Shown here: piece by piece, positions 1 to 64,000 of the stretch
How positions within the stretch are numbered: position 1 is the stretch's first letter
Layout: each line of letters opens with the position of its first letter
Assembly: GCA_963840455.1 (NCBI GenBank)
Contig: CAWIYV010000009.1
Location: 1-64,000 of the forward strand
Reading direction: 5' to 3'
From: Nitrospirota bacterium
Lineage (GTDB): Bacteria; Nitrospirota; UBA9217
DNA length: 64,000 nucleotides
Notes under the pieces: generated by a model
Seen by the model: only the letters and a program-made list of their open reading frames with translations
Told to the model about the DNA's origin: nothing
Databases searched by the model: none
Made by a program: the position numbers and the translations under genes

Positions 1-16
1 CTGACGGGGCCTCCGG

Positions 17-45
17 TTGCAAACACCTGGTAAGTATGCTACTAT
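17..45 (+). promoter_or_regulatory. putative sigma70 promoter of the holin-like/cbiMQO operon
   Basis: TTGCAA-17 nt-TACTAT with TGn extension; GGAGG RBS before ATG at 65. Confidence 0.5.
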
Positions 46-64
46 TCCAACCCTTGGAGGGAGC

Positions 65-457
65 ATGATCGGTTTTATTCTGCGTTGGTCCATCAACCTG
101 CTGGCGCTCGTGGTCGCGGCGAAGCTCATCGACGGTATCAGGATCCAGAGCCTCGGCATGGGTATCCTGGCGGCCGGCATCCTGGGCGTCGTGAACGCGG
201 TCATCAGGCCGGTGGTGCTGCTCCTGACCCTTCCCATCAATCTTGTGACCCTCGGGCTCTTCACCCTCTTTATCAACGCATTCATGCTCGAGTTCGTGGC
301 CTACCTGGTCCCCGGGTTCGTCATCGAGACCTTTTACGCGGCCTTCTGGGGCGCACTCATCATCAGCCTTGTCAGCTGGCTCTTGAACATCTTCGTCGGC
401 GGGGACGGCAGGATGGTCTATATCAAGACGACCCGGAAGGGAGGGGACGGACAGTGA
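65..457 (+). CDS. 4-TM membrane protein, phage-holin-like/YvlD (DUF360) family
   Basis: Four hydrophobic segments; motif VNAVIRPVVLLLTLPINLVTLGLFTLFINA; RBS supports start 65 rather than TTG at 17. Confidence 0.8.
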   Translation: MIGFILRWSINLLALVVAAKLIDGIRIQSLGMGILAAGILGVVNAVIRPVVLLLTLPINLVTLGLFTLFINAFMLEFVAYLVPGFVIETFYAAFWGALIISLVSWLLNIFVGGDGRMVYIKTTRKGGDGQ

Positions 458-476
458 CGGCGGCGGGGGCTGACAC

Positions 477-1199
477 ATGACGCATATGCACATTCCCGAC
501 GGGATCCTGCCCGTCTGGCTCTGGGTGTCGGGATTCATCGCCATGGCCGCGGTCCTCGCATTCTGCCTCTACCGGCTCCGCGGCATGGACCGGAAGAAGA
601 AGATCCCGCTGTTGGGCGTCCTGTCGGCGGTCATGCTCGTCGCCATGAGCCTCGAGATCCTCCCCATCGCCTACCACCTGAACCTGTCTGTTGCCGCCGG
701 CATCCTGCTGGGACCCTCACTGGGGTTCATTGCTGCGTTCATCGTGAACAGCATGCTGGCGCTTCTGGGCCACGGGGGCATCACCGTCATGGGTCTGAAC
801 ACCCTTCTCCTGGGCGCCGAGGCAATGCTCGGCCATACGCTGTTCTATCTCTTGACGGACCGGCTTCCCACTTACTGGCGGGCGGCTATTGCCACCCTGC
901 TCACGCTCTTCCTCGTTTCGCTCTGCCTGATCGGGATCGTCGCCATCTCCCATGCTGACAGCGACCAGTTCCTCCATCATCACGACCGGAAGGGGGGCGA
1001 TCACGGCCAGGAAGCCGCCCCGGCGCCGGTCTCCACCTTCGCGGTCATGGTCCTGTCCCTCGGCCTGATCGGATGGGTCATTGAGGCCGCCATAACCGGA
1101 GCCGTCATCCGGTTCATCTCCCAGGTGAAGCCTGACCTGCTCAGCCATGTTCTGCACAAGGACACCTGCCGGAGCGGACATGAGGAGTGCAAGCCATGA
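477..1199 (+). CDS. cbiM: ECF Co/Ni transporter S component (CbiM/NikM)
   Basis: N-terminal MHIPDG metal-binding motif, HGGITVMGLN motif, multiple TMs; start may be 486. Confidence 0.88.
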   Translation: MTHMHIPDGILPVWLWVSGFIAMAAVLAFCLYRLRGMDRKKKIPLLGVLSAVMLVAMSLEILPIAYHLNLSVAAGILLGPSLGFIAAFIVNSMLALLGHGGITVMGLNTLLLGAEAMLGHTLFYLLTDRLPTYWRAAIATLLTLFLVSLCLIGIVAISHADSDQFLHHHDRKGGDHGQEAAPAPVSTFAVMVLSLGLIGWVIEAAITGAVIRFISQVKPDLLSHVLHKDTCRSGHEECKP

Positions 1200-1900
1200 T
1201 CGATGTTGCCCGGATAGATTACTGGGCGGCCAACGGTTCCAGTCCTTTTCACCGGGCCTCGGTCCTGTCCAAGCTCCTGTTCCTGCTCTGTGTTGTCACG
1301 GCATCGGTGGTGACGAAGGACCCCGTGCCGCTGGCAGCCGCGTACTCGCTGCTGATCGTCCTCGCCGCCGCGAGCGGCCTCCCCTGGATGGCCGTCGGTT
1401 TCCTGTCACTGTACGCAGCGGTCTTTGCCCTGCTCTACGCCATCAGTCTTCGGGGCGGCCTGTGGACCTATGCCCTACTGCTGCTCAAGGCGGTCACGCC
1501 GGCGTACGCCGTGGGGATGCTGGTCGCGAGCACCCCCTACCCCAGGATATTTTCGTTCCTGAGCACGTTCCTTCCCGAGATACTGGCGGCCGGTCTCTTC
1601 ATGACCTACCGGACCCTCTTCATCCTACTGGACATGATGGACAACTTTGGCACGGCGATCCGGCTCCGGGGCGGCTTCTCCCCGGGGCACCTCGTGAAGA
1701 ACGGCTCGAACATCGCCAAGGGCATCGGCACACTCCTGGTCCGTGCCGTTGATCGGTCCCAGCGCCTCTATGCCGTCATGGCAGTGCGGGGGTACAATGG
1801 CAGCATGGCCGAGAAGACGATCGGAACGTTCGGCAGGAGCGACTGGCTGCCGCTGGGGTCCGGGATGAGCGTCCTGGCGCTGGTGCTGTTCTGGACATAA
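1196..1900 (+). CDS. cbiQ: ECF transporter T component (CbiQ)
   Basis: Hydrophobic with LRGG and AVRGY motifs; ATGA overlap with cbiM. Confidence 0.85.
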   Translation: MIDVARIDYWAANGSSPFHRASVLSKLLFLLCVVTASVVTKDPVPLAAAYSLLIVLAAASGLPWMAVGFLSLYAAVFALLYAISLRGGLWTYALLLLKAVTPAYAVGMLVASTPYPRIFSFLSTFLPEILAAGLFMTYRTLFILLDMMDNFGTAIRLRGGFSPGHLVKNGSNIAKGIGTLLVRAVDRSQRLYAVMAVRGYNGSMAEKTIGTFGRSDWLPLGSGMSVLALVLFWT

Positions 1901-1950
1901 GATGATGCGCTGCGCATTCTCCACCCAATGTTGGACGACCACGAACGACC

Positions 1951-2802
1951 ATGATCAATCTGAACAATACGCCTGAGAACATCGTCACCGTCAGCTGTCT
2001 GAAGCATACCTTCCCCGACACCACGGAGGTCCACATCTGCGGGCTGGATTTCTTGGTCAACCGCGGCGAGCGGGTCGTGGTGCTCGGCGGAAATGGTTCC
2101 GGCAAGACCACGCTCCTGTATCATATTTTGGGACTGCTCAAGCCCGACGAGGGAAGGGTGACGGTCTTCGGCGCAAATCCCGCGACCGGTTATAACGACA
2201 TCCGGGAGCGCATCGGCGTGCTTCTGCAGAACGTGGAGGAACAGATCCTCTCGCCCACGGTCTGGGAGGACATCGCGTTCTCACCCCGGAACTATGGATA
2301 TAGCAGGGAGGATACGGCCCGGATGGTGGACGCGGTCATGGCCGAGCTCGGCATCACCCGGCTGCGGGACAAGATCTGCCATTACCTGTCCGGCGGTGAG
2401 AAACGGAAGGTCGCCCTGGCAGGCGCCCTGGTCCTGCGGCCCGAGCTCCTGATCCTCGACGAGCCCTTCGAAGGCCTGGACAGCCGGTCCCGCGCCGAGC
2501 TGGTGGAACTCCTAAACCAGCGCAACCGCGACGGGATGAGCCTCATCATGTCGACCCATGACCTGAACCTCGTAGGGAGCCTCGCCGACCGCGTCTATGT
2601 CCTCGCCCGGGGGGAGGGTGTCGTCGCCGCCGGCACTCCCGTCGAGATCTTCACGCACGCCGACGCGCTCAAACGGTCCAACATCGATCCGCCGGTCCTG
2701 ACCGAGCTTTTCAACAGGCTCCGGGAAAAAGGCATGGGCCTGAAGATGCCGGTCAATGTGGACCAGGCCGTTGCCGATCTGATCCGTTTGTTCAAAACAT
2801 GA
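1951..2802 (+). CDS. cbiO: ECF transporter ATPase (CbiO)
   Basis: GGNGSGKT, LSGGEKRK, ILDEP, STHD. Confidence 0.9.
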   Translation: MINLNNTPENIVTVSCLKHTFPDTTEVHICGLDFLVNRGERVVVLGGNGSGKTTLLYHILGLLKPDEGRVTVFGANPATGYNDIRERIGVLLQNVEEQILSPTVWEDIAFSPRNYGYSREDTARMVDAVMAELGITRLRDKICHYLSGGEKRKVALAGALVLRPELLILDEPFEGLDSRSRAELVELLNQRNRDGMSLIMSTHDLNLVGSLADRVYVLARGEGVVAAGTPVEIFTHADALKRSNIDPPVLTELFNRLREKGMGLKMPVNVDQAVADLIRLFKT

Positions 2803-2842
2803 TATACTATCCAGCAGTAATCAGCATCACGAAGGAGGCATC

Positions 2843-4120
2843 ATGCCGATCAGGAGAAGGGACCACGCACCACTATCGGACGCGGAGAAGGGGACCAACA
2901 AGACCCGCATCATAGTTCTCGTGGCACTTGTACTGGTAGCTGCCATCGCCGCGGGCTCGATGGTGGCCTACTACTCCGCCTTCCGAAACAACGGGCATGG
3001 AATAGCCCTATCGCTGCTGTTCTTCCTGGTCGTTCCGATCCTGGCCTATGTTCTGTTCCGGACCATGATCGCGCCCTACTACCGGAGGCTGGAGGACGCA
3101 AACCTCGAGCTGCATATCAAGCAGGAAGAGATCCTGGACATGAAGGACGACCTGTTCATCAAGTTCCTGGGGATCCACGATGCAAACTATGCTGCGAACT
3201 CGCCGCGGCTGTTCCCGGAGCGGCTCAAGGATGTCGCCGATGTCACGTCACGGGTCATGGAGGCTGAGGTCTGCCTTATCTACCGGTATGACCGGAAGAA
3301 GGATGAACTGGTGCTGGCCGCGACCAATGGCTACCACCAGGAGGCTGTCGGTATGGTGCGGATTCCCGTCGGGCAGGGTATCGAGGGAGTGGTGGCACGC
3401 AGGGTCGAGCCGGTCATGCTCAAGGACTTTACCAAGGACAGCAGGTTCAAAGAGGCGCCCGGTCTGGCGCTGTCCAGCTACTCGTCGCTCTACTGTCTCC
3501 CGCTCTATGTGTATTCCAACGGCGCGTTGATGGGCGTCATCGAGCTGCTGTACGAGAACGCAAAGACCTTCACCGATGAGGAGATCAATTTCTTTACGAC
3601 CCTCGCGGGCATCCTGTCCAACACCATGCAGAACGAAATGCTTCAGGCCGAGCTCCGCCAAATGAACATGGAACTGGAGCAATGGGTCGCCGAGAAGACC
3701 GAGGAACTCCGCTCCTCGGAGGAGCGTTACCGGACGCTCGTGGAGAACGCGAATGAGGCCATCTTCGTGCTGTCCGAGTCAGGGGACGTCGTGTTCGCCA
3801 ACGAACATGCGGTGCGGCTGTCGGGGTACGGGAAGTTCGACCTTGTGCACAAGAATCTGGCCGAGCTCCTGGCCGACGCGTCCGCGGTCCAGGGCATGCT
3901 CGCCGAGACGGTCCAGGGCGGTCAGTCGCTCCGGAACGCCGGATTGAAGCGCCACGACGGTGCCGTGGTCCCTGTCGAGGTGAGCTGCGTCGGCCTTACC
4001 CTCATAGGCAGGCGCTTCGTCCAGGCGGTCGCGCGCGACATGTCCGCATACGTCCGGCTGGAGCAGCGGCTCGTGGAGAAGGACCGCGAGATATCCGAAC
4101 TGCGGGCGCGTCTCAAATAG
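2843..4120 (+). CDS. membrane-anchored GAF + PAS sensor with no recognisable output domain
   Basis: 2 TMs, coiled coil, GAF (FTDEEINFF), SEERYRTLVENANEAIF PAS start, short C-terminal coiled coil; GGAGG RBS. Confidence 0.75.
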   Translation: MPIRRRDHAPLSDAEKGTNKTRIIVLVALVLVAAIAAGSMVAYYSAFRNNGHGIALSLLFFLVVPILAYVLFRTMIAPYYRRLEDANLELHIKQEEILDMKDDLFIKFLGIHDANYAANSPRLFPERLKDVADVTSRVMEAEVCLIYRYDRKKDELVLAATNGYHQEAVGMVRIPVGQGIEGVVARRVEPVMLKDFTKDSRFKEAPGLALSSYSSLYCLPLYVYSNGALMGVIELLYENAKTFTDEEINFFTTLAGILSNTMQNEMLQAELRQMNMELEQWVAEKTEELRSSEERYRTLVENANEAIFVLSESGDVVFANEHAVRLSGYGKFDLVHKNLAELLADASAVQGMLAETVQGGQSLRNAGLKRHDGAVVPVEVSCVGLTLIGRRFVQAVARDMSAYVRLEQRLVEKDREISELRARLK

Positions 4121-4154
4121 CGGCCAGCGGTCTGCTCGCGCATCGCGGCGATAA

Positions 4155-4195
4155 CAAAAAAACGGCCCCGGAATATTCCGGGGCCGTTGCTGTTT
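4155..4195. terminator. bidirectional intrinsic terminator
   Basis: Perfect 28-bp palindrome AACGGCCCCGGAATATTCCGGGGCCGTT (4161-4188) with A-tract, between convergent genes. Confidence 0.8.
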
Positions 4196-4215
4196 CCCGC
4201 ATGTGAATCTGAACG

Positions 4216-4470
4216 CTACTTCGCCTTCACCTCGATGTCCGTGGCGCGCGACTCGTACTTCACCGTGACCTTGGCGCCGACCTTCAGGTCTCCCTTGATC
4301 TTCGTGTTGGCGTCTTTTACCAGTTCGAACTTCTCACCCTTCTTGTCAACGACAATCATATTGTCTTTCACTTCCAGGACCTTGCCGGTGAACTGATAGG
4401 TCTTGCCGGCGGCGAACGCCACCAACGCGACCAGCACCAGCGCCACAACCAGGACTGCGAACTTCTTCAT
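4216..4470 (-). CDS. small exported protein, probably OB-fold-like
   Basis: Signal peptide MKKFAVLVVALV..AFA; Lys-rich beta pattern (FTGKVLEV..LKVGAKVTVKY); GGAGG RBS. Confidence 0.75.
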   Translation of the reverse strand: MKKFAVLVVALVLVALVAFAAGKTYQFTGKVLEVKDNMIVVDKKGEKFELVKDANTKIKGDLKVGAKVTVKYESRATDIEVKAK

Positions 4471-4506
4471 GGTGATACCTCCTTCGAGAATTGTAATAAT
4501 GGAAAA

Positions 4507-4535
4507 ACTATAGCCAAGCAATTGCGTTCTGTCAA
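4507..4535 (-). promoter_or_regulatory. sigma70 promoter
   Basis: TTGACA-17-TATAGT on minus strand upstream of 4470. Confidence 0.65.
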
Positions 4536-4551
4536 GCCGTCCGGCCTGGTG

Positions 4552-6018
4552 TTATCGCCGTTTGCTGCCTCCCAGGATCGAACCGAGCACGCCGCGGATG
4601 ATCTGTCTGCCGATCTGACTGCCGATGGCGTGGGCCGCGCTCTGAGCCATGGCGCCGAAGATCTTCGAGGTGTCGGACTGGGGCTCGGCCCGACCCTTTT
4701 GTTTTGCCGCCGGCGCCTCTTCCGCCTGCTGCGCCTCGGCTTTTGCTTTCAGTTTTTCGTAGGCCGACTCCCGGTCCACGGCCTTCTCGTAATGACCAAA
4801 GAGGACCGACCGCTTGACGATCCCGTCGCGCTCATCCGGCGTGAGCGGGGTGAGCCGGCTTTTGGGCGGGTAGACCAGGGCGCGGTCCACCGGCGTGGGA
4901 GAGCCTTTCGCGTCCAGCACTGACACGAGGGCCTCGCCAACGCCGAGCTCGGTGATGGCCTTCGCCACATCGAGGCCCTGCGCTGCTCGGAAGGTCTCGG
5001 CTGCTGCGCGCACCGCTTTCTGGTCCCGCGGCGTGAACGCCCGCAGGGCGTGCTGCACCCGATTCCCGAGCTGACCGAGAACGGTCTCCGGGATGTCTAG
5101 CGGGTTCTGGGTGACGAAATAGACGCCCACGCCTTTGGAGCGGATGAGCCGCACGACCTGCTCGATCTTGTCCTCCAGCGCCTTGGGTGCGTCCACGAAG
5201 AGGAGGTGCGCTTCGTCGAAGAAGAACACCAGCTTCGGCTTGTCGGGGTCTCCGACCTCGGGAAGGTTCTCGTATAGTTCGGCCAGCATCCAGAGCAGGA
5301 AGGTTGCGTAGAGCTTCGGGGACTGCATGAGCTTGTCGGCGGCCAGGATGTTGATGATTCCCCTGCCTCCGGGACCGGTCTGGATGAGATCGTTCAGGTC
5401 AAGGGCGGGTTCGCCAAAGAAGGCGCCGGCGCCCTGCTCCTCGAGGGCGACCAGTCCCCGCTGGATCGCGCCGATGCTGGCGGCAGAGATATTGCCGTAC
5501 TCGGTCTTGAACTTGGCGGCATTCTCGCCTGCGAACTGGGTCATGGCGCGCAGGTCCTTGAGGTCGAGCAGCAAGAGCCCGTTGTCATCGGCGATCTTGA
5601 AGATCAGGGTAAGGACGCCGCTCTGGATGTCGTTCAGGTCCAGGATGCGGCTGAGGAGCAGGGGGCCCATCTCGGAGACTGTCGCGCGGATCGGGTGTCC
5701 CTGCTGTCCGAAAACGTCCCAAAACACGGTCGGACAGCCTTCGAAGGCGAGCTCCCCCATGCCGAGCTGCTTTGCGCGCGCTGTTGGCTCGGGCCGGTCT
5801 CCGCCGGGCAGGGCGATTCCCGACAGGTCGCCTTTTACATCGGCCATGAAGACGGGAACGCCGATCGCGCTGAACTGCTCGGCCAGCACGCGGAGAGTGG
5901 TGGTCTTGCCCGTGCCGGTGGCACCTGCAATGAGCCCGTGCCGGTTGGCCATCCGGGGAAGGATGGATATCTCGTTCTTGCCTTTAGCAATGAGCAGGGT
6001 GCCTGTTGTTTGCGCCAT
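4552..6018 (-). CDS. HerA-like P-loop ATPase, DUF853/YjgR family
   Basis: [37 protein letters not shown]-terminal [11 protein letters not shown]; RBS before MAQ start. Confidence 0.9.
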
Positions 6019-6454
6019 GGATCCTCCGTCAAGAGACCAGCTGTTTCCCTGTCTGATGAATGGAACAGACAGAATTATTCCATAATGATTTTTTGATTGC
6101 AAGTGATTTATCGGAGATAGAGCCTGCGGATGCAGATATGATCTGCTTCTGTCCGGTAACTGCTGCTAAAAGCGGGCTATCCAGCAGCAAGATCGAGCAC
6201 CCGGTCCTGGGAGGTGACCTGTCCTCTTCCGGCCGGCCCGCGATTCAATGGCTACGGCTTTTTTTTCGCGGCTGTCGTTTCGTGTATGGGTAGTTAACGG
6301 AATAGAGGTGAAAGGCACAGTCAGGCCCTATCAGCCCCAAGGCAGATCGCAGGGAGATTCTTATCTTACCGTGAAGGATAAGATGGCGGTAGAGATATCG
6401 CAGCCGTATCTCTTCTGATGTGCTCGTCGTCATGCCGGTTCCCCCGCGTCAATC

Positions 6455-6483
6455 TTGACAATGCGCGGCTGTTTGCCTATTCT
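6455..6483 (+). promoter_or_regulatory. sigma70 promoter
   Basis: TTGACA-17-TATTCT; implies the true ORF start is downstream of 6483. Confidence 0.55.
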
Positions 6484-6535
6484 CAAAGAAATACGCCGTA
6501 CTCCCTTGGACGATAGCTCTCTCAAAGAACGCACG

Positions 6536-7795
6536 ATGACAGCCGGCAATGGACGATCAGTACAACCGGGAAAGAAGGTACCATCACTGAGCAGGATGAT
6601 GGCGCTGGTCCTCGCCTGGACCCTGGCCGCTCACTCGTCTCTCATATGTCCGGTCATGACACCATACGCTTGTGCCGAGCCTGCTGAGCCTGCCCAGGAG
6701 GATCTGCCTGCGGGACGGCCGGAAGAACACCCCGCGCCATCAATCCTTTCCTCTCCTCAGGACCTGCCACAATCAGGACTAGCTCCGCAACGGACCGAGG
6801 AAAAACCGGTCATGCCGGCACCAGTTGGACAGCCGCAAGCCGCGCCTTTGACGACGGCCCCGACCGTGACCCCTGCGCCCGCTGATCAAGATCTGACCGG
6901 AGCCCCTGAAGAGGAAAACAGCATTCTCGACACGCTCCACGGCGGCGTCACCTACGGGTTCCTGTCGACCGCAACCTGGCTGGACTCCTTCTTCGGCGAC
7001 CAACGCTACGAAGCCGAGATCAACCGGTCCCAGCTCAAGATCCGCTTCGACGCGTTTCGTGAGGACGGTACGGGCATGGATTACCGGCGGCCGAATTTCG
7101 ATCTCCGGCTCGTGCTACCCCAGCTCCGCAAAAAGACCCGTCTGGTGATCTCGGGCGATCCGAACGAGAGGGACGATACGACGCCCGCGCAGCCGGGGGG
7201 GCCAGGTACCAATATTGCTCAGACGCCCCAGAGAAACCTTACGACGGCTCTCCAATATTTCCCCGTGGAATCGGATCGCAGCAATTTTAGCCTCCGGGCC
7301 GGCGTCAAGCTGCATAACGGGAAACTTGACATCCTTGCAGGGCCGCGGTACCGTTATCTTGTCCCTCTTGATCCCTGGGCCCTGCGGTTCACCCAGGAGT
7401 TTGTTTGGTCCAGTGACCAGCGATGGCAGTCCAGGACTACGTTCGACTTCGAGCGGACCCTGCCCAAGGACCTGTTCTTCCGGATGACCCTTGAAGGGCT
7501 CTGGTCCGAGAACGTGATAGGCTATCCGTATGCACTGAGCTTTCTCCTGCGGCAGCCGCTTGACCGCAACCGCGCAATACAGTACGAATGGGTCAACAGT
7601 TTCCAGACACGTCCGACCAACGAATTGGACGAGGAGCTGCTCGTGTTCCGGTTCCGGCAGCGTTTCTGGCGGGACTGGCTGTTCCTCGAGATCGCTCCCC
7701 AGTACCGCTTCCCGCGCGACCGGAGCTTTGATGCCACACCGGGGATATTGTTCAGGCTTGAGATGGTGTTCGGCGATATTGCGGCAATTTTTTAG
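6536..7795 (+). CDS. exported protein with Pro-rich N-terminus and probable outer-membrane beta-barrel
   Basis: Hydrophobic signal-like segment, P/A/E/Q-rich linker, WLDSFFGD motif, amphipathic beta strands, terminal Phe; start 6536 or 6596. Confidence 0.6.
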   Translation: MTAGNGRSVQPGKKVPSLSRMMALVLAWTLAAHSSLICPVMTPYACAEPAEPAQEDLPAGRPEEHPAPSILSSPQDLPQSGLAPQRTEEKPVMPAPVGQPQAAPLTTAPTVTPAPADQDLTGAPEEENSILDTLHGGVTYGFLSTATWLDSFFGDQRYEAEINRSQLKIRFDAFREDGTGMDYRRPNFDLRLVLPQLRKKTRLVISGDPNERDDTTPAQPGGPGTNIAQTPQRNLTTALQYFPVESDRSNFSLRAGVKLHNGKLDILAGPRYRYLVPLDPWALRFTQEFVWSSDQRWQSRTTFDFERTLPKDLFFRMTLEGLWSENVIGYPYALSFLLRQPLDRNRAIQYEWVNSFQTRPTNELDEELLVFRFRQRFWRDWLFLEIAPQYRFPRDRSFDATPGILFRLEMVFGDIAAIF

Positions 7796-7818
7796 CGGGG
7801 CGCTGACAGCGGGACTCT

Positions 7819-9084
7819 TTACGCTGTTACTACGCGGTCCCGTCCCCCCTGTTTTGCCTGGTAGAGTGCATCATCGGCCCGCGCCAGCATGGAGTCGGCC
7901 TGTATGTCCTGTCCGTTCAGGGACGTGACCCCGGCGCTCACCGTAACCGTGATCTCAAAGGTCTTGTTCGAGATCGTTTTTCCCCGGATCTTTTCCCTGA
8001 TCCGCTCCGCAAGCGCGGCCGCTTCCTCAAGCGTTGAACCGGGCGACGCAATGAGAAACTCCTCTCCGCCGATCCGCCCCAGGAGATCATAGGTCCTGAG
8101 ACTTTCGCGCATGTCAAGGGCCACGGCCTTCAGGACCGCATCGCCGAAAGCGTGGCCGAAGGTATCGTTGACCTGCTTGAAATGATCGATGTCGAAGAGG
8201 ACCAGGGACAGGGAGGTGCCGGTACGCACGGAGCGCTGGTATTCCCGGTCGAGCTGCTCCATGATGTAACGCCGGTTCTTGAGCCCCGTGAGCTCGTCGG
8301 TCACGGCAATATGTTTCAGCCGTTTCTGGACGTCATCAAGCCGTACCACGAGCTTCCAGGCGAACAGATAGAGGATGGCAAGCAGGACGCCGATGGTGAT
8401 TACGGCGTCGATGATGATCTGGGTCCGGTTGGTCCTCATCTGCGACGTCAGTTCGGCGGCGGGGATGATGACGCTCACCCCGCCGCGGACATCCCCGAGC
8501 TGGTATCCCTGCTTGCCATGGCACGGGAGACACGACTCCTCTATCACGAGGGAACGGATATACCGGAAGACCGGCCTCTCCCCGGAGCGGTCGAACTGCC
8601 AGATAGCCCGTTCACCGTCTTCGAACCGCTCCAGGGACCGCTTTTCGAAGTCGTCAGGCCGGTTCTCGGGATTCAGGTTCTTGAGGCTGACCATATGGAA
8701 TTCCGCCCTATTGTCCCTGCGGGCCAGTTCGGAAATCTCCCGGGTCATGATGGCGGGGTTTCGCAGGGTCAGGACCCTACCGTCGGCCGTGTGGATGTCG
8801 GGATCGATGCCCAGTTCCTTGAGGAAGGGATTCGAGTGGATGCCCGGCTTCTTTTCCACATAAACGCCGCCATACTCGGCATTCCAGTGCCGCGTGATCA
8901 CGATGAGCTCGGCGAAGGACTCGGCTTCGTGCCTCACGGTCTGGATGAGGAGCTCGTTCACCGTCAGATAGCGGAACAGATAGGTGGCGACCACACCGAT
9001 CGTGACCACGAAGCTTATAATGATCAGGAAGGTACGGACGTCTTTAAAGGAATGAAATGGTTTTGGCCAGGTATTCAGCGCCAT
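7819..9084 (-). CDS. diguanylate cyclase with periplasmic heme-c (DUF3365/Tll0287-like) sensor
   Basis: TM-periplasmic domain with CLPCH-TM; TDELTGL, DIDHFKQVND, RTYD I-site, GGEEF. Confidence 0.9.
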   Translation of the reverse strand: MALNTWPKPFHSFKDVRTFLIIISFVVTIGVVATYLFRYLTVNELLIQTVRHEAESFAELIVITRHWNAEYGGVYVEKKPGIHSNPFLKELGIDPDIHTADGRVLTLRNPAIMTREISELARRDNRAEFHMVSLKNLNPENRPDDFEKRSLERFEDGERAIWQFDRSGERPVFRYIRSLVIEESCLPCHGKQGYQLGDVRGGVSVIIPAAELTSQMRTNRTQIIIDAVITIGVLLAILYLFAWKLVVRLDDVQKRLKHIAVTDELTGLKNRRYIMEQLDREYQRSVRTGTSLSLVLFDIDHFKQVNDTFGHAFGDAVLKAVALDMRESLRTYDLLGRIGGEEFLIASPGSTLEEAAALAERIREKIRGKTISNKTFEITVTVSAGVTSLNGQDIQADSMLARADDALYQAKQGGRDRVVTA

Positions 9085-9180
9085 AGGTAGTGTCCAGAGT
9101 TCGGGCCGACTGTGCGAAGACCATGAGGTCCCGAGGGTCCTAGCACACGGTTCATTCGCCTGTCCGGGGCCGGTGCTCTC

Positions 9181-10224
9181 TCAAGCGATATTCTGCATCA
9201 TGTCCGCGATGCCTCTCCGGAAGAACCGCTCATCGCCGCTGGCGAACAGTTCGAGGATCCTCTGACGAAGCGCCATGAACCGGGTATTCCCGTGCTGGCG
9301 CGCATTCTCGACGATTTCCCAAGCCCCGTCCTCCAAGAAACTTCCATAGGCCTCCCGGACCTCCGGGAATAACAGCCTCCGGTATCCATCCATCAACCCG
9401 ACGGACAGACCAAGCGCCCCCCGGTCTCGTTTCTCCACGATGCTTCGGAACGGCCCGGTGTCCGAGGTGTCGGCCACCAGGTCTTTGACGGCACGCAGGA
9501 AATGTTCCGTGTTCCGGTCCCCGGCCTGCGTCAGGAGCTCTTTCCATTGCGGGACCGCCTCCTTCGACTCGGCCAGCTCATGGCGGAGGAGGACCCCTGA
9601 ATAGTTGAGGACCATCTGCTCGAACCGCCTGGCGAAGTCGTCGCTGAAGGGTTGACCCGGCGTTATTCCGTATGCACCGAATGCATCGGTCAAGGCTGGC
9701 CCGCGGTCAGGCCTGAGCTCAGTGAACTTGTCCCACAGGAGCGCCTTCAATGGCTCGAGGCGCAGAAAGATGGAACACTCCCGGAGCATGGCAGGAGCGG
9801 TGAAGAGGTCCCGGACAAGTTCCCGTTCCGCAGTATGGACGGTATGGCCCTCGATCGCGGCAACAGACCGGGCGCGGCCGAGGAAAAAAGTGGGTTTGAG
9901 ATACATGCCGTATCCCGCACCGTAAACATAACCATCCGCATGTAAGGACTGGTTGATCCCGTCGATGTCGAAGGGGGAATACGCCGTACCTTTGATGGTC
10001 AGGTTCCGGAGACTCCGGTCTTCCAGGCCGGCCCAGCGAGACTCCTTGCGGCCGATCCATGCGGCGATCTCCTCGCGGACGATGGAGGACCACGGTTCGA
10101 GTCCCCTTTCCGAGCGGAACAGGTCGCGGTAGCGCATCAGCAACCCGCAGATCGAGAAATATCCCCAGTAGCGGGCATCGGACACATCGCAGTTGAACTT
10201 GATGTCCTCAAGAACGGCATCCAT
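9181..10224 (-). CDS. conserved hypothetical protein (resembles Sfum_1244 family)
   Basis: 347-aa ORF with NCDVSDA..FSICGLLMRYRD N-terminus; family recalled, not verified. Confidence 0.55.
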   Translation of the reverse strand: MDAVLEDIKFNCDVSDARYWGYFSICGLLMRYRDLFRSERGLEPWSSIVREEIAAWIGRKESRWAGLEDRSLRNLTIKGTAYSPFDIDGINQSLHADGYVYGAGYGMYLKPTFFLGRARSVAAIEGHTVHTAERELVRDLFTAPAMLRECSIFLRLEPLKALLWDKFTELRPDRGPALTDAFGAYGITPGQPFSDDFARRFEQMVLNYSGVLLRHELAESKEAVPQWKELLTQAGDRNTEHFLRAVKDLVADTSDTGPFRSIVEKRDRGALGLSVGLMDGYRRLLFPEVREAYGSFLEDGAWEIVENARQHGNTRFMALRQRILELFASGDERFFRRGIADMMQNIA

Positions 10225-10356
10225 AAATGGCTCCGGAGAACATTATTCCTCAACATCGGTAAAAAGTAAACCGCTAAATTCCTGGTCTCTGGTAGTTACC
10301 ATTACCCTCTGCACAGGGAAATATTCGGAACATTCAAGGGGGGCTATTTTTTCACC

Positions 10357-10393
10357 TTTACATCCTGCCCTAGCCTATGGTATAAATTATGCA
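10357..10393 (+). promoter_or_regulatory. sigma70 promoter overlapped by a sigma54-like -24/-12 site
   Basis: TTTACA-18-TATAAA with TGn; TGGTATAAATTATGCA gives GG-N10-GC at 10379-10392. Confidence 0.45.
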
Positions 10394-10434
10394 TATGGCG
10401 GCCCTTTCTCGGTCGCCATATCAACTTTCAGGCC

Positions 10435-11004
10435 ATGCTACGATCATTCTTTAGATTTTTTTCGGTCCTCGTCCTATTCTGTGTCCTTGCCGGGGTCCTT
10501 TACGGAAGTTACCGGCTTCTTCGTGACGTCGATTTTTCGATCCCCTCACTGTTCCGGCCCGCCCCCGGGAAGCGGCTGCTTATCAGCATGGACGGCTTTC
10601 GGTTCGCACAGACCGAGGACGGCAGGGTCTCCTGGAGGATCAACTCTTCCCGGACCGATCTGTTCGAGAGCAGGGAGGCTAGGTTACAGGACGTGGAGAT
10701 CCAGTTCCTGGAGCCCGACGGACGCAAGGCGGTTCTCATCGGCGAGACCGGGCTGATGGACACGCTGAACGGCAATGCCACGATCCGCCGGGGGGCTCGG
10801 GAAGTCAGGATCGTCACGAGCGACGGGTACCTGATGACGACCAACACCCTGTTCTGGAGGGCCGGTGACCGGGTCGTGACGACACCGGACCCCTTCAAGG
10901 TGCTGGGCAAGGAGATCTATCTCGAAGGCAAAGGACTATCCGCCGATGTGGACCTGCGGAAAATGCTGGTGAAAAGCAATGTCAAGGCGGTTCTTCAGGA
11001 ATAG
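10435..11004 (+). CDS. lptC: LPS export protein LptC
   Basis: N-terminal TM then beta-jellyroll pattern; precedes lptA/lptB. Confidence 0.85.
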   Translation: MLRSFFRFFSVLVLFCVLAGVLYGSYRLLRDVDFSIPSLFRPAPGKRLLISMDGFRFAQTEDGRVSWRINSSRTDLFESREARLQDVEIQFLEPDGRKAVLIGETGLMDTLNGNATIRRGAREVRIVTSDGYLMTTNTLFWRAGDRVVTTPDPFKVLGKEIYLEGKGLSADVDLRKMLVKSNVKAVLQE

Positions 11005-11497
11005 CACGCTGCTCGTTGCCGCCATCTTCCTGGTGGCGGCGGCGCCGGACCCTGATGCCCCGGAAAAGGCGAAGCGGGAACCCATCGTGGTCACGTCTGA
11101 CCGCATGGAAGCGGATGGGCTGGGGAACACCGTGATGTTCATCGGCGGCGTGACCCTGAAGAAGGAGAACATGACCCTGACCTCCGATCATCTGGTGGTG
11201 TACTACGATGCCGTCAACAAGGGGGTCCGGGAGATCGAGGCCCAGGGCAATGTCGTGGTCCATCAGGAAGGCCGGGTGGCCCTGGCGAACAAGGCCGTCT
11301 ATTACAGCAAGGAAGAGAAGATCGTCCTGACCGGCGACCCAAGGATCATCGAGAACGAGAACCAGTTGGGGGGGGAGCGAATAACGATGTTCATGCGGAG
11401 TGAGCGGAGCCTTATCGAAAGCGGCAACGTGTTGTTCTACCAGGACAAGCCTGAAGAAAGCAAGACGCAGAGGCCGGCTTTGCGCAGATCGAAGTGA
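10979..11497 (+). CDS. lptA: LPS transport protein LptA (OstA-like)
   Basis: Signal peptide, PIVVTSD, AQGNVVV, IVLTGDP; synteny. Confidence 0.88.
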   Translation: MSRRFFRNSTLLVAAIFLVAAAPDPDAPEKAKREPIVVTSDRMEADGLGNTVMFIGGVTLKKENMTLTSDHLVVYYDAVNKGVREIEAQGNVVVHQEGRVALANKAVYYSKEEKIVLTGDPRIIENENQLGGERITMFMRSERSLIESGNVLFYQDKPEESKTQRPALRRSK

Positions 11498-11561
11498 TCG
11501 ATTCGGCCCGGCTGCGTATGCCGGTCCTGTCCTGGTAACGGTGAGGAGCGGATAACGGATC

Positions 11562-12284
11562 ATGGATGCCCTTGAGGCAAAAAAACTGGAGAAGACCTAT
11601 CGCGGCCGCAAAGTGGTGAAAGGCGTTAGCTTCCAGGTTAAGCACGGCGAGGTGGTCGGATTGCTCGGCCCTAACGGCGCGGGCAAAACCACATCGTTCT
11701 ACATGGTGGTCGGCCTGGTGAAACCGGACCAGGGCAGGGTTGTCCTGGAGGGCAGGGACATCGCACGCATGCCCATGTACCAGCGGGCCCGGAACGGTAT
11801 CGGATATCTTGCCCAGGAGCCGTCCGTGTTCCGGAAGCTGACCGTCGCTGACAACCTTATGGCGATCCTCGAAACGCTGCGCATCTCCGACTTCGAGCGC
11901 CGGGACCGTCGTGACAGCCTCCTGGCCGAACTGGGGATCGCCCATCTCGCGAACAGCATGGCCTACACCCTCTCCGGCGGCGAGCGAAGGCGGGTGGAGA
12001 TCGCCCGCGCTCTCACCATGTCCCCCAAGTTCATCCTGCTGGACGAGCCCTTCGCGGGGATCGACCCTTTGGCGGTGCAGGACATCCAGGGCATCATTTC
12101 CCTGCTTAAGAACAAGGGGATCGGCATCCTGATCACGGACCACAACGTGCGGGAGACTCTGGCTATCACCGACCGCGCCTATATCATCAATGACGGTAAG
12201 ATCATCGAGGCAGGCACCCCGGCGGACATCACGGCGAGCCCTCGCGTACGGGAGCTCTATCTGGGTGAGTCGTTCAAGTTATGA
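11562..12284 (+). CDS. lptB: LPS export ABC ATPase LptB
   Basis: [44 protein letters not shown]. Confidence 0.97.
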
Positions 12285-12356
12285 AGGAGGAGACAGGACG
12301 AACCGTATTCCCTGTTCCTGGTGCAACACCTGGCCTGATGGTTGTCGTCCCTATTC

Positions 12357-12388
12357 CTTTGACCTTGAACCTTAAACCGTAAACCTGA
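12357..12388. repeat. heptamer tandem repeat, (C/A)TTGAAC family
   Basis: CTTTGAC CTTGAAC CTTAAAC CGTAAAC; same family at 34492-34565 and 35217-35302. Confidence 0.6.
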
Positions 12389-12395
12389 TACTTCT

Positions 12396-13877
12396 ATGGA
12401 AGCAAGGCTCGAACTAAAACTATCGCAAAAGCTCATCATGACCCCGCAGCTCCAGCAGGCCATCAAGCTGCTGCAGCTGTCCCGTCTCGAGCTCAGCCAG
12501 ACGCTCGCCCAGGAACTCCAGGAGAACCCGGTCCTGGAGGAGGTCTTACCCGACGCGGCAGATGACGCTCCGGAGGGCGATGGTGCGCCGGGGGAGGCGA
12601 TGGCGTCCATGGAGGCCGGAACGACCGCTCCTGAGCGCCAGGCCGAGACCGAGGGCGAGATGGAGCTCAAGAGCGAGTTCGACCAGGTCGGGACGCGGTG
12701 GGACGAATATATCGATGAGATGAGCGATGGACGGGACTACGGGACCATCGAGCCGTCCGAGGAGGACCGCCCATCCTACGACCAGACGCTTACCCGCATG
12801 CCTTCGCTCAGCGACCATCTCATGTGGCAGCTCCACCTGTCGGTCTCCGATGACGCGCAGCTCGCGGCCGGCGAGGTTATCATCGGGAATATCGATGACG
12901 ACGGCTATCTCCGCGCTACGCTGGACGAGATGGCGCGGGCCGCGGGGACGATGCCGCGGGATGTGGAGAGCGCCCTCGCGGTCATTCAGGGCTTCGATCC
13001 CGTCGGCGTAGGCGCCCGGGACCTCAAAGAGTGCCTCCTGATCCAGGTGAGATATCTTGACCTGCAGGGGAGCCTGGTGGAAAAGATCATTCAGGAGCAT
13101 CTCCCCGACCTGGAGAAGCGGAAATACCAGAATATCGCCAAAGTCCTGAACGTTACGCAGCAGGACGTCCTGGAGGCGTCTGCATTCATCATCCACGAGC
13201 TGGAGCCGAAGCCTGGCCGCCCCTTCGCATCCGCCGACACGCAGTATGTCGTCCCCGATGTGTACGTGGCCAAAGTGGAGGACCGCTACGTTATCCAGCT
13301 CAACGACGAGGGTTTTCCCCGCGTCCGTATAAACCCCTACTACCGGAAGATCCTGGGCCAGAAGGAAGGTGTCGACAAGACCACGCGGGAGTATATCGAA
13401 GAAAGGCTGCGCTCGGCCCAGTGGCTCATCAAGGGCATGGAGCAGCGGAACAAAACGATCTACAAGGTGGCGGAGAGCATCGTGAAGTTCCAGACGGAAT
13501 TTCTGGAACACGGCATCTCGCTTCTGAAGCCGATGGTCCTCAAGGATGTCGCCGAGGACATCTCTATGCACGAGTCGACCATCAGCCGGGTCACGACCAA
13601 CAAGTACATGCATACACCGCAGGGCATCTTCCCCCTTAAGTTCTTTTTCACCACTGGGTTCACCACGGCAGGGACCGGCGCCGAGGTCTCTTCGCTTACC
13701 GTGAAGGACACGATCCAGAAGATGGTCCGCGAGGAGAGTCCGGCCGCGCCGCTCAAGGACCAACAGATCGTGGACGCCCTTAAGGCCCGCGGTCTCGATA
13801 TCGCCCGGAGGACCGTAGCAAAGTACCGCGAGGAGCTCAGGATCCCGCCCACGAGCGTGCGGAAGAGGATGGGATAA
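12396..13877 (+). CDS. rpoN: RNA polymerase sigma-54 factor
   Basis: MTPQLQQAIKLLQL region I, HESTISRVTTNKY, RpoN box ARRTVAKYRE. Confidence 0.98.
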   Translation: MEARLELKLSQKLIMTPQLQQAIKLLQLSRLELSQTLAQELQENPVLEEVLPDAADDAPEGDGAPGEAMASMEAGTTAPERQAETEGEMELKSEFDQVGTRWDEYIDEMSDGRDYGTIEPSEEDRPSYDQTLTRMPSLSDHLMWQLHLSVSDDAQLAAGEVIIGNIDDDGYLRATLDEMARAAGTMPRDVESALAVIQGFDPVGVGARDLKECLLIQVRYLDLQGSLVEKIIQEHLPDLEKRKYQNIAKVLNVTQQDVLEASAFIIHELEPKPGRPFASADTQYVVPDVYVAKVEDRYVIQLNDEGFPRVRINPYYRKILGQKEGVDKTTREYIEERLRSAQWLIKGMEQRNKTIYKVAESIVKFQTEFLEHGISLLKPMVLKDVAEDISMHESTISRVTTNKYMHTPQGIFPLKFFFTTGFTTAGTGAEVSSLTVKDTIQKMVREESPAAPLKDQQIVDALKARGLDIARRTVAKYREELRIPPTSVRKRMG

Positions 13878-13892
13878 CGGAATACCATCACC

Positions 13893-14017
13893 AGATCCCC
13901 AGGCACAGAATTTTAAATGCACCGCAAATTCCAAATTCGTAGTTCGAATGACCGAAGCGTCTGGAATTTGATGGTCGGAATTTATTTGTGACTGGGGACT
14001 TGGAATTCGCAGTTATC
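13893..14017. repeat. degenerate inverted short-tandem repeat (AAATTCC/GGAATTT family)
   Basis: TCCCCAG..CAAATTCCAAATT left arm versus GGAATTTG..GGAATTT..CTGGGGACTTGGAATT right arm. Confidence 0.55.
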
Positions 14018-14028
14018 AGGAGGTTGCT

Positions 14029-14565
14029 ATGCAGGTGACGGTTATCGGAAGGCATCTTGAGGCGACCGACGCCCTCAAGCAGTACGCGACGGAACGCTTC
14101 CAGCGGCTCGAAAAGTATCTGCCCCGGAACAGCCAGGCGACCATCACCCTGGCGGTGGTGAAGAAGGTCCATCACATCGCTGAGGCCATGATCAAGGCGG
14201 GCGGCCTGCTCGTCCAGGCGACGGAGGAGACCGAAGAGATGTACTCATCCATCGACCTTCTGTACGAGAAGCTCGAGCGCAGGGTCAGGAAGTACAAGGA
14301 GCGGCTGACGGACCACAAGCACCAGACCGGTGTCTCGGAGATGTTAAGCGTCGCGCAGGCCGCGGCCCATCCCGAGGACCGCATTCCCCAGATCATCAGG
14401 ACCAAGAGGTTCGACCTCAAACCGATGCTGGCCGAAGAGGCCGTCATGCAGATGGAGCTCCTGGACAAGCCATTCTTCATCTTTGCCAATGCCACGAGCG
14501 GACAGGTCAATGTCATATATCGTCGTAATGACGGCAACGTGGGGCTCATCGAGCCGGCCCGGTGA
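14029..14565 (+). CDS. hpf: ribosome hibernation promoting factor, long form
   Basis: GRHLEATDALKQY, MYSSID, C-terminal EEAVMQMELL..VIYRRNDG. Confidence 0.95.
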   Translation: MQVTVIGRHLEATDALKQYATERFQRLEKYLPRNSQATITLAVVKKVHHIAEAMIKAGGLLVQATEETEEMYSSIDLLYEKLERRVRKYKERLTDHKHQTGVSEMLSVAQAAAHPEDRIPQIIRTKRFDLKPMLAEEAVMQMELLDKPFFIFANATSGQVNVIYRRNDGNVGLIEPAR

Positions 14566-14574
14566 GGAGGCGAA

Positions 14575-15048
14575 ATGCCCAGGATCCAGGACCTCCTCGA
14601 CGGTGACCTCATTATCGAGGACCTGCAGGCGACGGACAAGACAGGGGTGATCCGCGAGTTCGCGGCATTCCTTAAGAGCCGGGGCAAGGTGCGGGATGAG
14701 GAGGAGCTGTACGACATTATCATGCAGCGCGAGTCCACCACCACCGGGATCGGCGACGGGATCGCGATCCCCCATGGAAGGATGAAGGACCTTGCGGGCG
14801 TGGTCGTGGCATTCGGCCGTTCCCGGAAGGGTGTTGATTTCCAGTCCATGGACGGAAAACCCGCCCAGCTGTTCTTCCTGTTCATCACGCCCGAGAGCAG
14901 GCCCGAGGACCATCTGGCGGTCCTGCGGCGCCTGGCGCGGATCACGCGGAACCCGGTCCTGCGCGAACAGCTCCTTCGGTCCACCGACCGACGGGAAATG
15001 CAGAAGCTGATCCTCGATGAGGATGACAAATACCTGCACTGCAGATGA
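14575..15048 (+). CDS. ptsN: PTS EIIA(Ntr)-like protein
   Basis: TGIGDGIAIPHGR phospho-His motif; synteny. Confidence 0.9.
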   Translation: MPRIQDLLDGDLIIEDLQATDKTGVIREFAAFLKSRGKVRDEEELYDIIMQRESTTTGIGDGIAIPHGRMKDLAGVVVAFGRSRKGVDFQSMDGKPAQLFFLFITPESRPEDHLAVLRRLARITRNPVLREQLLRSTDRREMQKLILDEDDKYLHCR

Positions 15049-15929
15049 AGACCACCGTTAAAGACCTGATCGGCCGCGGCCGCATCGTGGCCGGCACCGC
15101 CGGCATCAAGAGGGAGGTCACGTCGCCCCAGATCAGCAAGCCGGAGCTCTCCCAGTGGGCGACTTACCGCGACATGGGGGGCAGCATGCTCCACCTCCCT
15201 CCTGCGCAGGCCGCGCACCTCTGCACGCTTCCGAAAAATGAGCGCCTGCGGCTCGCCCGGGCGATCATGAAGAAGAAACCTGCCGGCATCGTGCTCACCG
15301 GCGGCTCAATCTGCCGCGAGTTCCTGGACGCGGCCGACGCCGCGGGGGTCCCCGTGCTCAAGAGCGGTAATATCCTCCGCATGGAGCGCCTGTTGACGGA
15401 ACGCCTCGCACCTCGAGTGGGTCTTCACGGCGTGCTGGTCCAGGTCTTCGGAATCGGCATCCTTATCCTCGGCGAGAGCGCCATCGGCAAGAGCGAGGCG
15501 GCGCTGGACCTGGTCCTGCGAGGCCACCGGCTCGCGGCCGACGACGTGGTCATGCTTGAACGGCGTGAGGGGGGCATCACCGGCGGCCCGACCGACATCG
15601 GCTCGGGCTTGCTGGAGATCCGAGGGCTGGGCGTCATCGATGTCAAGGCGCTGTACGGTGAATCGGCGACCACGGACCGCTGCGGCGTCGGGCTGGTCGT
15701 GGAGCTGGAAGAATGGAAGAAGGGGGCGCACTACAGCCTTCTGGGACTCAGGGAGCGGCGCACGAGGATCCTCGGTGTCGGCCTCCCCTATCTCAAGCTG
15801 CCGGTGAAGCCGGGGCGGAACATGGCGACCCTCATCGAGGTTGCGGCAAGAAACCAGATGCTCAAGGAGCAGGGCATCTACACCGCCCGGGAATTGAGCA
15901 GGAAACTGAACAAGAGGCTTGCGCGATGA
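15045..15929 (+). CDS. hprK: HPr kinase/phosphorylase
   Basis: LHGVLV, GESAIGKSE, GHRLAADD, LEIRGLGVID, PVKPGRN. Confidence 0.92.
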   Translation: MKTTVKDLIGRGRIVAGTAGIKREVTSPQISKPELSQWATYRDMGGSMLHLPPAQAAHLCTLPKNERLRLARAIMKKKPAGIVLTGGSICREFLDAADAAGVPVLKSGNILRMERLLTERLAPRVGLHGVLVQVFGIGILILGESAIGKSEAALDLVLRGHRLAADDVVMLERREGGITGGPTDIGSGLLEIRGLGVIDVKALYGESATTDRCGVGLVVELEEWKKGAHYSLLGLRERRTRILGVGLPYLKLPVKPGRNMATLIEVAARNQMLKEQGIYTARELSRKLNKRLAR

Positions 15930-16792
15930 AGCACCGGCGGATGGTGGTGATTACGGGCATGTCGGGCTCGGGCAGGAGCGCGGCGCTCAAGGCGTTCGAG
16001 GACATCGGGTTCTATTGCGTTGACAATCTGCCGCTGCCCCTCCTCCCCGCCTTCATGGATTTTGCGCGCAGTTCCGACGAGGCGAGCTGGTCAGCGATCG
16101 GCATCGACATTCGGGAGAAGGGGTTCGCCGAGGAGTTTCCCGCGCGATACGGCGCGCTCAAGGCCGCGGGCCAGGGGGTCGAGATGCTGTTCCTCGAGGC
16201 GTCCGACCAGGCGCTGGTCCGCCGATACAGCGAGACGCGCAGGCCTCACACGCTGGCGAAGGGTGCGACCCCGCTTCTGGACGCCATCGGTCAGGAACGG
16301 AAGGCGCTCACCGAGGTGCGGACGCTTGCCGACCGGATCCTGGACACCACGGACTACACGGTCCATTATCTCCGGCAGGCGATCGAACGGTACTATGCCG
16401 GCGGTGACGGCGGGCGGCCCATGCAAATCACCCTCGTGACCTTCGGTTACAAGTACGGCGCTCCCTACGACCTGGACCTTCTGTTCGACCTCAGGTTCCT
16501 GCCGAACCCGCATTTTATACCCGAACTGAAGCCGCTCACCGGGGAGGATGACCGGATTCGGAAGTACGTGACGGCCCCGCAGGAGTCCGAAGAGTTCCTC
16601 GCACGTTTCATGGACTTCCTGGCATACCTGGTGCCCCGGTACCGGACCGAGGGGAAAAGCTATCTTACCATTGGGCTCGGGTGCACGGGCGGCAGGCACC
16701 GGTCCGTGGCGGTGGGACTGGTCGCAGCCGAGCGCCTGCGGACACTCGGGTACGAAGTCAACGTCAAGCATCGCGACATCATGAGGGCCTGA
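15926..16792 (+). CDS. rapZ: RNase adapter RapZ (YhbJ/YvcJ)
   Basis: ITGMSGSGRS, CVDNLP, RRYSETRRPH, DLRFLPNP, GCTGGRHRSV; ATGA overlap with hprK. Confidence 0.93.
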   Translation: MKHRRMVVITGMSGSGRSAALKAFEDIGFYCVDNLPLPLLPAFMDFARSSDEASWSAIGIDIREKGFAEEFPARYGALKAAGQGVEMLFLEASDQALVRRYSETRRPHTLAKGATPLLDAIGQERKALTEVRTLADRILDTTDYTVHYLRQAIERYYAGGDGGRPMQITLVTFGYKYGAPYDLDLLFDLRFLPNPHFIPELKPLTGEDDRIRKYVTAPQESEEFLARFMDFLAYLVPRYRTEGKSYLTIGLGCTGGRHRSVAVGLVAAERLRTLGYEVNVKHRDIMRA

Positions 16793-16838
16793 ATCCAGGA
16801 GCGGGCGTATTCCCCGCGCTTGGTGCAGGGAGCTTCAA
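16789..16838 (+). mobile_element. short (internally deleted) copy of IS200/IS605-like non-autonomous element
   Basis: CTGAA|TCCAGGAGCGGGCGTATTCCCCGCGCTTGGTGCAGGGAGCTTCAA: both ends kept, one hybrid hairpin. Confidence 0.75.
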
Positions 16839-16943
16839 CGCGGCGCGCCGGAAGCTGCATCGATGGTATCAACCGAAGGGCATAATGGATCAAACGGGTA
16901 AGGGCGGCCGGGCACCATCGGGGCCCTTCAAAGGAGAAGAGGT

Positions 16944-17345
16944 ATGGTCGGTCTGGTGATCGTATGTCACGAGGACATGGGCGCAGAGCTGGTCAGGGCC
17001 GCTGAGATGATCGTGGGCAGGATCGAGGCGGTGGAGACCGTCGGCGTTAAACAGGACAGCGCACCGGAAACGCTCCGGGACCGGATCCAGGGAGCCATCA
17101 AGAAAGTGGACCGGAAGAAGGGCGTCATGCTCTTCACCGACATGTTCGGCGGTACGCCGTCCAACATCGCCCTCGCCTTCCTCGGCGATTCCGTCGAGGT
17201 GGTAAGCGGCGTGAACCTGTCCATGATCATTAAGTTCGCGAACCATCGCGAGGAGAAGGCGCTCCCCGACTTGGCCAGGCTGGTTCAGGATGCGGCGCAG
17301 AAGAGCATCGTCATCGCCAGCCAGATGCTGAAGGGGAAGAAATAG
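16944..17345 (+). CDS. PTS mannose/fructose-family EIIA
   Basis: VIVCH, TDMFGGTPSN, GVNLSM; GTA/ATG start region with AGAGG RBS. Confidence 0.92.
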   Translation: MVGLVIVCHEDMGAELVRAAEMIVGRIEAVETVGVKQDSAPETLRDRIQGAIKKVDRKKGVMLFTDMFGGTPSNIALAFLGDSVEVVSGVNLSMIIKFANHREEKALPDLARLVQDAAQKSIVIASQMLKGKK

Positions 17346-17351
17346 CGCTCT

Positions 17352-17840
17352 ATGATCATCCTCGCACGCATAGACGACCGGTTGATCCACGGTCAGGTCA
17401 TTGAGGGGTGGGTGAACTTCCTGAAAGCCACCTGCATCCTGGTGGCGGACGACAAAGTGGCCGCGAACCCGCTCCAGCGCTCTATCATGGAGATCTCCGT
17501 GCCGGAAAGGCTGAAGGTCATCATCGGCAAGGTCGAAGAGATCTGCGAAAAGGTCCGCTCATCATCGCTGGACTCGGAACGCGCCATCCTGCTCTTTTCG
17601 AACCCCGTTGACGTGGTCCGCTGCTTGAAGGCGGGCCTGTCGTTTCCGAAGATCAACCTGGGTGGTCTTCACTTTGTGCCGGGCAAGCGGAAGATCATGG
17701 ATGTCCTCGCCGTCGATGACGCTGATCTCGAGGCCCTGCAGGACATCCTGCGGCAGGGTGTGAAGGTCGAGATCCAGACGGTGCCGACGGAAAAGCCCCA
17801 GCCGCTGGAGAAGGCGTTTAAGGTGTGTCTGGGAGCGTAA
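17352..17840 (+). CDS. PTS mannose-family EIIB
   Basis: RIDDRLIHGQV, INLGG. Confidence 0.93.
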   Translation: MIILARIDDRLIHGQVIEGWVNFLKATCILVADDKVAANPLQRSIMEISVPERLKVIIGKVEEICEKVRSSSLDSERAILLFSNPVDVVRCLKAGLSFPKINLGGLHFVPGKRKIMDVLAVDDADLEALQDILRQGVKVEIQTVPTEKPQPLEKAFKVCLGA

Positions 17841-17912
17841 GGCAGTTGGAAGTTCCGAGCACGGAGTGCGGGATCATACATATTCTCCGTTGAAGTCGAT
17901 TCGAGCTTCACA

Positions 17913-18031
17913 TTGAAGCTCCCTGCAGCAAGCTGCAGGGAGACTTCGATCCTTAAAAGGTAGTATCGTTATTCTAATCGCTCGCTAATCACGCAGCAAG
18001 CTGCGAGGAATGCGCTCGCTCCTGGATTCGC
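17913..18031 (-). mobile_element. full-length copy of the ~112-nt IS200/IS605-like element
   Basis: Minus strand reads GCGAA|TCCAGGAGCGAGCGCATTCCTCGCAGCTTGCTGCG..CCCTGCAGCTTGCTGCAGGGAGCTTCAA. Confidence 0.85.
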
Positions 18032-18040
18032 CGGTCCGTA

Positions 18041-18817
18041 ATGCAAACTATGTTTGATGCTCATACCATAACACAGGTCCTCTTCTCCGCTGTAATCTGC
18101 GGTATCATCGGCCTCGACCGGACGGCCCTGGGACAGTTCATGATATCCCAGCCGGTGGTCGCCGGGCCCCTGACCGGATGGCTCCTGGGCGACGCGACCG
18201 CAGGGTTCATCATCGGCGGGACGCTGGAACTGGTCTGGGTGCTCGACATGCCCATCGGGACGTTCGTGCCGGCGGATTCCACGGTGGCTGCCGTCGCAGC
18301 CACGGCGATCGCGGTACTGGGCAGTGGCAAACCGGCGGACCTGCCAGTGATCGGATTCAGCCTGTTCATGACCGTCGCAATGGTACCCGTGACGATGTTC
18401 GCTGACCACCTGATGCGCCAGCGGAACGCGCAGATCCCCGAGCTCGCCCTGTCGTCCGGCGGACGGCCCACGGAGGCGGGTGTGACGACCTGGCACCTCG
18501 CGGGGCTCATCGCATTCTTCCTGAAGTCGTTCTTCATGTGCCTTGCGCTGGTGCCTGCGGGACTCGTTCTTGTCGCAGGCTTCCGGTCGCTGCCGGCGCC
18601 ATTCTCCCGGGCCATGGAGGTCTTCGTCACCCTTCTCCCGTTGCTCGGGGCAGCGTCAGTGGCGCGCAGACTTTCGATGAACACGCTGGACCGGACCTTG
18701 CTCATGGGATTCTGCGTCGGCGCCGTCAGCGTGCAGCTGTTCCATGTCCCGGAGCTCGCAGCCATCATGCTCGCTGCAGCGGGGGGCTGGGTGGGGGTGC
18801 GTTCCCATGGCGCATGA
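18041..18817 (+). CDS. PTS mannose-family EIIC
   Basis: GLDRTALGQFMISQPVVAGPLTG, GGTLEL; multi-TM. Confidence 0.88.
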   Translation: MQTMFDAHTITQVLFSAVICGIIGLDRTALGQFMISQPVVAGPLTGWLLGDATAGFIIGGTLELVWVLDMPIGTFVPADSTVAAVAATAIAVLGSGKPADLPVIGFSLFMTVAMVPVTMFADHLMRQRNAQIPELALSSGGRPTEAGVTTWHLAGLIAFFLKSFFMCLALVPAGLVLVAGFRSLPAPFSRAMEVFVTLLPLLGAASVARRLSMNTLDRTLLMGFCVGAVSVQLFHVPELAAIMLAAAGGWVGVRSHGA

Positions 18818-19586
18818 CGCGGTGTCCCTGCGGACCGTGGACCTGCTCGGCATCTTCTGGAGGTCCTTCTTCATTCAGGCGTCGTGGAGCTATGACCGGC
18901 TGCAGTCACTCGGCTTCGCGTTCGCGCTCCTCCCGGCGCTGCGGCGGCTCTACCCGGACCGGTCAGAGCTCTCGTCGCGTCTGGCTGTGCACATGGAGTA
19001 TTTCAACACCCAGCCGTATCTCGCCTCGTTCATCCTGGGGGCGGCTGCTCGGGCCGAGGAGGAACGCGCGTCGGGAAGGAAACCGGATCTGAACGTGACG
19101 GAGCTGAAAACAACCCTCATGGCCCCGCTCGGAGCGCTGGGGGACAGTTTCTTCTGGGGCTCCTTGAAGCCCTTCGCCGCGGCGGCGGCGGTCGCTGTGC
19201 TGCTCACTGGGGCCTGGTGGGCGCCGCTCCTGTTCCTGGTCCTGTACAATATTGTGCACGTGGGGTTGCGGTTCATTCTTGTGTTCGTCGGCTATTCGAC
19301 ACAAGGCGATGTCGTGGGGCTGATGTCCCGGTACAACTTTACCAGGTTGGCGCGGAGGTACAAGGTCTTGTCCCTTGCTATCGTCGGTTGCATCGTCGGC
19401 ACTATCTCCGTTTGGGACCCGGATTTCCAGCCTGCTGTTGCCATTCCCTCGCCGGCCATGGCGGCGGGGGGGTTGTCGCTCACGCTGGCGTTGACCGCCC
19501 TGCTTCGCATCGGCGCGACTCCGGTGAATCTGATGATCGGCCTGGCCGCTGCATGCCTCGCATGTGCCCTGGGAGGGATCGTGTAA
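18807..19586 (+). CDS. PTS mannose-family EIID
   Basis: QASWSYDRLQSLGF, YFNTQP, MAPLGALGDSFFW. Confidence 0.9.
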   Translation: MAHDAVSLRTVDLLGIFWRSFFIQASWSYDRLQSLGFAFALLPALRRLYPDRSELSSRLAVHMEYFNTQPYLASFILGAAARAEEERASGRKPDLNVTELKTTLMAPLGALGDSFFWGSLKPFAAAAAVAVLLTGAWWAPLLFLVLYNIVHVGLRFILVFVGYSTQGDVVGLMSRYNFTRLARRYKVLSLAIVGCIVGTISVWDPDFQPAVAIPSPAMAAGGLSLTLALTALLRIGATPVNLMIGLAAACLACALGGIV

Positions 19587-19855
19587 TGAAGAAAAAGGAC
19601 CTGCTGATCGAGAACAAGCTCGGTCTGCACGCCCGGGCAGCCGCCCAGATCGTGAAGGCCGCGAGCGGTTTCAACTCGAAGATCCTGTTGAGCAAGGACG
19701 GCATCGAAGTGGACGGGAAGAGCATCATGGGCATCATGATGATGGCCGCGGCAAGGGGCACCACGGTCCTGGTGTCTGCAGAGGGTGATGACGAAGACAA
19801 GGCCCTGGAGGGGATGGAGAAGCTGTTCAAGGAGAAGTTCGGGGAGAAAGAGTAA
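19586..19855 (+). CDS. ptsH: phosphocarrier protein HPr
   Basis: GLHARAA (His15), DGKSIMGIM (Ser46); TAATG overlap with EIID. Confidence 0.96.
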   Translation: MKKKDLLIENKLGLHARAAAQIVKAASGFNSKILLSKDGIEVDGKSIMGIMMMAAARGTTVLVSAEGDDEDKALEGMEKLFKEKFGEKE

Positions 19856-19878
19856 GAGGCAGGAAACAGAGACACACT

Positions 19879-21636
19879 ATGAGCGAAAAGATATTCAACG
19901 GGATCGGGGCATCGCCGGGCATCGTCATCGGCAGGGCATACCTTCTCGACCGGCGCAAGGTGGTCGTGGCGGAGCAGCAGCGGGTCAGCGATTCCACCAC
20001 GAAGGACGAGGTGGCACGGTTCAAGCGCGCCATCGAATCGGCCCGGGTCCAGCTCGACGACGTCCGCAAGCGCGTCACCAAGGACCTGGGGAAGGCCCAT
20101 CGCCACATCCTCGATACGCACATCATGCTGCTCGAGGACAAGATGCTCGTGGAAGGTACCATCAAGCGGATCCGGGAAGAGAAGCTCAAGGCAGAGGCCG
20201 GGTTGACGGAAACGGTTGCGGCCATCGGACTGAAGTTCGACGCCATGGAGGACGAATACCTCCGTGAACGCAAGCACGATGTGGAGCAGGTGGCGGAGCG
20301 CGTGCTGAGGAACCTTGTCGGGCGGAAGCAGGAAAGCCTGGTTGACATCCGCGAGGAGGCGATCATCATCGCTCATGACCTTGCTCCCTCCGACACGCTC
20401 TTGATGCGGAAGGAGAAAGTCCTGGGCTTCGCGACCGATGTCGGGAGCCGCACGTCCCATACGGCCATCGTGGCGCGCTCGCTGGGCATCCCCGCCGCGG
20501 CCGGTCTCGAGAATATCACGGCCTCCGTCCGGACCGGCGATGTCGTCATCCTCGACGGGAACCACGGCACCGTGATCGTGGACCCCGACGAGGAGACGTT
20601 CCTCGACTACCTCAGGCGGCAGCAGCGGTACAAGTACTTCGAACAGGAGCTGGACAAGCTCAGGGACCTTCCCGCCGAGACTCCCGATGGTCATCGGATC
20701 CATCTGCAGGGGAATATCGAGCTCCCGGAGGAGGTGGCTACGGTTGCCAAGCATGGCGGCATGGGGATCGGCCTCTACCGGACCGAGTTCCTGTTCCTGA
20801 ACCGGCAGCATTTGCCGACGGAGGAGCAGCACTATGTGGCCTACCGGGACGTCGTGGAGCGCTCGGCGCCGCACGAAGTCGTGATCCGGACGCTTGATGT
20901 GGGCGGCGATAAGGTCGGCCTGACCGGCCATGGCGAACAGGAGCCGAACCCTGCCCTGGGGCTCCGCGCCATCCGTTTCTGCCTGCAGAACCGCGATATC
21001 TTCCGCACCCAGCTGCGCGGCATCTTCCGGGCGTCGGCCCATGGCAAAATCAAGATCCTGTACCCCATGATCTCGGGGCTGACAGAGCTGCAGGAGATCA
21101 AGCGGGTGATGGAAGAGGTGAAGGCGGAGCTCCGTGCCGAAGGTGTGCCCTTCGACGAGCGGATCGAGATCGGGGTCATGATCGAGATCCCGTCGGCTGC
21201 GATGACGGCGGACCTTCTTGCCAAGGAGGCCGACTTCTTCAGCGTCGGCACCAACGACCTGATCCAGTACACCCTGGCCATCGACCGCACCAATGAACAC
21301 GTGGCCTTCATGTATGAACCCCTCGAGCCCGCCGTACTGCGCCTGCTCCAACGGGTTTCCCATGCGGCCCACGAGGGAAGGATCGGCCTGGCCATGTGCG
21401 GCGAAATGGCGGGCGACCCCCTCTATGCGGCCATTCTCATGGGGCTGGGGTTCCAGTACCTCAGCATGAACGTGGCGGCCATCCCGTGGGTCAAGAAGGT
21501 GGTCCGCTCGGTGCGCATGCAGGACGCCGTAGAGCTTGCCGACCTGGTGATGCGCCAGCCCACGGCCGCCCTTGCGCGGCAGGCGGCCGAGTCGTTCATG
21601 CACCAGCGGTTCCCGGAGCTTATGGCGGAGATCTAG
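19879..21636 (+). CDS. ptsI: PTS enzyme I
   Basis: SRTSHTAIVARS, GLYRTEFLF, RTLDVGGDK, SVGTNDLIQY, MCGEMAGD. Confidence 0.97.
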   Translation: MSEKIFNGIGASPGIVIGRAYLLDRRKVVVAEQQRVSDSTTKDEVARFKRAIESARVQLDDVRKRVTKDLGKAHRHILDTHIMLLEDKMLVEGTIKRIREEKLKAEAGLTETVAAIGLKFDAMEDEYLRERKHDVEQVAERVLRNLVGRKQESLVDIREEAIIIAHDLAPSDTLLMRKEKVLGFATDVGSRTSHTAIVARSLGIPAAAGLENITASVRTGDVVILDGNHGTVIVDPDEETFLDYLRRQQRYKYFEQELDKLRDLPAETPDGHRIHLQGNIELPEEVATVAKHGGMGIGLYRTEFLFLNRQHLPTEEQHYVAYRDVVERSAPHEVVIRTLDVGGDKVGLTGHGEQEPNPALGLRAIRFCLQNRDIFRTQLRGIFRASAHGKIKILYPMISGLTELQEIKRVMEEVKAELRAEGVPFDERIEIGVMIEIPSAAMTADLLAKEADFFSVGTNDLIQYTLAIDRTNEHVAFMYEPLEPAVLRLLQRVSHAAHEGRIGLAMCGEMAGDPLYAAILMGLGFQYLSMNVAAIPWVKKVVRSVRMQDAVELADLVMRQPTAALARQAAESFMHQRFPELMAEI

Positions 21637-21662
21637 CTCCGCGAAGCTCAGTCCTCTGTTCG

Positions 21663-21707
21663 AAAAAGACAAGGCCGCGAAGAACCTCTTCGCGGCCTTG
21701 CTTGTTT
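21663..21707. terminator. bidirectional intrinsic terminator
   Basis: CAAGGCCGCGAAGA-acc-TCTTCGCGGCCTTG flanked by A- and T-rich tails, between convergent ptsI and ubiE. Confidence 0.8.
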
Positions 21708-21733
21708 GGTGCCGGGGTACGCGGGGAGAATGG

Positions 21734-22441
21734 CTATTTCCGCTTGCTGGCGCGGTACACGGTGGCGATGCCCAGCGTCAGGGAATCGACGGCCACGTCG
21801 GAGAACCCGTTGCCGACGATGACCTCCCGGAACTCCGGAGGCTGATAAAAGGCCTCGATGGACCGCGGAAGGTAGAGATAGGGCGCCGAGGACTTCATCA
21901 CCAGGTTGCTGATGAAGGGCATGAACCGGGAAAGGTACCAGTTGTACAGCCGGAGCATAACGGGATTCTGCGGCTTCGTCAGTTCGAGGCAGATGAACCT
22001 GCCGCCGGGTTTCAGGACGCGCCGGATCTCCTTGAGCGCCAGGATCGTGTCGGGGATGTTCCGCATGCCGAATCCCACGGTCACGGCGTCGAAGGTCCCG
22101 TCCCGGAAGGGGAGGGACTTGGCGTCGGCCACCTGGAAGGTCATGTTCGCGTGGTTCCCGCCTTTTTTCTTCTTTGCGATCTTGAGCATGTTCTCACAGA
22201 AGTCCGTGGCGGTAATGTTGCCCTTCGGTCCCACGGCGGGCAGGAGAGCGAAAGCCAGTTCGCCGGTGCCGGCGCAGATGTCCAGCACCCGGTCGCCGGG
22301 CCGGATGCCCGACAGGGCCACGGCCTTCTTCCGCCACGAGCGGTCCAGCCCCAGGCTGAACCCGTGGCTCAGGGTGTCCACATAGGGCGCCACGGTGGTG
22401 AAGATGTGATGGATGAACTTGTCTCGTGTTTCGGTCGACAT
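21734..22441 (-). CDS. ubiE: UbiE/MenG quinone C-methyltransferase
   Basis: SLGLDRSWR, VLDICAGTGE, VGFGMRN, RVLKPGG, YLYLPRSI. Confidence 0.9.
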   Translation of the reverse strand: MSTETRDKFIHHIFTTVAPYVDTLSHGFSLGLDRSWRKKAVALSGIRPGDRVLDICAGTGELAFALLPAVGPKGNITATDFCENMLKIAKKKKGGNHANMTFQVADAKSLPFRDGTFDAVTVGFGMRNIPDTILALKEIRRVLKPGGRFICLELTKPQNPVMLRLYNWYLSRFMPFISNLVMKSSAPYLYLPRSIEAFYQPPEFREVIVGNGFSDVAVDSLTLGIATVYRASKRK

Positions 22442-22525
22442 GGTGTTCAGGGTTCCTCTCTTTCGCAGGGTTACATCAAACAGCGCAGTGGGATGGATCG
22501 CTGGTTTGTTATCATTCTAACGAGA

Positions 22526-22553
22526 ATTGTAGCAGAGCGTCGGTGCTTGTCAA
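22526..22553 (-). promoter_or_regulatory. sigma70 promoter of ubiE
   Basis: TTGACA-16-TACAAT with TGn on minus strand. Confidence 0.6.
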
Positions 22554-22635
22554 GGCGGCCATGAGGAAAAATCGGGCCGTTCTTCCGAACGCAACGGACA
22601 ACGCCAGAGGCGCGGAAAGGGGGTATACTTTTCCC

Positions 22636-22977
22636 ATGAGCAGGAAGCACGATCTGTTCCGGGATGGCCCGCGGCCTCCCGCCGAGGCGCATGATACCGT
22701 GCGCCGTGCCATCATGACAGAGCTGGAAGAGGGGCCGCTCTCGGCGCGAGACCTATCCGGCAGGGTCGGGATACCGGAAAAGGAGGTCGCCGGCCACCTC
22801 GAGCACATCCGCGCCTCGCTCCATCGGAGCGGCAGGCATCTTGAGGTCCAGCCGGCCGAATGCGTGAAGTGCGGGTTCGTCTTCGAAAAGCGCGGACGCC
22901 TCACCCGGCCAGGGAAGTGTCCGGTCTGCCGGGGTGAGTCGATCCACGCACCGCTGTTCTCCATTGCCGTCCCGTAA
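22636..22977 (+). CDS. HTH + Zn-ribbon putative transcriptional regulator
   Basis: LSARDLSGRVGIPEKEVAGHLEHI HTH; CVKC..CPVC. Confidence 0.8.
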   Translation: MSRKHDLFRDGPRPPAEAHDTVRRAIMTELEEGPLSARDLSGRVGIPEKEVAGHLEHIRASLHRSGRHLEVQPAECVKCGFVFEKRGRLTRPGKCPVCRGESIHAPLFSIAVP

Positions 22978-22985
22978 GGCAGGTG

Positions 22986-24143
22986 CTAGGTTCGTGGTGC
23001 GGCACCGCCGAAGAGCATCGCGATGAGATAGCGCGGCAGCCTCAGAAGGAGCCATTTCCTGAACTGCGTATAGTCGGTTCTCCCGGCGGGGATATCGAGA
23101 TACTTATCCAACGCCGTCGTATCGGAGAAGAAGACCGCCAGGAAGAGCTTCGGGTATCGTTCCCGCATCTGCGCCATGGACAGCGCGACCTTCATCTCCC
23201 GCTCGATCAGCCGGTCACATTCGCGTTGATACATCGTCAGCGCGTCCTTTTTCCCGTTGATGCCGTCCACAACCGCCAGGGCAGCAAGCTTCCCGGACAG
23301 GATGGCGTTCGCCATCCCTTCGCCATGGAACGGGTCGGTGAATCCTGCCGCGTCGCCAACAAGGATGGTCCTCCTGCCGATGACCGTCCGCCGGATACCA
23401 CCCATCGGGATCGTATGGCCCCGTGGCCTGTCAACGGGCATCCCTACTGACGAGGAAAAAGCGCTGAAGACCTTTTGCGGCGCATCGAACTCCATTGCCT
23501 GGCCCAGTACACCCACACCGAACCGTCCTTTGTGCGGGAAGACCCATCCATATCCCATCGGCGCAACGCCGAAATAGAGCTCGAGCAATCCGTTGGCGCG
23601 GGCAGCGATTTCCCGGTCATCTGCAGGAAAGGACCCGACAAGCGCCGCGAAGATCTCGTCACGCGGGAACATCGGGCGTATCGTCCTGCCCACGACGCTG
23701 TTCGCGCCGTCCGCGCCGACCAGGCAGCGCGCTTGATATTGACCCTTCGGTGTTCGGACCTCCACGCGATCAGCGCCCATGGTGATGTTCTGGACCGGTT
23801 CTTCCTGCAACAGCACGGCGCCCCCCTCGACTGCCCGGTCCGCGAGGTACTGGTCGAACTGCTCCCGGTCCACCATCACTGCGATACGGTGGTCTTTCCG
23901 GACCTCCACCGTGTAGGGACCATAATGCAAACGGACGCCGAAGCATTCCCGCTCGATGAGCTCAGGAGGGAGGGGAAAGCCGAGATGCGAAAGGCCGCGC
24001 TCCGACAGTGCGCCGCCGCAGGGCTTGGGCCGGGGGAAGGAGTCCCACTCAAGCAGCAGGGTCTTGATGCCGGCTTTCGCGCAGGCCCTCGCGCAGGTGG
24101 ACCCTGCCGGTCCGGCGCCGGCTATGATGACGTCATAATCCAT
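22986..24143 (-). CDS. geranylgeranyl reductase family flavoprotein
   Basis: GAGPAGS, RPKPCGG, GADGANS, GYGWVFP, VGDAAGFTDPFHGEG. Confidence 0.88.
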   Translation of the reverse strand: MDYDVIIAGAGPAGSTCARACAKAGIKTLLLEWDSFPRPKPCGGALSERGLSHLGFPLPPELIERECFGVRLHYGPYTVEVRKDHRIAVMVDREQFDQYLADRAVEGGAVLLQEEPVQNITMGADRVEVRTPKGQYQARCLVGADGANSVVGRTIRPMFPRDEIFAALVGSFPADDREIAARANGLLELYFGVAPMGYGWVFPHKGRFGVGVLGQAMEFDAPQKVFSAFSSSVGMPVDRPRGHTIPMGGIRRTVIGRRTILVGDAAGFTDPFHGEGMANAILSGKLAALAVVDGINGKKDALTMYQRECDRLIEREMKVALSMAQMRERYPKLFLAVFFSDTTALDKYLDIPAGRTDYTQFRKWLLLRLPRYLIAMLFGGAAPRT

Positions 24144-24327
24144 AATAAGAAAACACCCGTTGGACGAGGAATAGATCTGATAAGTTCAGATAAGTTCAGA
24201 GAACAGCTGATACTGCGGTAGTTTCCTTTGATGAACGGTTTTTTCAGTAATTAGGAATAAAGAAGACCTGCCTGGAGCTCTAGGACGTCATCCCCGTATC
24301 GGCCTATCCCCCCTGTCCTTCCATTAG

Positions 24328-24909
24328 TTATTTCTTCCCATGGAACAGTTCACTTCCTGCGCCGGGGTAGACCTTCCGCTCCTGCTTCGGCGTCGGGGCA
24401 GTCACAGGCGGCCACTTCCCGGGCTGCGGTTCCGAGCCCTCCCGGGCGAAGTCAGTCGCCGCCCGCTCCGCCATTACCGGGCACTTCACGATGTCGCACT
24501 CCGGGATGGAGCGGCTGAACTCGATCGGGATGCCATTGGGATCATAGGTATAGATGGAATGGATGAAGCCATGGTCGATCACCTCGGAGATCCAAATGCC
24601 TGCCGCGGCGATGCGGTCCTTGATCTCCCACAGGTCGTCCTCGGTTTCGACGCCGAAGGAGACGTGGTCAAAGATAAAGGGGCCCGTCACAGGCCTGCCG
24701 TGCTCCTTTTCCTCGACGGGACGCACGCCGGGCCATTCGAAGAACGCGACCAGGTCGCGTTCCGAGACTTGGAGGAAATACTGCCGGTAGCCCGGCTTGC
24801 CGAGTCCGGCTACGAGCCGCATGCCAAGGAGGTCCCGCCAGAAGCGGATGGTCCTGTCCATGTCGCCCGTTGCCAGGGCAAGATGGTTCACGCCGCTGTA
24901 TCGGATCAT
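24328..24909 (-). CDS. VOC (glyoxalase/dioxygenase) family protein
   Basis: VNHLAL, DHVSF, SIYTYDPNGIPIE; GGAGG RBS before MIRY. Confidence 0.85.
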   Translation of the reverse strand: MIRYSGVNHLALATGDMDRTIRFWRDLLGMRLVAGLGKPGYRQYFLQVSERDLVAFFEWPGVRPVEEKEHGRPVTGPFIFDHVSFGVETEDDLWEIKDRIAAAGIWISEVIDHGFIHSIYTYDPNGIPIEFSRSIPECDIVKCPVMAERAATDFAREGSEPQPGKWPPVTAPTPKQERKVYPGAGSELFHGKK

Positions 24910-25107
24910 CTCTTCCTCCGTTCTGGGTGATAGCATAGATGTTGCGCATCAGTGATACAGCCGCGCTGCGGGATTCCCTAAGCAGAATGCCCACCAACCA
25001 TGGTAACGATGACATATTGTACCGTGAAACGAAAAATATTCCAATAGAACGCACAGAATATTGCAAAATTGCGCCGCTCGTGTCTTGTTTTTTGCTACAA
25101 TAGGGCC

Positions 25108-25422
25108 ATGGACAAGGACATCCTGAACGAGGTGATCGAGGCAGAGAAGAGTATTCAGCAGTGCATCGAGCAGGAGCAGGTGCGACTTCGCGACTGGCTC
25201 GACGGCGTGAAGAAAGAAGCGGCTGAGGCCATCACCCGCGCCGAGCGGAGCGACGGAGAATCGCTCGGCCGCTCCCTCGAAGAGGCGAAGCGGGACGCCG
25301 AGATGCGGGCAAAACAGACCGTGGAGTCCGCCGAGGCCCGGGCAGCGCGGTACCAGGACCTGGAGGACACCGTCCTGACCGAGATCATCATGAAGCGACT
25401 TCCCCGGATTCTTTTGGAATGA
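25108..25422 (+). CDS. V/A-type ATPase peripheral stalk subunit G/H-like
   Basis: Charged coiled coil (ILNEVIEAEK) heading the operon; extended -10 TGcTACAAT just upstream. Confidence 0.7.
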   Translation: MDKDILNEVIEAEKSIQQCIEQEQVRLRDWLDGVKKEAAEAITRAERSDGESLGRSLEEAKRDAEMRAKQTVESAEARAARYQDLEDTVLTEIIMKRLPRILLE

Positions 25423-25426
25423 GACC

Positions 25427-27304
25427 ATGATCGTTAAAATGTCGAAGATCGAGATCGTCGGGCCTAAGGGGCTTCTGCAGGAGGCGCTGGTCCGCCTGCG
25501 GGAACTGGGCATCTTCCAGATCGAGCCCGCATCCGTTGGGTTCATCGAGAAGGAGGACGAGGAGAACATCCGCTCCTTCTCGCTTGACCAGAAGACCGCC
25601 CTCGAGCGCGTCTACCTCGAGGGCCTGCGGGTCAAGATCGACGAACTGTTCTCTTTCGTGCCTGCGATCGCCGTGCGGGAAAGCTACATCGAACCCGAGA
25701 CCATTGTCGATACCATCGCCAATACGGTCGAGCGCCACACGGCCCAGGCCCGGGAGCTCGCGGAGCGGGGCGACGTTCTGCAAAAGGAACGTGCAGATCT
25801 CGAGCGGTATACCGTTTTCCTGGGAACGCTCTCCACCCTGCTGACGAGCATGAAAGAGACGCCCGACCTGGATTTCATTGGCCTCACCATCCAGGAGCCC
25901 GAGATGGTGCCGAAGCTCCGTGAGGCGCTTTCCCGGATCACGGACTGGAAGTACGAGCTTCAGACGGACACCGCCGCGGACGGCAGCATGGTGGGCCTGA
26001 TCACGGTCGAGAAGACCATCGCGGACCGGGTAAAGAAGACCCTTTCCGACGAGCATGTGCCCGAGCTGACGTTCCCGGCCTCCTTTGGTTCGCTGACCTT
26101 TCCCGAGAAGCTTTCCTATGTGAAGGAGCGGATGGTACAGGTCTCCTCGGAGATCGAGCGGATCCGAGAGGATCTTCTCAAGTTCGCCCGGCGGTGGACA
26201 CCGCTCTACCGGAGCGTCCGGTCATGGATCGATGACCGTCTGGCGCTCCTCAAAACCGCGGCGTCGGCCTACGAGACGCGCATGTGCTTCTTCATCCATG
26301 GCTGGATGCCGTCGCGGGACCTGGAGCGGCTCCGGAAAAGCCTGGACGCAGGGTTCGGCCCCAAGGTCGTCGTGGAGGAACGGGAGATGCACGAGGAGGA
26401 CCTGGAGCGGGTCCCCATTGTACTGAAGAATCCGCAATACTTCCGACCCTTCGAGATGCTGACGAGCCTTTTGCCACTGCCTGCGTACACCTCCTACGAT
26501 CCCACGCCGTTCATCGGCATCTTTTTCCCCATTTTCTTCGGCATCATCCTCGGCGACGCGGGGTATGGTCTTGTCCTCGTTCTGCTCGCGCTGTTCCTGA
26601 GGAAACGGTTTCGGAAGAACATCGCGGTGCACAGCGGGGCAACGATCCTGTTCATCGCGTCGCTCTATTCGATATTCTTCGGTGTCATGTTCGGCGAATT
26701 CTTCGGCGATATCCCGGAACGGTTCTTCCATCTGCAGCCGATCTGCATCGAGCGACGAACGGCCATCGTTCCCATGCTGCTCTTTGCCCTGGCCATCGGC
26801 GTTGCGCACGTCATCCTCGGTCTCGTACTGGGCGCCGTGAACGCATTCCAGCGGCATATCAAGCGGGAAGGGCTGTTCAAGGTCCTGAGCATCATCCTTA
26901 TCATCTGCATCATCGCCATCCTGGCTTCGCTGACGGGCAAGGCCCCCATAGTGCTCACCCGGCCCGTCATTATCCTCATCCTCTTCCTGACGCCGTTCCT
27001 GTTCTTTGCCGGCGGCGTCCTGGCGCCGCTGGAGTTCCTGAAGAGCATCGGGAACATCATCTCCTACGTGCGCATCACGGCCATCGGCCTCACGTCCGTG
27101 CTGCTGGCCTTCACGGCCAATGAGCTCGGAGGTCTGACCGGTGATGTGGTGACGGGCGTGGTCGTTGCCGGGCTTATTCACATCCTGAACATCGTCCTCG
27201 GCGTCTTCTCGCCCACGATCCACTCGCTTCGGCTTCACTACGTGGAATTCTTCAGCAAGTTCATCGAGCACGGGGGGCGGAAGTTCGAGCCGCTCAGCAA
27301 GTGA
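25427..27304 (+). CDS. ntpI: V/A-type ATPase subunit I
   Basis: MIVKMSK, YDPTP, GDAGYG, ISYVRI (essential Arg), HSLRLHYVEFF. Confidence 0.95.
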   Translation: MIVKMSKIEIVGPKGLLQEALVRLRELGIFQIEPASVGFIEKEDEENIRSFSLDQKTALERVYLEGLRVKIDELFSFVPAIAVRESYIEPETIVDTIANTVERHTAQARELAERGDVLQKERADLERYTVFLGTLSTLLTSMKETPDLDFIGLTIQEPEMVPKLREALSRITDWKYELQTDTAADGSMVGLITVEKTIADRVKKTLSDEHVPELTFPASFGSLTFPEKLSYVKERMVQVSSEIERIREDLLKFARRWTPLYRSVRSWIDDRLALLKTAASAYETRMCFFIHGWMPSRDLERLRKSLDAGFGPKVVVEEREMHEEDLERVPIVLKNPQYFRPFEMLTSLLPLPAYTSYDPTPFIGIFFPIFFGIILGDAGYGLVLVLLALFLRKRFRKNIAVHSGATILFIASLYSIFFGVMFGEFFGDIPERFFHLQPICIERRTAIVPMLLFALAIGVAHVILGLVLGAVNAFQRHIKREGLFKVLSIILIICIIAILASLTGKAPIVLTRPVIILILFLTPFLFFAGGVLAPLEFLKSIGNIISYVRITAIGLTSVLLAFTANELGGLTGDVVTGVVVAGLIHILNIVLGVFSPTIHSLRLHYVEFFSKFIEHGGRKFEPLSK

Positions 27305-27348
27305 CGGACGGGGGTAGGAGAAGAGCTACATTGTCCTAACGACCGTTG

Positions 27349-27440
27349 GAACCACAGATGAAAACAGGTAGGATCAGGACGGAAAAGACATCCGCATAAC
27401 GTCTTCACCGTTTCTTTATCTGTCTTGATCTGTGATTGCA
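27349..27440. repeat. degenerate inverted repeat (AACCACAGAT..ATCTGTG family)
   Basis: AACCACAGATGAAAACAGG..ATCTGTCTTGATCTGTG. Confidence 0.5.
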
Positions 27441-27467
27441 TAGGTATTCAATTATAAGGAGGTTCTT

Positions 27468-27692
27468 ATGGGACTCGAAAAGGTTTTGATCGCGTTTTGC
27501 GCTGCCCTGGCCATCGGTATCCCCGCCATCGCTACGGCATGGGCGCAGTCGAAGATCGGCGCTGCGGGGGCGGGTACCCTGGCGGAGAAGCCAGAGCTGA
27601 CCGGCACCATCATCATTCTGGTGGCCATCCCGGAGACGATGGTGATCCTCGGATTCGTTGTGGCGACGATGATCCTGTTCACGGTGAAATAA
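27468..27692 (+). CDS. ntpK: V/A-type ATPase proteolipid subunit K (single hairpin)
   Basis: 74 aa, two TMs, AQSKIGAAG, AIPET carboxylate. Confidence 0.95.
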   Translation: MGLEKVLIAFCAALAIGIPAIATAWAQSKIGAAGAGTLAEKPELTGTIIILVAIPETMVILGFVVATMILFTVK

Positions 27693-27693
27693 C

Positions 27694-28260
27694 ATGGGTT
27701 GCAAGGAACTGATCGGATCGCTGCGCGCCGCAGGGGACGAGAAGCTCAAGGCGATGCACATCGAAGCGGATCAGGAGGCGGAGCGGATCCGCGCCGATGC
27801 GGCGCGCCGCATCGAGGCGCTGCAGGAGGAATACGCCCGGAAGCATGCGGCCGAAGCTGCAAAGCAGGCCGACGCACTCATGGCGGAGGCGAACCGGACC
27901 GTGCGCGCGATCGGGCTGCGGGCGGAGCGGGCCCTGGCAGATCGGCTGTTCAGCGCCGCCCGCGCATCCCTGCAGACGCTGCGGAACGCCGGCTACCGGG
28001 ACGTGTTCACCGGATTCACGCGGGAGCTCCCGCAGTTCACCTGGAAGACGGTGCGGGTGAATCCCGGGGACGTGGCGCTCGCGCGCGAACAATTCCCCGG
28101 AGCGGAGGTCCTTGCCGATCCAGGCATCATCGGCGGGCTAGAAGCGGCGTCGGAAGACGACCGGGTGAAGGTCGTCAACACCTTCGAGAAGCGCCTCGAA
28201 CGCACGTGGGAAGAGATGCTGCCCGACATCATGAAGGAAGTGACGGGTCAGGGGACATGA
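27694..28260 (+). CDS. ntpE: V/A-type ATPase subunit E
   Basis: N-terminal coiled coil, VNPGD, IIGGL, NTFEKRL. Confidence 0.85.
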   Translation: MGCKELIGSLRAAGDEKLKAMHIEADQEAERIRADAARRIEALQEEYARKHAAEAAKQADALMAEANRTVRAIGLRAERALADRLFSAARASLQTLRNAGYRDVFTGFTRELPQFTWKTVRVNPGDVALAREQFPGAEVLADPGIIGGLEAASEDDRVKVVNTFEKRLERTWEEMLPDIMKEVTGQGT

Positions 28261-29276
28261 ACCGTATTGTGCGTGACCATACGGAGCCAGACCGTCCGAA
28301 AGGCGCCTTCCCGCGGGGGCTGCTGAAGCGGGAACGGACGAGGGGCTACCCGGTCGAGTACCTCCTGTCCCGGATCCGCGGAAGGCGGTCCCGGCTCATC
28401 AGTGACTGGCGGCCGCTGATCTACGATGCGTCCCCGCTCGATTATCTCGCGTCGGCTCAGTACCACGGATTCGTCCGGGAGCGTACGGCTGAAGGCATGT
28501 GGCGGGCGCTCCTGCTGGAGCACGGGTGGGTCCACGGTCAGATGGACGAAGCGACCCGGCAGATGTTCGCCCCCTATTTTCTGTACGCCGAGCTTCGCAC
28601 GGTATTCATCTGCCTGCGGTACCTTGAGGGCGATAAGGCACAGAAGGCCGGAGAGGTCCTCGGCGTGAGCCTGCTATCCGATGAGGTGAAGGCCATCCTG
28701 CGGACGGGCGCGGTAACCGACGCGCTGGCCGAACTGGAGCAGATGTTCGGAGCGCTGTTTCCGGGGTTCAGGGAACTTTCAGCGGCATACGAGGGCAACG
28801 GCCTCCGGGGCGTCGAACAGTTCCTGACGCACCAGTATCTGATCTTTGTCGAGGAACTGCCGCTCCACCCGGTCATGCATGGATTCTTTTCCCGCATAAT
28901 CGACAGCCGGAATATCCTGGCGCTCTACAAGTCCCTGAGAGCGGGGACAACGGAGACCGGCCGGTTCATCGCCGGTGGAACGGTGCCGATCCAGCGGTTG
29001 GCGGACCTCGCCGAAAAAGAGGATATCTTTGAGGTCACGGGGCTTATCCGTCAGGCGGCAGGCGTGAAGATCACATCCCCGGACCCCACGCAGGTGGAGA
29101 TAGCGCTTTACCAGGGGATCACGAAGTTCCTTAGGGGAGAGGGCAAGGACCCGCTGGATGCGGCACTCATCCTCGACTATCTCTGGCGATGCTCGCTGGA
29201 GATCATGAACCTAAGCCTGTTGCTCGAGGGGAAGGACTTGGAGCGGGAAGAGGCCGCAGCGGAATTGGTGCGGTGA
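28257..29276 (+). CDS. ntpC: V/A-type ATPase subunit C
   Basis: YLLSRIRGRRSRLI, IDSRNI, DYLW..EIMNL; ATGA overlap with subunit E. Confidence 0.8.
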   Translation: MNRIVRDHTEPDRPKGAFPRGLLKRERTRGYPVEYLLSRIRGRRSRLISDWRPLIYDASPLDYLASAQYHGFVRERTAEGMWRALLLEHGWVHGQMDEATRQMFAPYFLYAELRTVFICLRYLEGDKAQKAGEVLGVSLLSDEVKAILRTGAVTDALAELEQMFGALFPGFRELSAAYEGNGLRGVEQFLTHQYLIFVEELPLHPVMHGFFSRIIDSRNILALYKSLRAGTTETGRFIAGGTVPIQRLADLAEKEDIFEVTGLIRQAAGVKITSPDPTQVEIALYQGITKFLRGEGKDPLDAALILDYLWRCSLEIMNLSLLLEGKDLEREEAAAELVR

Positions 29277-29293
29277 ACCAAGAAATACTTCTT

Positions 29294-29567
29294 GAACCAT
29301 GGAATCAAGGAGGCACAGAGAGATTCGAAACATCCATACTGTTGAATCCAGGAGCGAGCGCATTCCCCGTAGCTTGCTACGGGTTAGCGAGCGATTAGAA
29401 TAAATAGGAACACCTTGAGGATCGAAGATTCCCTGCAGCTTGCTGCAGGGAGCTTCAATAATCATTATGATCCTGGAAGTAAGAGTTTGATGCAGACTGT
29501 TCTGTAGGTATGTTCCTTAATCAGTTTATTCCGTGCTTTTCTCCGTGACCCCTCGGCTCCGTGGTAG
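29294..29567. repeat. degenerate inverted ~9-mer repeat (ACCAyGGA..CACAGAG / TCCGTG..CTCCGTGGT) enclosing the element
   Basis: GAACCATGGAATCAAGGAGGCACAGAG left; TCCGTGCTTTTCTCCGTGACCCCTCGGCTCCGTGGT right. Confidence 0.45.
29342..29458 (+). mobile_element. full-length copy of the ~112-nt IS200/IS605-like element
   Basis: TTGAA|TCCAGGAGCGAGCGCATTCCCCGTAGCTTGCTACGGG..GATTCCCTGCAGCTTGCTGCAGGGAGCTTCAA. Confidence 0.88.
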
Positions 29568-29580
29568 CTTTAGATGTTCT

Positions 29581-29901
29581 ATGAAAAAGATCATTTTCCT
29601 AACGACCCATGATGCGGAAAACGGCTTCAGCCTCGCCGGCATCACACAACATGCCGTTAACCCGGCCGAGGTTGGCGAGGAGCTCAAGAGCATCATGGCG
29701 GAACCGGACAACGGCCTGGTCATCATTGACGAGCGGCTCGTACGGGGTGAGGTCGAGGAGCATCTGCGGGAGATGGAGCAGGGGTGGTCGGGCATCCTGC
29801 TGGTCCTCCCGTCGCCTGAGAAGCTGCCGGCGGAGGCGGAAGATTACGCGGCGCGGCTCATCCGCCGGGCCATCGGTTATCACGTGCGATTGAACGTATG
29901 A
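29581..29901 (+). CDS. ntpF: V/A-type ATPase subunit F
   Basis: GFSLAGI, GLVIIDE, IRRAIG. Confidence 0.88.
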   Translation: MKKIIFLTTHDAENGFSLAGITQHAVNPAEVGEELKSIMAEPDNGLVIIDERLVRGEVEEHLREMEQGWSGILLVLPSPEKLPAEAEDYAARLIRRAIGYHVRLNV

Positions 29902-29930
29902 GGAACCTGGAACAGGTATGGTAACGACAG

Positions 29931-29998
29931 GTCCCGACTGCGTCGGGACATACGGATAAAGGCGGTCGTAGGGTCGGCTTGTTTATTCATACCGAACC
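29931..29998. repeat. REP-like palindromes
   Basis: GTCCCGAC-tgc-GTCGGGAC (29931-29949) and GTAG-led GTAGGGTCGG..CCGAACC. Confidence 0.45.
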
Positions 29999-30048
29999 GT
30001 GTGCGGCGAAGCCGCCCGTGGTTATAGATCACTGATACAGGAGAAGGA

Positions 30049-31683
30049 ATGCGTACTGGAAAGATCCTCGGCATATCAGGTCCTACCGTGAGCGTCGATC
30101 TCAAGGGGCTCAAGCTGTACGAGCGCGTCTTCGTGGGCCACGCTCTGCTCACGGGCGAGGTGGTGCGGCTCGAGCGTGACCAAGCGGTCATCCAGGTGTA
30201 CGAGGAGACCCGCGGCCTGGGCGTGGGCGAGCCGGTAAAAGGCGTCGGCATGCCGCTCACGGTCCGCCTGGGGCCGGGGCTCATGGGCAGCATGTACGAC
30301 GGGCTCCAGCGCCCCCTGGAGCGGATGCGGCAGGAGATGGGGCCGTTCATCCGGGCGTGGAAAGAGATGTACGGACTTGATTACATGAAACGCTGGAACT
30401 TTATCCCCCACATCAAGCCGGGAGACGTGCTGTCCTACGGCATGATCATCGGTGAAGTGCAGGAGGGGGCGTTCAAACATTACATCATGTGCGGTGCCGA
30501 GAAGGGCAAGGTCGCCAGCGTCAGATCGGGCGACATCAGCCTGGATGAGCCCTTCGGCTTATTCGAGGACGGCGTGGAACTCCCGGGGTGCCATGAATGG
30601 CCGGTGCGCATGGCCCGGCCATTCCGCAAGAAGTTCGCCCCTGTGACACCGCTGGTGACGGGCCAGCGAATCATCGATTTCCTCTTCCCGCTGGCGCGCG
30701 GCGGAGCGGCCATCATCCCCGGCGGGTTCGGCACGGGCAAAACCATCTTTGAGCAGTCCGTGGCCAAGTTCGCCGATGTGGACATCGTGGTCTATGTAGG
30801 CTGCGGCGAGCGTGGGAACGAGATGGCGGACCTGATCGCAGAGTTCGAGGAGCTCGAGGACCCCTGGACCAAGCGCCGGCTCACGGAGCGCACGGTGTTG
30901 GTAGTGAACACGTCGAACATGCCCGTTGCGGCCCGCGAGGCTTCGATCTATACGGCCGTGACCATGGCCGAATACTACCGCGACATGGGGTACCATGTGC
31001 TCTTCCTTGCCGACAGCCTCTCGCGCTGGGCGGAAGCGCTGCGGGAGATATCGACATCGCTCGAAGAGATGCCGGGCGAGGAAGGATACCCGACCTACCT
31101 GGCGTCGCGCCTGTCGGCGTTCATCGAGCGGGCCGGCGTGGTGGAGACCATGAGCGGCAAGACCGGCTCCCTCAGCATGATCCTGTCGGTCTCACCGCCG
31201 GGCGGCGACTTCACCGAGCCCGTGACCCAGGCGTGCCTCCGCACTACCGGAGCTTTCTTCATGCTCGATACATCATTGGCCCACCGCCGGCATTTTCCGG
31301 CAATCAACTGGTTCCAGAGCTACTCCCTCTACAGCAAAGAGCTGTCCAGCCATTTCTGTCGTGAGGTCGCGCCCGAATGGGAGGACCTCCGGCAGCGCTG
31401 CAACCACCTCCTGCAGCAGGAGGAATCCATTCGCGAGGTCGCCGAGATCGTCGGCATCGAGGGGCTGCAGGACGCGGACCGGCTGGTCATGCGCATCGCC
31501 GAGCGCATCCGGAATGAGTTCCTGGGCCAGAATGCCTACAGCGACGATGCGTTCTCCCCGCCGAAGAAGACCCTGGAGCTCATCAAGTCCATCGTGGAGT
31601 TCCATGACCGTGCTGCGGAGAAGTTGAAGCAGGGAATATCGCTGGACGAAGCGATGAAAGAAACAGGAGCAAGTGGCAAGTAG
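30049..31683 (+). CDS. ntpA: V/A-type ATPase catalytic subunit A
   Basis: GGFGTGKT, GCGERGNE, NTSNMPVAAREAS, DSLSRWAEALRE, SPPGGDFTEPV; 544 aa, shorter than typical. Confidence 0.97.
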   Translation: MRTGKILGISGPTVSVDLKGLKLYERVFVGHALLTGEVVRLERDQAVIQVYEETRGLGVGEPVKGVGMPLTVRLGPGLMGSMYDGLQRPLERMRQEMGPFIRAWKEMYGLDYMKRWNFIPHIKPGDVLSYGMIIGEVQEGAFKHYIMCGAEKGKVASVRSGDISLDEPFGLFEDGVELPGCHEWPVRMARPFRKKFAPVTPLVTGQRIIDFLFPLARGGAAIIPGGFGTGKTIFEQSVAKFADVDIVVYVGCGERGNEMADLIAEFEELEDPWTKRRLTERTVLVVNTSNMPVAAREASIYTAVTMAEYYRDMGYHVLFLADSLSRWAEALREISTSLEEMPGEEGYPTYLASRLSAFIERAGVVETMSGKTGSLSMILSVSPPGGDFTEPVTQACLRTTGAFFMLDTSLAHRRHFPAINWFQSYSLYSKELSSHFCREVAPEWEDLRQRCNHLLQQEESIREVAEIVGIEGLQDADRLVMRIAERIRNEFLGQNAYSDDAFSPPKKTLELIKSIVEFHDRAAEKLKQGISLDEAMKETGASGK

Positions 31684-31880
31684 TCAGGAGCCAGAAGCCG
31701 AAAGCCAGAAGAGAGGCAAAGACGTGAAGTGCTGTTCTCCTGAATCAAGGAGCGAGTGCATTCCCCGCAGCTTGCCGCGGGGTTAGCGAACGATTAGGAT
31801 AAACATACTACTCTGAGGATCGAAGATTCCCCGCGGCTTATGCAGGGAGCTTCAATTCCGGGTCCTGACTCTTGTATTCT
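31682..31880. repeat. inverted heptamer repeat (AGyCAGr / yCTGrCT) interrupted by a mobile element
   Basis: AGTCAGG AGCCAGA AGCCGAA AGCCAGA left; TTCTCCTGAA[element]TTCCGGG TCCTGAC TCTTGTA TTCT right. Confidence 0.6.
31740..31855 (+). mobile_element. full-length, diverged copy of the IS200/IS605-like element
   Basis: CTGAA|TCAAGGAGCGAGTGCATTCCCCGCAGCTTGCCGCGGGG..GCAGGGAGCTTCAA. Confidence 0.85.
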
Positions 31881-31891
31881 GAGGTTCATTC

Positions 31892-33223
31892 ATGAGATTA
31901 TCAGAACATACCTACAAGACCATTTCGACCATTGCAGGGCCGCTCCTGTTCGTGGAGAACGTCCAGGCGGCCAGGATCGGCGAGGTCGTACGGGTCGTTA
32001 TGCCCGACGGCAGGACGACCGACGCCGAGGTGCTCGAGATCGACGGCGAGACTGTGCTGGTCGAGGTCTACGGCACCACGCAGGGGATGGACATCGAGAG
32101 GACCACGGTCACCTTCACCGACGCCATCAAGAAGGTGCCGCTTTCCCCGGACATCGTGGGCAGGATCTTCAACGGCTCCTTTGTACCAAAGGACAACGCG
32201 CCCCTGTTCATCCCGGAAAAGTGGATGCCACTCACCGGAGCACCCATGAACCCCGCGGCCCGCGCGCGGCCCGCTGATTTCATCGAGACCGGCATCACCG
32301 CCATCGACGGGTTGAACACCCTCGTGCGGGGGCAGAAGCTCCCGGTCTTTTCCTGCGCCGGGCTCCCGTCGAAGGAGGCCGTGGCCTACATCCTGAGGAA
32401 CGCGCGGCTCGCTCAGGCGGACCGCAGCTTCGTCGTCGTATTCGCCGCACTGGGGCTCACCTTCCATGAGTACTCGTTCTACCAGAAGGTGCTGGACGAG
32501 ATGCAGACGGGCTTCGTGGCATTCGTGAACATGGCCGACGAACCGGTGATGGAGCGTCTGCTCGCCCCGCGGTTCGCCCTCACCGTAGCGGAGTACCTGG
32601 CCTTCGAGAAGAACATGGACGTCCTGGTCATCATCACCGACATGACGAACTACTGCGACGCCCTGCGCGAGATCTCCACAGCGCGCGAGGAACTACCCGG
32701 CCGGCGCGGCTACCCCGGCTACATGTACTCGGACCTGGCATCGCTCTACGAGCGGGCGGGCCGCATCCGGGAACGGGAAGGGTCCGTCACCATGCTGCCG
32801 GTGGTCACCATGCCCGAGGACGACATCACCCATCCTATCCCGGACCTCACCGGCTACATCACCGAGGGGCAAATCGTTCTATCCCGCGAGCTGCACCAGA
32901 AAGGTGTGTTCCCACCCATCGACGTCCTACCAAGCCTGTCGCGGCTCATGCAGAAAGGCATCGGCGAAGGCAGGACGCGCAAGGACCACCGGAACGTTGC
33001 GAATCACCTCTATAAGTACTATGCCAAGGGCAGGGACCTGAGGCGGCTCGAGTCCATCGTGGGCAGGGACGGCATGACCAAGGCCGATGCGCTGATGCTC
33101 GATTTCGCCGACGCCTTCGAACGCGAGGTCATCGGCCAGGGAACATTGCGACGCACCGTGCAGGAAAGTCTGGACGCGGGGCTCACCCTCATGCAGCGGT
33201 TCAAGCTCGAGGTAAAGGCTTGA
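31892..33223 (+). CDS. ntpB: V/A-type ATPase subunit B
   Basis: IAGPLLFV, RGQKLPVFS, TDMTNYCDALRE, PGRRGYPGYMYSDL, THPIPDLTGYITEGQ. Confidence 0.97.
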   Translation: MRLSEHTYKTISTIAGPLLFVENVQAARIGEVVRVVMPDGRTTDAEVLEIDGETVLVEVYGTTQGMDIERTTVTFTDAIKKVPLSPDIVGRIFNGSFVPKDNAPLFIPEKWMPLTGAPMNPAARARPADFIETGITAIDGLNTLVRGQKLPVFSCAGLPSKEAVAYILRNARLAQADRSFVVVFAALGLTFHEYSFYQKVLDEMQTGFVAFVNMADEPVMERLLAPRFALTVAEYLAFEKNMDVLVIITDMTNYCDALREISTAREELPGRRGYPGYMYSDLASLYERAGRIREREGSVTMLPVVTMPEDDITHPIPDLTGYITEGQIVLSRELHQKGVFPPIDVLPSLSRLMQKGIGEGRTRKDHRNVANHLYKYYAKGRDLRRLESIVGRDGMTKADALMLDFADAFEREVIGQGTLRRTVQESLDAGLTLMQRFKLEVKA

Positions 33224-34491
33224 GGTCTTTGCGTGTCCTTATGCTATTCCTTCTGGCCGCAGTCCTGGCGGGTCCATCCGTACAGGCGGCTCCGGCGGAG
33301 CAGGGGGCGGTCATCACGCTCTTCTGGGGCGAGGGATGTCCGCACTGCGAGCGGGAGAAGGTGTTTCTGAAAGATCTCGGGAAGAAGCATCCCGGCCTCC
33401 GGGTCAGGGACTACGAGGTCTGGAAGAACAAGGGCAACGGCGCACTCTACAAGCAGGTCCTGCGTACGGCCGGCATCAAGCAGGCGGGCGTTCCCACAAC
33501 CGTGGTGGGCACTGCGGTGTTCATGGGATTCAACGATCAAACGAGGAGGAGTATTGAGGAAGCCGTGAGCAGGTGCGTGCGAGACGGATGTCCGGACGGT
33601 GTTGCGGAGCTAAGCAAGCGGGAGTTGGCGCAAAATGCGGAAACAACGGGTATCGTGCGCATTCCATTCCTGGGCAGCATCGACCCAGCATCGGTGTCAC
33701 TGCCGGTCTTCACCATCATCATCGGAGCGCTGGACAGCTTCAATCCCTGCGCCTTCTTCGTCCTGCTGTTCCTGCTGAGCCTGCTGATCCATGCCCGGTC
33801 TCGGAAACGCATGTTCCTGATCGGTGGCATCTTCGTGCTCTTCTCGGGCCTCATCTACTTCTTGTTCATGGCCGCATGGCTCAACGTGTTCCTGGTCGTG
33901 GGCCAGATCGCGGCGATCACAGTAGCCGGCGGAATTGTCGCATTAGCTGTCGGGGGCATCAACGTGAAGGACTTCTTCTTGTTCAAACAGGGAGTATCGC
34001 TGGTGATCCCGGAATCGGCGAAGCCGAAGCTCTTCGAGCGGATGCGGGGTCTTTTGAAGGCCCCGACCATGCCCGCCATGATCGCCGGGACCATTGTCCT
34101 CGCCATCTCGGCGAACGCCTACGAGCTGCTGTGCACGGCCGGGTTCCCCATGGTCTACACCCGCGTGCTGACACTGCACAAACTCTCTTCCTTTCAATAC
34201 TACCAGTACCTCGTTCTGTACAACATCGTCTATGTCGTTCCCCTGGCCGTCATCGTTGCCGTCATCACGGTCACGCTGGGCGTCAGGAAACTGACCGAAT
34301 GGCAGGGGCGGCAGCTAAAGCTCGTATCAGGGCTGATGATGCTGTCGCTGGGGGCGGTGCTCATCGTGAACCCGGCGCTTCTGAACAACGCACTGGCCTC
34401 GGTCGTGATGCTGGCGGGAGTGCTCGCCGCCTCAGCGGTCATCATCATCGCGATGAAGTCGATGAGGCCGGAAATAGTGAAGCAGGTTTAA
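33220..34491 (+). CDS. exported glutaredoxin/thioredoxin domain fused to CcdA/DsbD-like membrane domain
   Basis: Signal peptide, GCPHC, GVPT cis-Pro, TM Cys motifs DSFNPCAF and ELLCTAG; TTG start overlapping the subunit B stop. Confidence 0.82.
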   Translation: MRSLRVLMLFLLAAVLAGPSVQAAPAEQGAVITLFWGEGCPHCEREKVFLKDLGKKHPGLRVRDYEVWKNKGNGALYKQVLRTAGIKQAGVPTTVVGTAVFMGFNDQTRRSIEEAVSRCVRDGCPDGVAELSKRELAQNAETTGIVRIPFLGSIDPASVSLPVFTIIIGALDSFNPCAFFVLLFLLSLLIHARSRKRMFLIGGIFVLFSGLIYFLFMAAWLNVFLVVGQIAAITVAGGIVALAVGGINVKDFFLFKQGVSLVIPESAKPKLFERMRGLLKAPTMPAMIAGTIVLAISANAYELLCTAGFPMVYTRVLTLHKLSSFQYYQYLVLYNIVYVVPLAVIVAVITVTLGVRKLTEWQGRQLKLVSGLMMLSLGAVLIVNPALLNNALASVVMLAGVLAASAVIIIAMKSMRPEIVKQV

Positions 34492-34565
34492 TGTTCAAGG
34501 TTTAAAGGTCAAAGAAGCGATGGCAGCATCTTACCTTGAACATTAAACATTGAACTTTGAATTGA
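34492..34565. repeat. inverted heptamer repeat (GTTCAAG / CTTGAAC)
   Basis: GTTCAAG GTTTAAA GGTCAAA..CTTGAAC ATTAAAC ATTGAAC TTTGAAT. Confidence 0.65.
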
Positions 34566-34574
34566 GCGAAGCTT

Positions 34575-35222
34575 ATGATCCATCCCACAAGAACCAACCT
34601 GCTGATGCTGAAGGAGAAGTCACGGTCCATCGTGAACAGCATTGGCATCCTGAAGGCCCGCAAGCAGGCGCTCATCAAGGAGTTCCTGGCTGCCACGCTG
34701 CCCTTCCTGCGCTCGCGCGAAGAGATCAAGAAGTCCTACGGCAGGGCCATCCGGGAGCTGGCCATCTCGCTGGGGCGCGAGGGCAAGGACACGATCGAAT
34801 CCCTCGCCGTTGCCACCGAGCGGGATTTCGGCATCGAGGTGAAGGAAAAGAGCATCTGGGGGCTCCGGTACAAGGACATCGCCTACCACGACACGCCGGT
34901 ACGGCAGCCGGACGAACGGGGATACGACGAGTCCGCCACGACCCCGCACCTCGACGACAGCGTCAATCTCTTCGAGAAGCTGCTGGAGTCCATGCTGACC
35001 ATCGCGGAGTACGAGAGCAAACTCAAGCGGCTGGGGGACGAGATCGTGAAGACCACGCGGAGGATCAAGGTGCTCGAGGAAATGGTTTTGCCGGGCATCA
35101 AGCGCCAGATCAGGTCTATTGGCCAGTACATCGGGGAGCGCGAGCGGGAGGCCTTCTACCGGCTGAAGCGGGTGAAGAGCATCCTGGAGCGGAAGGCGGA
35201 GCTTGTGAAGGCGAGGGGTTGA
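34575..35222 (+). CDS. ntpD: V/A-type ATPase subunit D
   Basis: PTRTNLL, ILKARKQAL, KTTRRIKVLE, EREREAFYRLK. Confidence 0.95.
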   Translation: MIHPTRTNLLMLKEKSRSIVNSIGILKARKQALIKEFLAATLPFLRSREEIKKSYGRAIRELAISLGREGKDTIESLAVATERDFGIEVKEKSIWGLRYKDIAYHDTPVRQPDERGYDESATTPHLDDSVNLFEKLLESMLTIAEYESKLKRLGDEIVKTTRRIKVLEEMVLPGIKRQIRSIGQYIGEREREAFYRLKRVKSILERKAELVKARG

Positions 35223-35302
35223 AAGGTTCGGAAGGATGACGCCATGAACCCAGTATTTCTGGCCCTTGGCTGTACCACTTGAACGTTGAACTTTGAACGT
35301 TT
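35217..35302. repeat. heptamer repeat of the TTGAAC family
   Basis: GGTTTGAAAGGTTCG..CTTGAAC GTTGAAC TTTGAAC. Confidence 0.55.
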
Positions 35303-35308
35303 TTTTCC

Positions 35309-35764
35309 CTACAGCAGCTTTTCATCTACCAGCTCGAACCACCTCACCACCTTGACCTTGCCGTGCTCCGCCGCGAACTTCTCCGCCCGCGCCTTGTCCT
35401 TGAACGCCACGATACCGTAGCCCATGGGTGTTCTGACATCCGATGTGAGAACGAAGAACGCCTTCTCCGCTAATACGGCTTCCTCCGTCACATAATCGTA
35501 AACAACAGCATTGCTGTCGAACGTCATCTGCCGGGTGGCGCACTCGCTGTTCCGCGAGGCAACGGCGCAGCCGATGTCATCATACGACGAGGGACCCATG
35601 CCCGACACGTTCGGCAGAAACACGGAAAATTTCCTGTCCGCCTCGTCGATCATCATGTTGCTTTGACTGCAGACAGCGGCTTTCTTCGGCTCTGCGGCAC
35701 GGGCGGTGAGCGTCGCCAGAAAAAGGACCGGGAGGATGAGAATGAGTGGATGCTTGCTAAACAT
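35309..35764 (-). CDS. NosL-family exported metal (Cu) binding protein
   Basis: Signal peptide, CSQSNM, YDDIGC, TPMGYGIVAF. Confidence 0.75.
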   Translation of the reverse strand: MFSKHPLILILPVLFLATLTARAAEPKKAAVCSQSNMMIDEADRKFSVFLPNVSGMGPSSYDDIGCAVASRNSECATRQMTFDSNAVVYDYVTEEAVLAEKAFFVLTSDVRTPMGYGIVAFKDKARAEKFAAEHGKVKVVRWFELVDEKLL

Positions 35765-36126
35765 GGATGCCTCCGAAAAAGTATGAGCTTTATACCGAGC
35801 TGCCGGGCAGTGAAACGGTAATGACGGATGAGAGGGCCAATGACGAGCTCATACGCCGCACATCCGCCGGCGTGGAACGCCGGGTTAGAATACCATTGTC
35901 AGGTTCCGCTCTGCTCTGTCCGACCAACGCAACGATTGTCAGTGACCGGGTCCCTTTGATCTTTGTGGTCAGCAATGTTGTCGGAGAGACAATTACCCTG
36001 GAATTCTTCGGGGCTATTCGTGGTGATCAACACAGGGATGCGTACGCGGCATCCAGGAAGAAAGTTCTCCCTTATTGGTGCCGAACAACGCTATCAGATA
36101 TCCCTAATAAAATCAAGAAAACATGC

Positions 36127-36155
36127 AAAAAAAGCCCCTCAATCGAGGGGCTTTT
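36127..36155 (-). terminator. intrinsic terminator after the cytochrome gene
   Basis: AAAAGCCCCTC-aatc-GAGGGGCTTTT with A7 run (T-tract on minus strand). Confidence 0.8.
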
Positions 36156-36174
36156 GATCTGGCCTTAGGGATCG

Positions 36175-38593
36175 CTATTCCCATCCGTCTGATACGACCT
36201 TCTGCGCTCTGTTGTACGGGAACTTTTCCATGAGCTTGTTGATGGGCAGTTTCTCGTCTCCCGCCCTCATGAAATGGAGCAGGGCCACCGATGCCCAGTA
36301 ATCATGATAATACTTCGTTCCCTCAAGCTGGACCGGGACTCCCTTGGCATTCACCCGGTGGCATGCTGCGCAGGTGACCGGGCCTGAGTATTTCCCGTCG
36401 GGGCTGAACTGGAGCGCCTGCTGATGAGTCGTGACATCGACCGTCTTGTTCGGGCCTTCATCGCGGACAGGATACAGCCCGTGGATCGACTCATGGCAGG
36501 ACTGGCAGGCGATGGTCCCGTGCGCCTTTGAGTATCGGTAGAGCGAATACTTGTTCGGCTGGTCGATGGGGAAGTAGGCGCCGCCTTCACTCTCGACAAA
36601 GGGTGCAAGGTGGCAGTCGGCGCAGTGCGGCTCGCCTGCGGCAAGCCACCAGTCCTTGCCCGGCAGAGGCGCCGTCGTAGGGCACCGGGTCGCCTTCCTT
36701 CGCGTTCCAGGCGAGGAGTTTGAGCTTACCCGCCGCGTCCTTGGAGGCACGCACGAGCGTCGCGCCCGTGTGCTTTCCATAGAAGGAGAACAGCGGGTCT
36801 CCCTCGGCGCCGACGACGGGGTCGGCGAAGTAGGTCTTGAACTTCTTCTCATCGTTGTTGGCCACGGTCTTCACGATCTCCGCGAGCGGCTTGTTCCGCA
36901 GGGTCTTGCCCTCCTGGGTGGCTACATTCATGAGATCGTCGAAGTTGTACAGCTCATGGGCAAGCTGGTTATGGCAGTTCGAGCAGTACAACCCCCTCAT
37001 CTCTTTAACAGTCTTTCCCATCTCGTCCTTCATGCTCACTTCCCTGAGATACCACTTCCCGAGCTGGTTCAGGAAGAAAGGCGGCTTGACCGCGGGGTTC
37101 GTGTGAGCGTCCCGCCGGAGATAGCAGCCGCCGCCGGCAATGCGCAGATCGGAATTCGTGAAGCTCGGGTTGCCCTCCTCATCGACGATTGCGAAGGGGT
37201 TCCTGCCGGGCGTGTTCATCTCCCGCACCTGCCAGTGCGTGGGATGGCAAGCCTGGCAGCTCTGGGTCCTTCCCGCCTTGTCCGGCATGGGAACGAACGA
37301 GGCATGGGCAGCGTGGATCGCTTCGGTGAGGGGCTTTGCCTTCACTGCCTTGTATCCCGTTGCGCCGGGCCGCGGCATTTGGAGGTTGCCCGATACGTTG
37401 TCGCCGTGGCAGTCAGCGCAGTTGACCGGGCCGTTCGATCCGAGCCGGTTCGATGAGGCCCCAGAGTTATAGGACTTCAGGAACGTGGTGCCGTTGTGCT
37501 TGTCGTGCAGCTCCAGAATGTTTATGGAGGCCTGCGATAGTCTGGCCATGAAATCCGTCATGTCGGCGTAATTCTTCTTCCAGTAGTCGTATTCTTTGTC
37601 GAAGAGTGTGAGGCCTTCCTCGCGGGAGAGCTTTGCAGCCCGTCCTTGTCCCGAATGGCAGGTGTAGCAGTTCGGCATATCAACGGGGTTGGTGCCAAAG
37701 AACTCCACGGGCTTTCCCTTTGTGAGCACAGGCTTGCCCGCCTTGTCGCGGAGCTGTACCTGGGAGTACTGGTAGGGCTGAAAATCGGCTGTGGAGATGC
37801 CGCGCAGCGTGCCTTTCCTCGCGCTGTCGTTGAAGGCAGTGAGCGGCAGGCCGAGGGCGTCCCAGAGGTATGACGAGGTAAGGGTGAGCGGAATGTTCTT
37901 CACTTCGGGTATCAGCGAATCGGTAAAGACCTTGTTCCCGCCGCTGCTACCGGCGTAGGCAAGATATCCTCCCGCGAGGCTTTTGCCTGACGGACCCGAA
38001 TCGACCGGCACCTGGATCTCCTTGCCCACATGCAGTCGCTTGGCCTCGGTCCAGTCTGGCGGGATTGTCCCTTCGAGGTCCTGGTAGATGAAGAGATGGG
38101 TCCAGACGTAGTTCGCCATGTTGTCACCGGGCTTGTCCATTTTGCCGTCGCCGTGGACGTCCTTGGACACTTCCCAATAGCGCATCTTGTTCCCTTCGCT
38201 GTAGCTGTTGTCGCGGACGGTGTAATAGAGCTGCAGCCCGTCATCCGGCGAAAGGAGATGAGGAAGTCCCCCCTTCACTCCGGTCCTAATTGCCTGGGCC
38301 TGGATGCTGTTGTAGGGCGGGATGACGCAGCAGTAGGAGATGTCGAAGCCCACGCAGTGCATGCCGAGTTCGTAGTTGATGAATATGGCGTAGGGGTCCC
38401 GCGGGTCATAGAGCGTCACGGGCGTTCCCGATCGGTCCTTGGCCGGGACCTTCTTCAAGGCTGTAAGTTTGAACAGTGGGCCCTTTGCGTTCGAATCAGC
38501 CTGCTGCGAGCCGGCAAAGGGGGAAGAATAGAGAAGAACAGCGGCGAGCGATAGCAGCAGCAACGCAGTACCGTAAATCCATTTCCTTTTCAT
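36175..38593 (-). pseudogene. multiheme cytochrome c (7 CxxCH), split by a 1-nt frameshift near 36660
   Basis: Signal peptide, NYELGMHC, CYTCH, CADCH, CQACH, CSNCH in the 668-aa frame; CADCH, CQSCH, CAACH in the overlapping frame; removing one G from GCCGGGCAAG joins ..ASA to GKDWW.. Confidence 0.8.
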
Positions 38594-39113
38594 AATTGCA
38601 CCTCCTCAAGGTGGATGACCTGTGGCTCCGTCTGAGGCCACGACAGTATTTACGCTCGACCGGAAAAGAAGTTCTCGATGAATGCCTTGGGGATACAGCT
38701 TGGCACGTCTTCCGGCGGACGATTCTGGCATAAGCAAAGACGTATCATAGGACTGCCATACTATAGTATTCAGTTCGCAAAAGTCGTTATGTGCACGGCA
38801 TTGGGAGATAATATTAAATATAGCAGATATCTGACCGAGAGAGGATCGACGGCTATTATAAAAGTGGCAGGAATGAATTGGCAGCCGGATCAATATCCGG
38901 CTGTCTTTGATACGCGCTGATGCAATGGGGACATTATGGAAGGGGCATGTCGCGCAAACGGATCTCCGCGATCATTTTGTGGGTGTTAGTGATCTTAGAC
39001 GTAGCTTTATTCAGGCGCATACAACTCCTTAATACTCTGCAATTTCCGGAAGACTCAACTGCCGGGACTTTCATAGCAAAAAGGAGTGATCATCGGCACA
39101 CTGCTGGGCCAAC

Positions 39114-39326
39114 TTACTTTTTCATTAATGAGGCGGCCTTCATGATCAGCAATATCCAAGGTATCCCGTGATAGGCGAGGTCGAACCAGTCGATCGGCCG
39201 TTTGAGTGTGCCATCCTTCAGCATCACCAGCTTCTCCCAGATGTGCGGCGGAAAGAAGGGCGCCAGGCCCAGCGTCAGGCAGGCGATGATCAGTAATCCC
39301 CAGGGAATCTTATCCAGAAATTGCAT
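39114..39326 (-). CDS. small conserved membrane protein
   Basis: LTLGLAPFFPPHIWEKL..RPIDWFDLAYHG pattern; AGGA RBS. Confidence 0.7.
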   Translation of the reverse strand: MQFLDKIPWGLLIIACLTLGLAPFFPPHIWEKLVMLKDGTLKRPIDWFDLAYHGIPWILLIMKAASLMKK

Positions 39327-39393
39327 GGTTTTCCTTTGCGCCCTTTGCGTCTTTGCAAGATACGATGTTGCTTCTAACCGTGTACATCCGTGG

Positions 39394-40629
39394 TTACTTT
39401 GATCCCGTCCGTTCCTCAGCCAGCCTGAAGTACTCTTCCCGGCATCTGCTTTCCACCTCGGCCATCTTCATGAAGGCGTCCCTGAAGTCCTTCTCTCCCG
39501 CGGCGAAGATCCCGTGGCCGTAGACGATGCAGACGCCTTGTTCCTTCATGGCCGCGGGTACTGATTTCGCCATGCCGCCGGCACCGGTCTCGCCCGCAAC
39601 GATGGGCACGCCGCAGACCGTGCGCGCCCGGTTGCAAAGGCGGTTGCAGTCCTTGATGTCGCAGTTCTTCTCGTCGCACAGCATGGACAGGATGATGCTG
39701 AACCTCGGATGACCATGCAGGACCGCCCGGTAGGGCGAATCGAGGTAGATCCCCCGGTGCGTGGGGAGTTCCGACGAGGCTGAAAGCCCGGCAGTCGAGG
39801 AGCCGTCAACGGGCACAGGATCGATGAAGCCTTCAAGCTCATCCAGGGACGAGGTGGTCTGGCTGATGAAGATGGTCGTACCGTCGAAGTAGCTGATGTT
39901 CCCGAAAAAGGAGTCCACGAACCCTTTCTCGACGGTGTAGCGACCCACCCGGCAGATCTCCTTATAGATCCCCTCCCTCGCCCCTTGGGGGAGAGGGTTG
40001 GGGTGAGGGGAAAGATGGGAAGCGGTGCTTCCCTCCAGCGGCCCGGGAGTAAAGGCAAGGCCGCTCAGGTCCGGCGTCCTGTTCCATGCCTGTTTGAACC
40101 CCTTGAAGACCATCCGCTCGCTCGGAAGCTTGAATCCGTCGGTCAGGACATCGAGGAGGTACTTGACGAAGGTGGTGTGGAAGATGGTGGAGAAGCCGAT
40201 GTAGGCCTGCTCTACGGTCACCCCGCCGGTCGAGACGACGCCCAGGCCCTGGATGATCGCGGCCTTGCGCTCTTTCAGACAGCGGACGATCATTGTCGTC
40301 AGGTCGGTCTTTGATGCACTCTCCCATTCCTTTTTCCGGATGATCGGAATATCATGCAGGAAGACCTTGGTCTCGCTGTCCTTGGGCTCGAGCCGGTCCG
40401 TTCCGGGTTCCGCACGTTCCACGAGCAGGTCGGCGAAGGGCAGCGTCAGCCTTGCGAACAGCAGGGCCGTGATATCCAATTCCTGAAAGACCGAACTGAA
40501 CACGGGAAGCCACTCATCCTGCCTGTTCGCAGACACGACATCGTCGAGGCGGTAGAAGCGGATGCTGTCGGGCACCGCGGTCCGGTCGCGCAGGAGCTTC
40601 TGCGTGTATTTCTCTATCTGGTCATGCAT
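39394..40629 (-). CDS. two-domain class II aldolase/adducin family protein
   Basis: FGNIS, SSELPTH, VLHGHP, VYGHG metal-binding motifs; AAGG RBS before MHDQ. Confidence 0.78.
   Translation of the reverse strand: MHDQIEKYTQKLLRDRTAVPDSIRFYRLDDVVSANRQDEWLPVFSSVFQELDITALLFARLTLPFADLLVERAEPGTDRLEPKDSETKVFLHDIPIIRKKEWESASKTDLTTMIVRCLKERKAAIIQGLGVVSTGGVTVEQAYIGFSTIFHTTFVKYLLDVLTDGFKLPSERMVFKGFKQAWNRTPDLSGLAFTPGPLEGSTASHLSPHPNPLPQGAREGIYKEICRVGRYTVEKGFVDSFFGNISYFDGTTIFISQTTSSLDELEGFIDPVPVDGSSTAGLSASSELPTHRGIYLDSPYRAVLHGHPRFSIILSMLCDEKNCDIKDCNRLCNRARTVCGVPIVAGETGAGGMAKSVPAAMKEQGVCIVYGHGIFAAGEKDFRDAFMKMAEVESRCREEYFRLAEERTGSK
39970..40033 (-). repeat. REP-like palindrome translated in-frame within the aldolase
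   Basis: CCCCTCACCCCAACCCTCTCCCCCAAGGGGCGAGGG encodes SPHPNPLPQGARE; related intergenic copy at 41971-42005. Confidence 0.7.
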
Positions 40630-40740
40630 GGGTGTACCTTCGTTTATATCGGTATTCACGGGATAAGTCAAGGTGGAGCAGCGGCGTGCGTCCTGCGTTC
40701 CCCATGGTCATCAACTCCACAAAGTCACCGAATCTCTCCA

Positions 40741-40815
40741 TTGAAGCTCCCTGCAGCAAGACTTCGGCGAGCTCAGTCGAGTCGCTGCGGGGAATGCGCC
40801 CGCTCCTGGATTCAA
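40741..40815 (-). mobile_element. short copy of the IS200/IS605-like element with a nested 24-nt palindrome
   Basis: TTGAAGCTCCCTGCAGCAA[GACTTCGGCGAGCTCAGTCGAGTC]GCTGCGGGGAATGCGCCCGCTCCTGGATTCAA on plus strand. Confidence 0.82.
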
Positions 40816-40938
40816 CAAAGATGTACGCATCCTTGCTAAACTTGGACTATTGCATTATAGTAATATGCATTCGTGAGCATATCGATTGCCTTGTCGGGTC
40901 ATCCTGAGCTCTCCTCTATGCATGGTGCGATCAAATTG

Positions 40939-41874
40939 ATGCGGGCCTGGGCTGCAGGTCTGACTGTCACGGTGTTTCTTCTATCGGGGACGGCCTTCGG
41001 TCTGACCGCAAATGATGAGATCAGCTCTTCCTTGAACGGTCTCCCTCTTCTGGACCATGCCGGGCATCTGTCCGTCGCTTATCGCATCCTTCCCGACCAC
41101 TTCGATAGTGCGCTCAATACGTCAGAACCCGGCCGGGAGGAGGCACCTGCCGCGCCGGGCGGCGACCGCACTGCCGTACCTTCCATCGGATATTATGCAA
41201 AGGAGTTCTTCCCCGACCTCTGGGGAGGCACGAAGAGGATCTTTTCCCGGGACAATCTTCCGCTCGCGCTGATCGGCGTGGGGCTGACCGGCCTCGCATT
41301 CACCGTGGACCATAAGGTCCAGAATTACTTCCAGGACAGAAAACCCCTGGAAGACGTCGAGAACATCGGGTACATTATCGGAGCCGGCTCCCCCGAAATC
41401 GTGGTCAGCTTTGCGCTTCTGGGAACGGGAGAGTTGATAAACAATAAAAGGCTGGCTGACACCGGCGTCGTGACGCTCCAAGCCTATCTGATCAACGGGA
41501 TCGCCACGTTGGGTCTGAAGTACGCGGTAGGGAGGGAACGCCCGGACGGCAGTGACCACTTGTCGTTCCCCTCCGGCCATGCATCGCTCACAGCCACGAT
41601 GGCTGCTTCCATTTCAGAGATGTACGACTGGGACCTCCGTCTGGCAATACCGCTCTATCTGACCGCGACATTTGTCGGGGCGACGAGGTTCCAGGCCAAT
41701 GAGCACTACCTGTCCGATGTTGTTGCCGGCATTACGCTGGGCACGCTCGTCGGGATAAGCGTTGCAAAATATCATAAGGAAAAAGACGCGAACAACGGCG
41801 CAGGAGCGGTCGTGACCATCATGCCGGTTGTCTCCAGTGACTACAAAGGGATCGTCCTCGACTGGAGATTTTGA
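40939..41874 (+). CDS. PAP2-family phosphatase
   Basis: KYAVGRERP, SFPSGH, TRFQANEHYLSDV; signal-like N-terminus; start uncertain. Confidence 0.85.
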   Translation: MRAWAAGLTVTVFLLSGTAFGLTANDEISSSLNGLPLLDHAGHLSVAYRILPDHFDSALNTSEPGREEAPAAPGGDRTAVPSIGYYAKEFFPDLWGGTKRIFSRDNLPLALIGVGLTGLAFTVDHKVQNYFQDRKPLEDVENIGYIIGAGSPEIVVSFALLGTGELINNKRLADTGVVTLQAYLINGIATLGLKYAVGRERPDGSDHLSFPSGHASLTATMAASISEMYDWDLRLAIPLYLTATFVGATRFQANEHYLSDVVAGITLGTLVGISVAKYHKEKDANNGAGAVVTIMPVVSSDYKGIVLDWRF

Positions 41875-41931
41875 ACCGCCGGCCGTTCTTGATCGCGCCT
41901 GCGCCTTTTCCCCGCTTCCGGTCCCGCCACA

Positions 41932-41959
41932 TTGACTCTCCCCGCAAAACTGCTACAAT
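41932..41959 (+). promoter_or_regulatory. sigma70 promoter
   Basis: TTGACT-16-TACAAT with TGn. Confidence 0.6.
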
Positions 41960-41970
41960 CTAGCTACGCA

Positions 41971-42005
41971 ACCCTCACCCGACCTCTTCCCTCCCGGGAG
42001 AGGGA
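41971..42005 (+). repeat. REP-like palindrome in 5' UTR
   Basis: ACCCTCACCCGACCTCTTCCCTCCCGGGAGAGGG, same family as 39970-40010. Confidence 0.6.
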
Positions 42006-42018
42006 TGAAAGGCATACC

Positions 42019-43425
42019 ATGAAAGAATTCGACGTTGTGATCATCGGCTCCGGCGCCGGCGCGAACCTTATCGAGGACGCGCTGTCGCACAACAAGACCG
42101 TGGCGCTTGTGGACAAGGGGCCTTCGGGCGGGACCTGCCTGAACGTGGGCTGCATCCCGACCAAGATGATCGTGGTCCCGGCTGACCGGGTGATGGAGGT
42201 CCGCGAGGCGAAGAAGCTCGGCATCTTCGCGGAGATCAGGGCCGTGGATTTTCCCGCCATCATGGAGCGGATGCGCTCCCATGTGGGGAAGAGCCGGGAC
42301 CAGATCAAGGCGGCGCTGGAGAGCGCCGAGGACTTCGACTATTACGGAGGCGAGGCGCAGTTCACGGACGAACGCACGCTGGAGGTGAACGGGAAGACGG
42401 TGAAGGGAAAGGCCATTTTCATCGCTGCCGGCGTCCGGCCGCTGGTGCCCGCCATCAAGGGCATCGAGAGCGTCGAGTACCTCACGAACGAGAGCGCCCT
42501 ACGGCTGACGGCGCTGCCCGAAAGCTTGGTCATCATCGGCGGGGGATACATCGCCGCGGAGTTCGCCCATTTCTTCGAGGCAATGGGCACCCGGGTGATG
42601 GTCGTCCAGCGGAACAAGCGGCTCGTGCCCGACGAGGAGCCCGAGGTGTCGGAGCTGCTCAGGAGCTCGCTCGCCAAGCGCATGCAGGTGCACGTCGACA
42701 CGGAGGCGATCGAGGTCAAGCAGACCGGCCCGGTCGTCACGGTCACGGCACAGGAGCGGGGCAGCGGCAAACAGAGGGAATTCACGGCAAGCCATCTCCT
42801 GGTCGCCGCGGGCAGAAAGCCGAACACCGACAACCTCATGGTCACGAACACGGGCGTCAAAACGAATGAAAAGGGCTACATCATCGTGGACGAGTTCTTC
42901 GAGACCTCGGCCAAGGGCATCTGGGCCTTCGGCGATATCATCGGCAAGAAGATGTTCCGGCATTCGGCGAACCATGAGGCCGAGCTGGTCTGGCACAACG
43001 CGGTCCACGGCAAAAAATCGCGCATGAACTACCTCACGGTGCCCCACGCGGTCTTCTCGTGGCCCGAGATCGCCTCCGTGGGCCTCGGTGAGGCCGAGGC
43101 GGTGAAGCTGATCGGCAAACAGGAGGTGCTGGTGGGTAAGGCCATGTACACCGATGTGGCGAGGGGCGAGGCCATGCGGGAAGAGGAGGGTTTCACCAAG
43201 GCGATCGTGCACCGGAAGACCGGGAAGGTCCTCGGCTACCACATCATCGGTCCCCACGCGTCCATCCTCATCCAGGAGGTCGTGAACGCCATGGCCGCCG
43301 ATGGGAACGTGTGGTCCGTTGCAAAGGGGATGCACATCCACCCCGCGCTGTCCGAGGTGGTGCTGAAGGCCTTCGGCAAGCTGCAGCCGGTGGACGGGGA
43401 GCACCATCATCACCACGACCAATAG
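42019..43425 (+). CDS. pyridine nucleotide-disulfide oxidoreductase (dihydrolipoamide dehydrogenase/mycothione reductase-like)
   Basis: [32 protein letters not shown]; C-terminal HHHHH. Confidence 0.9.
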
Positions 43426-43565
43426 CCCGGTCGGTATCACCCGGTCGCAAGCAGGCAGATCCTCTCCCGCCTAACGAGGCAGGGCCTGTTCAGCGGCTGC
43501 GGCCCCGGCAGATGCTTGCCGTGAAGGAGAAACGGCCGCTCACAGCCTGTTTTTCCACAATTTCA

Positions 43566-43595
43566 TTGACTTTCCGCTCCTCCGCATGGTATAAA
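43566..43595 (+). promoter_or_regulatory. sigma70 promoter of typA
   Basis: TTGACT-18-TATAAA with TGn. Confidence 0.55.
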
Positions 43596-43700
43596 GCCCC
43601 GCTTCGCAAAGATCCCACTTCGATCCACGAAAACCCCAGTCACCAGGAAGTTCTTCCCCTCCGGCCTGATTTTCGCGGTACCCAGAAAAGGAAATGGAAC

Positions 43701-45521
43701 ATGCTGAAAAGAACGGACCTCCGCAACATCGCCATCATCGCCCATGTCGACCACGGCAAGACCACGCTCGTGGACACGCTGCTGCGCCAGAGCGGCACCT
43801 TCCGCGACAACGAGCGCGTGCAGGAACGGGTGATGGACAACATCGACCTGGAGCGCGAGCGCGGCATCACGATCATGGCCAAGAACACGTCGGTGCAGTA
43901 CGGCGACGTGAAGATCAATATCGTTGACACGCCCGGCCACGCGGACTTCGGCGGCGAGGTGGAGCGGACGCTCAAGATGGTGGACGGCGTGCTGCTGCTC
44001 GTGGACGCGTCCGAGGGCCCGCTTCCGCAGACCCGCTTCGTGCTGAAGAAGGCGCTGGAGCTTGGCCTCCCGCCGATCCTCGTGATCAACAAGATCGACC
44101 GGCCCGACGCGCGCATCAGCGAGGTGGTGAACGAGGTCTACGATCTGTTCATCGACCTCGACGCAGATGACCAGCAGCTGGAATTTCCCATCGTCTACAC
44201 CAACGCCCGCGACGGCATCGCGAAGCTCAAGATGGAGGATGAGGGGACGAACCTTCAGCCGCTTTTCGACCTCATCGTGAAGACGGTCCCGCCGGCGGAA
44301 GGCGACGAAACCGCGCCGCTTCAGCTCCTCGTCATGAACATCGATTACAACGACTACGTGGGACGCCTGGCCGTCGGCAAGATCTTCGCCGGCACGGTGA
44401 AGATCACCGATCCCATTGGCGTGGTGCAGCAGGGCGGCAAGATGGTGAAGACCAAGGTCACCTCGCTCTTCGCGTTCCAGGGCCTGAAGCGCGTGGACAC
44501 GGAAACGGCAACAGTGGGCGACATCGTGGCCCTGGCCGGCATCGAGGGCGTGAACATCGGCGATACGATCACCAACCCCGATGACCCCAAACCCCTGCCG
44601 CGCATCGCCGTGGACGAGCCCACGATCTCCATGCTCTTCTCGATCAACAACTCGCCCTTCGCGGGCAAGGAAGGCAAGTACGTCACCTCCCGCCACCTGA
44701 AAGAGCGGCTCGAGAAGGAGCTCCTGTACAACGTGGCCATCAAGGTGGAGGCGGGAGAATCGACCGACACCTTCAAGGTCCTGGGCCGGGGAGAGCTGCA
44801 GCTCGCGATCCTGATCGAGATGATGCGGCGCGAGGGCTACGAGCTCTCGGTCGCCCAGCCCGAGACAGTCACCAAGATCGTTGACGGGAAGACCCACGAA
44901 CCCATGGAGAGCCTGGTCATCGACTGCCCCGAGGAGTTCATCGGCGTGGTCACCCAGAAGCTCGGCTCCCGCAAGGGCCGCATGACCAAGATGGCGAACA
45001 ACGGCCACGGCCGCGTCCGGCTCGAGTTCCGCATCCCGGCGCGGGGACTCATCGGCTTCCGGTCCGAGTTCCTGACCGACACACGCGGCACCGGCCTGTT
45101 GAACCATCTCTTTGACGGCTATGAACCCTGGCAGGGCCCCATCGCGAAGCGGAGCACCGGCGCGCTGGTGGCGGACCGAGCAGGCAAGACCACGACCTAC
45201 GCACTCTACCACATCCAGCCCCGGGGCGAGCTCTTCATCAACGAGAGCACCGCGGTCTACGAGGGCATGATCGTGGGCGAGAACTCGCGCGAGAACGATA
45301 TGGACGTCAACGTGATCAAGGAGAAGAAGCTCACGAACATGCGCGCTTCCGGTGCCGATGAAGCACTTCGGCTCGTCCCCCACCGCCAGCTGTCGCTTGA
45401 GCAGTCGCTGGAGTTCATCAAGGAGGACGAGCTCGTGGAAGTGACGCCGCATTCCATCCGGCTCCGGAAGAAGGTCCTGGAGTCGAACAAGCGGCCGAAG
45501 AGCAGGGAGAAGACGGAGTAG
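43701..45521 (+). CDS. typA: translational GTPase TypA/BipA
   Basis: [48 protein letters not shown]. Confidence 0.98.
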
Positions 45522-45575
45522 GGGCGCCATCCGCGGGCATCCCAGCCGGGAGCCGGATCATCGTGCATCGTATAA

Positions 45576-45611
45576 CGGGCCGCCTCGCATGAGGCGGCCC
45601 GAGCTGTTTTT
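45576..45611 (+). terminator. intrinsic terminator after typA
   Basis: CGGGCCGCCTC-gcat-GAGGCGGCCCG then agctgTTTTT. Confidence 0.65.
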
Positions 45612-45846
45612 GGAGGCTTGACAAGAGTGTTGCTGCTGTCATGCACCTTCTCATATCCTTGTCTGTATTCCGCACGATCCCCTATACATACCCGATCGAT
45701 CGTATTGATCGACAAGCCCACAATAGCTTTTGTACATAATTACTGCTAAAATTACCTACAGAAGCATTCCTTTCGTTTTGATCTCCAAAACCGAAGTCGG
45801 GCTTGTATGTACGGCAGGATAAGACATGAGGGGAAAAGGGGGCCCT

Positions 45847-48800
45847 ATGGCCGAAAAGAAAAGGCGCGCAAAGGCGAAATCTCTTCAGAAGACCACTGCT
45901 CGCCATAGATCCGGCAGCGCTAAAAAGCCCGGCAACGCTCCACGCCCTGTTTTTCAGCAAGACCCTCTGCGCAAGAACGACAACAAGAGTTTCACCATCG
46001 TCGGTATCGGCGCCTCAGCGGGCGGGTTGGAGGCGTTTGAACAGTTCTTCAGGCACATGCCTGCCGACAGCGGCATGGCCTTCATTTTAGTTTCCCATCT
46101 TGACCCCACTCACAAAAGCATCCTCGGCGATCTCTTAAAGCGCTACACGAACATGGAGATCTTTCAGGCGGAGGACGGGATGGTGGTGGAACCCAACTGC
46201 GTGTACCTCATCCCGCCGAACAAGGACATGTCCATCCTGCACGGGTCGCTCCAGTTGTTTGAGCCTGTCAAGAGCCTTGGGATTCGGCATCCCATTGATT
46301 TCTTTTTCCGGTCTCTGGCGGAAGACCAGGGTGGGAAGGCCATCGGCATCGTCCTCTCCGGAACCGGGACCGAAGGCGCGCTCGGCTTGAAGGCCATTAA
46401 AGGCGAGGGCGGCCTGGTGCTTGCGCAGGAGGTGAAGACCGCCAAGTATGACGGCATGCCGGCGAGCGCCATCGCCACGGGAATTGTTGATTACGTGTTG
46501 TCTCCGGACAAGATGCCGGAACAGCTCCTGAACTATATCCGGCGGCCGTATTCCCGGCCCCTTCTGACGGTTGAAACACCGTCGGGGAAGTCCCAGGAAC
46601 TTCTGCAGAAGATCTATGTGCTGATCCGGGCGCAGACGGGACACGACTTTTCCCTGTACAAGCAGAATACCATTCTGCGCAGGATCGAAAAGCGGATGGC
46701 CATTCATCAGATCGAGCGGCTGACGGATTACGTAACCTATCTTCGCGACAACCCGGCGGAGGTCGATGCGCTGTTCAGGGAGCTGCTCATCCGGGTCACG
46801 AGCTTCTTCCGGGACCCGGAGGCATTCGAGGTCATCGAAGAGAAGGTCCTGCCGCACTTGCTGAAGAACAGGACCTACGATGACCCCATCCGGGTATGGG
46901 TCCCCGGCTGCTCCACCGGTGAGGAAGCCTATTCACTGGCGATCCTGTTCCACCAATATCTGCAGAAAACGAAAAAGAACATCAGGGTCCAGATGTTTGC
47001 GACCGATATCGACAGCGTAGCCATAGATTCGGCCCGCGCCGGTATCTATGAGGAGGGCGTGGCCGCTGACCTCTCGGATGAACAACGGGAAAGGTATTTC
47101 GTAAAAAAGGGTGCGACGTACAAGGTCAGGGAAGATATCCGTGCCATGGTCGTATTCGCGGTACAGAACGTCGTGAAAGACCCGCCGTTCTCCCGGCTCG
47201 ACATGATAAGCTGCAGGAACCTGCTGATCTACCTGAGCGGGGCCCTCCAGAAGAAGGTGCTGCCCCTGTTCAGTTACTCCCTCAGACCCGACGGAGTCCT
47301 CTTCCTCGGGTCCTCCGAGACCATTGGAGACCATGCGGACCTGTTCTCCGTTCTTGACAAGAAATGGAAGGTCTTCAAGGCCAAACGCGGTCCGGGCGTG
47401 CAGGTGCTGGATGGCCGTCGCCCGGCGGCGGAGCGCGACCGGGACGAAAGAACCGTGAAGGAACCCGGTTCCGCAAAGCCCGGAGAACCCGACATCGGCG
47501 TACTGACCGAACAGCTGCTGCTGGACAGCTTTACGCCCCCCTGCGTGATCGTCAATGCGCAAGGCAACATCCTTTACGTGCACGGCAGGACCGGTGCGTA
47601 TCTCGAGCCGGCATCAGGCAAGGCGCGGTTCAATGCCCTCGACATGGCGCGCGAAGGGATCCGGCTTGAGCTCAGGATGGGCCTTCGCAAGATCGTGAGT
47701 CAGAAGAAGAGGCTTCTCTTCTCAGGACTGCACGTCAAGACGAACGGGAATGTCCGGACGGCGGACCTGGAGCTGAAGTACATCAACAAACCGGAGCACC
47801 TCCGGGGCCTGGTCATGATCGTGTTCCACGAGATGCAGCAGGCAAAAGGGACGAAGACAACGAAGGGAAGGGCACACCCTCCCAAAAAGGCCTTGCGGCA
47901 CATCGCCGAGCTGGAGTTGGAGCTCAAATCGACGAAAGAGCATCTCCATTCCACCGTCGAGGAGCTCGAAACCTCCAACGAAGAGCTCAAGTCGACGAAC
48001 GAGGAGCTGCAGTCGTCGAACGAGGAGCTGCAGAGCACCAATGAGGAGATCGAGACCTCGAAAGAAGAGCTCCAATCGGTCAATGAAGAGCTGATGACGG
48101 TGAACGCAGAGCTGCAGACCAAGATCGACGATCTGTCGCAGGCGAACAGCGATATGATCAACCTGCTCGCGGGCACCCAGATCGCCACGGTCTTTCTAGG
48201 CAGCGATCTGCGCATCAAACGGTTCACGCCGATGGCGATCGATCTGATCAACCTGATCCAGACGGACGTGGGGCGCCCGATCAGCGATATCGCCTCGAAA
48301 CTGGAATATCAGGAACTGGTGCAAGACGCACAAGACGTGCTCAGGACCCTGGTCTCGAGAGAGAAGGAAGTGCGCGGCACCAATGGGCGCTGGTATCTGA
48401 TGCGGATCATGCCGTATCGCACCCTGGCGAACGTCATTGACGGTGTTGTCATCACGTTCATCGATATAACCGAGCAGAAAAAAACGCAGGAAACGCTCAG
48501 GGATGCCCTCGAATTCGCCGAGGGCATCGTGGAGACCGTGCGGGAACCGCTCATGGTCCTCGATGCCGGCCTTCGGGTGCTGCGAACGAACGAGGCCTTC
48601 TATACGACCTTCAAGGTCGCTCCCGCGGATACCGAAAAGAAGCTCATCTATGAGCTCGGCAGTCGTCAGTGGGACATTCCGGCGCTCAGGGAACTTCTCG
48701 AAAAGGTCCTTCCCGAGAACACGCAGGTCCGGGATTTCGTGGTGGACCATGAATTCCCGGGTATCGGACGGAAGAAAATGCTGCTCAATGCGCGCAGGGT

Positions 48801-48867
48801 GCTCAGGCGGGACTCGCAGACCCGGACCATACTCCTGGCCATCGAAGACATAAGCGATAAAAGATAA
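45847..48867 (+). CDS. CheB-CheR fusion with coiled coil and PAS domains
   Basis: GIGASAGG, VSHL, SGTGTEG; VTSFFRD, GCSTGEEAYS, ATDID, SCRNLLIY; EELQSxN heptads; PAS domains; start 45826 or 45847. Confidence 0.93.
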   Translation: MAEKKRRAKAKSLQKTTARHRSGSAKKPGNAPRPVFQQDPLRKNDNKSFTIVGIGASAGGLEAFEQFFRHMPADSGMAFILVSHLDPTHKSILGDLLKRYTNMEIFQAEDGMVVEPNCVYLIPPNKDMSILHGSLQLFEPVKSLGIRHPIDFFFRSLAEDQGGKAIGIVLSGTGTEGALGLKAIKGEGGLVLAQEVKTAKYDGMPASAIATGIVDYVLSPDKMPEQLLNYIRRPYSRPLLTVETPSGKSQELLQKIYVLIRAQTGHDFSLYKQNTILRRIEKRMAIHQIERLTDYVTYLRDNPAEVDALFRELLIRVTSFFRDPEAFEVIEEKVLPHLLKNRTYDDPIRVWVPGCSTGEEAYSLAILFHQYLQKTKKNIRVQMFATDIDSVAIDSARAGIYEEGVAADLSDEQRERYFVKKGATYKVREDIRAMVVFAVQNVVKDPPFSRLDMISCRNLLIYLSGALQKKVLPLFSYSLRPDGVLFLGSSETIGDHADLFSVLDKKWKVFKAKRGPGVQVLDGRRPAAERDRDERTVKEPGSAKPGEPDIGVLTEQLLLDSFTPPCVIVNAQGNILYVHGRTGAYLEPASGKARFNALDMAREGIRLELRMGLRKIVSQKKRLLFSGLHVKTNGNVRTADLELKYINKPEHLRGLVMIVFHEMQQAKGTKTTKGRAHPPKKALRHIAELELELKSTKEHLHSTVEELETSNEELKSTNEELQSSNEELQSTNEEIETSKEELQSVNEELMTVNAELQTKIDDLSQANSDMINLLAGTQIATVFLGSDLRIKRFTPMAIDLINLIQTDVGRPISDIASKLEYQELVQDAQDVLRTLVSREKEVRGTNGRWYLMRIMPYRTLANVIDGVVITFIDITEQKKTQETLRDALEFAEGIVETVREPLMVLDAGLRVLRTNEAFYTTFKVAPADTEKKLIYELGSRQWDIPALRELLEKVLPENTQVRDFVVDHEFPGIGRKKMLLNARRVLRRDSQTRTILLAIEDISDKR

Positions 48868-48889
48868 AGCGCCGATTCGAGCTCAGGGT

Positions 48890-48997
48890 TTGAATCCAGG
48901 AGCGAGCGTTTCCCCCGTAGCTTGCTGCGGGGTTAGCGTGCAATGAGAATAACGATAGTTCCTTGAGGATCGAAGATTCCCTGCAGCTTCCTGCAGG
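48890..48997 (+). mobile_element. copy of the IS200/IS605-like element with decayed right end
   Basis: TTGAA|TCCAGGAGCGAGCGTTTCCCCCGTAGCTTGCTGCGGGG..GATTCCCTGCAGCTTCCTGCAGG; terminal GAGCTTCAA lost. Confidence 0.82.
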
Positions 48998-49049
48998 AAA
49001 TATTGATCTCGGCCTTAGATGAAAATGAAGGGCGATAAACATCAGTTCT

Positions 49050-49853
49050 ATGAAACGATCCGATTCAAAAAAGAAAAGCCTCACTGCCTTCCGAAGCAAG
49101 GCGGAGAAGAAACTGAAGGAGCAAATGGATAGGTTGGAAAAACTATCCACCCTTGATGTCCGGGACCTTGTTCATGAGCTCGGTACGCACCAGATCGAGC
49201 TGGAAATGCAGAACGAAGAGCTGCGCCGGGCCCAGGAGGAGCTTGAGGCATCGCGCAGCAGGTATGTGGAACTGTACGACTTCGCTCCTGTCGGCTATTT
49301 TACCACTGATGCGCGCGGCCTGATACGGGAGGTGAACCTCACCGGAGCACAGCTTCTGGGAATCGCGAAGGGATCGCTGCTCAACAAATCCTTTGCCGGT
49401 TTTCTTGCAGATGCAGGGGACCGAGGTATATATCATGCGCACCGGAAGGATACGTTCCGGACCCGGGCCCCCCATACCTGCGAGGTCAGGCTCAAGAGAA
49501 GGGATGGCGCATTGTTCTTTTCCCAGCTCCAGAGCGCTGCGGTGGAGAATTTCGATGATAAGGCCGGTCATATCCACACAACGGTGGTCGATATAACGGA
49601 ACGCAAACAGCTCGAGGAAGGGCGGGAGAAGCTCCTCCATGAACTGCAGGATGCATTCGCGAAGATAAAGAAGCTGAAAGAGCTCTTGCCGATCTGTTCA
49701 TACTGCAAGAAGATCCGCAATGACGCAGGCTACTGGCAGCGGGTCGAGTGGTATATCACGGAGCACACGGACACGATGTTCACCCACGGCATATGTCCTG
49801 AATGTTACGAAAAAGTAAAAGAGGAAATGTCACAATTCAGAAAGAAATCATGA
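49050..49853 (+). CDS. coiled-coil + PAS protein with C-terminal 4-Cys putative Zn-binding domain
   Basis: HELGTHQIELEMQNEEL, LYDFAPVGY, DITERK, PICSYCKKIR..HGICPEC. Confidence 0.85.
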   Translation: MKRSDSKKKSLTAFRSKAEKKLKEQMDRLEKLSTLDVRDLVHELGTHQIELEMQNEELRRAQEELEASRSRYVELYDFAPVGYFTTDARGLIREVNLTGAQLLGIAKGSLLNKSFAGFLADAGDRGIYHAHRKDTFRTRAPHTCEVRLKRRDGALFFSQLQSAAVENFDDKAGHIHTTVVDITERKQLEEGREKLLHELQDAFAKIKKLKELLPICSYCKKIRNDAGYWQRVEWYITEHTDTMFTHGICPECYEKVKEEMSQFRKKS

Positions 49854-50043
49854 CACAAGAAGACCTGGGAACGAGCGACCAAAGAGAAACCGACGTCATC
49901 CTTGGGGTCGTTGAACATACCCGGTCCAGGCTTTTCCATAAGAAAACGTTGAAAGAGCAATGCCATTTGACGTTTAAGGCGTTATGTGAGAAAATGGACA
50001 ACATATTTCGTGTTCCGGTGATAACCCCTCGAAGGGAACCAAC

Positions 50044-51168
50044 ATGGCCGGCATAGAAATCATTGTCGTGGAAGGAGGATCGGACCTCAAGGCTTTCATT
50101 GATCTGCCATGGAGGATCTATGCTCGGTACCCAAACTGGGTCCCTCCCCTTAAAAAGGAGGTTCGCCGGGTGCTGGACACCCGCAAGCATCCGTTCTGGG
50201 AGTTTTCCGAGCGCATCCTCTTTCTGGCACGACGCGGTTCGGAGACGGTGGGAAGGATCGCGGGCATTGTAGATCATCGTTATATCCAATGCCACAACGA
50301 AAAGATGGGCACGTGGGGATTCTTCGAATGTGCCGACGATCCGGAGGCCGCGGCAGCCCTCTTCTCTTCCGTTGAGACGTGGGTCCGCCAGAAGGGGATG
50401 GCCTTCCTGAGAGGCCCGCTCAGCCCGTCGATGAATAACGAGGCGGGGTTGCTCATCGAGGGTTTCGATTATCCGCCTGCTGTGTCGATGACGTACAATC
50501 CGCCGTATTACCTCAGGCTGATCGAATCGTACGGTTTCACCAAAGAGAAGGACCTGCTGGCCTTTCTGCTGGATGGCGGCGATTACCGGCTTCCTGATTG
50601 GATGGACCGTCTTGCCGAGCGGACCGCCCAAAAAAAAGGTGTCTACATCAGGCACGTTGATCCGAAGAATCGGGATGCCGAGTTCGCCCTGATCAGGGAG
50701 ATATACAATAACTCCTGGTCCGGCAACTGGGGTTTCGTCCCCCTGACGGAAAATGAGATGCGGGACATTCAAAAAAGTGTGAAGCCCTTCGCGGACCCGG
50801 ACCTGGTGTTCTTCATCTATTATGAGAATGAACCCGCGGCGGTCTGCGTGATCTTTCCTGACATCAACCCTTTGCTTAAACGCCTCAACGGCCGGATCGG
50901 CCTGCTGGGTCTGCTCAAGGCGCTCATCTATCAGCGTGAGATCAGGGGATTGCGGTTGTTGATGTTCGGGATAAAGGAGAAATATCGACAGCTGGGGTTC
51001 CCCCTGTTGGCATTCCGCCACATCTATAAGATTGCGCGGGAAAATAAGAACTATCAGCATCTGGAGATGGGCTGGACCCTGGAGGACAATGAGTCGATCA
51101 ACGCATTGATAGGGGAAGCCGGCGCAAGAATATACAAGAAATATCGCATATTCAGAAAGGCTTTATGA
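50044..51168 (+). CDS. double-GNAT N-acyltransferase, YghO/bacterial ceramide synthase (bCerS)-like
   Basis: FIDLPWRIY..WVPPL, VGRIAG, GFFEC, RGPLSPS, GLLIEGF, YNPPYY, NWGFVPL, GWTLEDN, KKYRIF. Confidence 0.75.
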   Translation: MAGIEIIVVEGGSDLKAFIDLPWRIYARYPNWVPPLKKEVRRVLDTRKHPFWEFSERILFLARRGSETVGRIAGIVDHRYIQCHNEKMGTWGFFECADDPEAAAALFSSVETWVRQKGMAFLRGPLSPSMNNEAGLLIEGFDYPPAVSMTYNPPYYLRLIESYGFTKEKDLLAFLLDGGDYRLPDWMDRLAERTAQKKGVYIRHVDPKNRDAEFALIREIYNNSWSGNWGFVPLTENEMRDIQKSVKPFADPDLVFFIYYENEPAAVCVIFPDINPLLKRLNGRIGLLGLLKALIYQREIRGLRLLMFGIKEKYRQLGFPLLAFRHIYKIARENKNYQHLEMGWTLEDNESINALIGEAGARIYKKYRIFRKAL

Positions 51169-51359
51169 TCTAACACCGGGTTCCCAAAATACCTCCAGGA
51201 TTCGACGCGACGGCACAGAGATCGAGCATGCACATGCGCAGGCCCTGTTCGACCCGGCAGACCGCCGGCATTCTGCTTGCGAGGAGCGATCTCGATCATC
51301 AGAATCAGGGATCCGAGAGCCGACCGTTCTGTCGACGACGGCCAAATGGGAAATACCGA

Positions 51360-52196
51360 ATGAATGGGAAAGCAACCGAACGAGAATATCGAGCGCCTAT
51401 CCTCGTCGTGGCGATATTCCTGGCAGGGGTCGCGGCCGGTTGCGCCCACCGGCTCCATGCTCCGATGCAACCCGATGGCTGGAGTGCCCAGCCTATTGTG
51501 AGCGTGTGCCGCTTTGCCCCCGATGCCGACCTGGATCCCGCCACCGGAGCGCCTGTGGGGGACGAGGGGTATTACCTGTATATCCTGACCGAAGCTGCCG
51601 ATTGGGACTTCAGCGATGGGGCGTCGCTGGTCCTCTCAATTTGGCTGCGACCGTGGGCGCATGGTTGGATCATCCTGGAAAGTCCCTGGGATCGTCTGGA
51701 ATTCGGCCACACCGGCGACTTCGGGCAGGAGGCACCGCGTTATCATGAGGAAGTGATGCAGAGGGGTCGGGGTGGGGATCCCAATCCTATCGCGTATTTG
51801 TGGCAGACGAGGTCCGATGGCCAATTCCAGGTCGGCAAACCCAATCGACCACCCACGTTCGTCTGGAGAATGCCGATTACCCGACGACGGCATCAGCTGA
51901 TCAAGGAATACGTGATGCAGCGGAAGTACGACCAGTTCGGCGTGAGGAGCAACAACTGCACCGATTTGGTGGTGGAGGCAGCGGCGCTGGCGGGCATCAA
52001 TCTGAACCACCGCATTCGCCTCACCATGCCGTCAGAAACGAAGTTCTTGGGTCGGACGCTGCGTGTCTGGACGGACCCGCAATACCGCATCCTGGAGTTC
52101 AGCACGCCCGAAGTTTTGGAGATGGATCTGCGCCAGCTTGCCCAGATAGGGATAGGGAGTGATGCCACCGAGTGGTACCTGGCGCTGCAGCACTGA
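51360..52196 (+). CDS. lipoprotein with putative permuted papain-like (His..NNC) catalytic domain
   Basis: Lipobox VAAG-C after hydrophobic stretch; WAHGWI and RSNNCTD motifs. Confidence 0.5.
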   Translation: MNGKATEREYRAPILVVAIFLAGVAAGCAHRLHAPMQPDGWSAQPIVSVCRFAPDADLDPATGAPVGDEGYYLYILTEAADWDFSDGASLVLSIWLRPWAHGWIILESPWDRLEFGHTGDFGQEAPRYHEEVMQRGRGGDPNPIAYLWQTRSDGQFQVGKPNRPPTFVWRMPITRRRHQLIKEYVMQRKYDQFGVRSNNCTDLVVEAAALAGINLNHRIRLTMPSETKFLGRTLRVWTDPQYRILEFSTPEVLEMDLRQLAQIGIGSDATEWYLALQH

Positions 52197-52269
52197 CGGT
52201 CGCGCGGATACCCGGCCGTATCGGGTGGGATTGGTCCAACCGGCGAATTGCTATTATTAAGGTGAGTGT

Positions 52270-55200
52270 ATGACGTTGAAGCAGAGGTCTGACATCGTGG
52301 GTGAGCAGCGGGTTCCCATCATCGCTTTCGTCTGGCGGCCTGAGGAGATCACCCCACCGGTGATCCACATGGCTCATCGAACGGGGAGCAGGGCCATCTT
52401 CGATCTTTCCCTGATGGGGGTGGAAGGGTTGCATGCTTCCCTGCGAAAGGCTGACCCTGCCGGCCACGTAAGAGATATCAAGATCCCTGCCTCTGCCTTG
52501 ATGGATCCATCTTTGGGGCGGTTCCTTCGGGAAACAGGGGTCCAAGACATCTGGGTAGAATGCCACCCCCGGTTTTTCGAGGAGGATACCGCCACCGTTC
52601 TCCGGAGATTGAGCGAATTGTCGGAAAACCACCGTTGCTTTCCGATCGTCGGGGACCTGGATCTCCTGACAGCGATCTTGAAGGATAGCCCGGGAATCGG
52701 GCGCATCGTCCTGAAAGGATGCGAGGCCTCCGGATTCGTGAGCGGTGAGACGACCCTGGTGCTCTATTCGGCGGCCAGGGAAATGCTGCGCACCTCCTCG
52801 AAGTCCCTGGACGTCCTCATCTGGGGAGGCGTCTCCACCCCTGAGGCGGCAGCGGCGTTCCTGTCCACCGGGGCTTCCGGGATCGTCTTCGAGAGCGTCC
52901 ATTGGCTGACGGACCTCGTTGTCATTGATGATCTTCAACGCCAGCGGCTCGCCAAACTCCGCATGGATTCTACCGATCTGGTCGGCCTGGACCTGCAGGT
53001 TCCCTGCCGTCTTTTCAACAAGGGAAACTCTCTTGCGGTCAATGAGATCAAAACGTTCGAGAACACGCTGTGCGGAGCGGAGATCGCGGACGAAAGCCGC
53101 CGTTCCTTCGTAAACCACGTGCTTGCCAAAGCACACCACCCGCTGAAGAGCGATTTTACCCAGGATGAGGTCATCCCTCTGGGTGTGGAGGCTGCCTTTG
53201 CCGCCTCGTTCGTAGAGCGTTTCGGGGCTGGAACCGAGCAGGCCGTGAAAGCTTTCACGGACGAGATCCGGAACGCATGCCGCTCGGCCGGGGTGAAAAA
53301 GGACTTCTTCGTGGACAGCCCTGTCGCCAGGGAGATGGGAACCCGCTATCCCTTTATTCAGGGCGCCATGTCCTCCATCACCGATGTCCCGGAGTTTGCC
53401 TCGAAGGTCGCTGCTGCCGGCGGGTTGCCGACCATCGCCCTTGGCCTGATGGACGCGGAGGCCCTTGACCGGAGGCTGGGACGTTTGCCGGAGACCATGG
53501 AAGGGCGACCGTATGCCGTGAATGTCGTCTCTTTGGCGGAGAACCCTTTCCGGGAGACGCATCTTGCCTGGATAAAAAAACACCGACCCCGTTTTGTGGT
53601 GATCGCAGGAGGCGACCTCTCCCCCGTAAGAGAATTATTAGAGCGCGGCATGGAGGTCATGTATATCGCTCCTGATGAGGCCCTGTTGAGGCTCGCCCTT
53701 GAAGCCGGCGTCCGGTACGTGGTCTGCGAGGGATATGAGGCCGGCGGCCACGTCGGGCGACAGAGCACGCTCACCCTTGCTCAGATCGTGCTGGATCTGA
53801 AACGGCGCAATCCATCCCTCTTCCACAACCGTCGCGTGATCCTTGCAGGGGGGATCTGCAATCGGGAGACCGCATTCATGGCCGCCATGCTCGGCGCGGA
53901 CGGCATCCAGATGGGCACTGCCTATCTGACCACCCGGGAGATCGTTGAAACGGGCGCCTTGACTGCGCTCTATCAGCGGATGATCGTGGAATCGTCTCCA
54001 GGGGGGACAGTCGTTTCCGGCCAGAACACCGGACTTCGGGTGCGATCCTTATGGACCCCGAGAGTGGCAGCTCTTTTATCCCTGGAGAGGGAGTTTGCAG
54101 CGGGCCACCAGGACGAGCGTTCCTTCCGGACGAGAATGGAGGAGGTGACCGCGGGGAGCCTCTTCACTGCGGCCCGGGGTCTGGACAGAACGGACGGAAC
54201 GCCTCTGAATGAGCGGGATTGCCTGGAGCGCGGGCAATTCATGAGCGGGGCCTGCGCCGGTCTCATGAGCAAGGTCCAGGATCTGCAGTCCTTTCATCGC
54301 GAGCTGGCCGAAGGCCCTCTGGTGCTGCACGGGGCAGCCCCATCCGCCGAGGCCGGGCATGGACCGACGCGAGTCGCCCCCCGGGGCGGCGCTCATGAAA
54401 GGATCGCCATCACGGGGATGAGCCTCCTGAACGCCCTGGGGAAGAGTCCGGAGGAAGTCTGGGCCGCAAGCCTGGCGATGAAGAGCGGGATCACCCTGGT
54501 TCCGTCTTCCCGATGGGATCATGGGCTTTTTTACGATCCCCAGCCGCACGTTCCGGACAAGACCTACTGCCAGGTGGGCGCCTTCCAGGATTATACTATC
54601 TCCCGTAATGATCTCGGGATCTCCCCCCAGGATTTTCGAAGCATGACCGAGGCCACAAAGATCACCCTGTGGCTGGCAGACAGGGCCATCCGGGCCTCGG
54701 GCATTTTGGAGTCGGACATCCCGCGCGAACGGATCGGGGTCCTCATCGCCCAGAACTCGGGAGAGGCGGCAGGGACCCTCAACAATACCATCATCAGGGC
54801 GTACATTCACGACATCCTTGCCGACATCAAGAAGGCCGTTCACGCCACGCCAGGTCAGTTGAACGCCATCGAAGAGGAGCTGAAGTCCGGACGCATGGCA
54901 CCGGATGACACCACGCTCCTCGGAAGACTCAACTGCGCTGCGGCAGGCTTCATCTGCAACCGGTATGGGTTCACGGGGCCGAGCTTTGCGGTCTCCGCTG
55001 CCTGCGCCACCTCGCTGGTCGCACTCCACAGCGCCGTCCAGATGATCCGAACCGGCATCATCGATGCTGCCATTGTCGGAGGGGGCGAGGAGAATCTCAC
55101 CCATCTGCATTTTCTGGAATTCTCCGCCCTGGGCGCGCTGTTCGGGATGTCCGGACAGGAAAGACCCGCTCGCGAGACATCCCGCCCCTTCGATGCCGAA

Positions 55201-58200
55201 CGGGACGGGATGGTGCTCGGCGAAGGCGGGGGAATGATCGTCATCGAACGGGAAGGCCTGGCCCGCGCACGGGGGGCGCTTGTCCACGCCGTCATCACCG
55301 GCATGGGAGCGAGCAACAACCATCTGGGCATGGTGGAGTCCTCCCATGTCAGCCAGGAGATGGCCATCCGGGCCTCGTTCCGGGGGATGCCCTACGGGCC
55401 CGATGCGGTGGACCTCGTGGAATGCCACGCCACGAGCACCCGGCAGGGAGATGTGGAGGAGATCCGCGCCCTGAAAGCAGTCTTCAATTCCTCCCGGCGA
55501 ACCGCGCTCACCTCATTCAAATCCCAGATCGGACACACCCTGGGCGCCTCAGGGATGAACAGCCTCATTCGGGGGGTCATGGCCATGAAGGCGGGGGTTT
55601 TCCCTCCCACCCTCAATTATCTGCATCCAGACCCGGAAATCGGCTTGAACGGATCGGGTCTCCACATTACCCCGGAGCCGATCGATTGGAAGGGCAGGGA
55701 CAACCAGCCAAGACGGCTTCAGGTCAACGCCTTCGGATTCGGAGGTTCCAACTACGTTGTGCAGGTGGAGCAGGCCATGGATGAAGTGGATACGGTCCTG
55801 GTCTCCGCGGGTGGGGGGGCCCGTCTCGCTGAGGAAAAGAGCGGTGCTTCACCGCCGCCCCAGGGCGTCTCCTTCTTCCGGACCCAGATGGGCCGCCGTA
55901 CCTTCCGGATGGCCGTTGTGTCGCAAACCGAGGAGGAAGCGCTGAATTTCATCGAGAGGTCAGCCTCTCTTGACGAAGCCGGAACCGTTTCACCCAAGGC
56001 GTTGCAGTCCCTGGCGCACCAGGGGATCTTCCTGGGCCCTGAAGATCAGCAGGCGCCACCGCTCGCTTTTGTGTTTCCCGGGCAGGGGTCACAGTATGCA
56101 GGAATGGGGCGGGATCTCTACGTGTCCTTTCCCGTCATCAAGGAGTGGATGGATCGGGCTGCGGCTGCAGCGGACTTCGACCTCCTTCACTTATTGTTCC
56201 ATGATCGGGAGGAAAATCTTCAGAAGACCCGGTGGCAGCAGCCTGCCATGTTCGCCGTTGAACACGCCATGGCTCGATACCTCATCACCCTTGGTATTCA
56301 CCCGGTGGCTATGGCCGGCCACAGTCTGGGCGAGCTGACCGCTTTGTGCCTGGCCGGCGTCTATTCCCTGGAGGACGGATTCCGGATCGTGAACAAGCGT
56401 GCCCTCTGCATGGACAAGGCCGCTGCCATGAACGTGGACCCCGGCGTCATGGCGGCCACGGACGCCCCTCTGGATCTGCTGAAGGAGCTGATCCGGGGAC
56501 GGGAGGATGTCCATATCAGCAATATCAATTCACCGAAGCAGGTCGTCCTGAGCGGCAACACGGAGGCGGTCAAAACTTTTGGAAACAGCCTCAAGGAAAG
56601 GGGATACCGGGCCACGCTGCTGCGGGTCAGCATGGCCTTCCACTCACCTATCATGAGGGTCATCCATGATGAGCTCTCGGCGTACGTTGCCACCATCCCA
56701 TTTTATTCCCCGCGCATTCCCGTCATCTCCAACACGACCATGGCGCCCTATCCGTCGGATCCCGGCGAGATCAGGCGGATCCTGATGGCCCACCTGGAAT
56801 CTCCCGTCCAGTGGATGAATAACGTCCAGACGCTTTGGAACGACTACGGTGTCCGGCTTTTTTTGGAGGCGGGCCCCGGCGACATTTTAAGCGGTCTCAT
56901 CGCAGACACACTGTCTGATCCGGCATGCGTGCAGACCTGCCTTCCCACCGCAGAGAGCCTGACCTACAAGACCGCCCTTGCTCAGCTCTTCGCCCAAGGG
57001 CATCTGAAGATTGCAGGAGAACCGAGGTTTGTTTCCCTCCCTGCGTTCAGGAAGGCTGCCGGATCTCACCCGGTCGCCCAAGCAGCGCCGTCACGACCGT
57101 CGGAGCCCGGGCTCGTCGGTTCCAATCCTGCGGAAAGGATCATTCAAAGAGAGATCAACCGCTTCGTGATGGAGAATTTCGGACGCTTCCTTAAGCCCAC
57201 TATCCTGGACGCCATCCGCCAGGAGCTTGATCCGACATTCCAGGAAGCCGATCTGGCATCCGTTGTGAAATCCATGCTCGGGAGTCCGGGGTACCCTGAA
57301 CGCCGGAAGGAGATCCCGGACGGACAGGTTTCCCCTGCCCCCGGCGAGGCGCCGGAACGCCGGGATCACCTGGAGGCGCTTATTCGCATCATCATGGATG
57401 CCACGGGATTCAACAGGGACGAGATCAAACCCGACATGGACCTCAGGAGGGACCTCTCCATCCGCTCCAGCCGCCTCCCCATAATCATGGATGCTGCGGA
57501 ACGGCAATTCGGGATCACGATAGAATTGGAGGATTTTATCCAGGTCCGTACCGTGAAGGACATCGCGGATAAGATCTCCGAGATAATCGCCAGGCAGGAA
57601 GGCACAAGCCAGCCGCCATCCACCACTGCTGTCGACGCAGGTCCGGCGCGGGATGAAATCCTGAAATCTCCCGAGAACGAGGCCAGTTTAAAGCGGCTCG
57701 TTTTCAACCACGTCACTGCAGATCTGGCGGCCTCCGTCCCTATGGAATTGAGCCCAGGCGAGTCAGTCCTTCTTCTCTCACCTGGGCAGGATGACGGGAC
57801 CGCCGGAAGCGCAGGGGACATCCTCCGGCGGGATTATGGGGCTCACACGGTTCCCCTGCACTTCATGCAGGGGAACCCGGGTTCGGGCGAAGAGTACCAC
57901 GACCTTCTGACCGATGAAGGGTCCACCAGCGCGTCAGAGAACATATCGGCCCTGACGTCCCTCGCCGGGATGGTCATCACCTTGCATCAAGGCGGGTCCG
58001 GAAGGTTACAAGGCATGGCAGAGGTCTCGCGGCTTCTCAGGGGGCTCTTTCTCCTCCTGAAGGCCTTCCTCCGATCACCGGTCAAGAAATTCGTCGTGCT
58101 GATCCATTCCCGGGAGGATACCGCAACTCCCGGCCGGCTGCTGGCAGAGGGGATGCTCGGACTGTTTCTCAGCGCAGCGCAGGAGCATTCATCGGTCCGG

Positions 58201-60099
58201 TTCCGCACCCTGGAAGTCGGACGGGATACCGACCTGCGCGCTGCCTTGCGCGGTGCTCTGGACGGAGGATACGCCGCGGTTGAGATGATCCATCGTGATG
58301 GAAGCGTCTACACCTCTGAGGGGCAGGTAAGCCCGTCGAACTTCAAGGACCTGTCGAGTCTGGATCTGAACCCGGGAGACGTTGTTGTCATGTCCGGGGG
58401 CGCAGCCGGGATTACCGCCCACCTGGCCCGCAGCCTTGTGCCCTTCGCACCCCGCCTGGTGCTTCTGGGGAGGACACCTGCGTCTTGCCCCGAAGAACAC
58501 AGGGCATCGGAGATCGCTCGGACCCTGGCTGATCTGCACGCTGCAGGGATCGAGGCAACGTACCATACCTGCGATGTGACCGATCCCGATGCGGTCCGCG
58601 CTCTCTTGGGCGAGGTGGCAAGCCGTTACGGCAGGATCGACGGGATCATTCACGGCGCCGGGGTCCTCAGGGACGGACCCCTCAGCCAAATGACGCCGGA
58701 TGATTTCTCCATGGTCACGGATGTAAAATTCCTCGGGGCCTGGAATCTCTTCTCGGCCGCAGAAGGGGCCGGCTTGAGGTTTTTCGTGGGCCTCTCCTCG
58801 GCGGCAGCGATCCAGGGGAATCCCGGTCAGGCCAATTACGCTGCCGCCAACCGGATGATGTCCGCGTTGCTCAGGACCCTCCGCCGTAAGAACGGCGCCA
58901 TCCGCTTCAAGGCGTTGATGCTTCCCCCTGTCGATGGAGCGGGCATGGCCGACGATCCGGAGGTCCGGGAGCTGCTGAGGCGGAAGGGCGTGGCGTACAT
59001 CCACGTCAATGAGCTTGCAGGGCTTTTCTGCCGGGAGCTCTTCACCGCCCGCGTGGACGATGATTGGGTGATGTTCATGCGGAGACTGCCATCCGTGAGG
59101 ACGTCACTGCTCAATGATACGATCCGTCCTTCGTTCGGTGGAGAACTGGAGGGAGGCACCGTGTCCTTCAGTCCCGAGGACTTCCCCATGATAGAAAGGG
59201 TCTCTTGCCTGGACCTCCGCCGGCAAGAACTGGAGGCCTTCAGATCCTTTTCCCGGGAAAAGGATCTGTGGATCGCGGATCACCGGCCCTTCAAGTTCGT
59301 CAAGCATCCTCTGGTCTCAGCCGCCATGGTCCTGGAGACATTCATGGAAGCCGCCCGGATCCTCTACCCCCACCTGCAGGTGCGTGGAGTCCGCCAGGTG
59401 CGGCTCATGGACATGATCCAATGTCCTCCCGGGGTTCCACGGCCTTCCCGGATATCCTGCCGCCGGGCCGGCACCGGCGCCGGTCTTCGGGAAGTGGTGT
59501 GCGAGGTCTCTCTGGCAACACAGGAGATCTCCCCCACCGGGAGATTGACCGACCGCTTCATCCCGCACTGCACGGGCCAAGTGATCCTCGATGGCGGGGG
59601 AGGAGATATCGGGGAGGGGCTCCCGGATTTTCCTGTCCGGATGGACGAACTGCGGACGAGGCCCATGGATCATAAAAAGGTGTTAAAATTTTACACAGAC
59701 CATAGCGGCCTCGAAGGCCGGTATCGCGTGATGGAGGCTCTTGACGGCGCAGGTCACGGGGTGGTGCGGGGCCGGACCGCCTACCGGGAGACAAGTGATT
59801 TCGCACATCTGCGGAACGCACGGTACCAATACTCTCCTTATCTGTTCGAGGCTCTTTTACAGCTGGTCGGCTTCCATATCGCTGCAATGGACCCATCGGA
59901 GCGACGATCTCTGATTCCCCTGGAGATCGGGGAGATGAGGTTCTTGCGAACATGCCGGGTGGGGGAACAGATAACCCTGGAGGCCCGAATGCGGGCGCAA
60001 GACGCGGAAGGCCTCGCCTGGGACGCCAGAGGGCTTGACGATCAAGGCCGCACCATCATGCAGGTCCATACGATGCGAATGCACTGGGTTTCGGACTGA
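52270..60099 (+). CDS. iterative type I PKS/FAS: (FabK-like')-FabK/PfaD-like ER-KS-AT-ACP-KR-DH
   Basis: ER: YPFIQGAM, EAGGHVG, LAGGI; KS: AACATS, ECHATST, KSQIGH; AT: FPGQGSQ, GHSLG, AFHS; ACP: DLSIRSS; KR: SGGAAGI, HGAG, GQANYAAAN; DH: WIADH..P, EALLQ. Confidence 0.9.
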   Translation: MTLKQRSDIVGEQRVPIIAFVWRPEEITPPVIHMAHRTGSRAIFDLSLMGVEGLHASLRKADPAGHVRDIKIPASALMDPSLGRFLRETGVQDIWVECHPRFFEEDTATVLRRLSELSENHRCFPIVGDLDLLTAILKDSPGIGRIVLKGCEASGFVSGETTLVLYSAAREMLRTSSKSLDVLIWGGVSTPEAAAAFLSTGASGIVFESVHWLTDLVVIDDLQRQRLAKLRMDSTDLVGLDLQVPCRLFNKGNSLAVNEIKTFENTLCGAEIADESRRSFVNHVLAKAHHPLKSDFTQDEVIPLGVEAAFAASFVERFGAGTEQAVKAFTDEIRNACRSAGVKKDFFVDSPVAREMGTRYPFIQGAMSSITDVPEFASKVAAAGGLPTIALGLMDAEALDRRLGRLPETMEGRPYAVNVVSLAENPFRETHLAWIKKHRPRFVVIAGGDLSPVRELLERGMEVMYIAPDEALLRLALEAGVRYVVCEGYEAGGHVGRQSTLTLAQIVLDLKRRNPSLFHNRRVILAGGICNRETAFMAAMLGADGIQMGTAYLTTREIVETGALTALYQRMIVESSPGGTVVSGQNTGLRVRSLWTPRVAALLSLEREFAAGHQDERSFRTRMEEVTAGSLFTAARGLDRTDGTPLNERDCLERGQFMSGACAGLMSKVQDLQSFHRELAEGPLVLHGAAPSAEAGHGPTRVAPRGGAHERIAITGMSLLNALGKSPEEVWAASLAMKSGITLVPSSRWDHGLFYDPQPHVPDKTYCQVGAFQDYTISRNDLGISPQDFRSMTEATKITLWLADRAIRASGILESDIPRERIGVLIAQNSGEAAGTLNNTIIRAYIHDILADIKKAVHATPGQLNAIEEELKSGRMAPDDTTLLGRLNCAAAGFICNRYGFTGPSFAVSAACATSLVALHSAVQMIRTGIIDAAIVGGGEENLTHLHFLEFSALGALFGMSGQERPARETSRPFDAERDGMVLGEGGGMIVIEREGLARARGALVHAVITGMGASNNHLGMVESSHVSQEMAIRASFRGMPYGPDAVDLVECHATSTRQGDVEEIRALKAVFNSSRRTALTSFKSQIGHTLGASGMNSLIRGVMAMKAGVFPPTLNYLHPDPEIGLNGSGLHITPEPIDWKGRDNQPRRLQVNAFGFGGSNYVVQVEQAMDEVDTVLVSAGGGARLAEEKSGASPPPQGVSFFRTQMGRRTFRMAVVSQTEEEALNFIERSASLDEAGTVSPKALQSLAHQGIFLGPEDQQAPPLAFVFPGQGSQYAGMGRDLYVSFPVIKEWMDRAAAAADFDLLHLLFHDREENLQKTRWQQPAMFAVEHAMARYLITLGIHPVAMAGHSLGELTALCLAGVYSLEDGFRIVNKRALCMDKAAAMNVDPGVMAATDAPLDLLKELIRGREDVHISNINSPKQVVLSGNTEAVKTFGNSLKERGYRATLLRVSMAFHSPIMRVIHDELSAYVATIPFYSPRIPVISNTTMAPYPSDPGEIRRILMAHLESPVQWMNNVQTLWNDYGVRLFLEAGPGDILSGLIADTLSDPACVQTCLPTAESLTYKTALAQLFAQGHLKIAGEPRFVSLPAFRKAAGSHPVAQAAPSRPSEPGLVGSNPAERIIQREINRFVMENFGRFLKPTILDAIRQELDPTFQEADLASVVKSMLGSPGYPERRKEIPDGQVSPAPGEAPERRDHLEALIRIIMDATGFNRDEIKPDMDLRRDLSIRSSRLPIIMDAAERQFGITIELEDFIQVRTVKDIADKISEIIARQEGTSQPPSTTAVDAGPARDEILKSPENEASLKRLVFNHVTADLAASVPMELSPGESVLLLSPGQDDGTAGSAGDILRRDYGAHTVPLHFMQGNPGSGEEYHDLLTDEGSTSASENISALTSLAGMVITLHQGGSGRLQGMAEVSRLLRGLFLLLKAFLRSPVKKFVVLIHSREDTATPGRLLAEGMLGLFLSAAQEHSSVRFRTLEVGRDTDLRAALRGALDGGYAAVEMIHRDGSVYTSEGQVSPSNFKDLSSLDLNPGDVVVMSGGAAGITAHLARSLVPFAPRLVLLGRTPASCPEEHRASEIARTLADLHAAGIEATYHTCDVTDPDAVRALLGEVASRYGRIDGIIHGAGVLRDGPLSQMTPDDFSMVTDVKFLGAWNLFSAAEGAGLRFFVGLSSAAAIQGNPGQANYAAANRMMSALLRTLRRKNGAIRFKALMLPPVDGAGMADDPEVRELLRRKGVAYIHVNELAGLFCRELFTARVDDDWVMFMRRLPSVRTSLLNDTIRPSFGGELEGGTVSFSPEDFPMIERVSCLDLRRQELEAFRSFSREKDLWIADHRPFKFVKHPLVSAAMVLETFMEAARILYPHLQVRGVRQVRLMDMIQCPPGVPRPSRISCRRAGTGAGLREVVCEVSLATQEISPTGRLTDRFIPHCTGQVILDGGGGDIGEGLPDFPVRMDELRTRPMDHKKVLKFYTDHSGLEGRYRVMEALDGAGHGVVRGRTAYRETSDFAHLRNARYQYSPYLFEALLQLVGFHIAAMDPSERRSLIPLEIGEMRFLRTCRVGEQITLEARMRAQDAEGLAWDARGLDDQGRTIMQVHTMRMHWVSD

Positions 60100-60147
60100 G
60101 CCTTGACGGTGGAGTAAGAACGCACCTCGGGCTCGGGAAAGAGGGGA

Positions 60148-60930
60148 GTGGATGTGGCAACGGATCACGAAGGGATAACCGCCCATGCCGTAACGTTCGA
60201 TCATCGAAGGGGACCTGTCTTCTATGCGTCCTTGCCCTGTAGGCCACGTGCCACTGAAACCCTCATCGGATACAGGACGAACGAGGCAGGAGAAAAGCAC
60301 CGCTTAGTCTCCATCCTGTGGGATCACCTTGCGGCGATGGAAGGCCCTCTTGGGAAATTCTGTCAATCCTCCAACAGAGTCGCCAACCCGATTCAGGTGG
60401 TCCGCGGCCCGCTGGGCAAGCCCCATCTCCTGTTGGGTGAGCATCGGGGGCCGGCTGTCTCCTTCAGCGAAGGTGGAGGGAAAGTTTGGGCCGCCCTCTG
60501 TGGGGATGGGTCCGATATCGGCATCGACGTGGCAGGGACCGACGAATTTCGGGGAGAATACCCCTTCCATCGGGTCTTTCATACACAAGAGCTTCAGCAT
60601 GCATCGATGTTGACAGGCGGAGATTTGGCAAAGGCATCAGCCCTGCTCTGGTCCATCAAGGAAGCCGTTGTCAAGGCTCTCGGATGCGGGTTCCATCTCG
60701 TGGATCCGAGGGAAATCTCCATCCATCCTTCAGAAGAAGAGGGCGGCGGGTATGCCTTTTCCGTGTGTCTATCAAAGAAGACCCAGGTGCGGTTCGCCAA
60801 TCGTGCCGGCTCGTCCCTAGGGGTACGTTCATTTCCCCGGCAGAAGACGTGGCTTTCCATCGCCCTCTTGAATCCAGGAGCGAGCGCATTCCCCGCAGCT
60901 TGCTGCGGGGTCAGCGAGCGATTAGAATAA
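60148..60930 (+). CDS. 4'-phosphopantetheinyl transferase (Sfp-like); C-terminus derived from a mobile element
   Basis: LGKP, VSFS, IGIDV, WSIKEAVVKALG; last ~19 codons lie inside the element. Confidence 0.88.
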   Translation: MDVATDHEGITAHAVTFDHRRGPVFYASLPCRPRATETLIGYRTNEAGEKHRLVSILWDHLAAMEGPLGKFCQSSNRVANPIQVVRGPLGKPHLLLGEHRGPAVSFSEGGGKVWAALCGDGSDIGIDVAGTDEFRGEYPFHRVFHTQELQHASMLTGGDLAKASALLWSIKEAVVKALGCGFHLVDPREISIHPSEEEGGGYAFSVCLSKKTQVRFANRAGSSLGVRSFPRQKTWLSIALLNPGASAFPAACCGVSERLE

Positions 60931-60984
60931 ATAATACTACCTAGAGGATCGAGGATTCCTGCAGCCTGCCGCAGGGAGCTTCAA
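60868..60984 (+). mobile_element. full-length copy of the IS200/IS605-like element inserted in the PPTase 3' end
   Basis: TTGAA|TCCAGGAGCGAGCGCATTCCCCGCAGCTTGCTGCGGGG..GCAGGGAGCTTCAA. Confidence 0.88.
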
Positions 60985-60993
60985 TCGGCAACC

Positions 60994-62175
60994 ATGAATA
61001 ACCTTACCTGGAAGTGCGTGCCACGGCTGGACGGAGCGTCGCCGGCGGATCTGGGACGGCTCTTTCCGGAGCCTTCTTTCACCGCACCGCTCCTTGGTCT
61101 GCTGCAGGAATCGGGTATTGACGGTTTTAACCTGCGGAGCATCGTGGTGTTAAAAGATGATGCCCCTATTCTCTTATTGCCTCTGTTTGAATTCCATTTT
61201 GATCTGTCCACGTTTGCGGAGGGATGGACCAGGAGATCGCTGAAAGCGGCAGCCCGTCTCATCCCCTCAATTTTTCATCCTCGTGTTCTCGGCGTGGGGC
61301 TGTTGGAAGGGGGATGGAGCGAGATCGGCATGGATCCTCAGATCGATGCCGGCACCCTTGAGGCGGCATGGAAAATGGCCCTGGACGCCTTGCAAGCGCT
61401 CGCGATCGGACTGAAAAGCGACGTCGTGGTGTTTTACAACTTTCATGATCATGGCAAACTCCCCGGGGACGTATTCATAAAGTTCAACCGGGTGCCATGG
61501 CTTCCCGGCGGCCGGCTGCCGATTGCTTTTAGCAGCGTGGAAGAATACGTAAGCCGCCTTTCCGGTGCCGCGAGAAAGGATCTGCACCGCAAAATGCGCG
61601 CCTCCCACGAGGTCAGGGTGGTCCGAAGCCGAGACATTGCTCCTTTTCTGGACAGGATCTACAGGCTTTATCGGGAAGCAGTGAAGCGGAGCCCCCTGGC
61701 GTTTGGCGTGCACAACCGTGTATTTTTTGAAAAGATCTGCGAGAGGATCCCGGGCGCCGAGTACACGCTCTATTTTGTGCAGGAAGAACTGGCCGCTTTC
61801 AATCTCCTCATCGTAAGACAAGAAGCGTTGGTGGATAAATATTTCTGCATGGATTACGAGCTCGGCCGCAAATACAACCTGTATGTTCTGTCCTGGCTTG
61901 AGAATGTCCGCTTCTGCGTGGAGCAAAAGATCCCCCTCTATCACGCAGGTCAGGGCGCGGAGAGAACCAAGGCGCACCTCGGTGCGACGTTCATCCCGAA
62001 CCTTATCTTATTCAAGCACCGCTGGTCGGTGTTTGACCGTTTTCTTTTTGAGCGGCCGGCAATGATCGAAAAGGTCCTCAGATACCTCGGGTTCAGGCCC
62101 GTCGTCTCCCCCCTCGCCGCCCCGCAGGCACCGGTTCCGGGGCCGGCAGGAGCACATCCCTGTTCGCCGCCTTGA
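60994..62175 (+). CDS. GNAT-fold protein, FemAB-like/Acetyltransf_6 type
   Basis: FSSVEEYVSRLSGAARKDLHRK, FFEKI, AAFNL, DKYFCMDY, NLY, AGQG..KAHLGA. Confidence 0.7.
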   Translation: MNNLTWKCVPRLDGASPADLGRLFPEPSFTAPLLGLLQESGIDGFNLRSIVVLKDDAPILLLPLFEFHFDLSTFAEGWTRRSLKAAARLIPSIFHPRVLGVGLLEGGWSEIGMDPQIDAGTLEAAWKMALDALQALAIGLKSDVVVFYNFHDHGKLPGDVFIKFNRVPWLPGGRLPIAFSSVEEYVSRLSGAARKDLHRKMRASHEVRVVRSRDIAPFLDRIYRLYREAVKRSPLAFGVHNRVFFEKICERIPGAEYTLYFVQEELAAFNLLIVRQEALVDKYFCMDYELGRKYNLYVLSWLENVRFCVEQKIPLYHAGQGAERTKAHLGATFIPNLILFKHRWSVFDRFLFERPAMIEKVLRYLGFRPVVSPLAAPQAPVPGPAGAHPCSPP

Positions 62176-62286
62176 TCCGACCGCGCAGGCGAATGGACTC
62201 AGGCGGGGCGAGCGTCTTCAGCGCCCGAAAAATGCCGGACGTTACGGCGCTCAATACCGCTGCACCGGAGAGGAAGAATTTGATCC

Positions 62287-63243
62287 ATGATGAAAGAAGC
62301 TGAGCACGCGATCGAAGTCGAGAGGCTGACGAAGCGTTACGGTGATCTGCCGGCGGTCAACGATATATCGTTTACCGTCAGGAAAGGCGAGGTGTTCGCG
62401 TTCCTGGGACCGAACGGCGCCGGCAAGACCACGACCGTCGAGATCATCGAGACGATCCGCACGCCCACATCCGGCAACGTAACCCTTCTGGGAATGGACG
62501 TCACGAAGAAAAAACACGACATCGTCTCCCGCATCGGCGTCCTGCCGCAGGAGTTCAGCTCGTTCGACCGGATAACGGTCAGAGAGACCGTGCAGTACTA
62601 TGCTCGGCTGTTCTGCTCCAGGAACACCGATATCGACGGGCTGATAGAGCTCGTGAACCTCAAGGACAAGACCAAAGAGCAGTACAAGACCCTCTCCGGG
62701 GGATTGCGGCAGCGCTTGGGAATCGCGATCGCGCTCGTGAACGACCCCGAGGTCGTGTTCCTCGACGAACCGACGACAGGGCTCGACCCCCGGGCACGGC
62801 GCGAGGTTTGGGAAGTTCTGCAGGGCCTGAAGAAAAAGGGGAAGACGGTGTTCCTGACCACGCACTACATGGAGGAGGCGGAGCTTCTTGCAGACACGGT
62901 CGCGATCATCTCGAAGGGGAAGATCATCGCGATGGGCTCTCCCGGGGAACTCATCGAAAAGAACGCGAATTACCTGGTCCTCACGCTGCAGTCCGTCGAT
63001 GAACAAGCCTTTGACATCGTCCGGAAGATGGGCTTCGAGCCGGTCCGTAACGACCACAATGTCATCAAGATCAGGGTGGAGCACCAGGACGATGTGCAGA
63101 ATATCCTGAACGCCATCAAGGATGTCGGGGCGTCGTACCTCGGCCTGGACGTCCGGAAGCCCAACCTTGAAGAAGTCTTCCTGAAGCTCACCGGCGAGGC
63201 GCTCAGCAACGTTCCCGTCGGCGGAAGGGGGGGGGCGGAATGA
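62287..63243 (+). CDS. ABC-2 type exporter ATP-binding subunit
   Basis: [32 protein letters not shown]. Confidence 0.95.
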   Translation: MMKEAEHAIEVERLTKRYGDLPAVNDISFTVRKGEVFAFLGPNGAGKTTTVEIIETIRTPTSGNVTLLGMDVTKKKHDIVSRIGVLPQEFSSFDRITVRETVQYYARLFCSRNTDIDGLIELVNLKDKTKEQYKTLSGGLRQRLGIAIALVNDPEVVFLDEPTTGLDPRARREVWEVLQGLKKKGKTVFLTTHYMEEAELLADTVAIISKGKIIAMGSPGELIEKNANYLVLTLQSVDEQAFDIVRKMGFEPVRNDHNVIKIRVEHQDDVQNILNAIKDVGASYLGLDVRKPNLEEVFLKLTGEALSNVPVGGRGGAE

Positions 63244-64000
63244 ACCTGCGCGTCGTCGCCGCAAATCTCGTCGTGAAACTCAGGTGCTTCTACCGCGAGA
63301 AGACCGCCATGTTCTTCACCCTAGCGTTCCCGATAATCCTGATACTCGTGTTCGGCACGATCTTCATGAGCGAAGACAACGTGAGCTACCATCTTTGCGT
63401 GCAGGACCTCGACCGGACACAGTCGTCTGCAGAGTCCATCAAGACCCTCGAGCTCAACGGGAAATTCAAGATAACCACGGTCGACCCTGCCGTCAACGCC
63501 GCGCAGTACGTCAGGACCAACAGGGTGAACCTTGTCCTCGTTATTCCCGAAGGCTATGAACGGTCCCTCCTGCAGAGGATGATGCTCGACGATATCAAGG
63601 CATCCGTCACCATCACCTATATCTACGACCCCAGCTCATCCTCGGTGGCGACGAAGATGGAGATCCTGAACGCAGTGCTCGCCGGCATGAACCAGAAAAT
63701 GTCCGGGAAACCGCCGTTCATCAAGTCGGTGGAGCGATCGATCCTCACCAAAAAATACCGGTTCATCGAGTTCTTCGTTCCCGGCATCATTGCGATGGCG
63801 GTGATGACGTTGAGCCTGTTCGGAACGGTGGACTCGGACACGGAGCTGCGGCAGAAGGGCATCCTCAGGAAGCTGTCCACCACGCCCATCACCCGCACCG
63901 ACTGGATACTGTCGAACATCCTGTACCAGTTCATCCTCGCGGTCCTATCCACGATCGCGATGCTGCTGGTGAGCTACGCCGTGTTTCATGTCAGCCTGCA
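63240..64000 (+). CDS. ABC-2 type exporter permease (truncated by window end)
   Basis: ATGA overlap; MNLRVVAAN..FFTLAFPIILILVFG, extracytoplasmic loop, FFVPGIIAM, ELRQKGILRKLSTTP; frame open to 64000. Confidence 0.9.
   Translation, partial: MNLRVVAANLVVKLRCFYREKTAMFFTLAFPIILILVFGTIFMSEDNVSYHLCVQDLDRTQSSAESIKTLELNGKFKITTVDPAVNAAQYVRTNRVNLVLVIPEGYERSLLQRMMLDDIKASVTITYIYDPSSSSVATKMEILNAVLAGMNQKMSGKPPFIKSVERSILTKKYRFIEFFVPGIIAMAVMTLSLFGTVDSDTELRQKGILRKLSTTPITRTDWILSNILYQFILAVLSTIAMLLVSYAVFHVSL

Follow-up and report, generated by a model that had tools for sequence, protein, structure and literature searches.

Ceramide synthesis in bacteria has been described for Caulobacter crescentus and Escherichia coli BL21(DE3), where it proceeds through the AasR–AcpR–Spt–bCerS(YghO)–CerR pathway (PMC9386255, PMC11087976, PMC11324152). 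For dihydroceramide synthesis, the N-acyltransferase genes listed are yghO/ECD_02850 and Caulobacter CC_1154, and the role of YghO in E. coli is proposed only (PMC9386255). A second type of system is PfSgaAB(C) of Pseudomonas fluorescens MYb115, in which a single-module type I polyketide synthase (PKS) that works iteratively acts with a serine palmitoyltransferase (SPT). Its products are C24–28 sphinganines and their phosphoglycerol forms, and no N-acyltransferase is described for it (PMC12134224). The third point of comparison is ArsA, a Type P synthase of Azotobacter and Beijerinckia that produces alkylresorcinols (PMC3098273, PMC6274091).

The locus examined here lies at the end of the window, which is the entire 64,000-nucleotide stretch of Nitrospirota DNA that was analyzed. 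The seven co-oriented genes of the original prediction are all present, running from 50044 to beyond 64000 with intergenic gaps of, in order, ∼190, 73, 48, 63, 111, and −4 bp. An eighth gene, for a B12-binding radical SAM protein, is located just past the window at positions 64454–65806 of the same contig (C9). The features are as follows.

50044–51168, plus strand: GNAT1, a YghO/bCerS-family N-acyltransferase of 374 aa, predicted to be a dedicated ceramide synthase (alignment, trees)
51360–52196, plus strand: predicted lipoprotein of 278 aa, permuted papain-like NlpC/P60 fold (alignment, model, fold matches)
52270–60099, plus strand: single-module FAS/PKS of 2609 aa, presumably iterative (Pfam, NCBIfam, motifs)
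52270–53304, plus strand: pseudo-enoyl reductase (pseudo-ER), synthase residues 1–345 (profile alignment)
53305–54339, plus strand: FabK/PfaD-like enoyl reductase (ER) domain, His494 (Pfam, NCBIfam, motif)
54397–55779, plus strand: ketosynthase (KS), Cys912, His1053, His1089 (Pfam, motifs)
56062–56949, plus strand: acyltransferase (AT), Ser1352, His1458 (Pfam, motifs)
57376–57570, plus strand: ACP domain, predicted attachment site Ser1733 (Pfam, motif)
58384–58890, plus strand: catalytic part of the ketoreductase (KR), Tyr2190 (Pfam, motif)
59167–60099, plus strand: C-terminal PKS-type dehydratase (DH), His2338, with Glu2527 at the acid position; start approximate (PF14765, motifs)
60148–60930, plus strand: phosphopantetheinyl transferase (PPTase), a core gene (PF01648)
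60994–62175, plus strand: GNAT2, Acetyltransf_6-type, optional (Pfam)
62287–63243, plus strand: ABC-2 exporter ATPase, DrrA/NodI-like (Pfam and NCBIfam, under the named-family cut-offs)
63240–64000, plus strand, continuing to C9:64358: ABC-2 permease of 372 aa (Pfam)

A promoter and terminator scan of the locus gave results near the level of shuffled sequence. A search of RNA data yielded small shares in two runs, as short contigs of mostly <95% identity over parts of the cassette, and these contigs do not demonstrate transcription in this organism.

The assignment of GNAT1 to the YghO/bCerS family, as originally made, is borne out by direct alignment: the protein matches E. coli K-12 YghO over its full length (32% over 372 aa, E 8e-69) and is likewise 32% identical to BL21 YghO. 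Kinship to Caulobacter CC_1154/bCerS would follow from the listing of yghO as its ortholog (PMC9386255). GNAT1 has no Pfam or NCBIfam match and no hydrophobic segment, and neither sequence nor profile searches found it a relative in the PDB. The synthase-linked GNAT1 proteins form a distinct clade in two trees (support of 100 and 99), both built by quick methods without bootstrap. Prediction of a GNAT1–ACP complex returned a score of 0.00, which was weighed neither for nor against an interaction.

The synthase has the domain order pseudo-ER–ER–KS–AT–ACP–KR–DH, and its catalytic motifs are kept in 52–53 of 53 aligned rows. Pfam recognizes the ER (NMO/FabK-like), KS, AT, ACP, KR, and DH domains and finds neither a thioesterase nor a terminal reductase, in agreement with the earlier claim that the enzyme lacks a release domain. 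The active ER matches PF03060 (E 4e-19) and, under its cut-off, TIGR03151 FabK (E 1e-36). The region ahead of it, which has no Pfam match, is a degenerate copy of a FabK-type ER in which Phe156 takes the position of the ER histidine in 53 of 53 rows; its profile alignment with residues 346–690 gave 24% identity over 195 columns at E 5.7e-4, with a probability of just 29%. The AT motif at His1458 belongs to a class that we take to be malonyl-loading. An invariant Arg precedes the ACP Ser1733 where Asp is usual, and seven related loci carry a tandem ACP pair. The DH is recognized by PF14765 on residues 2483–2607 (E 1e-10).

Two known synthase types were considered and rejected. A PUFA synthase (PfaA-E) would have a second KS-CLF unit and at least three tandem ACPs, whereas this protein has one KS and one ACP (relatives at most two) and scores 422 bits against a TIGR02813 cut-off of 1010. 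Type S is ruled out by its domain order, ER-KS-CLF-AT-KS-ACP3-KR. The synthase resembles the Type P synthases, which share the ER-led order ER-KS-MAT-ACP-KR, an N-terminal degenerate ER region, and the lack of a thioesterase (PMC3098273, PMC6274091); the Beijerinckia enzyme is 29% identical over 1528 columns, aligned from residue 147. The cassette synthase differs from ArsA in carrying one or two ACPs, in having a DH at its C terminus, and in being partnered by a GNAT rather than by type III PKSs. Two type III PKS genes follow the Beijerinckia gene, and none occurs among the recurrent neighbor families of the cassette, whose predicted product is an amide lipid rather than an alkylresorcinol.

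A pre-set test of the original prediction was whether PKS homologs co-occur with the GNATs. In 49 of the 50 related loci that have upstream DNA, GNAT1 is placed just upstream of the synthase, and it has this position in all 19 such loci from a second sample and family. In a sample of 401 genomes, each of the seven matches at ≥70% to GNAT1 precedes the synthase (two of these seven were already in the earlier locus set), and matches at 39–45% adjoin spt or cerR-like genes in 11 of 11 cases examined. The pair is kept through gene-order swaps at 43–49% synthase identity. Over the same 14 loci, divergence of GNAT1 follows that of the KS (rho 0.81) and divergence of SPT does not (rho 0.16); this shared pattern is evidence of co-inheritance rather than of function, and the genomes, being related, do not count as independent. 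The PPTase gene comes after the synthase in 56 of 57 loci, its last ∼20 codons here deriving from a genome-wide repeat, and the ABC-2 exporter ATPase is found in 46 of 50 loci having enough downstream DNA.

Synthases of 66–88% identity occur in Thermodesulfobacteriota, Nitrospirota, Planctomycetota, Acidobacteriota, Verrucomicrobiota, Lentisphaerota, and other phyla. The gene set is spread among oxygen-avoiding bacteria, and because the arrangement recurs across many phyla it is not due to chance. One distant paralog (39%) has no GNAT nearby. The original prediction had grouped both GNATs and the lipoprotein with the synthase. GNAT1 holds its place as a core gene, whereas GNAT2 and the lipoprotein are not core, being present in 10 and 11 of the 28 full-flank loci, respectively.

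The claim that the window contains no SPT gene was correct, and an E. coli Spt query matches only contig C7 in this genome. There, as the original prediction anticipated might be found outside the window, spt-like and cerR-like genes form a trio with a second bCerS-like gene, whose product is 39% identical to GNAT1. The best PDB matches of the C7 SPT are bacterial SPTs (E 3e-129). In the 28 full-flank loci, SPT-like genes lie within ∼10 kb of the cassette in 15 and cerR-like genes in 14; neither is present in nine. The chance of such proximity is roughly 1–2%, calculated from 1–4 such genes per ∼4 Mb genome. FAAL–ACP–SPT-like fusions account for seven of the 15 SPT-bearing loci, all seven with a cerR-like gene, and the SPT therefore has its own acyl supply there. 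This fusion mirrors AasR–AcpR–Spt, and its FAAL part is 33–36% identical to the BL21 enzyme. Natural SPT–YghO fusions of 775–786 aa occur in three carrier genomes. GNAT2 was considered as their partner domain and rejected, since they carry a YghO-family domain and the GNAT2 profile missed them. NCBIfam scores of SPT-like proteins are 580 and 497 against the SPT cut-off of 640, the fused form scores higher as BioF (355 bits) than as SPT (318 bits), and some carrier genomes contain only weak (35–40%), unclassified oxoamine-synthase matches.

On balance, these comparisons tip toward a mobile cassette in which a dedicated ceramide synthase receives a special acyl chain, probably a long one, from the synthase. 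This agrees with the original proposal, in which a dedicated chain built by the synthase would be unloaded by a GNAT onto an amine. The choice of acceptors can be reduced to a sphingoid base, and the most likely product would be a sphingolipid with an unusual fatty-acid tail. From the gene content, domains, motifs, family relations, and linkage, we infer the chemical steps, among them chain length, ACP-to-GNAT1 transfer, and pump cargo, of this horizontally spread sphingolipid cassette. The PPTase would prime the ACP, and the single-module synthase would use malonyl-CoA iteratively to build an acyl chain that is reduced and probably long or very long. Its pseudo-ER and active ER probably pair to form an internal dimer. 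Because the synthase is without a thioesterase, the chain would stay on the ACP until GNAT1 acylates the amino group of a (3-keto)sphingoid base with it. There is precedent in a related release-less synthase: according to a review, ArsA hands its ACP-bound chain directly to ArsB/C (PMC6274091), and its chains are C22–26 (PMC3098273). The base would be supplied in trans by the C7 spt and reductase genes in the host and by in-cluster genes in many relatives. The ABC-2 pump would then export the ceramide-type lipid from the cytoplasmic leaflet.

A different division of labor, which we consider unlikely, is that the long-chain base (or both chains) comes from the synthase, with SPT condensing serine or alanine with the ACP-bound chain and GNAT1 specialized to N-acylate this unusual base from an ordinary acyl donor. 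The SgaAB system, in which an iterative PKS and SPT yield C24–28 sphinganines, is a precedent (PMC12134224). One family also carries the single operon GNAT1–synthase–PPTase–ABC–radical SAM/SPASM–unknown–SPT–SDR, with SPT in eight and the SDR in seven of the nine operons fetched; queries with FAAL or free ACP found none in these operons, and NCBIfam matches the SDR best to 3-ketodihydrosphingosine reductase (312 bits; cut-off 400). SPT is, however, no fixed partner: it is missing in 13 of 28 full-flank loci, comes in at least three types (stand-alone, FAAL–ACP fusion, SPT–YghO fusion), and has a median pairwise identity of 38% compared with 76% for GNAT1. Moreover, the host SPT is found at 81–97% identity in 26 of 36 genomes of its family and the synthase in one of 36, and therefore this SPT is not specialized for the synthase. 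Somewhat less probable again is acylation by GNAT1 of a non-sphingoid amine (an amino acid, polyamine, lipoprotein, or surface acceptor), the sphingolipid genes marking a mere lipid-gene neighborhood. The locus itself lacks spt. Of 14 mid-distance relatives of GNAT1, seven are without a synthase or spt gene in the vicinity, and three adjoin B12 radical SAM genes; the GNAT1 family is therefore not tied to ceramide alone. The permuted NlpC/P60 enzymes, moreover, include the lipoprotein N-acylase LnsA (PMC7387801). Against this stand the spt or cerR-like genes beside the cassette in 19 of 28 full-flank loci, in several independent arrangements and together with head-group type genes (PAP2_3, PLD, and sulfatase/phosphoethanolamine-transferase-like), and a PAP2_3 homolog (42%) that flanks the host's own spt operon as well.

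It is very improbable that the synthase is a spare general FAS for bulk membrane lipids with hitchhiking neighbors. Desulfobacterium autotrophicum has been proposed to use a related ER-led Type S enzyme as its core FAS (PMC3098273), and ER-led synthases of ∼3900 aa and ∼30% identity exist in most genomes of one family. Yet in that family the cassette synthase is an extra gene, present in 20 of 151 genomes, and adjoins GNAT1 at every one of the 19 loci with upstream DNA. In the host, contig C14 carries a cluster of stand-alone FabF-, FabD-, and FabG-like matches.

In the favored ceramide synthase reading, GNAT2, the lipoprotein, and the B12 radical SAM protein would provide optional tailoring, for example a second acylation or C-methylation. 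Lipoprotein residues are numbered from the ATG at 51360, where most homologs begin. His101, His117, Cys200, and the lipobox-like Cys28 are invariant in a 20-sequence alignment; across 110 aligned rows the first His and the Cys are invariant and the second His is kept in ≥90%. The model (pLDDT 96) has a permuted papain-like NlpC/P60 fold with His before Cys. Its top three fold matches are TseH (Z 10.7, rmsd 3.9, 138 aligned), YiiX (Z 7.8), and B. cereus 3kw0 (Z 7.1), and Foldseek returned nothing at E≤0.001. This fold and residue order are common to YiiX, TseH, LnsA, and PLAAT, and several permuted members bind or transfer fatty acids (PMC3142127, PMC7387801). The lipoprotein is only ∼10–16% identical to the solved members and forms a separate family of ∼240 representatives without a Pfam entry. 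A role as a periplasmic lipid acyltransferase or amidase is possible.

GNAT2 had been called a FemAB-like GNAT. The GNAT part stands (Acetyltransf_6, 26.5 bits; cut-off 22), whereas the FemAB-like match to PF04339 falls below its cut-off (19.5 against 27). The protein has no PDB relative, its model from an 18-row alignment reaches pLDDT 37, and a search for longer forms gave a single N-terminally extended ORF. Nine of the 10 loci with GNAT2 also have the lipoprotein and nine the radical SAM gene; GNAT2 is optional and travels with these two. Three distant GNAT2 homologs lie near aminotransferase and membrane-transferase genes, with no synthase. In the radical SAM protein (450 aa), the three-Cys motif accompanies a B12-binding domain and a radical SAM domain; the protein scores below the curated cut-offs for HpnJ, BchE, or ladderane-type enzymes (at best 98.6 bits against 577.6 for HpnJ).

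Like the described ceramide pathway, the cassette has a YghO-family N-acyltransferase, and spt-like and cerR-like genes accompany it within the cluster or elsewhere in the genome. Unlike that pathway, it links a dedicated type I synthase, a PPTase, and an ABC-2 pump with another bCerS clade that stands apart from the first. The annotation of the BL21 cluster includes no synthase of this kind, and none is named in the ceramide-pathway literature consulted. With SgaAB(C) it shares a single-module type I PKS without a release domain, inferred to be iterative and to feed sphingolipid synthesis, and in some relatives the operon likewise includes SPT and a KDSR-like SDR. The fixed partner of SgaAB is SPT, whereas that of the cassette is a bCerS homolog. 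An oxoamine synthase as fixed PKS partner was rejected for the cassette, with none at the locus and mixed types within ∼10 kb in 15 of 28 relatives. This distinction from SgaAB is drawn from partner genes and described products. The original prediction called the pathway undescribed. Neither a characterized cluster of the same make-up nor the GNAT1–synthase pairing was found in the literature searched, whereas PKS-derived sphingolipids as such are already known from SgaAB (PMC12134224).

If the favored reading is true, the cassette would represent a new bacterial sphingolipid route in which the amide-linked chain is made by a megasynthase. A more specific version is speculative: the cassette might be a third bacterial sphingolipid route, in which a release-less synthase containing an internal pseudo-ER/ER pair passes its ACP-bound chain directly to a dedicated ceramide synthase. 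The products of this route might be the very-long-chain (∼C30+) N-acyl ceramides found in anoxic habitats, for example the orphan 1-deoxyceramides of the Black Sea. These lipid classes combine ordinary C18–22 bases with C32–34 (up to C39) acyl chains and have been attributed through co-abundance to Desulfobacterota and/or Bacteroidota (PMC11334938). The cassette would offer a gene-level candidate for such very-long-chain ceramides of anoxic water, whose producer and pathway have so far been unassigned (PMC11334938). Since the cassette is conserved over many phyla, the lipid that it makes could be widespread in membranes and serve as a biomarker in sediments.

All seven genes named in the original prediction were recovered in an open reading frame check of the window, and all have the same orientation. 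On contig C9 (CAWIYV010000009.1) of the host genome, which comprises 14 contigs and 4.03 Mb, they are arranged as follows:

50044-51168, GNAT1
51360-52196, lipoprotein
52270-60099, synthase, 2609 aa
60148-60930, PPTase
60994-62175, GNAT2
62287 onward, ABC ATPase and permease

The permease gene ends at C9:64358, beyond the window edge, and is followed by a gene for a 450-aa B12-binding radical SAM protein, after which unrelated signalling genes start. The 5′ side carries a PAS protein and a CheB/CheR fusion (Pfam), neither of which is among the recurrent neighbours of related loci. A PAP2-family protein encoded 8 kb 5′ of the cassette (40873-41874) is likewise not recurrent. The last ∼20 codons and the stop of the PPTase gene come from one copy of a dispersed ∼120-bp repeat with two short hairpins, found in the window at 60865-60990, 17912-18029, 29339-29459, 31737-31856 and 48890-48997. 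Genome-wide there are 222 merged sites, 163 of them at least 100 bp long, and the repeat resembles mobile or palindromic elements of the REP or MITE type. Elsewhere in the window are an operon for a V/A-type ATP synthase (25427-33223; subunits I, C, A and B) and ORFs of 423, 668 and 446 aa (33220-34491, 36587-38593 and 6455-7795) that have no Pfam match at E ≤ 1e-5, some of which may be shadow frames.

GNAT1 has no match in Pfam, NCBIfam or PDB. Its predicted membership in the YghO/bCerS family (bacterial ceramide synthases) nevertheless holds, as the protein can be aligned over its full length with E. coli YghO (32%, E 8e-69). Both yghO (ECD_02850) and Caulobacter CC_1154 are listed as acyl-CoA N-acyltransferases for dihydroceramide synthesis (PMC9386255). 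Besides yghO, the ceramide cluster of E. coli BL21 contains spt, the gene for serine palmitoyltransferase (SPT), and genes for a fatty acyl-AMP ligase, an ACP and a reductase of the epimerase family. The YghO family is tied to SPT because fusions of the two proteins (775-786 aa; L102:7405-9732, L103:5426-7786 and L104:3621-5957) exist in three cassette-carrying genomes, away from the cassette. The closest neighbours of GNAT1 in the tree are Nitrospirota records, and two quick trees each separate a single clade of synthase-linked GNATs from the spt-linked GNATs (support values of 100 and 99).

The synthase has, according to Pfam, an ER (NMO/FabK-like), a KS, an AT, a single ACP, a KR and a C-terminal DH domain. 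Pfam gives neither a thioesterase nor a reductase domain, which agrees with the original prediction that a release domain is lacking. When the window protein was aligned with 52 homologues (every second full-length match of the homologue list), the KS Cys/His/His, AT Ser/His, ER His, KR Tyr and DH His residues were invariant. Residues 1-345 have no family match and resemble the same protein's ER domain (probability 29%; 24% identity across 195 columns, E 5.7e-4); in every one of the 53 rows, Phe stands where the ER domain has its His. We read this region as a putative pseudo-ER, which may pair with the active ER.

The best plasmid match to the synthase is a Beijerinckia type I synthase (29% identity over 1528 columns), whose gene has two type III PKS-like genes and one for a PPTase-family protein after it. 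This gene set corresponds to Shulse and Allen's Type P (ArsA) cluster, in which the ArsA-made chains are C22-26 (PMC3098273); a review describes fatty acids on the ArsA ACP as being handed straight to ArsB/C (PMC6274091). Assignment as a PUFA synthase was rejected by NCBIfam comparison, and assignment as Type S by comparison of domain order (PMC3098273). Most genomes of the family of G119, a carrier genome that defines our second family sample, encode a ∼3900-aa synthase that opens with the same degenerate-ER and ER region (∼30% identity); this is probably the Type S enzyme that has been put forward as core FAS. Within the host family, one relative carries another kind of cluster (L025:10574-17998 and L026), in which an ER-led synthase of 2474 aa (31%) is accompanied by a second PKS, a free ACP, and sulfatase-like, CoA-transferase-like and radical SAM-like genes.

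Across its first 1200 residues, the synthase shares 74-88% identity with the 120 best protein clusters. A genome scan, in which the best 80 of 156 confirmed stretches were used, yielded 71 loci (three genomes are counted twice) from many phyla, nearly all in metagenome bins. One genome holds two cassette copies (L030 and L046). The synthase is split in pieces at L031, L043, L055 and L069, which are in long-read-type bins, and these splits may be sequencing frameshifts. The expected co-occurrence of synthase and GNATs was borne out for GNAT1, which lies directly 5′ of the synthase in 49 of the 50 loci having at least 1.5 kb upstream. GNAT2 is optional, being present in 10 of the 28 loci whose flanks reach 9 kb or more on each side of the synthase (full-flank loci). 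The PPTase gene comes next after the synthase at 56 of 57 loci, and an ABC ATPase is present at 46 of 50. One synthase paralogue (39%) has no GNAT in its vicinity.

The converse relationship was assessed in one phylum, where 123 of 401 sampled genomes have a YghO-family match. All seven matches of at least 70% identity lie before the synthase (two were already in the locus set), and all 11 examined at 39-45% adjoin spt or cerR-like genes (cerR, ceramide-pathway reductase). Among the 14 at 46-58%, four are located by a distant synthase (with the order swapped in three), three by a B12 radical SAM gene, and seven are orphans. In the G119 family, the synthase occurs in 20 of 151 genomes, and GNAT1 immediately precedes it in all 19 that have upstream DNA.

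The association with sphingoid-base genes is looser. Among the full-flank loci, an SPT-like gene occurs in 15, a cerR-like gene in 14, and at least one of the two in 19. Seven of the 28 encode a FAAL-ACP-oxoamine synthase fusion, always with a cerR-like gene. This fusion (1100-1210 aa; L035:6235-9810 and 10 other loci) corresponds to the AasR-AcpR-Spt trio in one chain. Its FAAL part shares 33-36% identity with the BL21 enzyme, and its last domain has SPT as best PDB match (E 3e-71), whereas in NCBIfam BioF scores higher than SPT. Pairwise identities across the same 14 loci give a rho of 0.81 for GNAT1 versus KS and 0.16 for SPT; the tracking of GNAT1 with KS shows joint inheritance only. Further recurrent neighbours are PAP2_3, PLD and sulfatase-family membrane proteins and a DAG-kinase-like gene, which suit head-group chemistry. 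A family of 320-340 aa without Pfam or NCBIfam match (L075:13119-14144, L190:5824-6792) travels with SPT in seven of eight full-flank loci.

On this comparative evidence, we lean toward a pathway in which the synthase would build an amide-linked chain and GNAT1 would release it onto a sphingoid base. This reading is favored because of an asymmetry among the loci: GNAT1 is the fixed, co-inherited partner, whereas SPT is missing, variously recruited, or carries its own acyl-loading domains. The same pattern makes it unlikely that the chain is instead passed to SPT, or to both SPT and GNAT1, which is the main rival explanation. That explanation does draw support from nine G119-family operons, where GNAT1 and the synthase are followed by a PPTase, an ABC pair, a radical SAM/SPASM protein, an unknown gene, an SPT-like gene (8 of 9; our queries found no FAAL or free ACP) and, in 7 of 9, an SDR for which 3-ketodihydrosphingosine reductase is the best model, under the cut-off. 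Less likely than transfer to SPT are a product that is a non-sphingoid amide, which we consider improbable, and a role of the synthase as a spare bulk FAS, to which we give very little credence.

The original prediction noted no SPT gene in the window and pointed to the rest of the genome. There, SPT-like and reductase genes are present beside a second bCerS homologue on contig C7, where a reductase, an oxoamine synthase and a YghO-family gene (39% to GNAT1) are consecutive (404129-407613). The oxoamine synthase matches bacterial SPTs best in PDB (E 3e-129), and SPT is its best NCBIfam model, with a score below the cut-off. The reductase is the best match in the host genome to the BL21 epimerase (29%). 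This operon (L022:7130-11198, equal to C7:404129-408197 of the host) also includes a 195-aa membrane protein without family match, and a PAP2_3 gene faces it (C7:408174-408875). Together, these genes suggest that ceramides bearing a polar head group are made in this lineage. For the cassette at this locus, spt and the reductase would be supplied in trans. Since the C7 SPT occurs in 26 of 36 host-family genomes (81-97% identity) and the synthase in one of 36, the cassette here seems to be a sporadic addition to a ceramide pathway of greater age.

Two further optional genes are the lipoprotein (11 of the 28 full-flank loci) and the radical SAM gene (15 of 28). The latter fits no named NCBIfam family; C-methylation may be its role, which is our guess from its class. 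In the lipoprotein, a His and a Cys are invariant in homologue alignments, a second His is invariant in an alignment of 20 and kept in at least 90% of 110 aligned rows, and a lipobox-like motif is absent from some homologues. Its structure model (pLDDT 96) has a permuted NlpC/P60 fold (TseH Z 10.7, YiiX Z 7.8). Because the YiiX pocket is reported to hold a fatty acid (PMC3142127) and the acyltransferase LnsA belongs to the same group (PMC7387801), the protein could plausibly act outside the cytoplasm, as a lipid acyltransferase or amidase.

Polyketide-derived sphingolipids are not new, because an iterative PKS acting with SPT gives C24-28 sphinganines (PMC12134224). No megasynthase is described for the canonical ceramide pathway in the portions of PMC11087976 and PMC11324152 consulted. 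Black Sea 1-deoxyceramide classes with C32-34 acyl chains, up to C39, are reported with no organism known to make such chains, and co-abundance points to Desulfobacterota and/or Bacteroidota (PMC11334938); the word "polyketide" is absent from that report. We offer as a hypothesis that the cassette could be a source of these lipids; most named carriers are not from a Black Sea setting. PMC13291983 contains none of the sphingolipid or GNAT terms looked for, and we found no report in the open-access literature searched in which a bCerS homologue has a synthase of its own as partner. The cassette is real and widespread, is undescribed in the open-access literature searched, and joins two known kinds of pathway.
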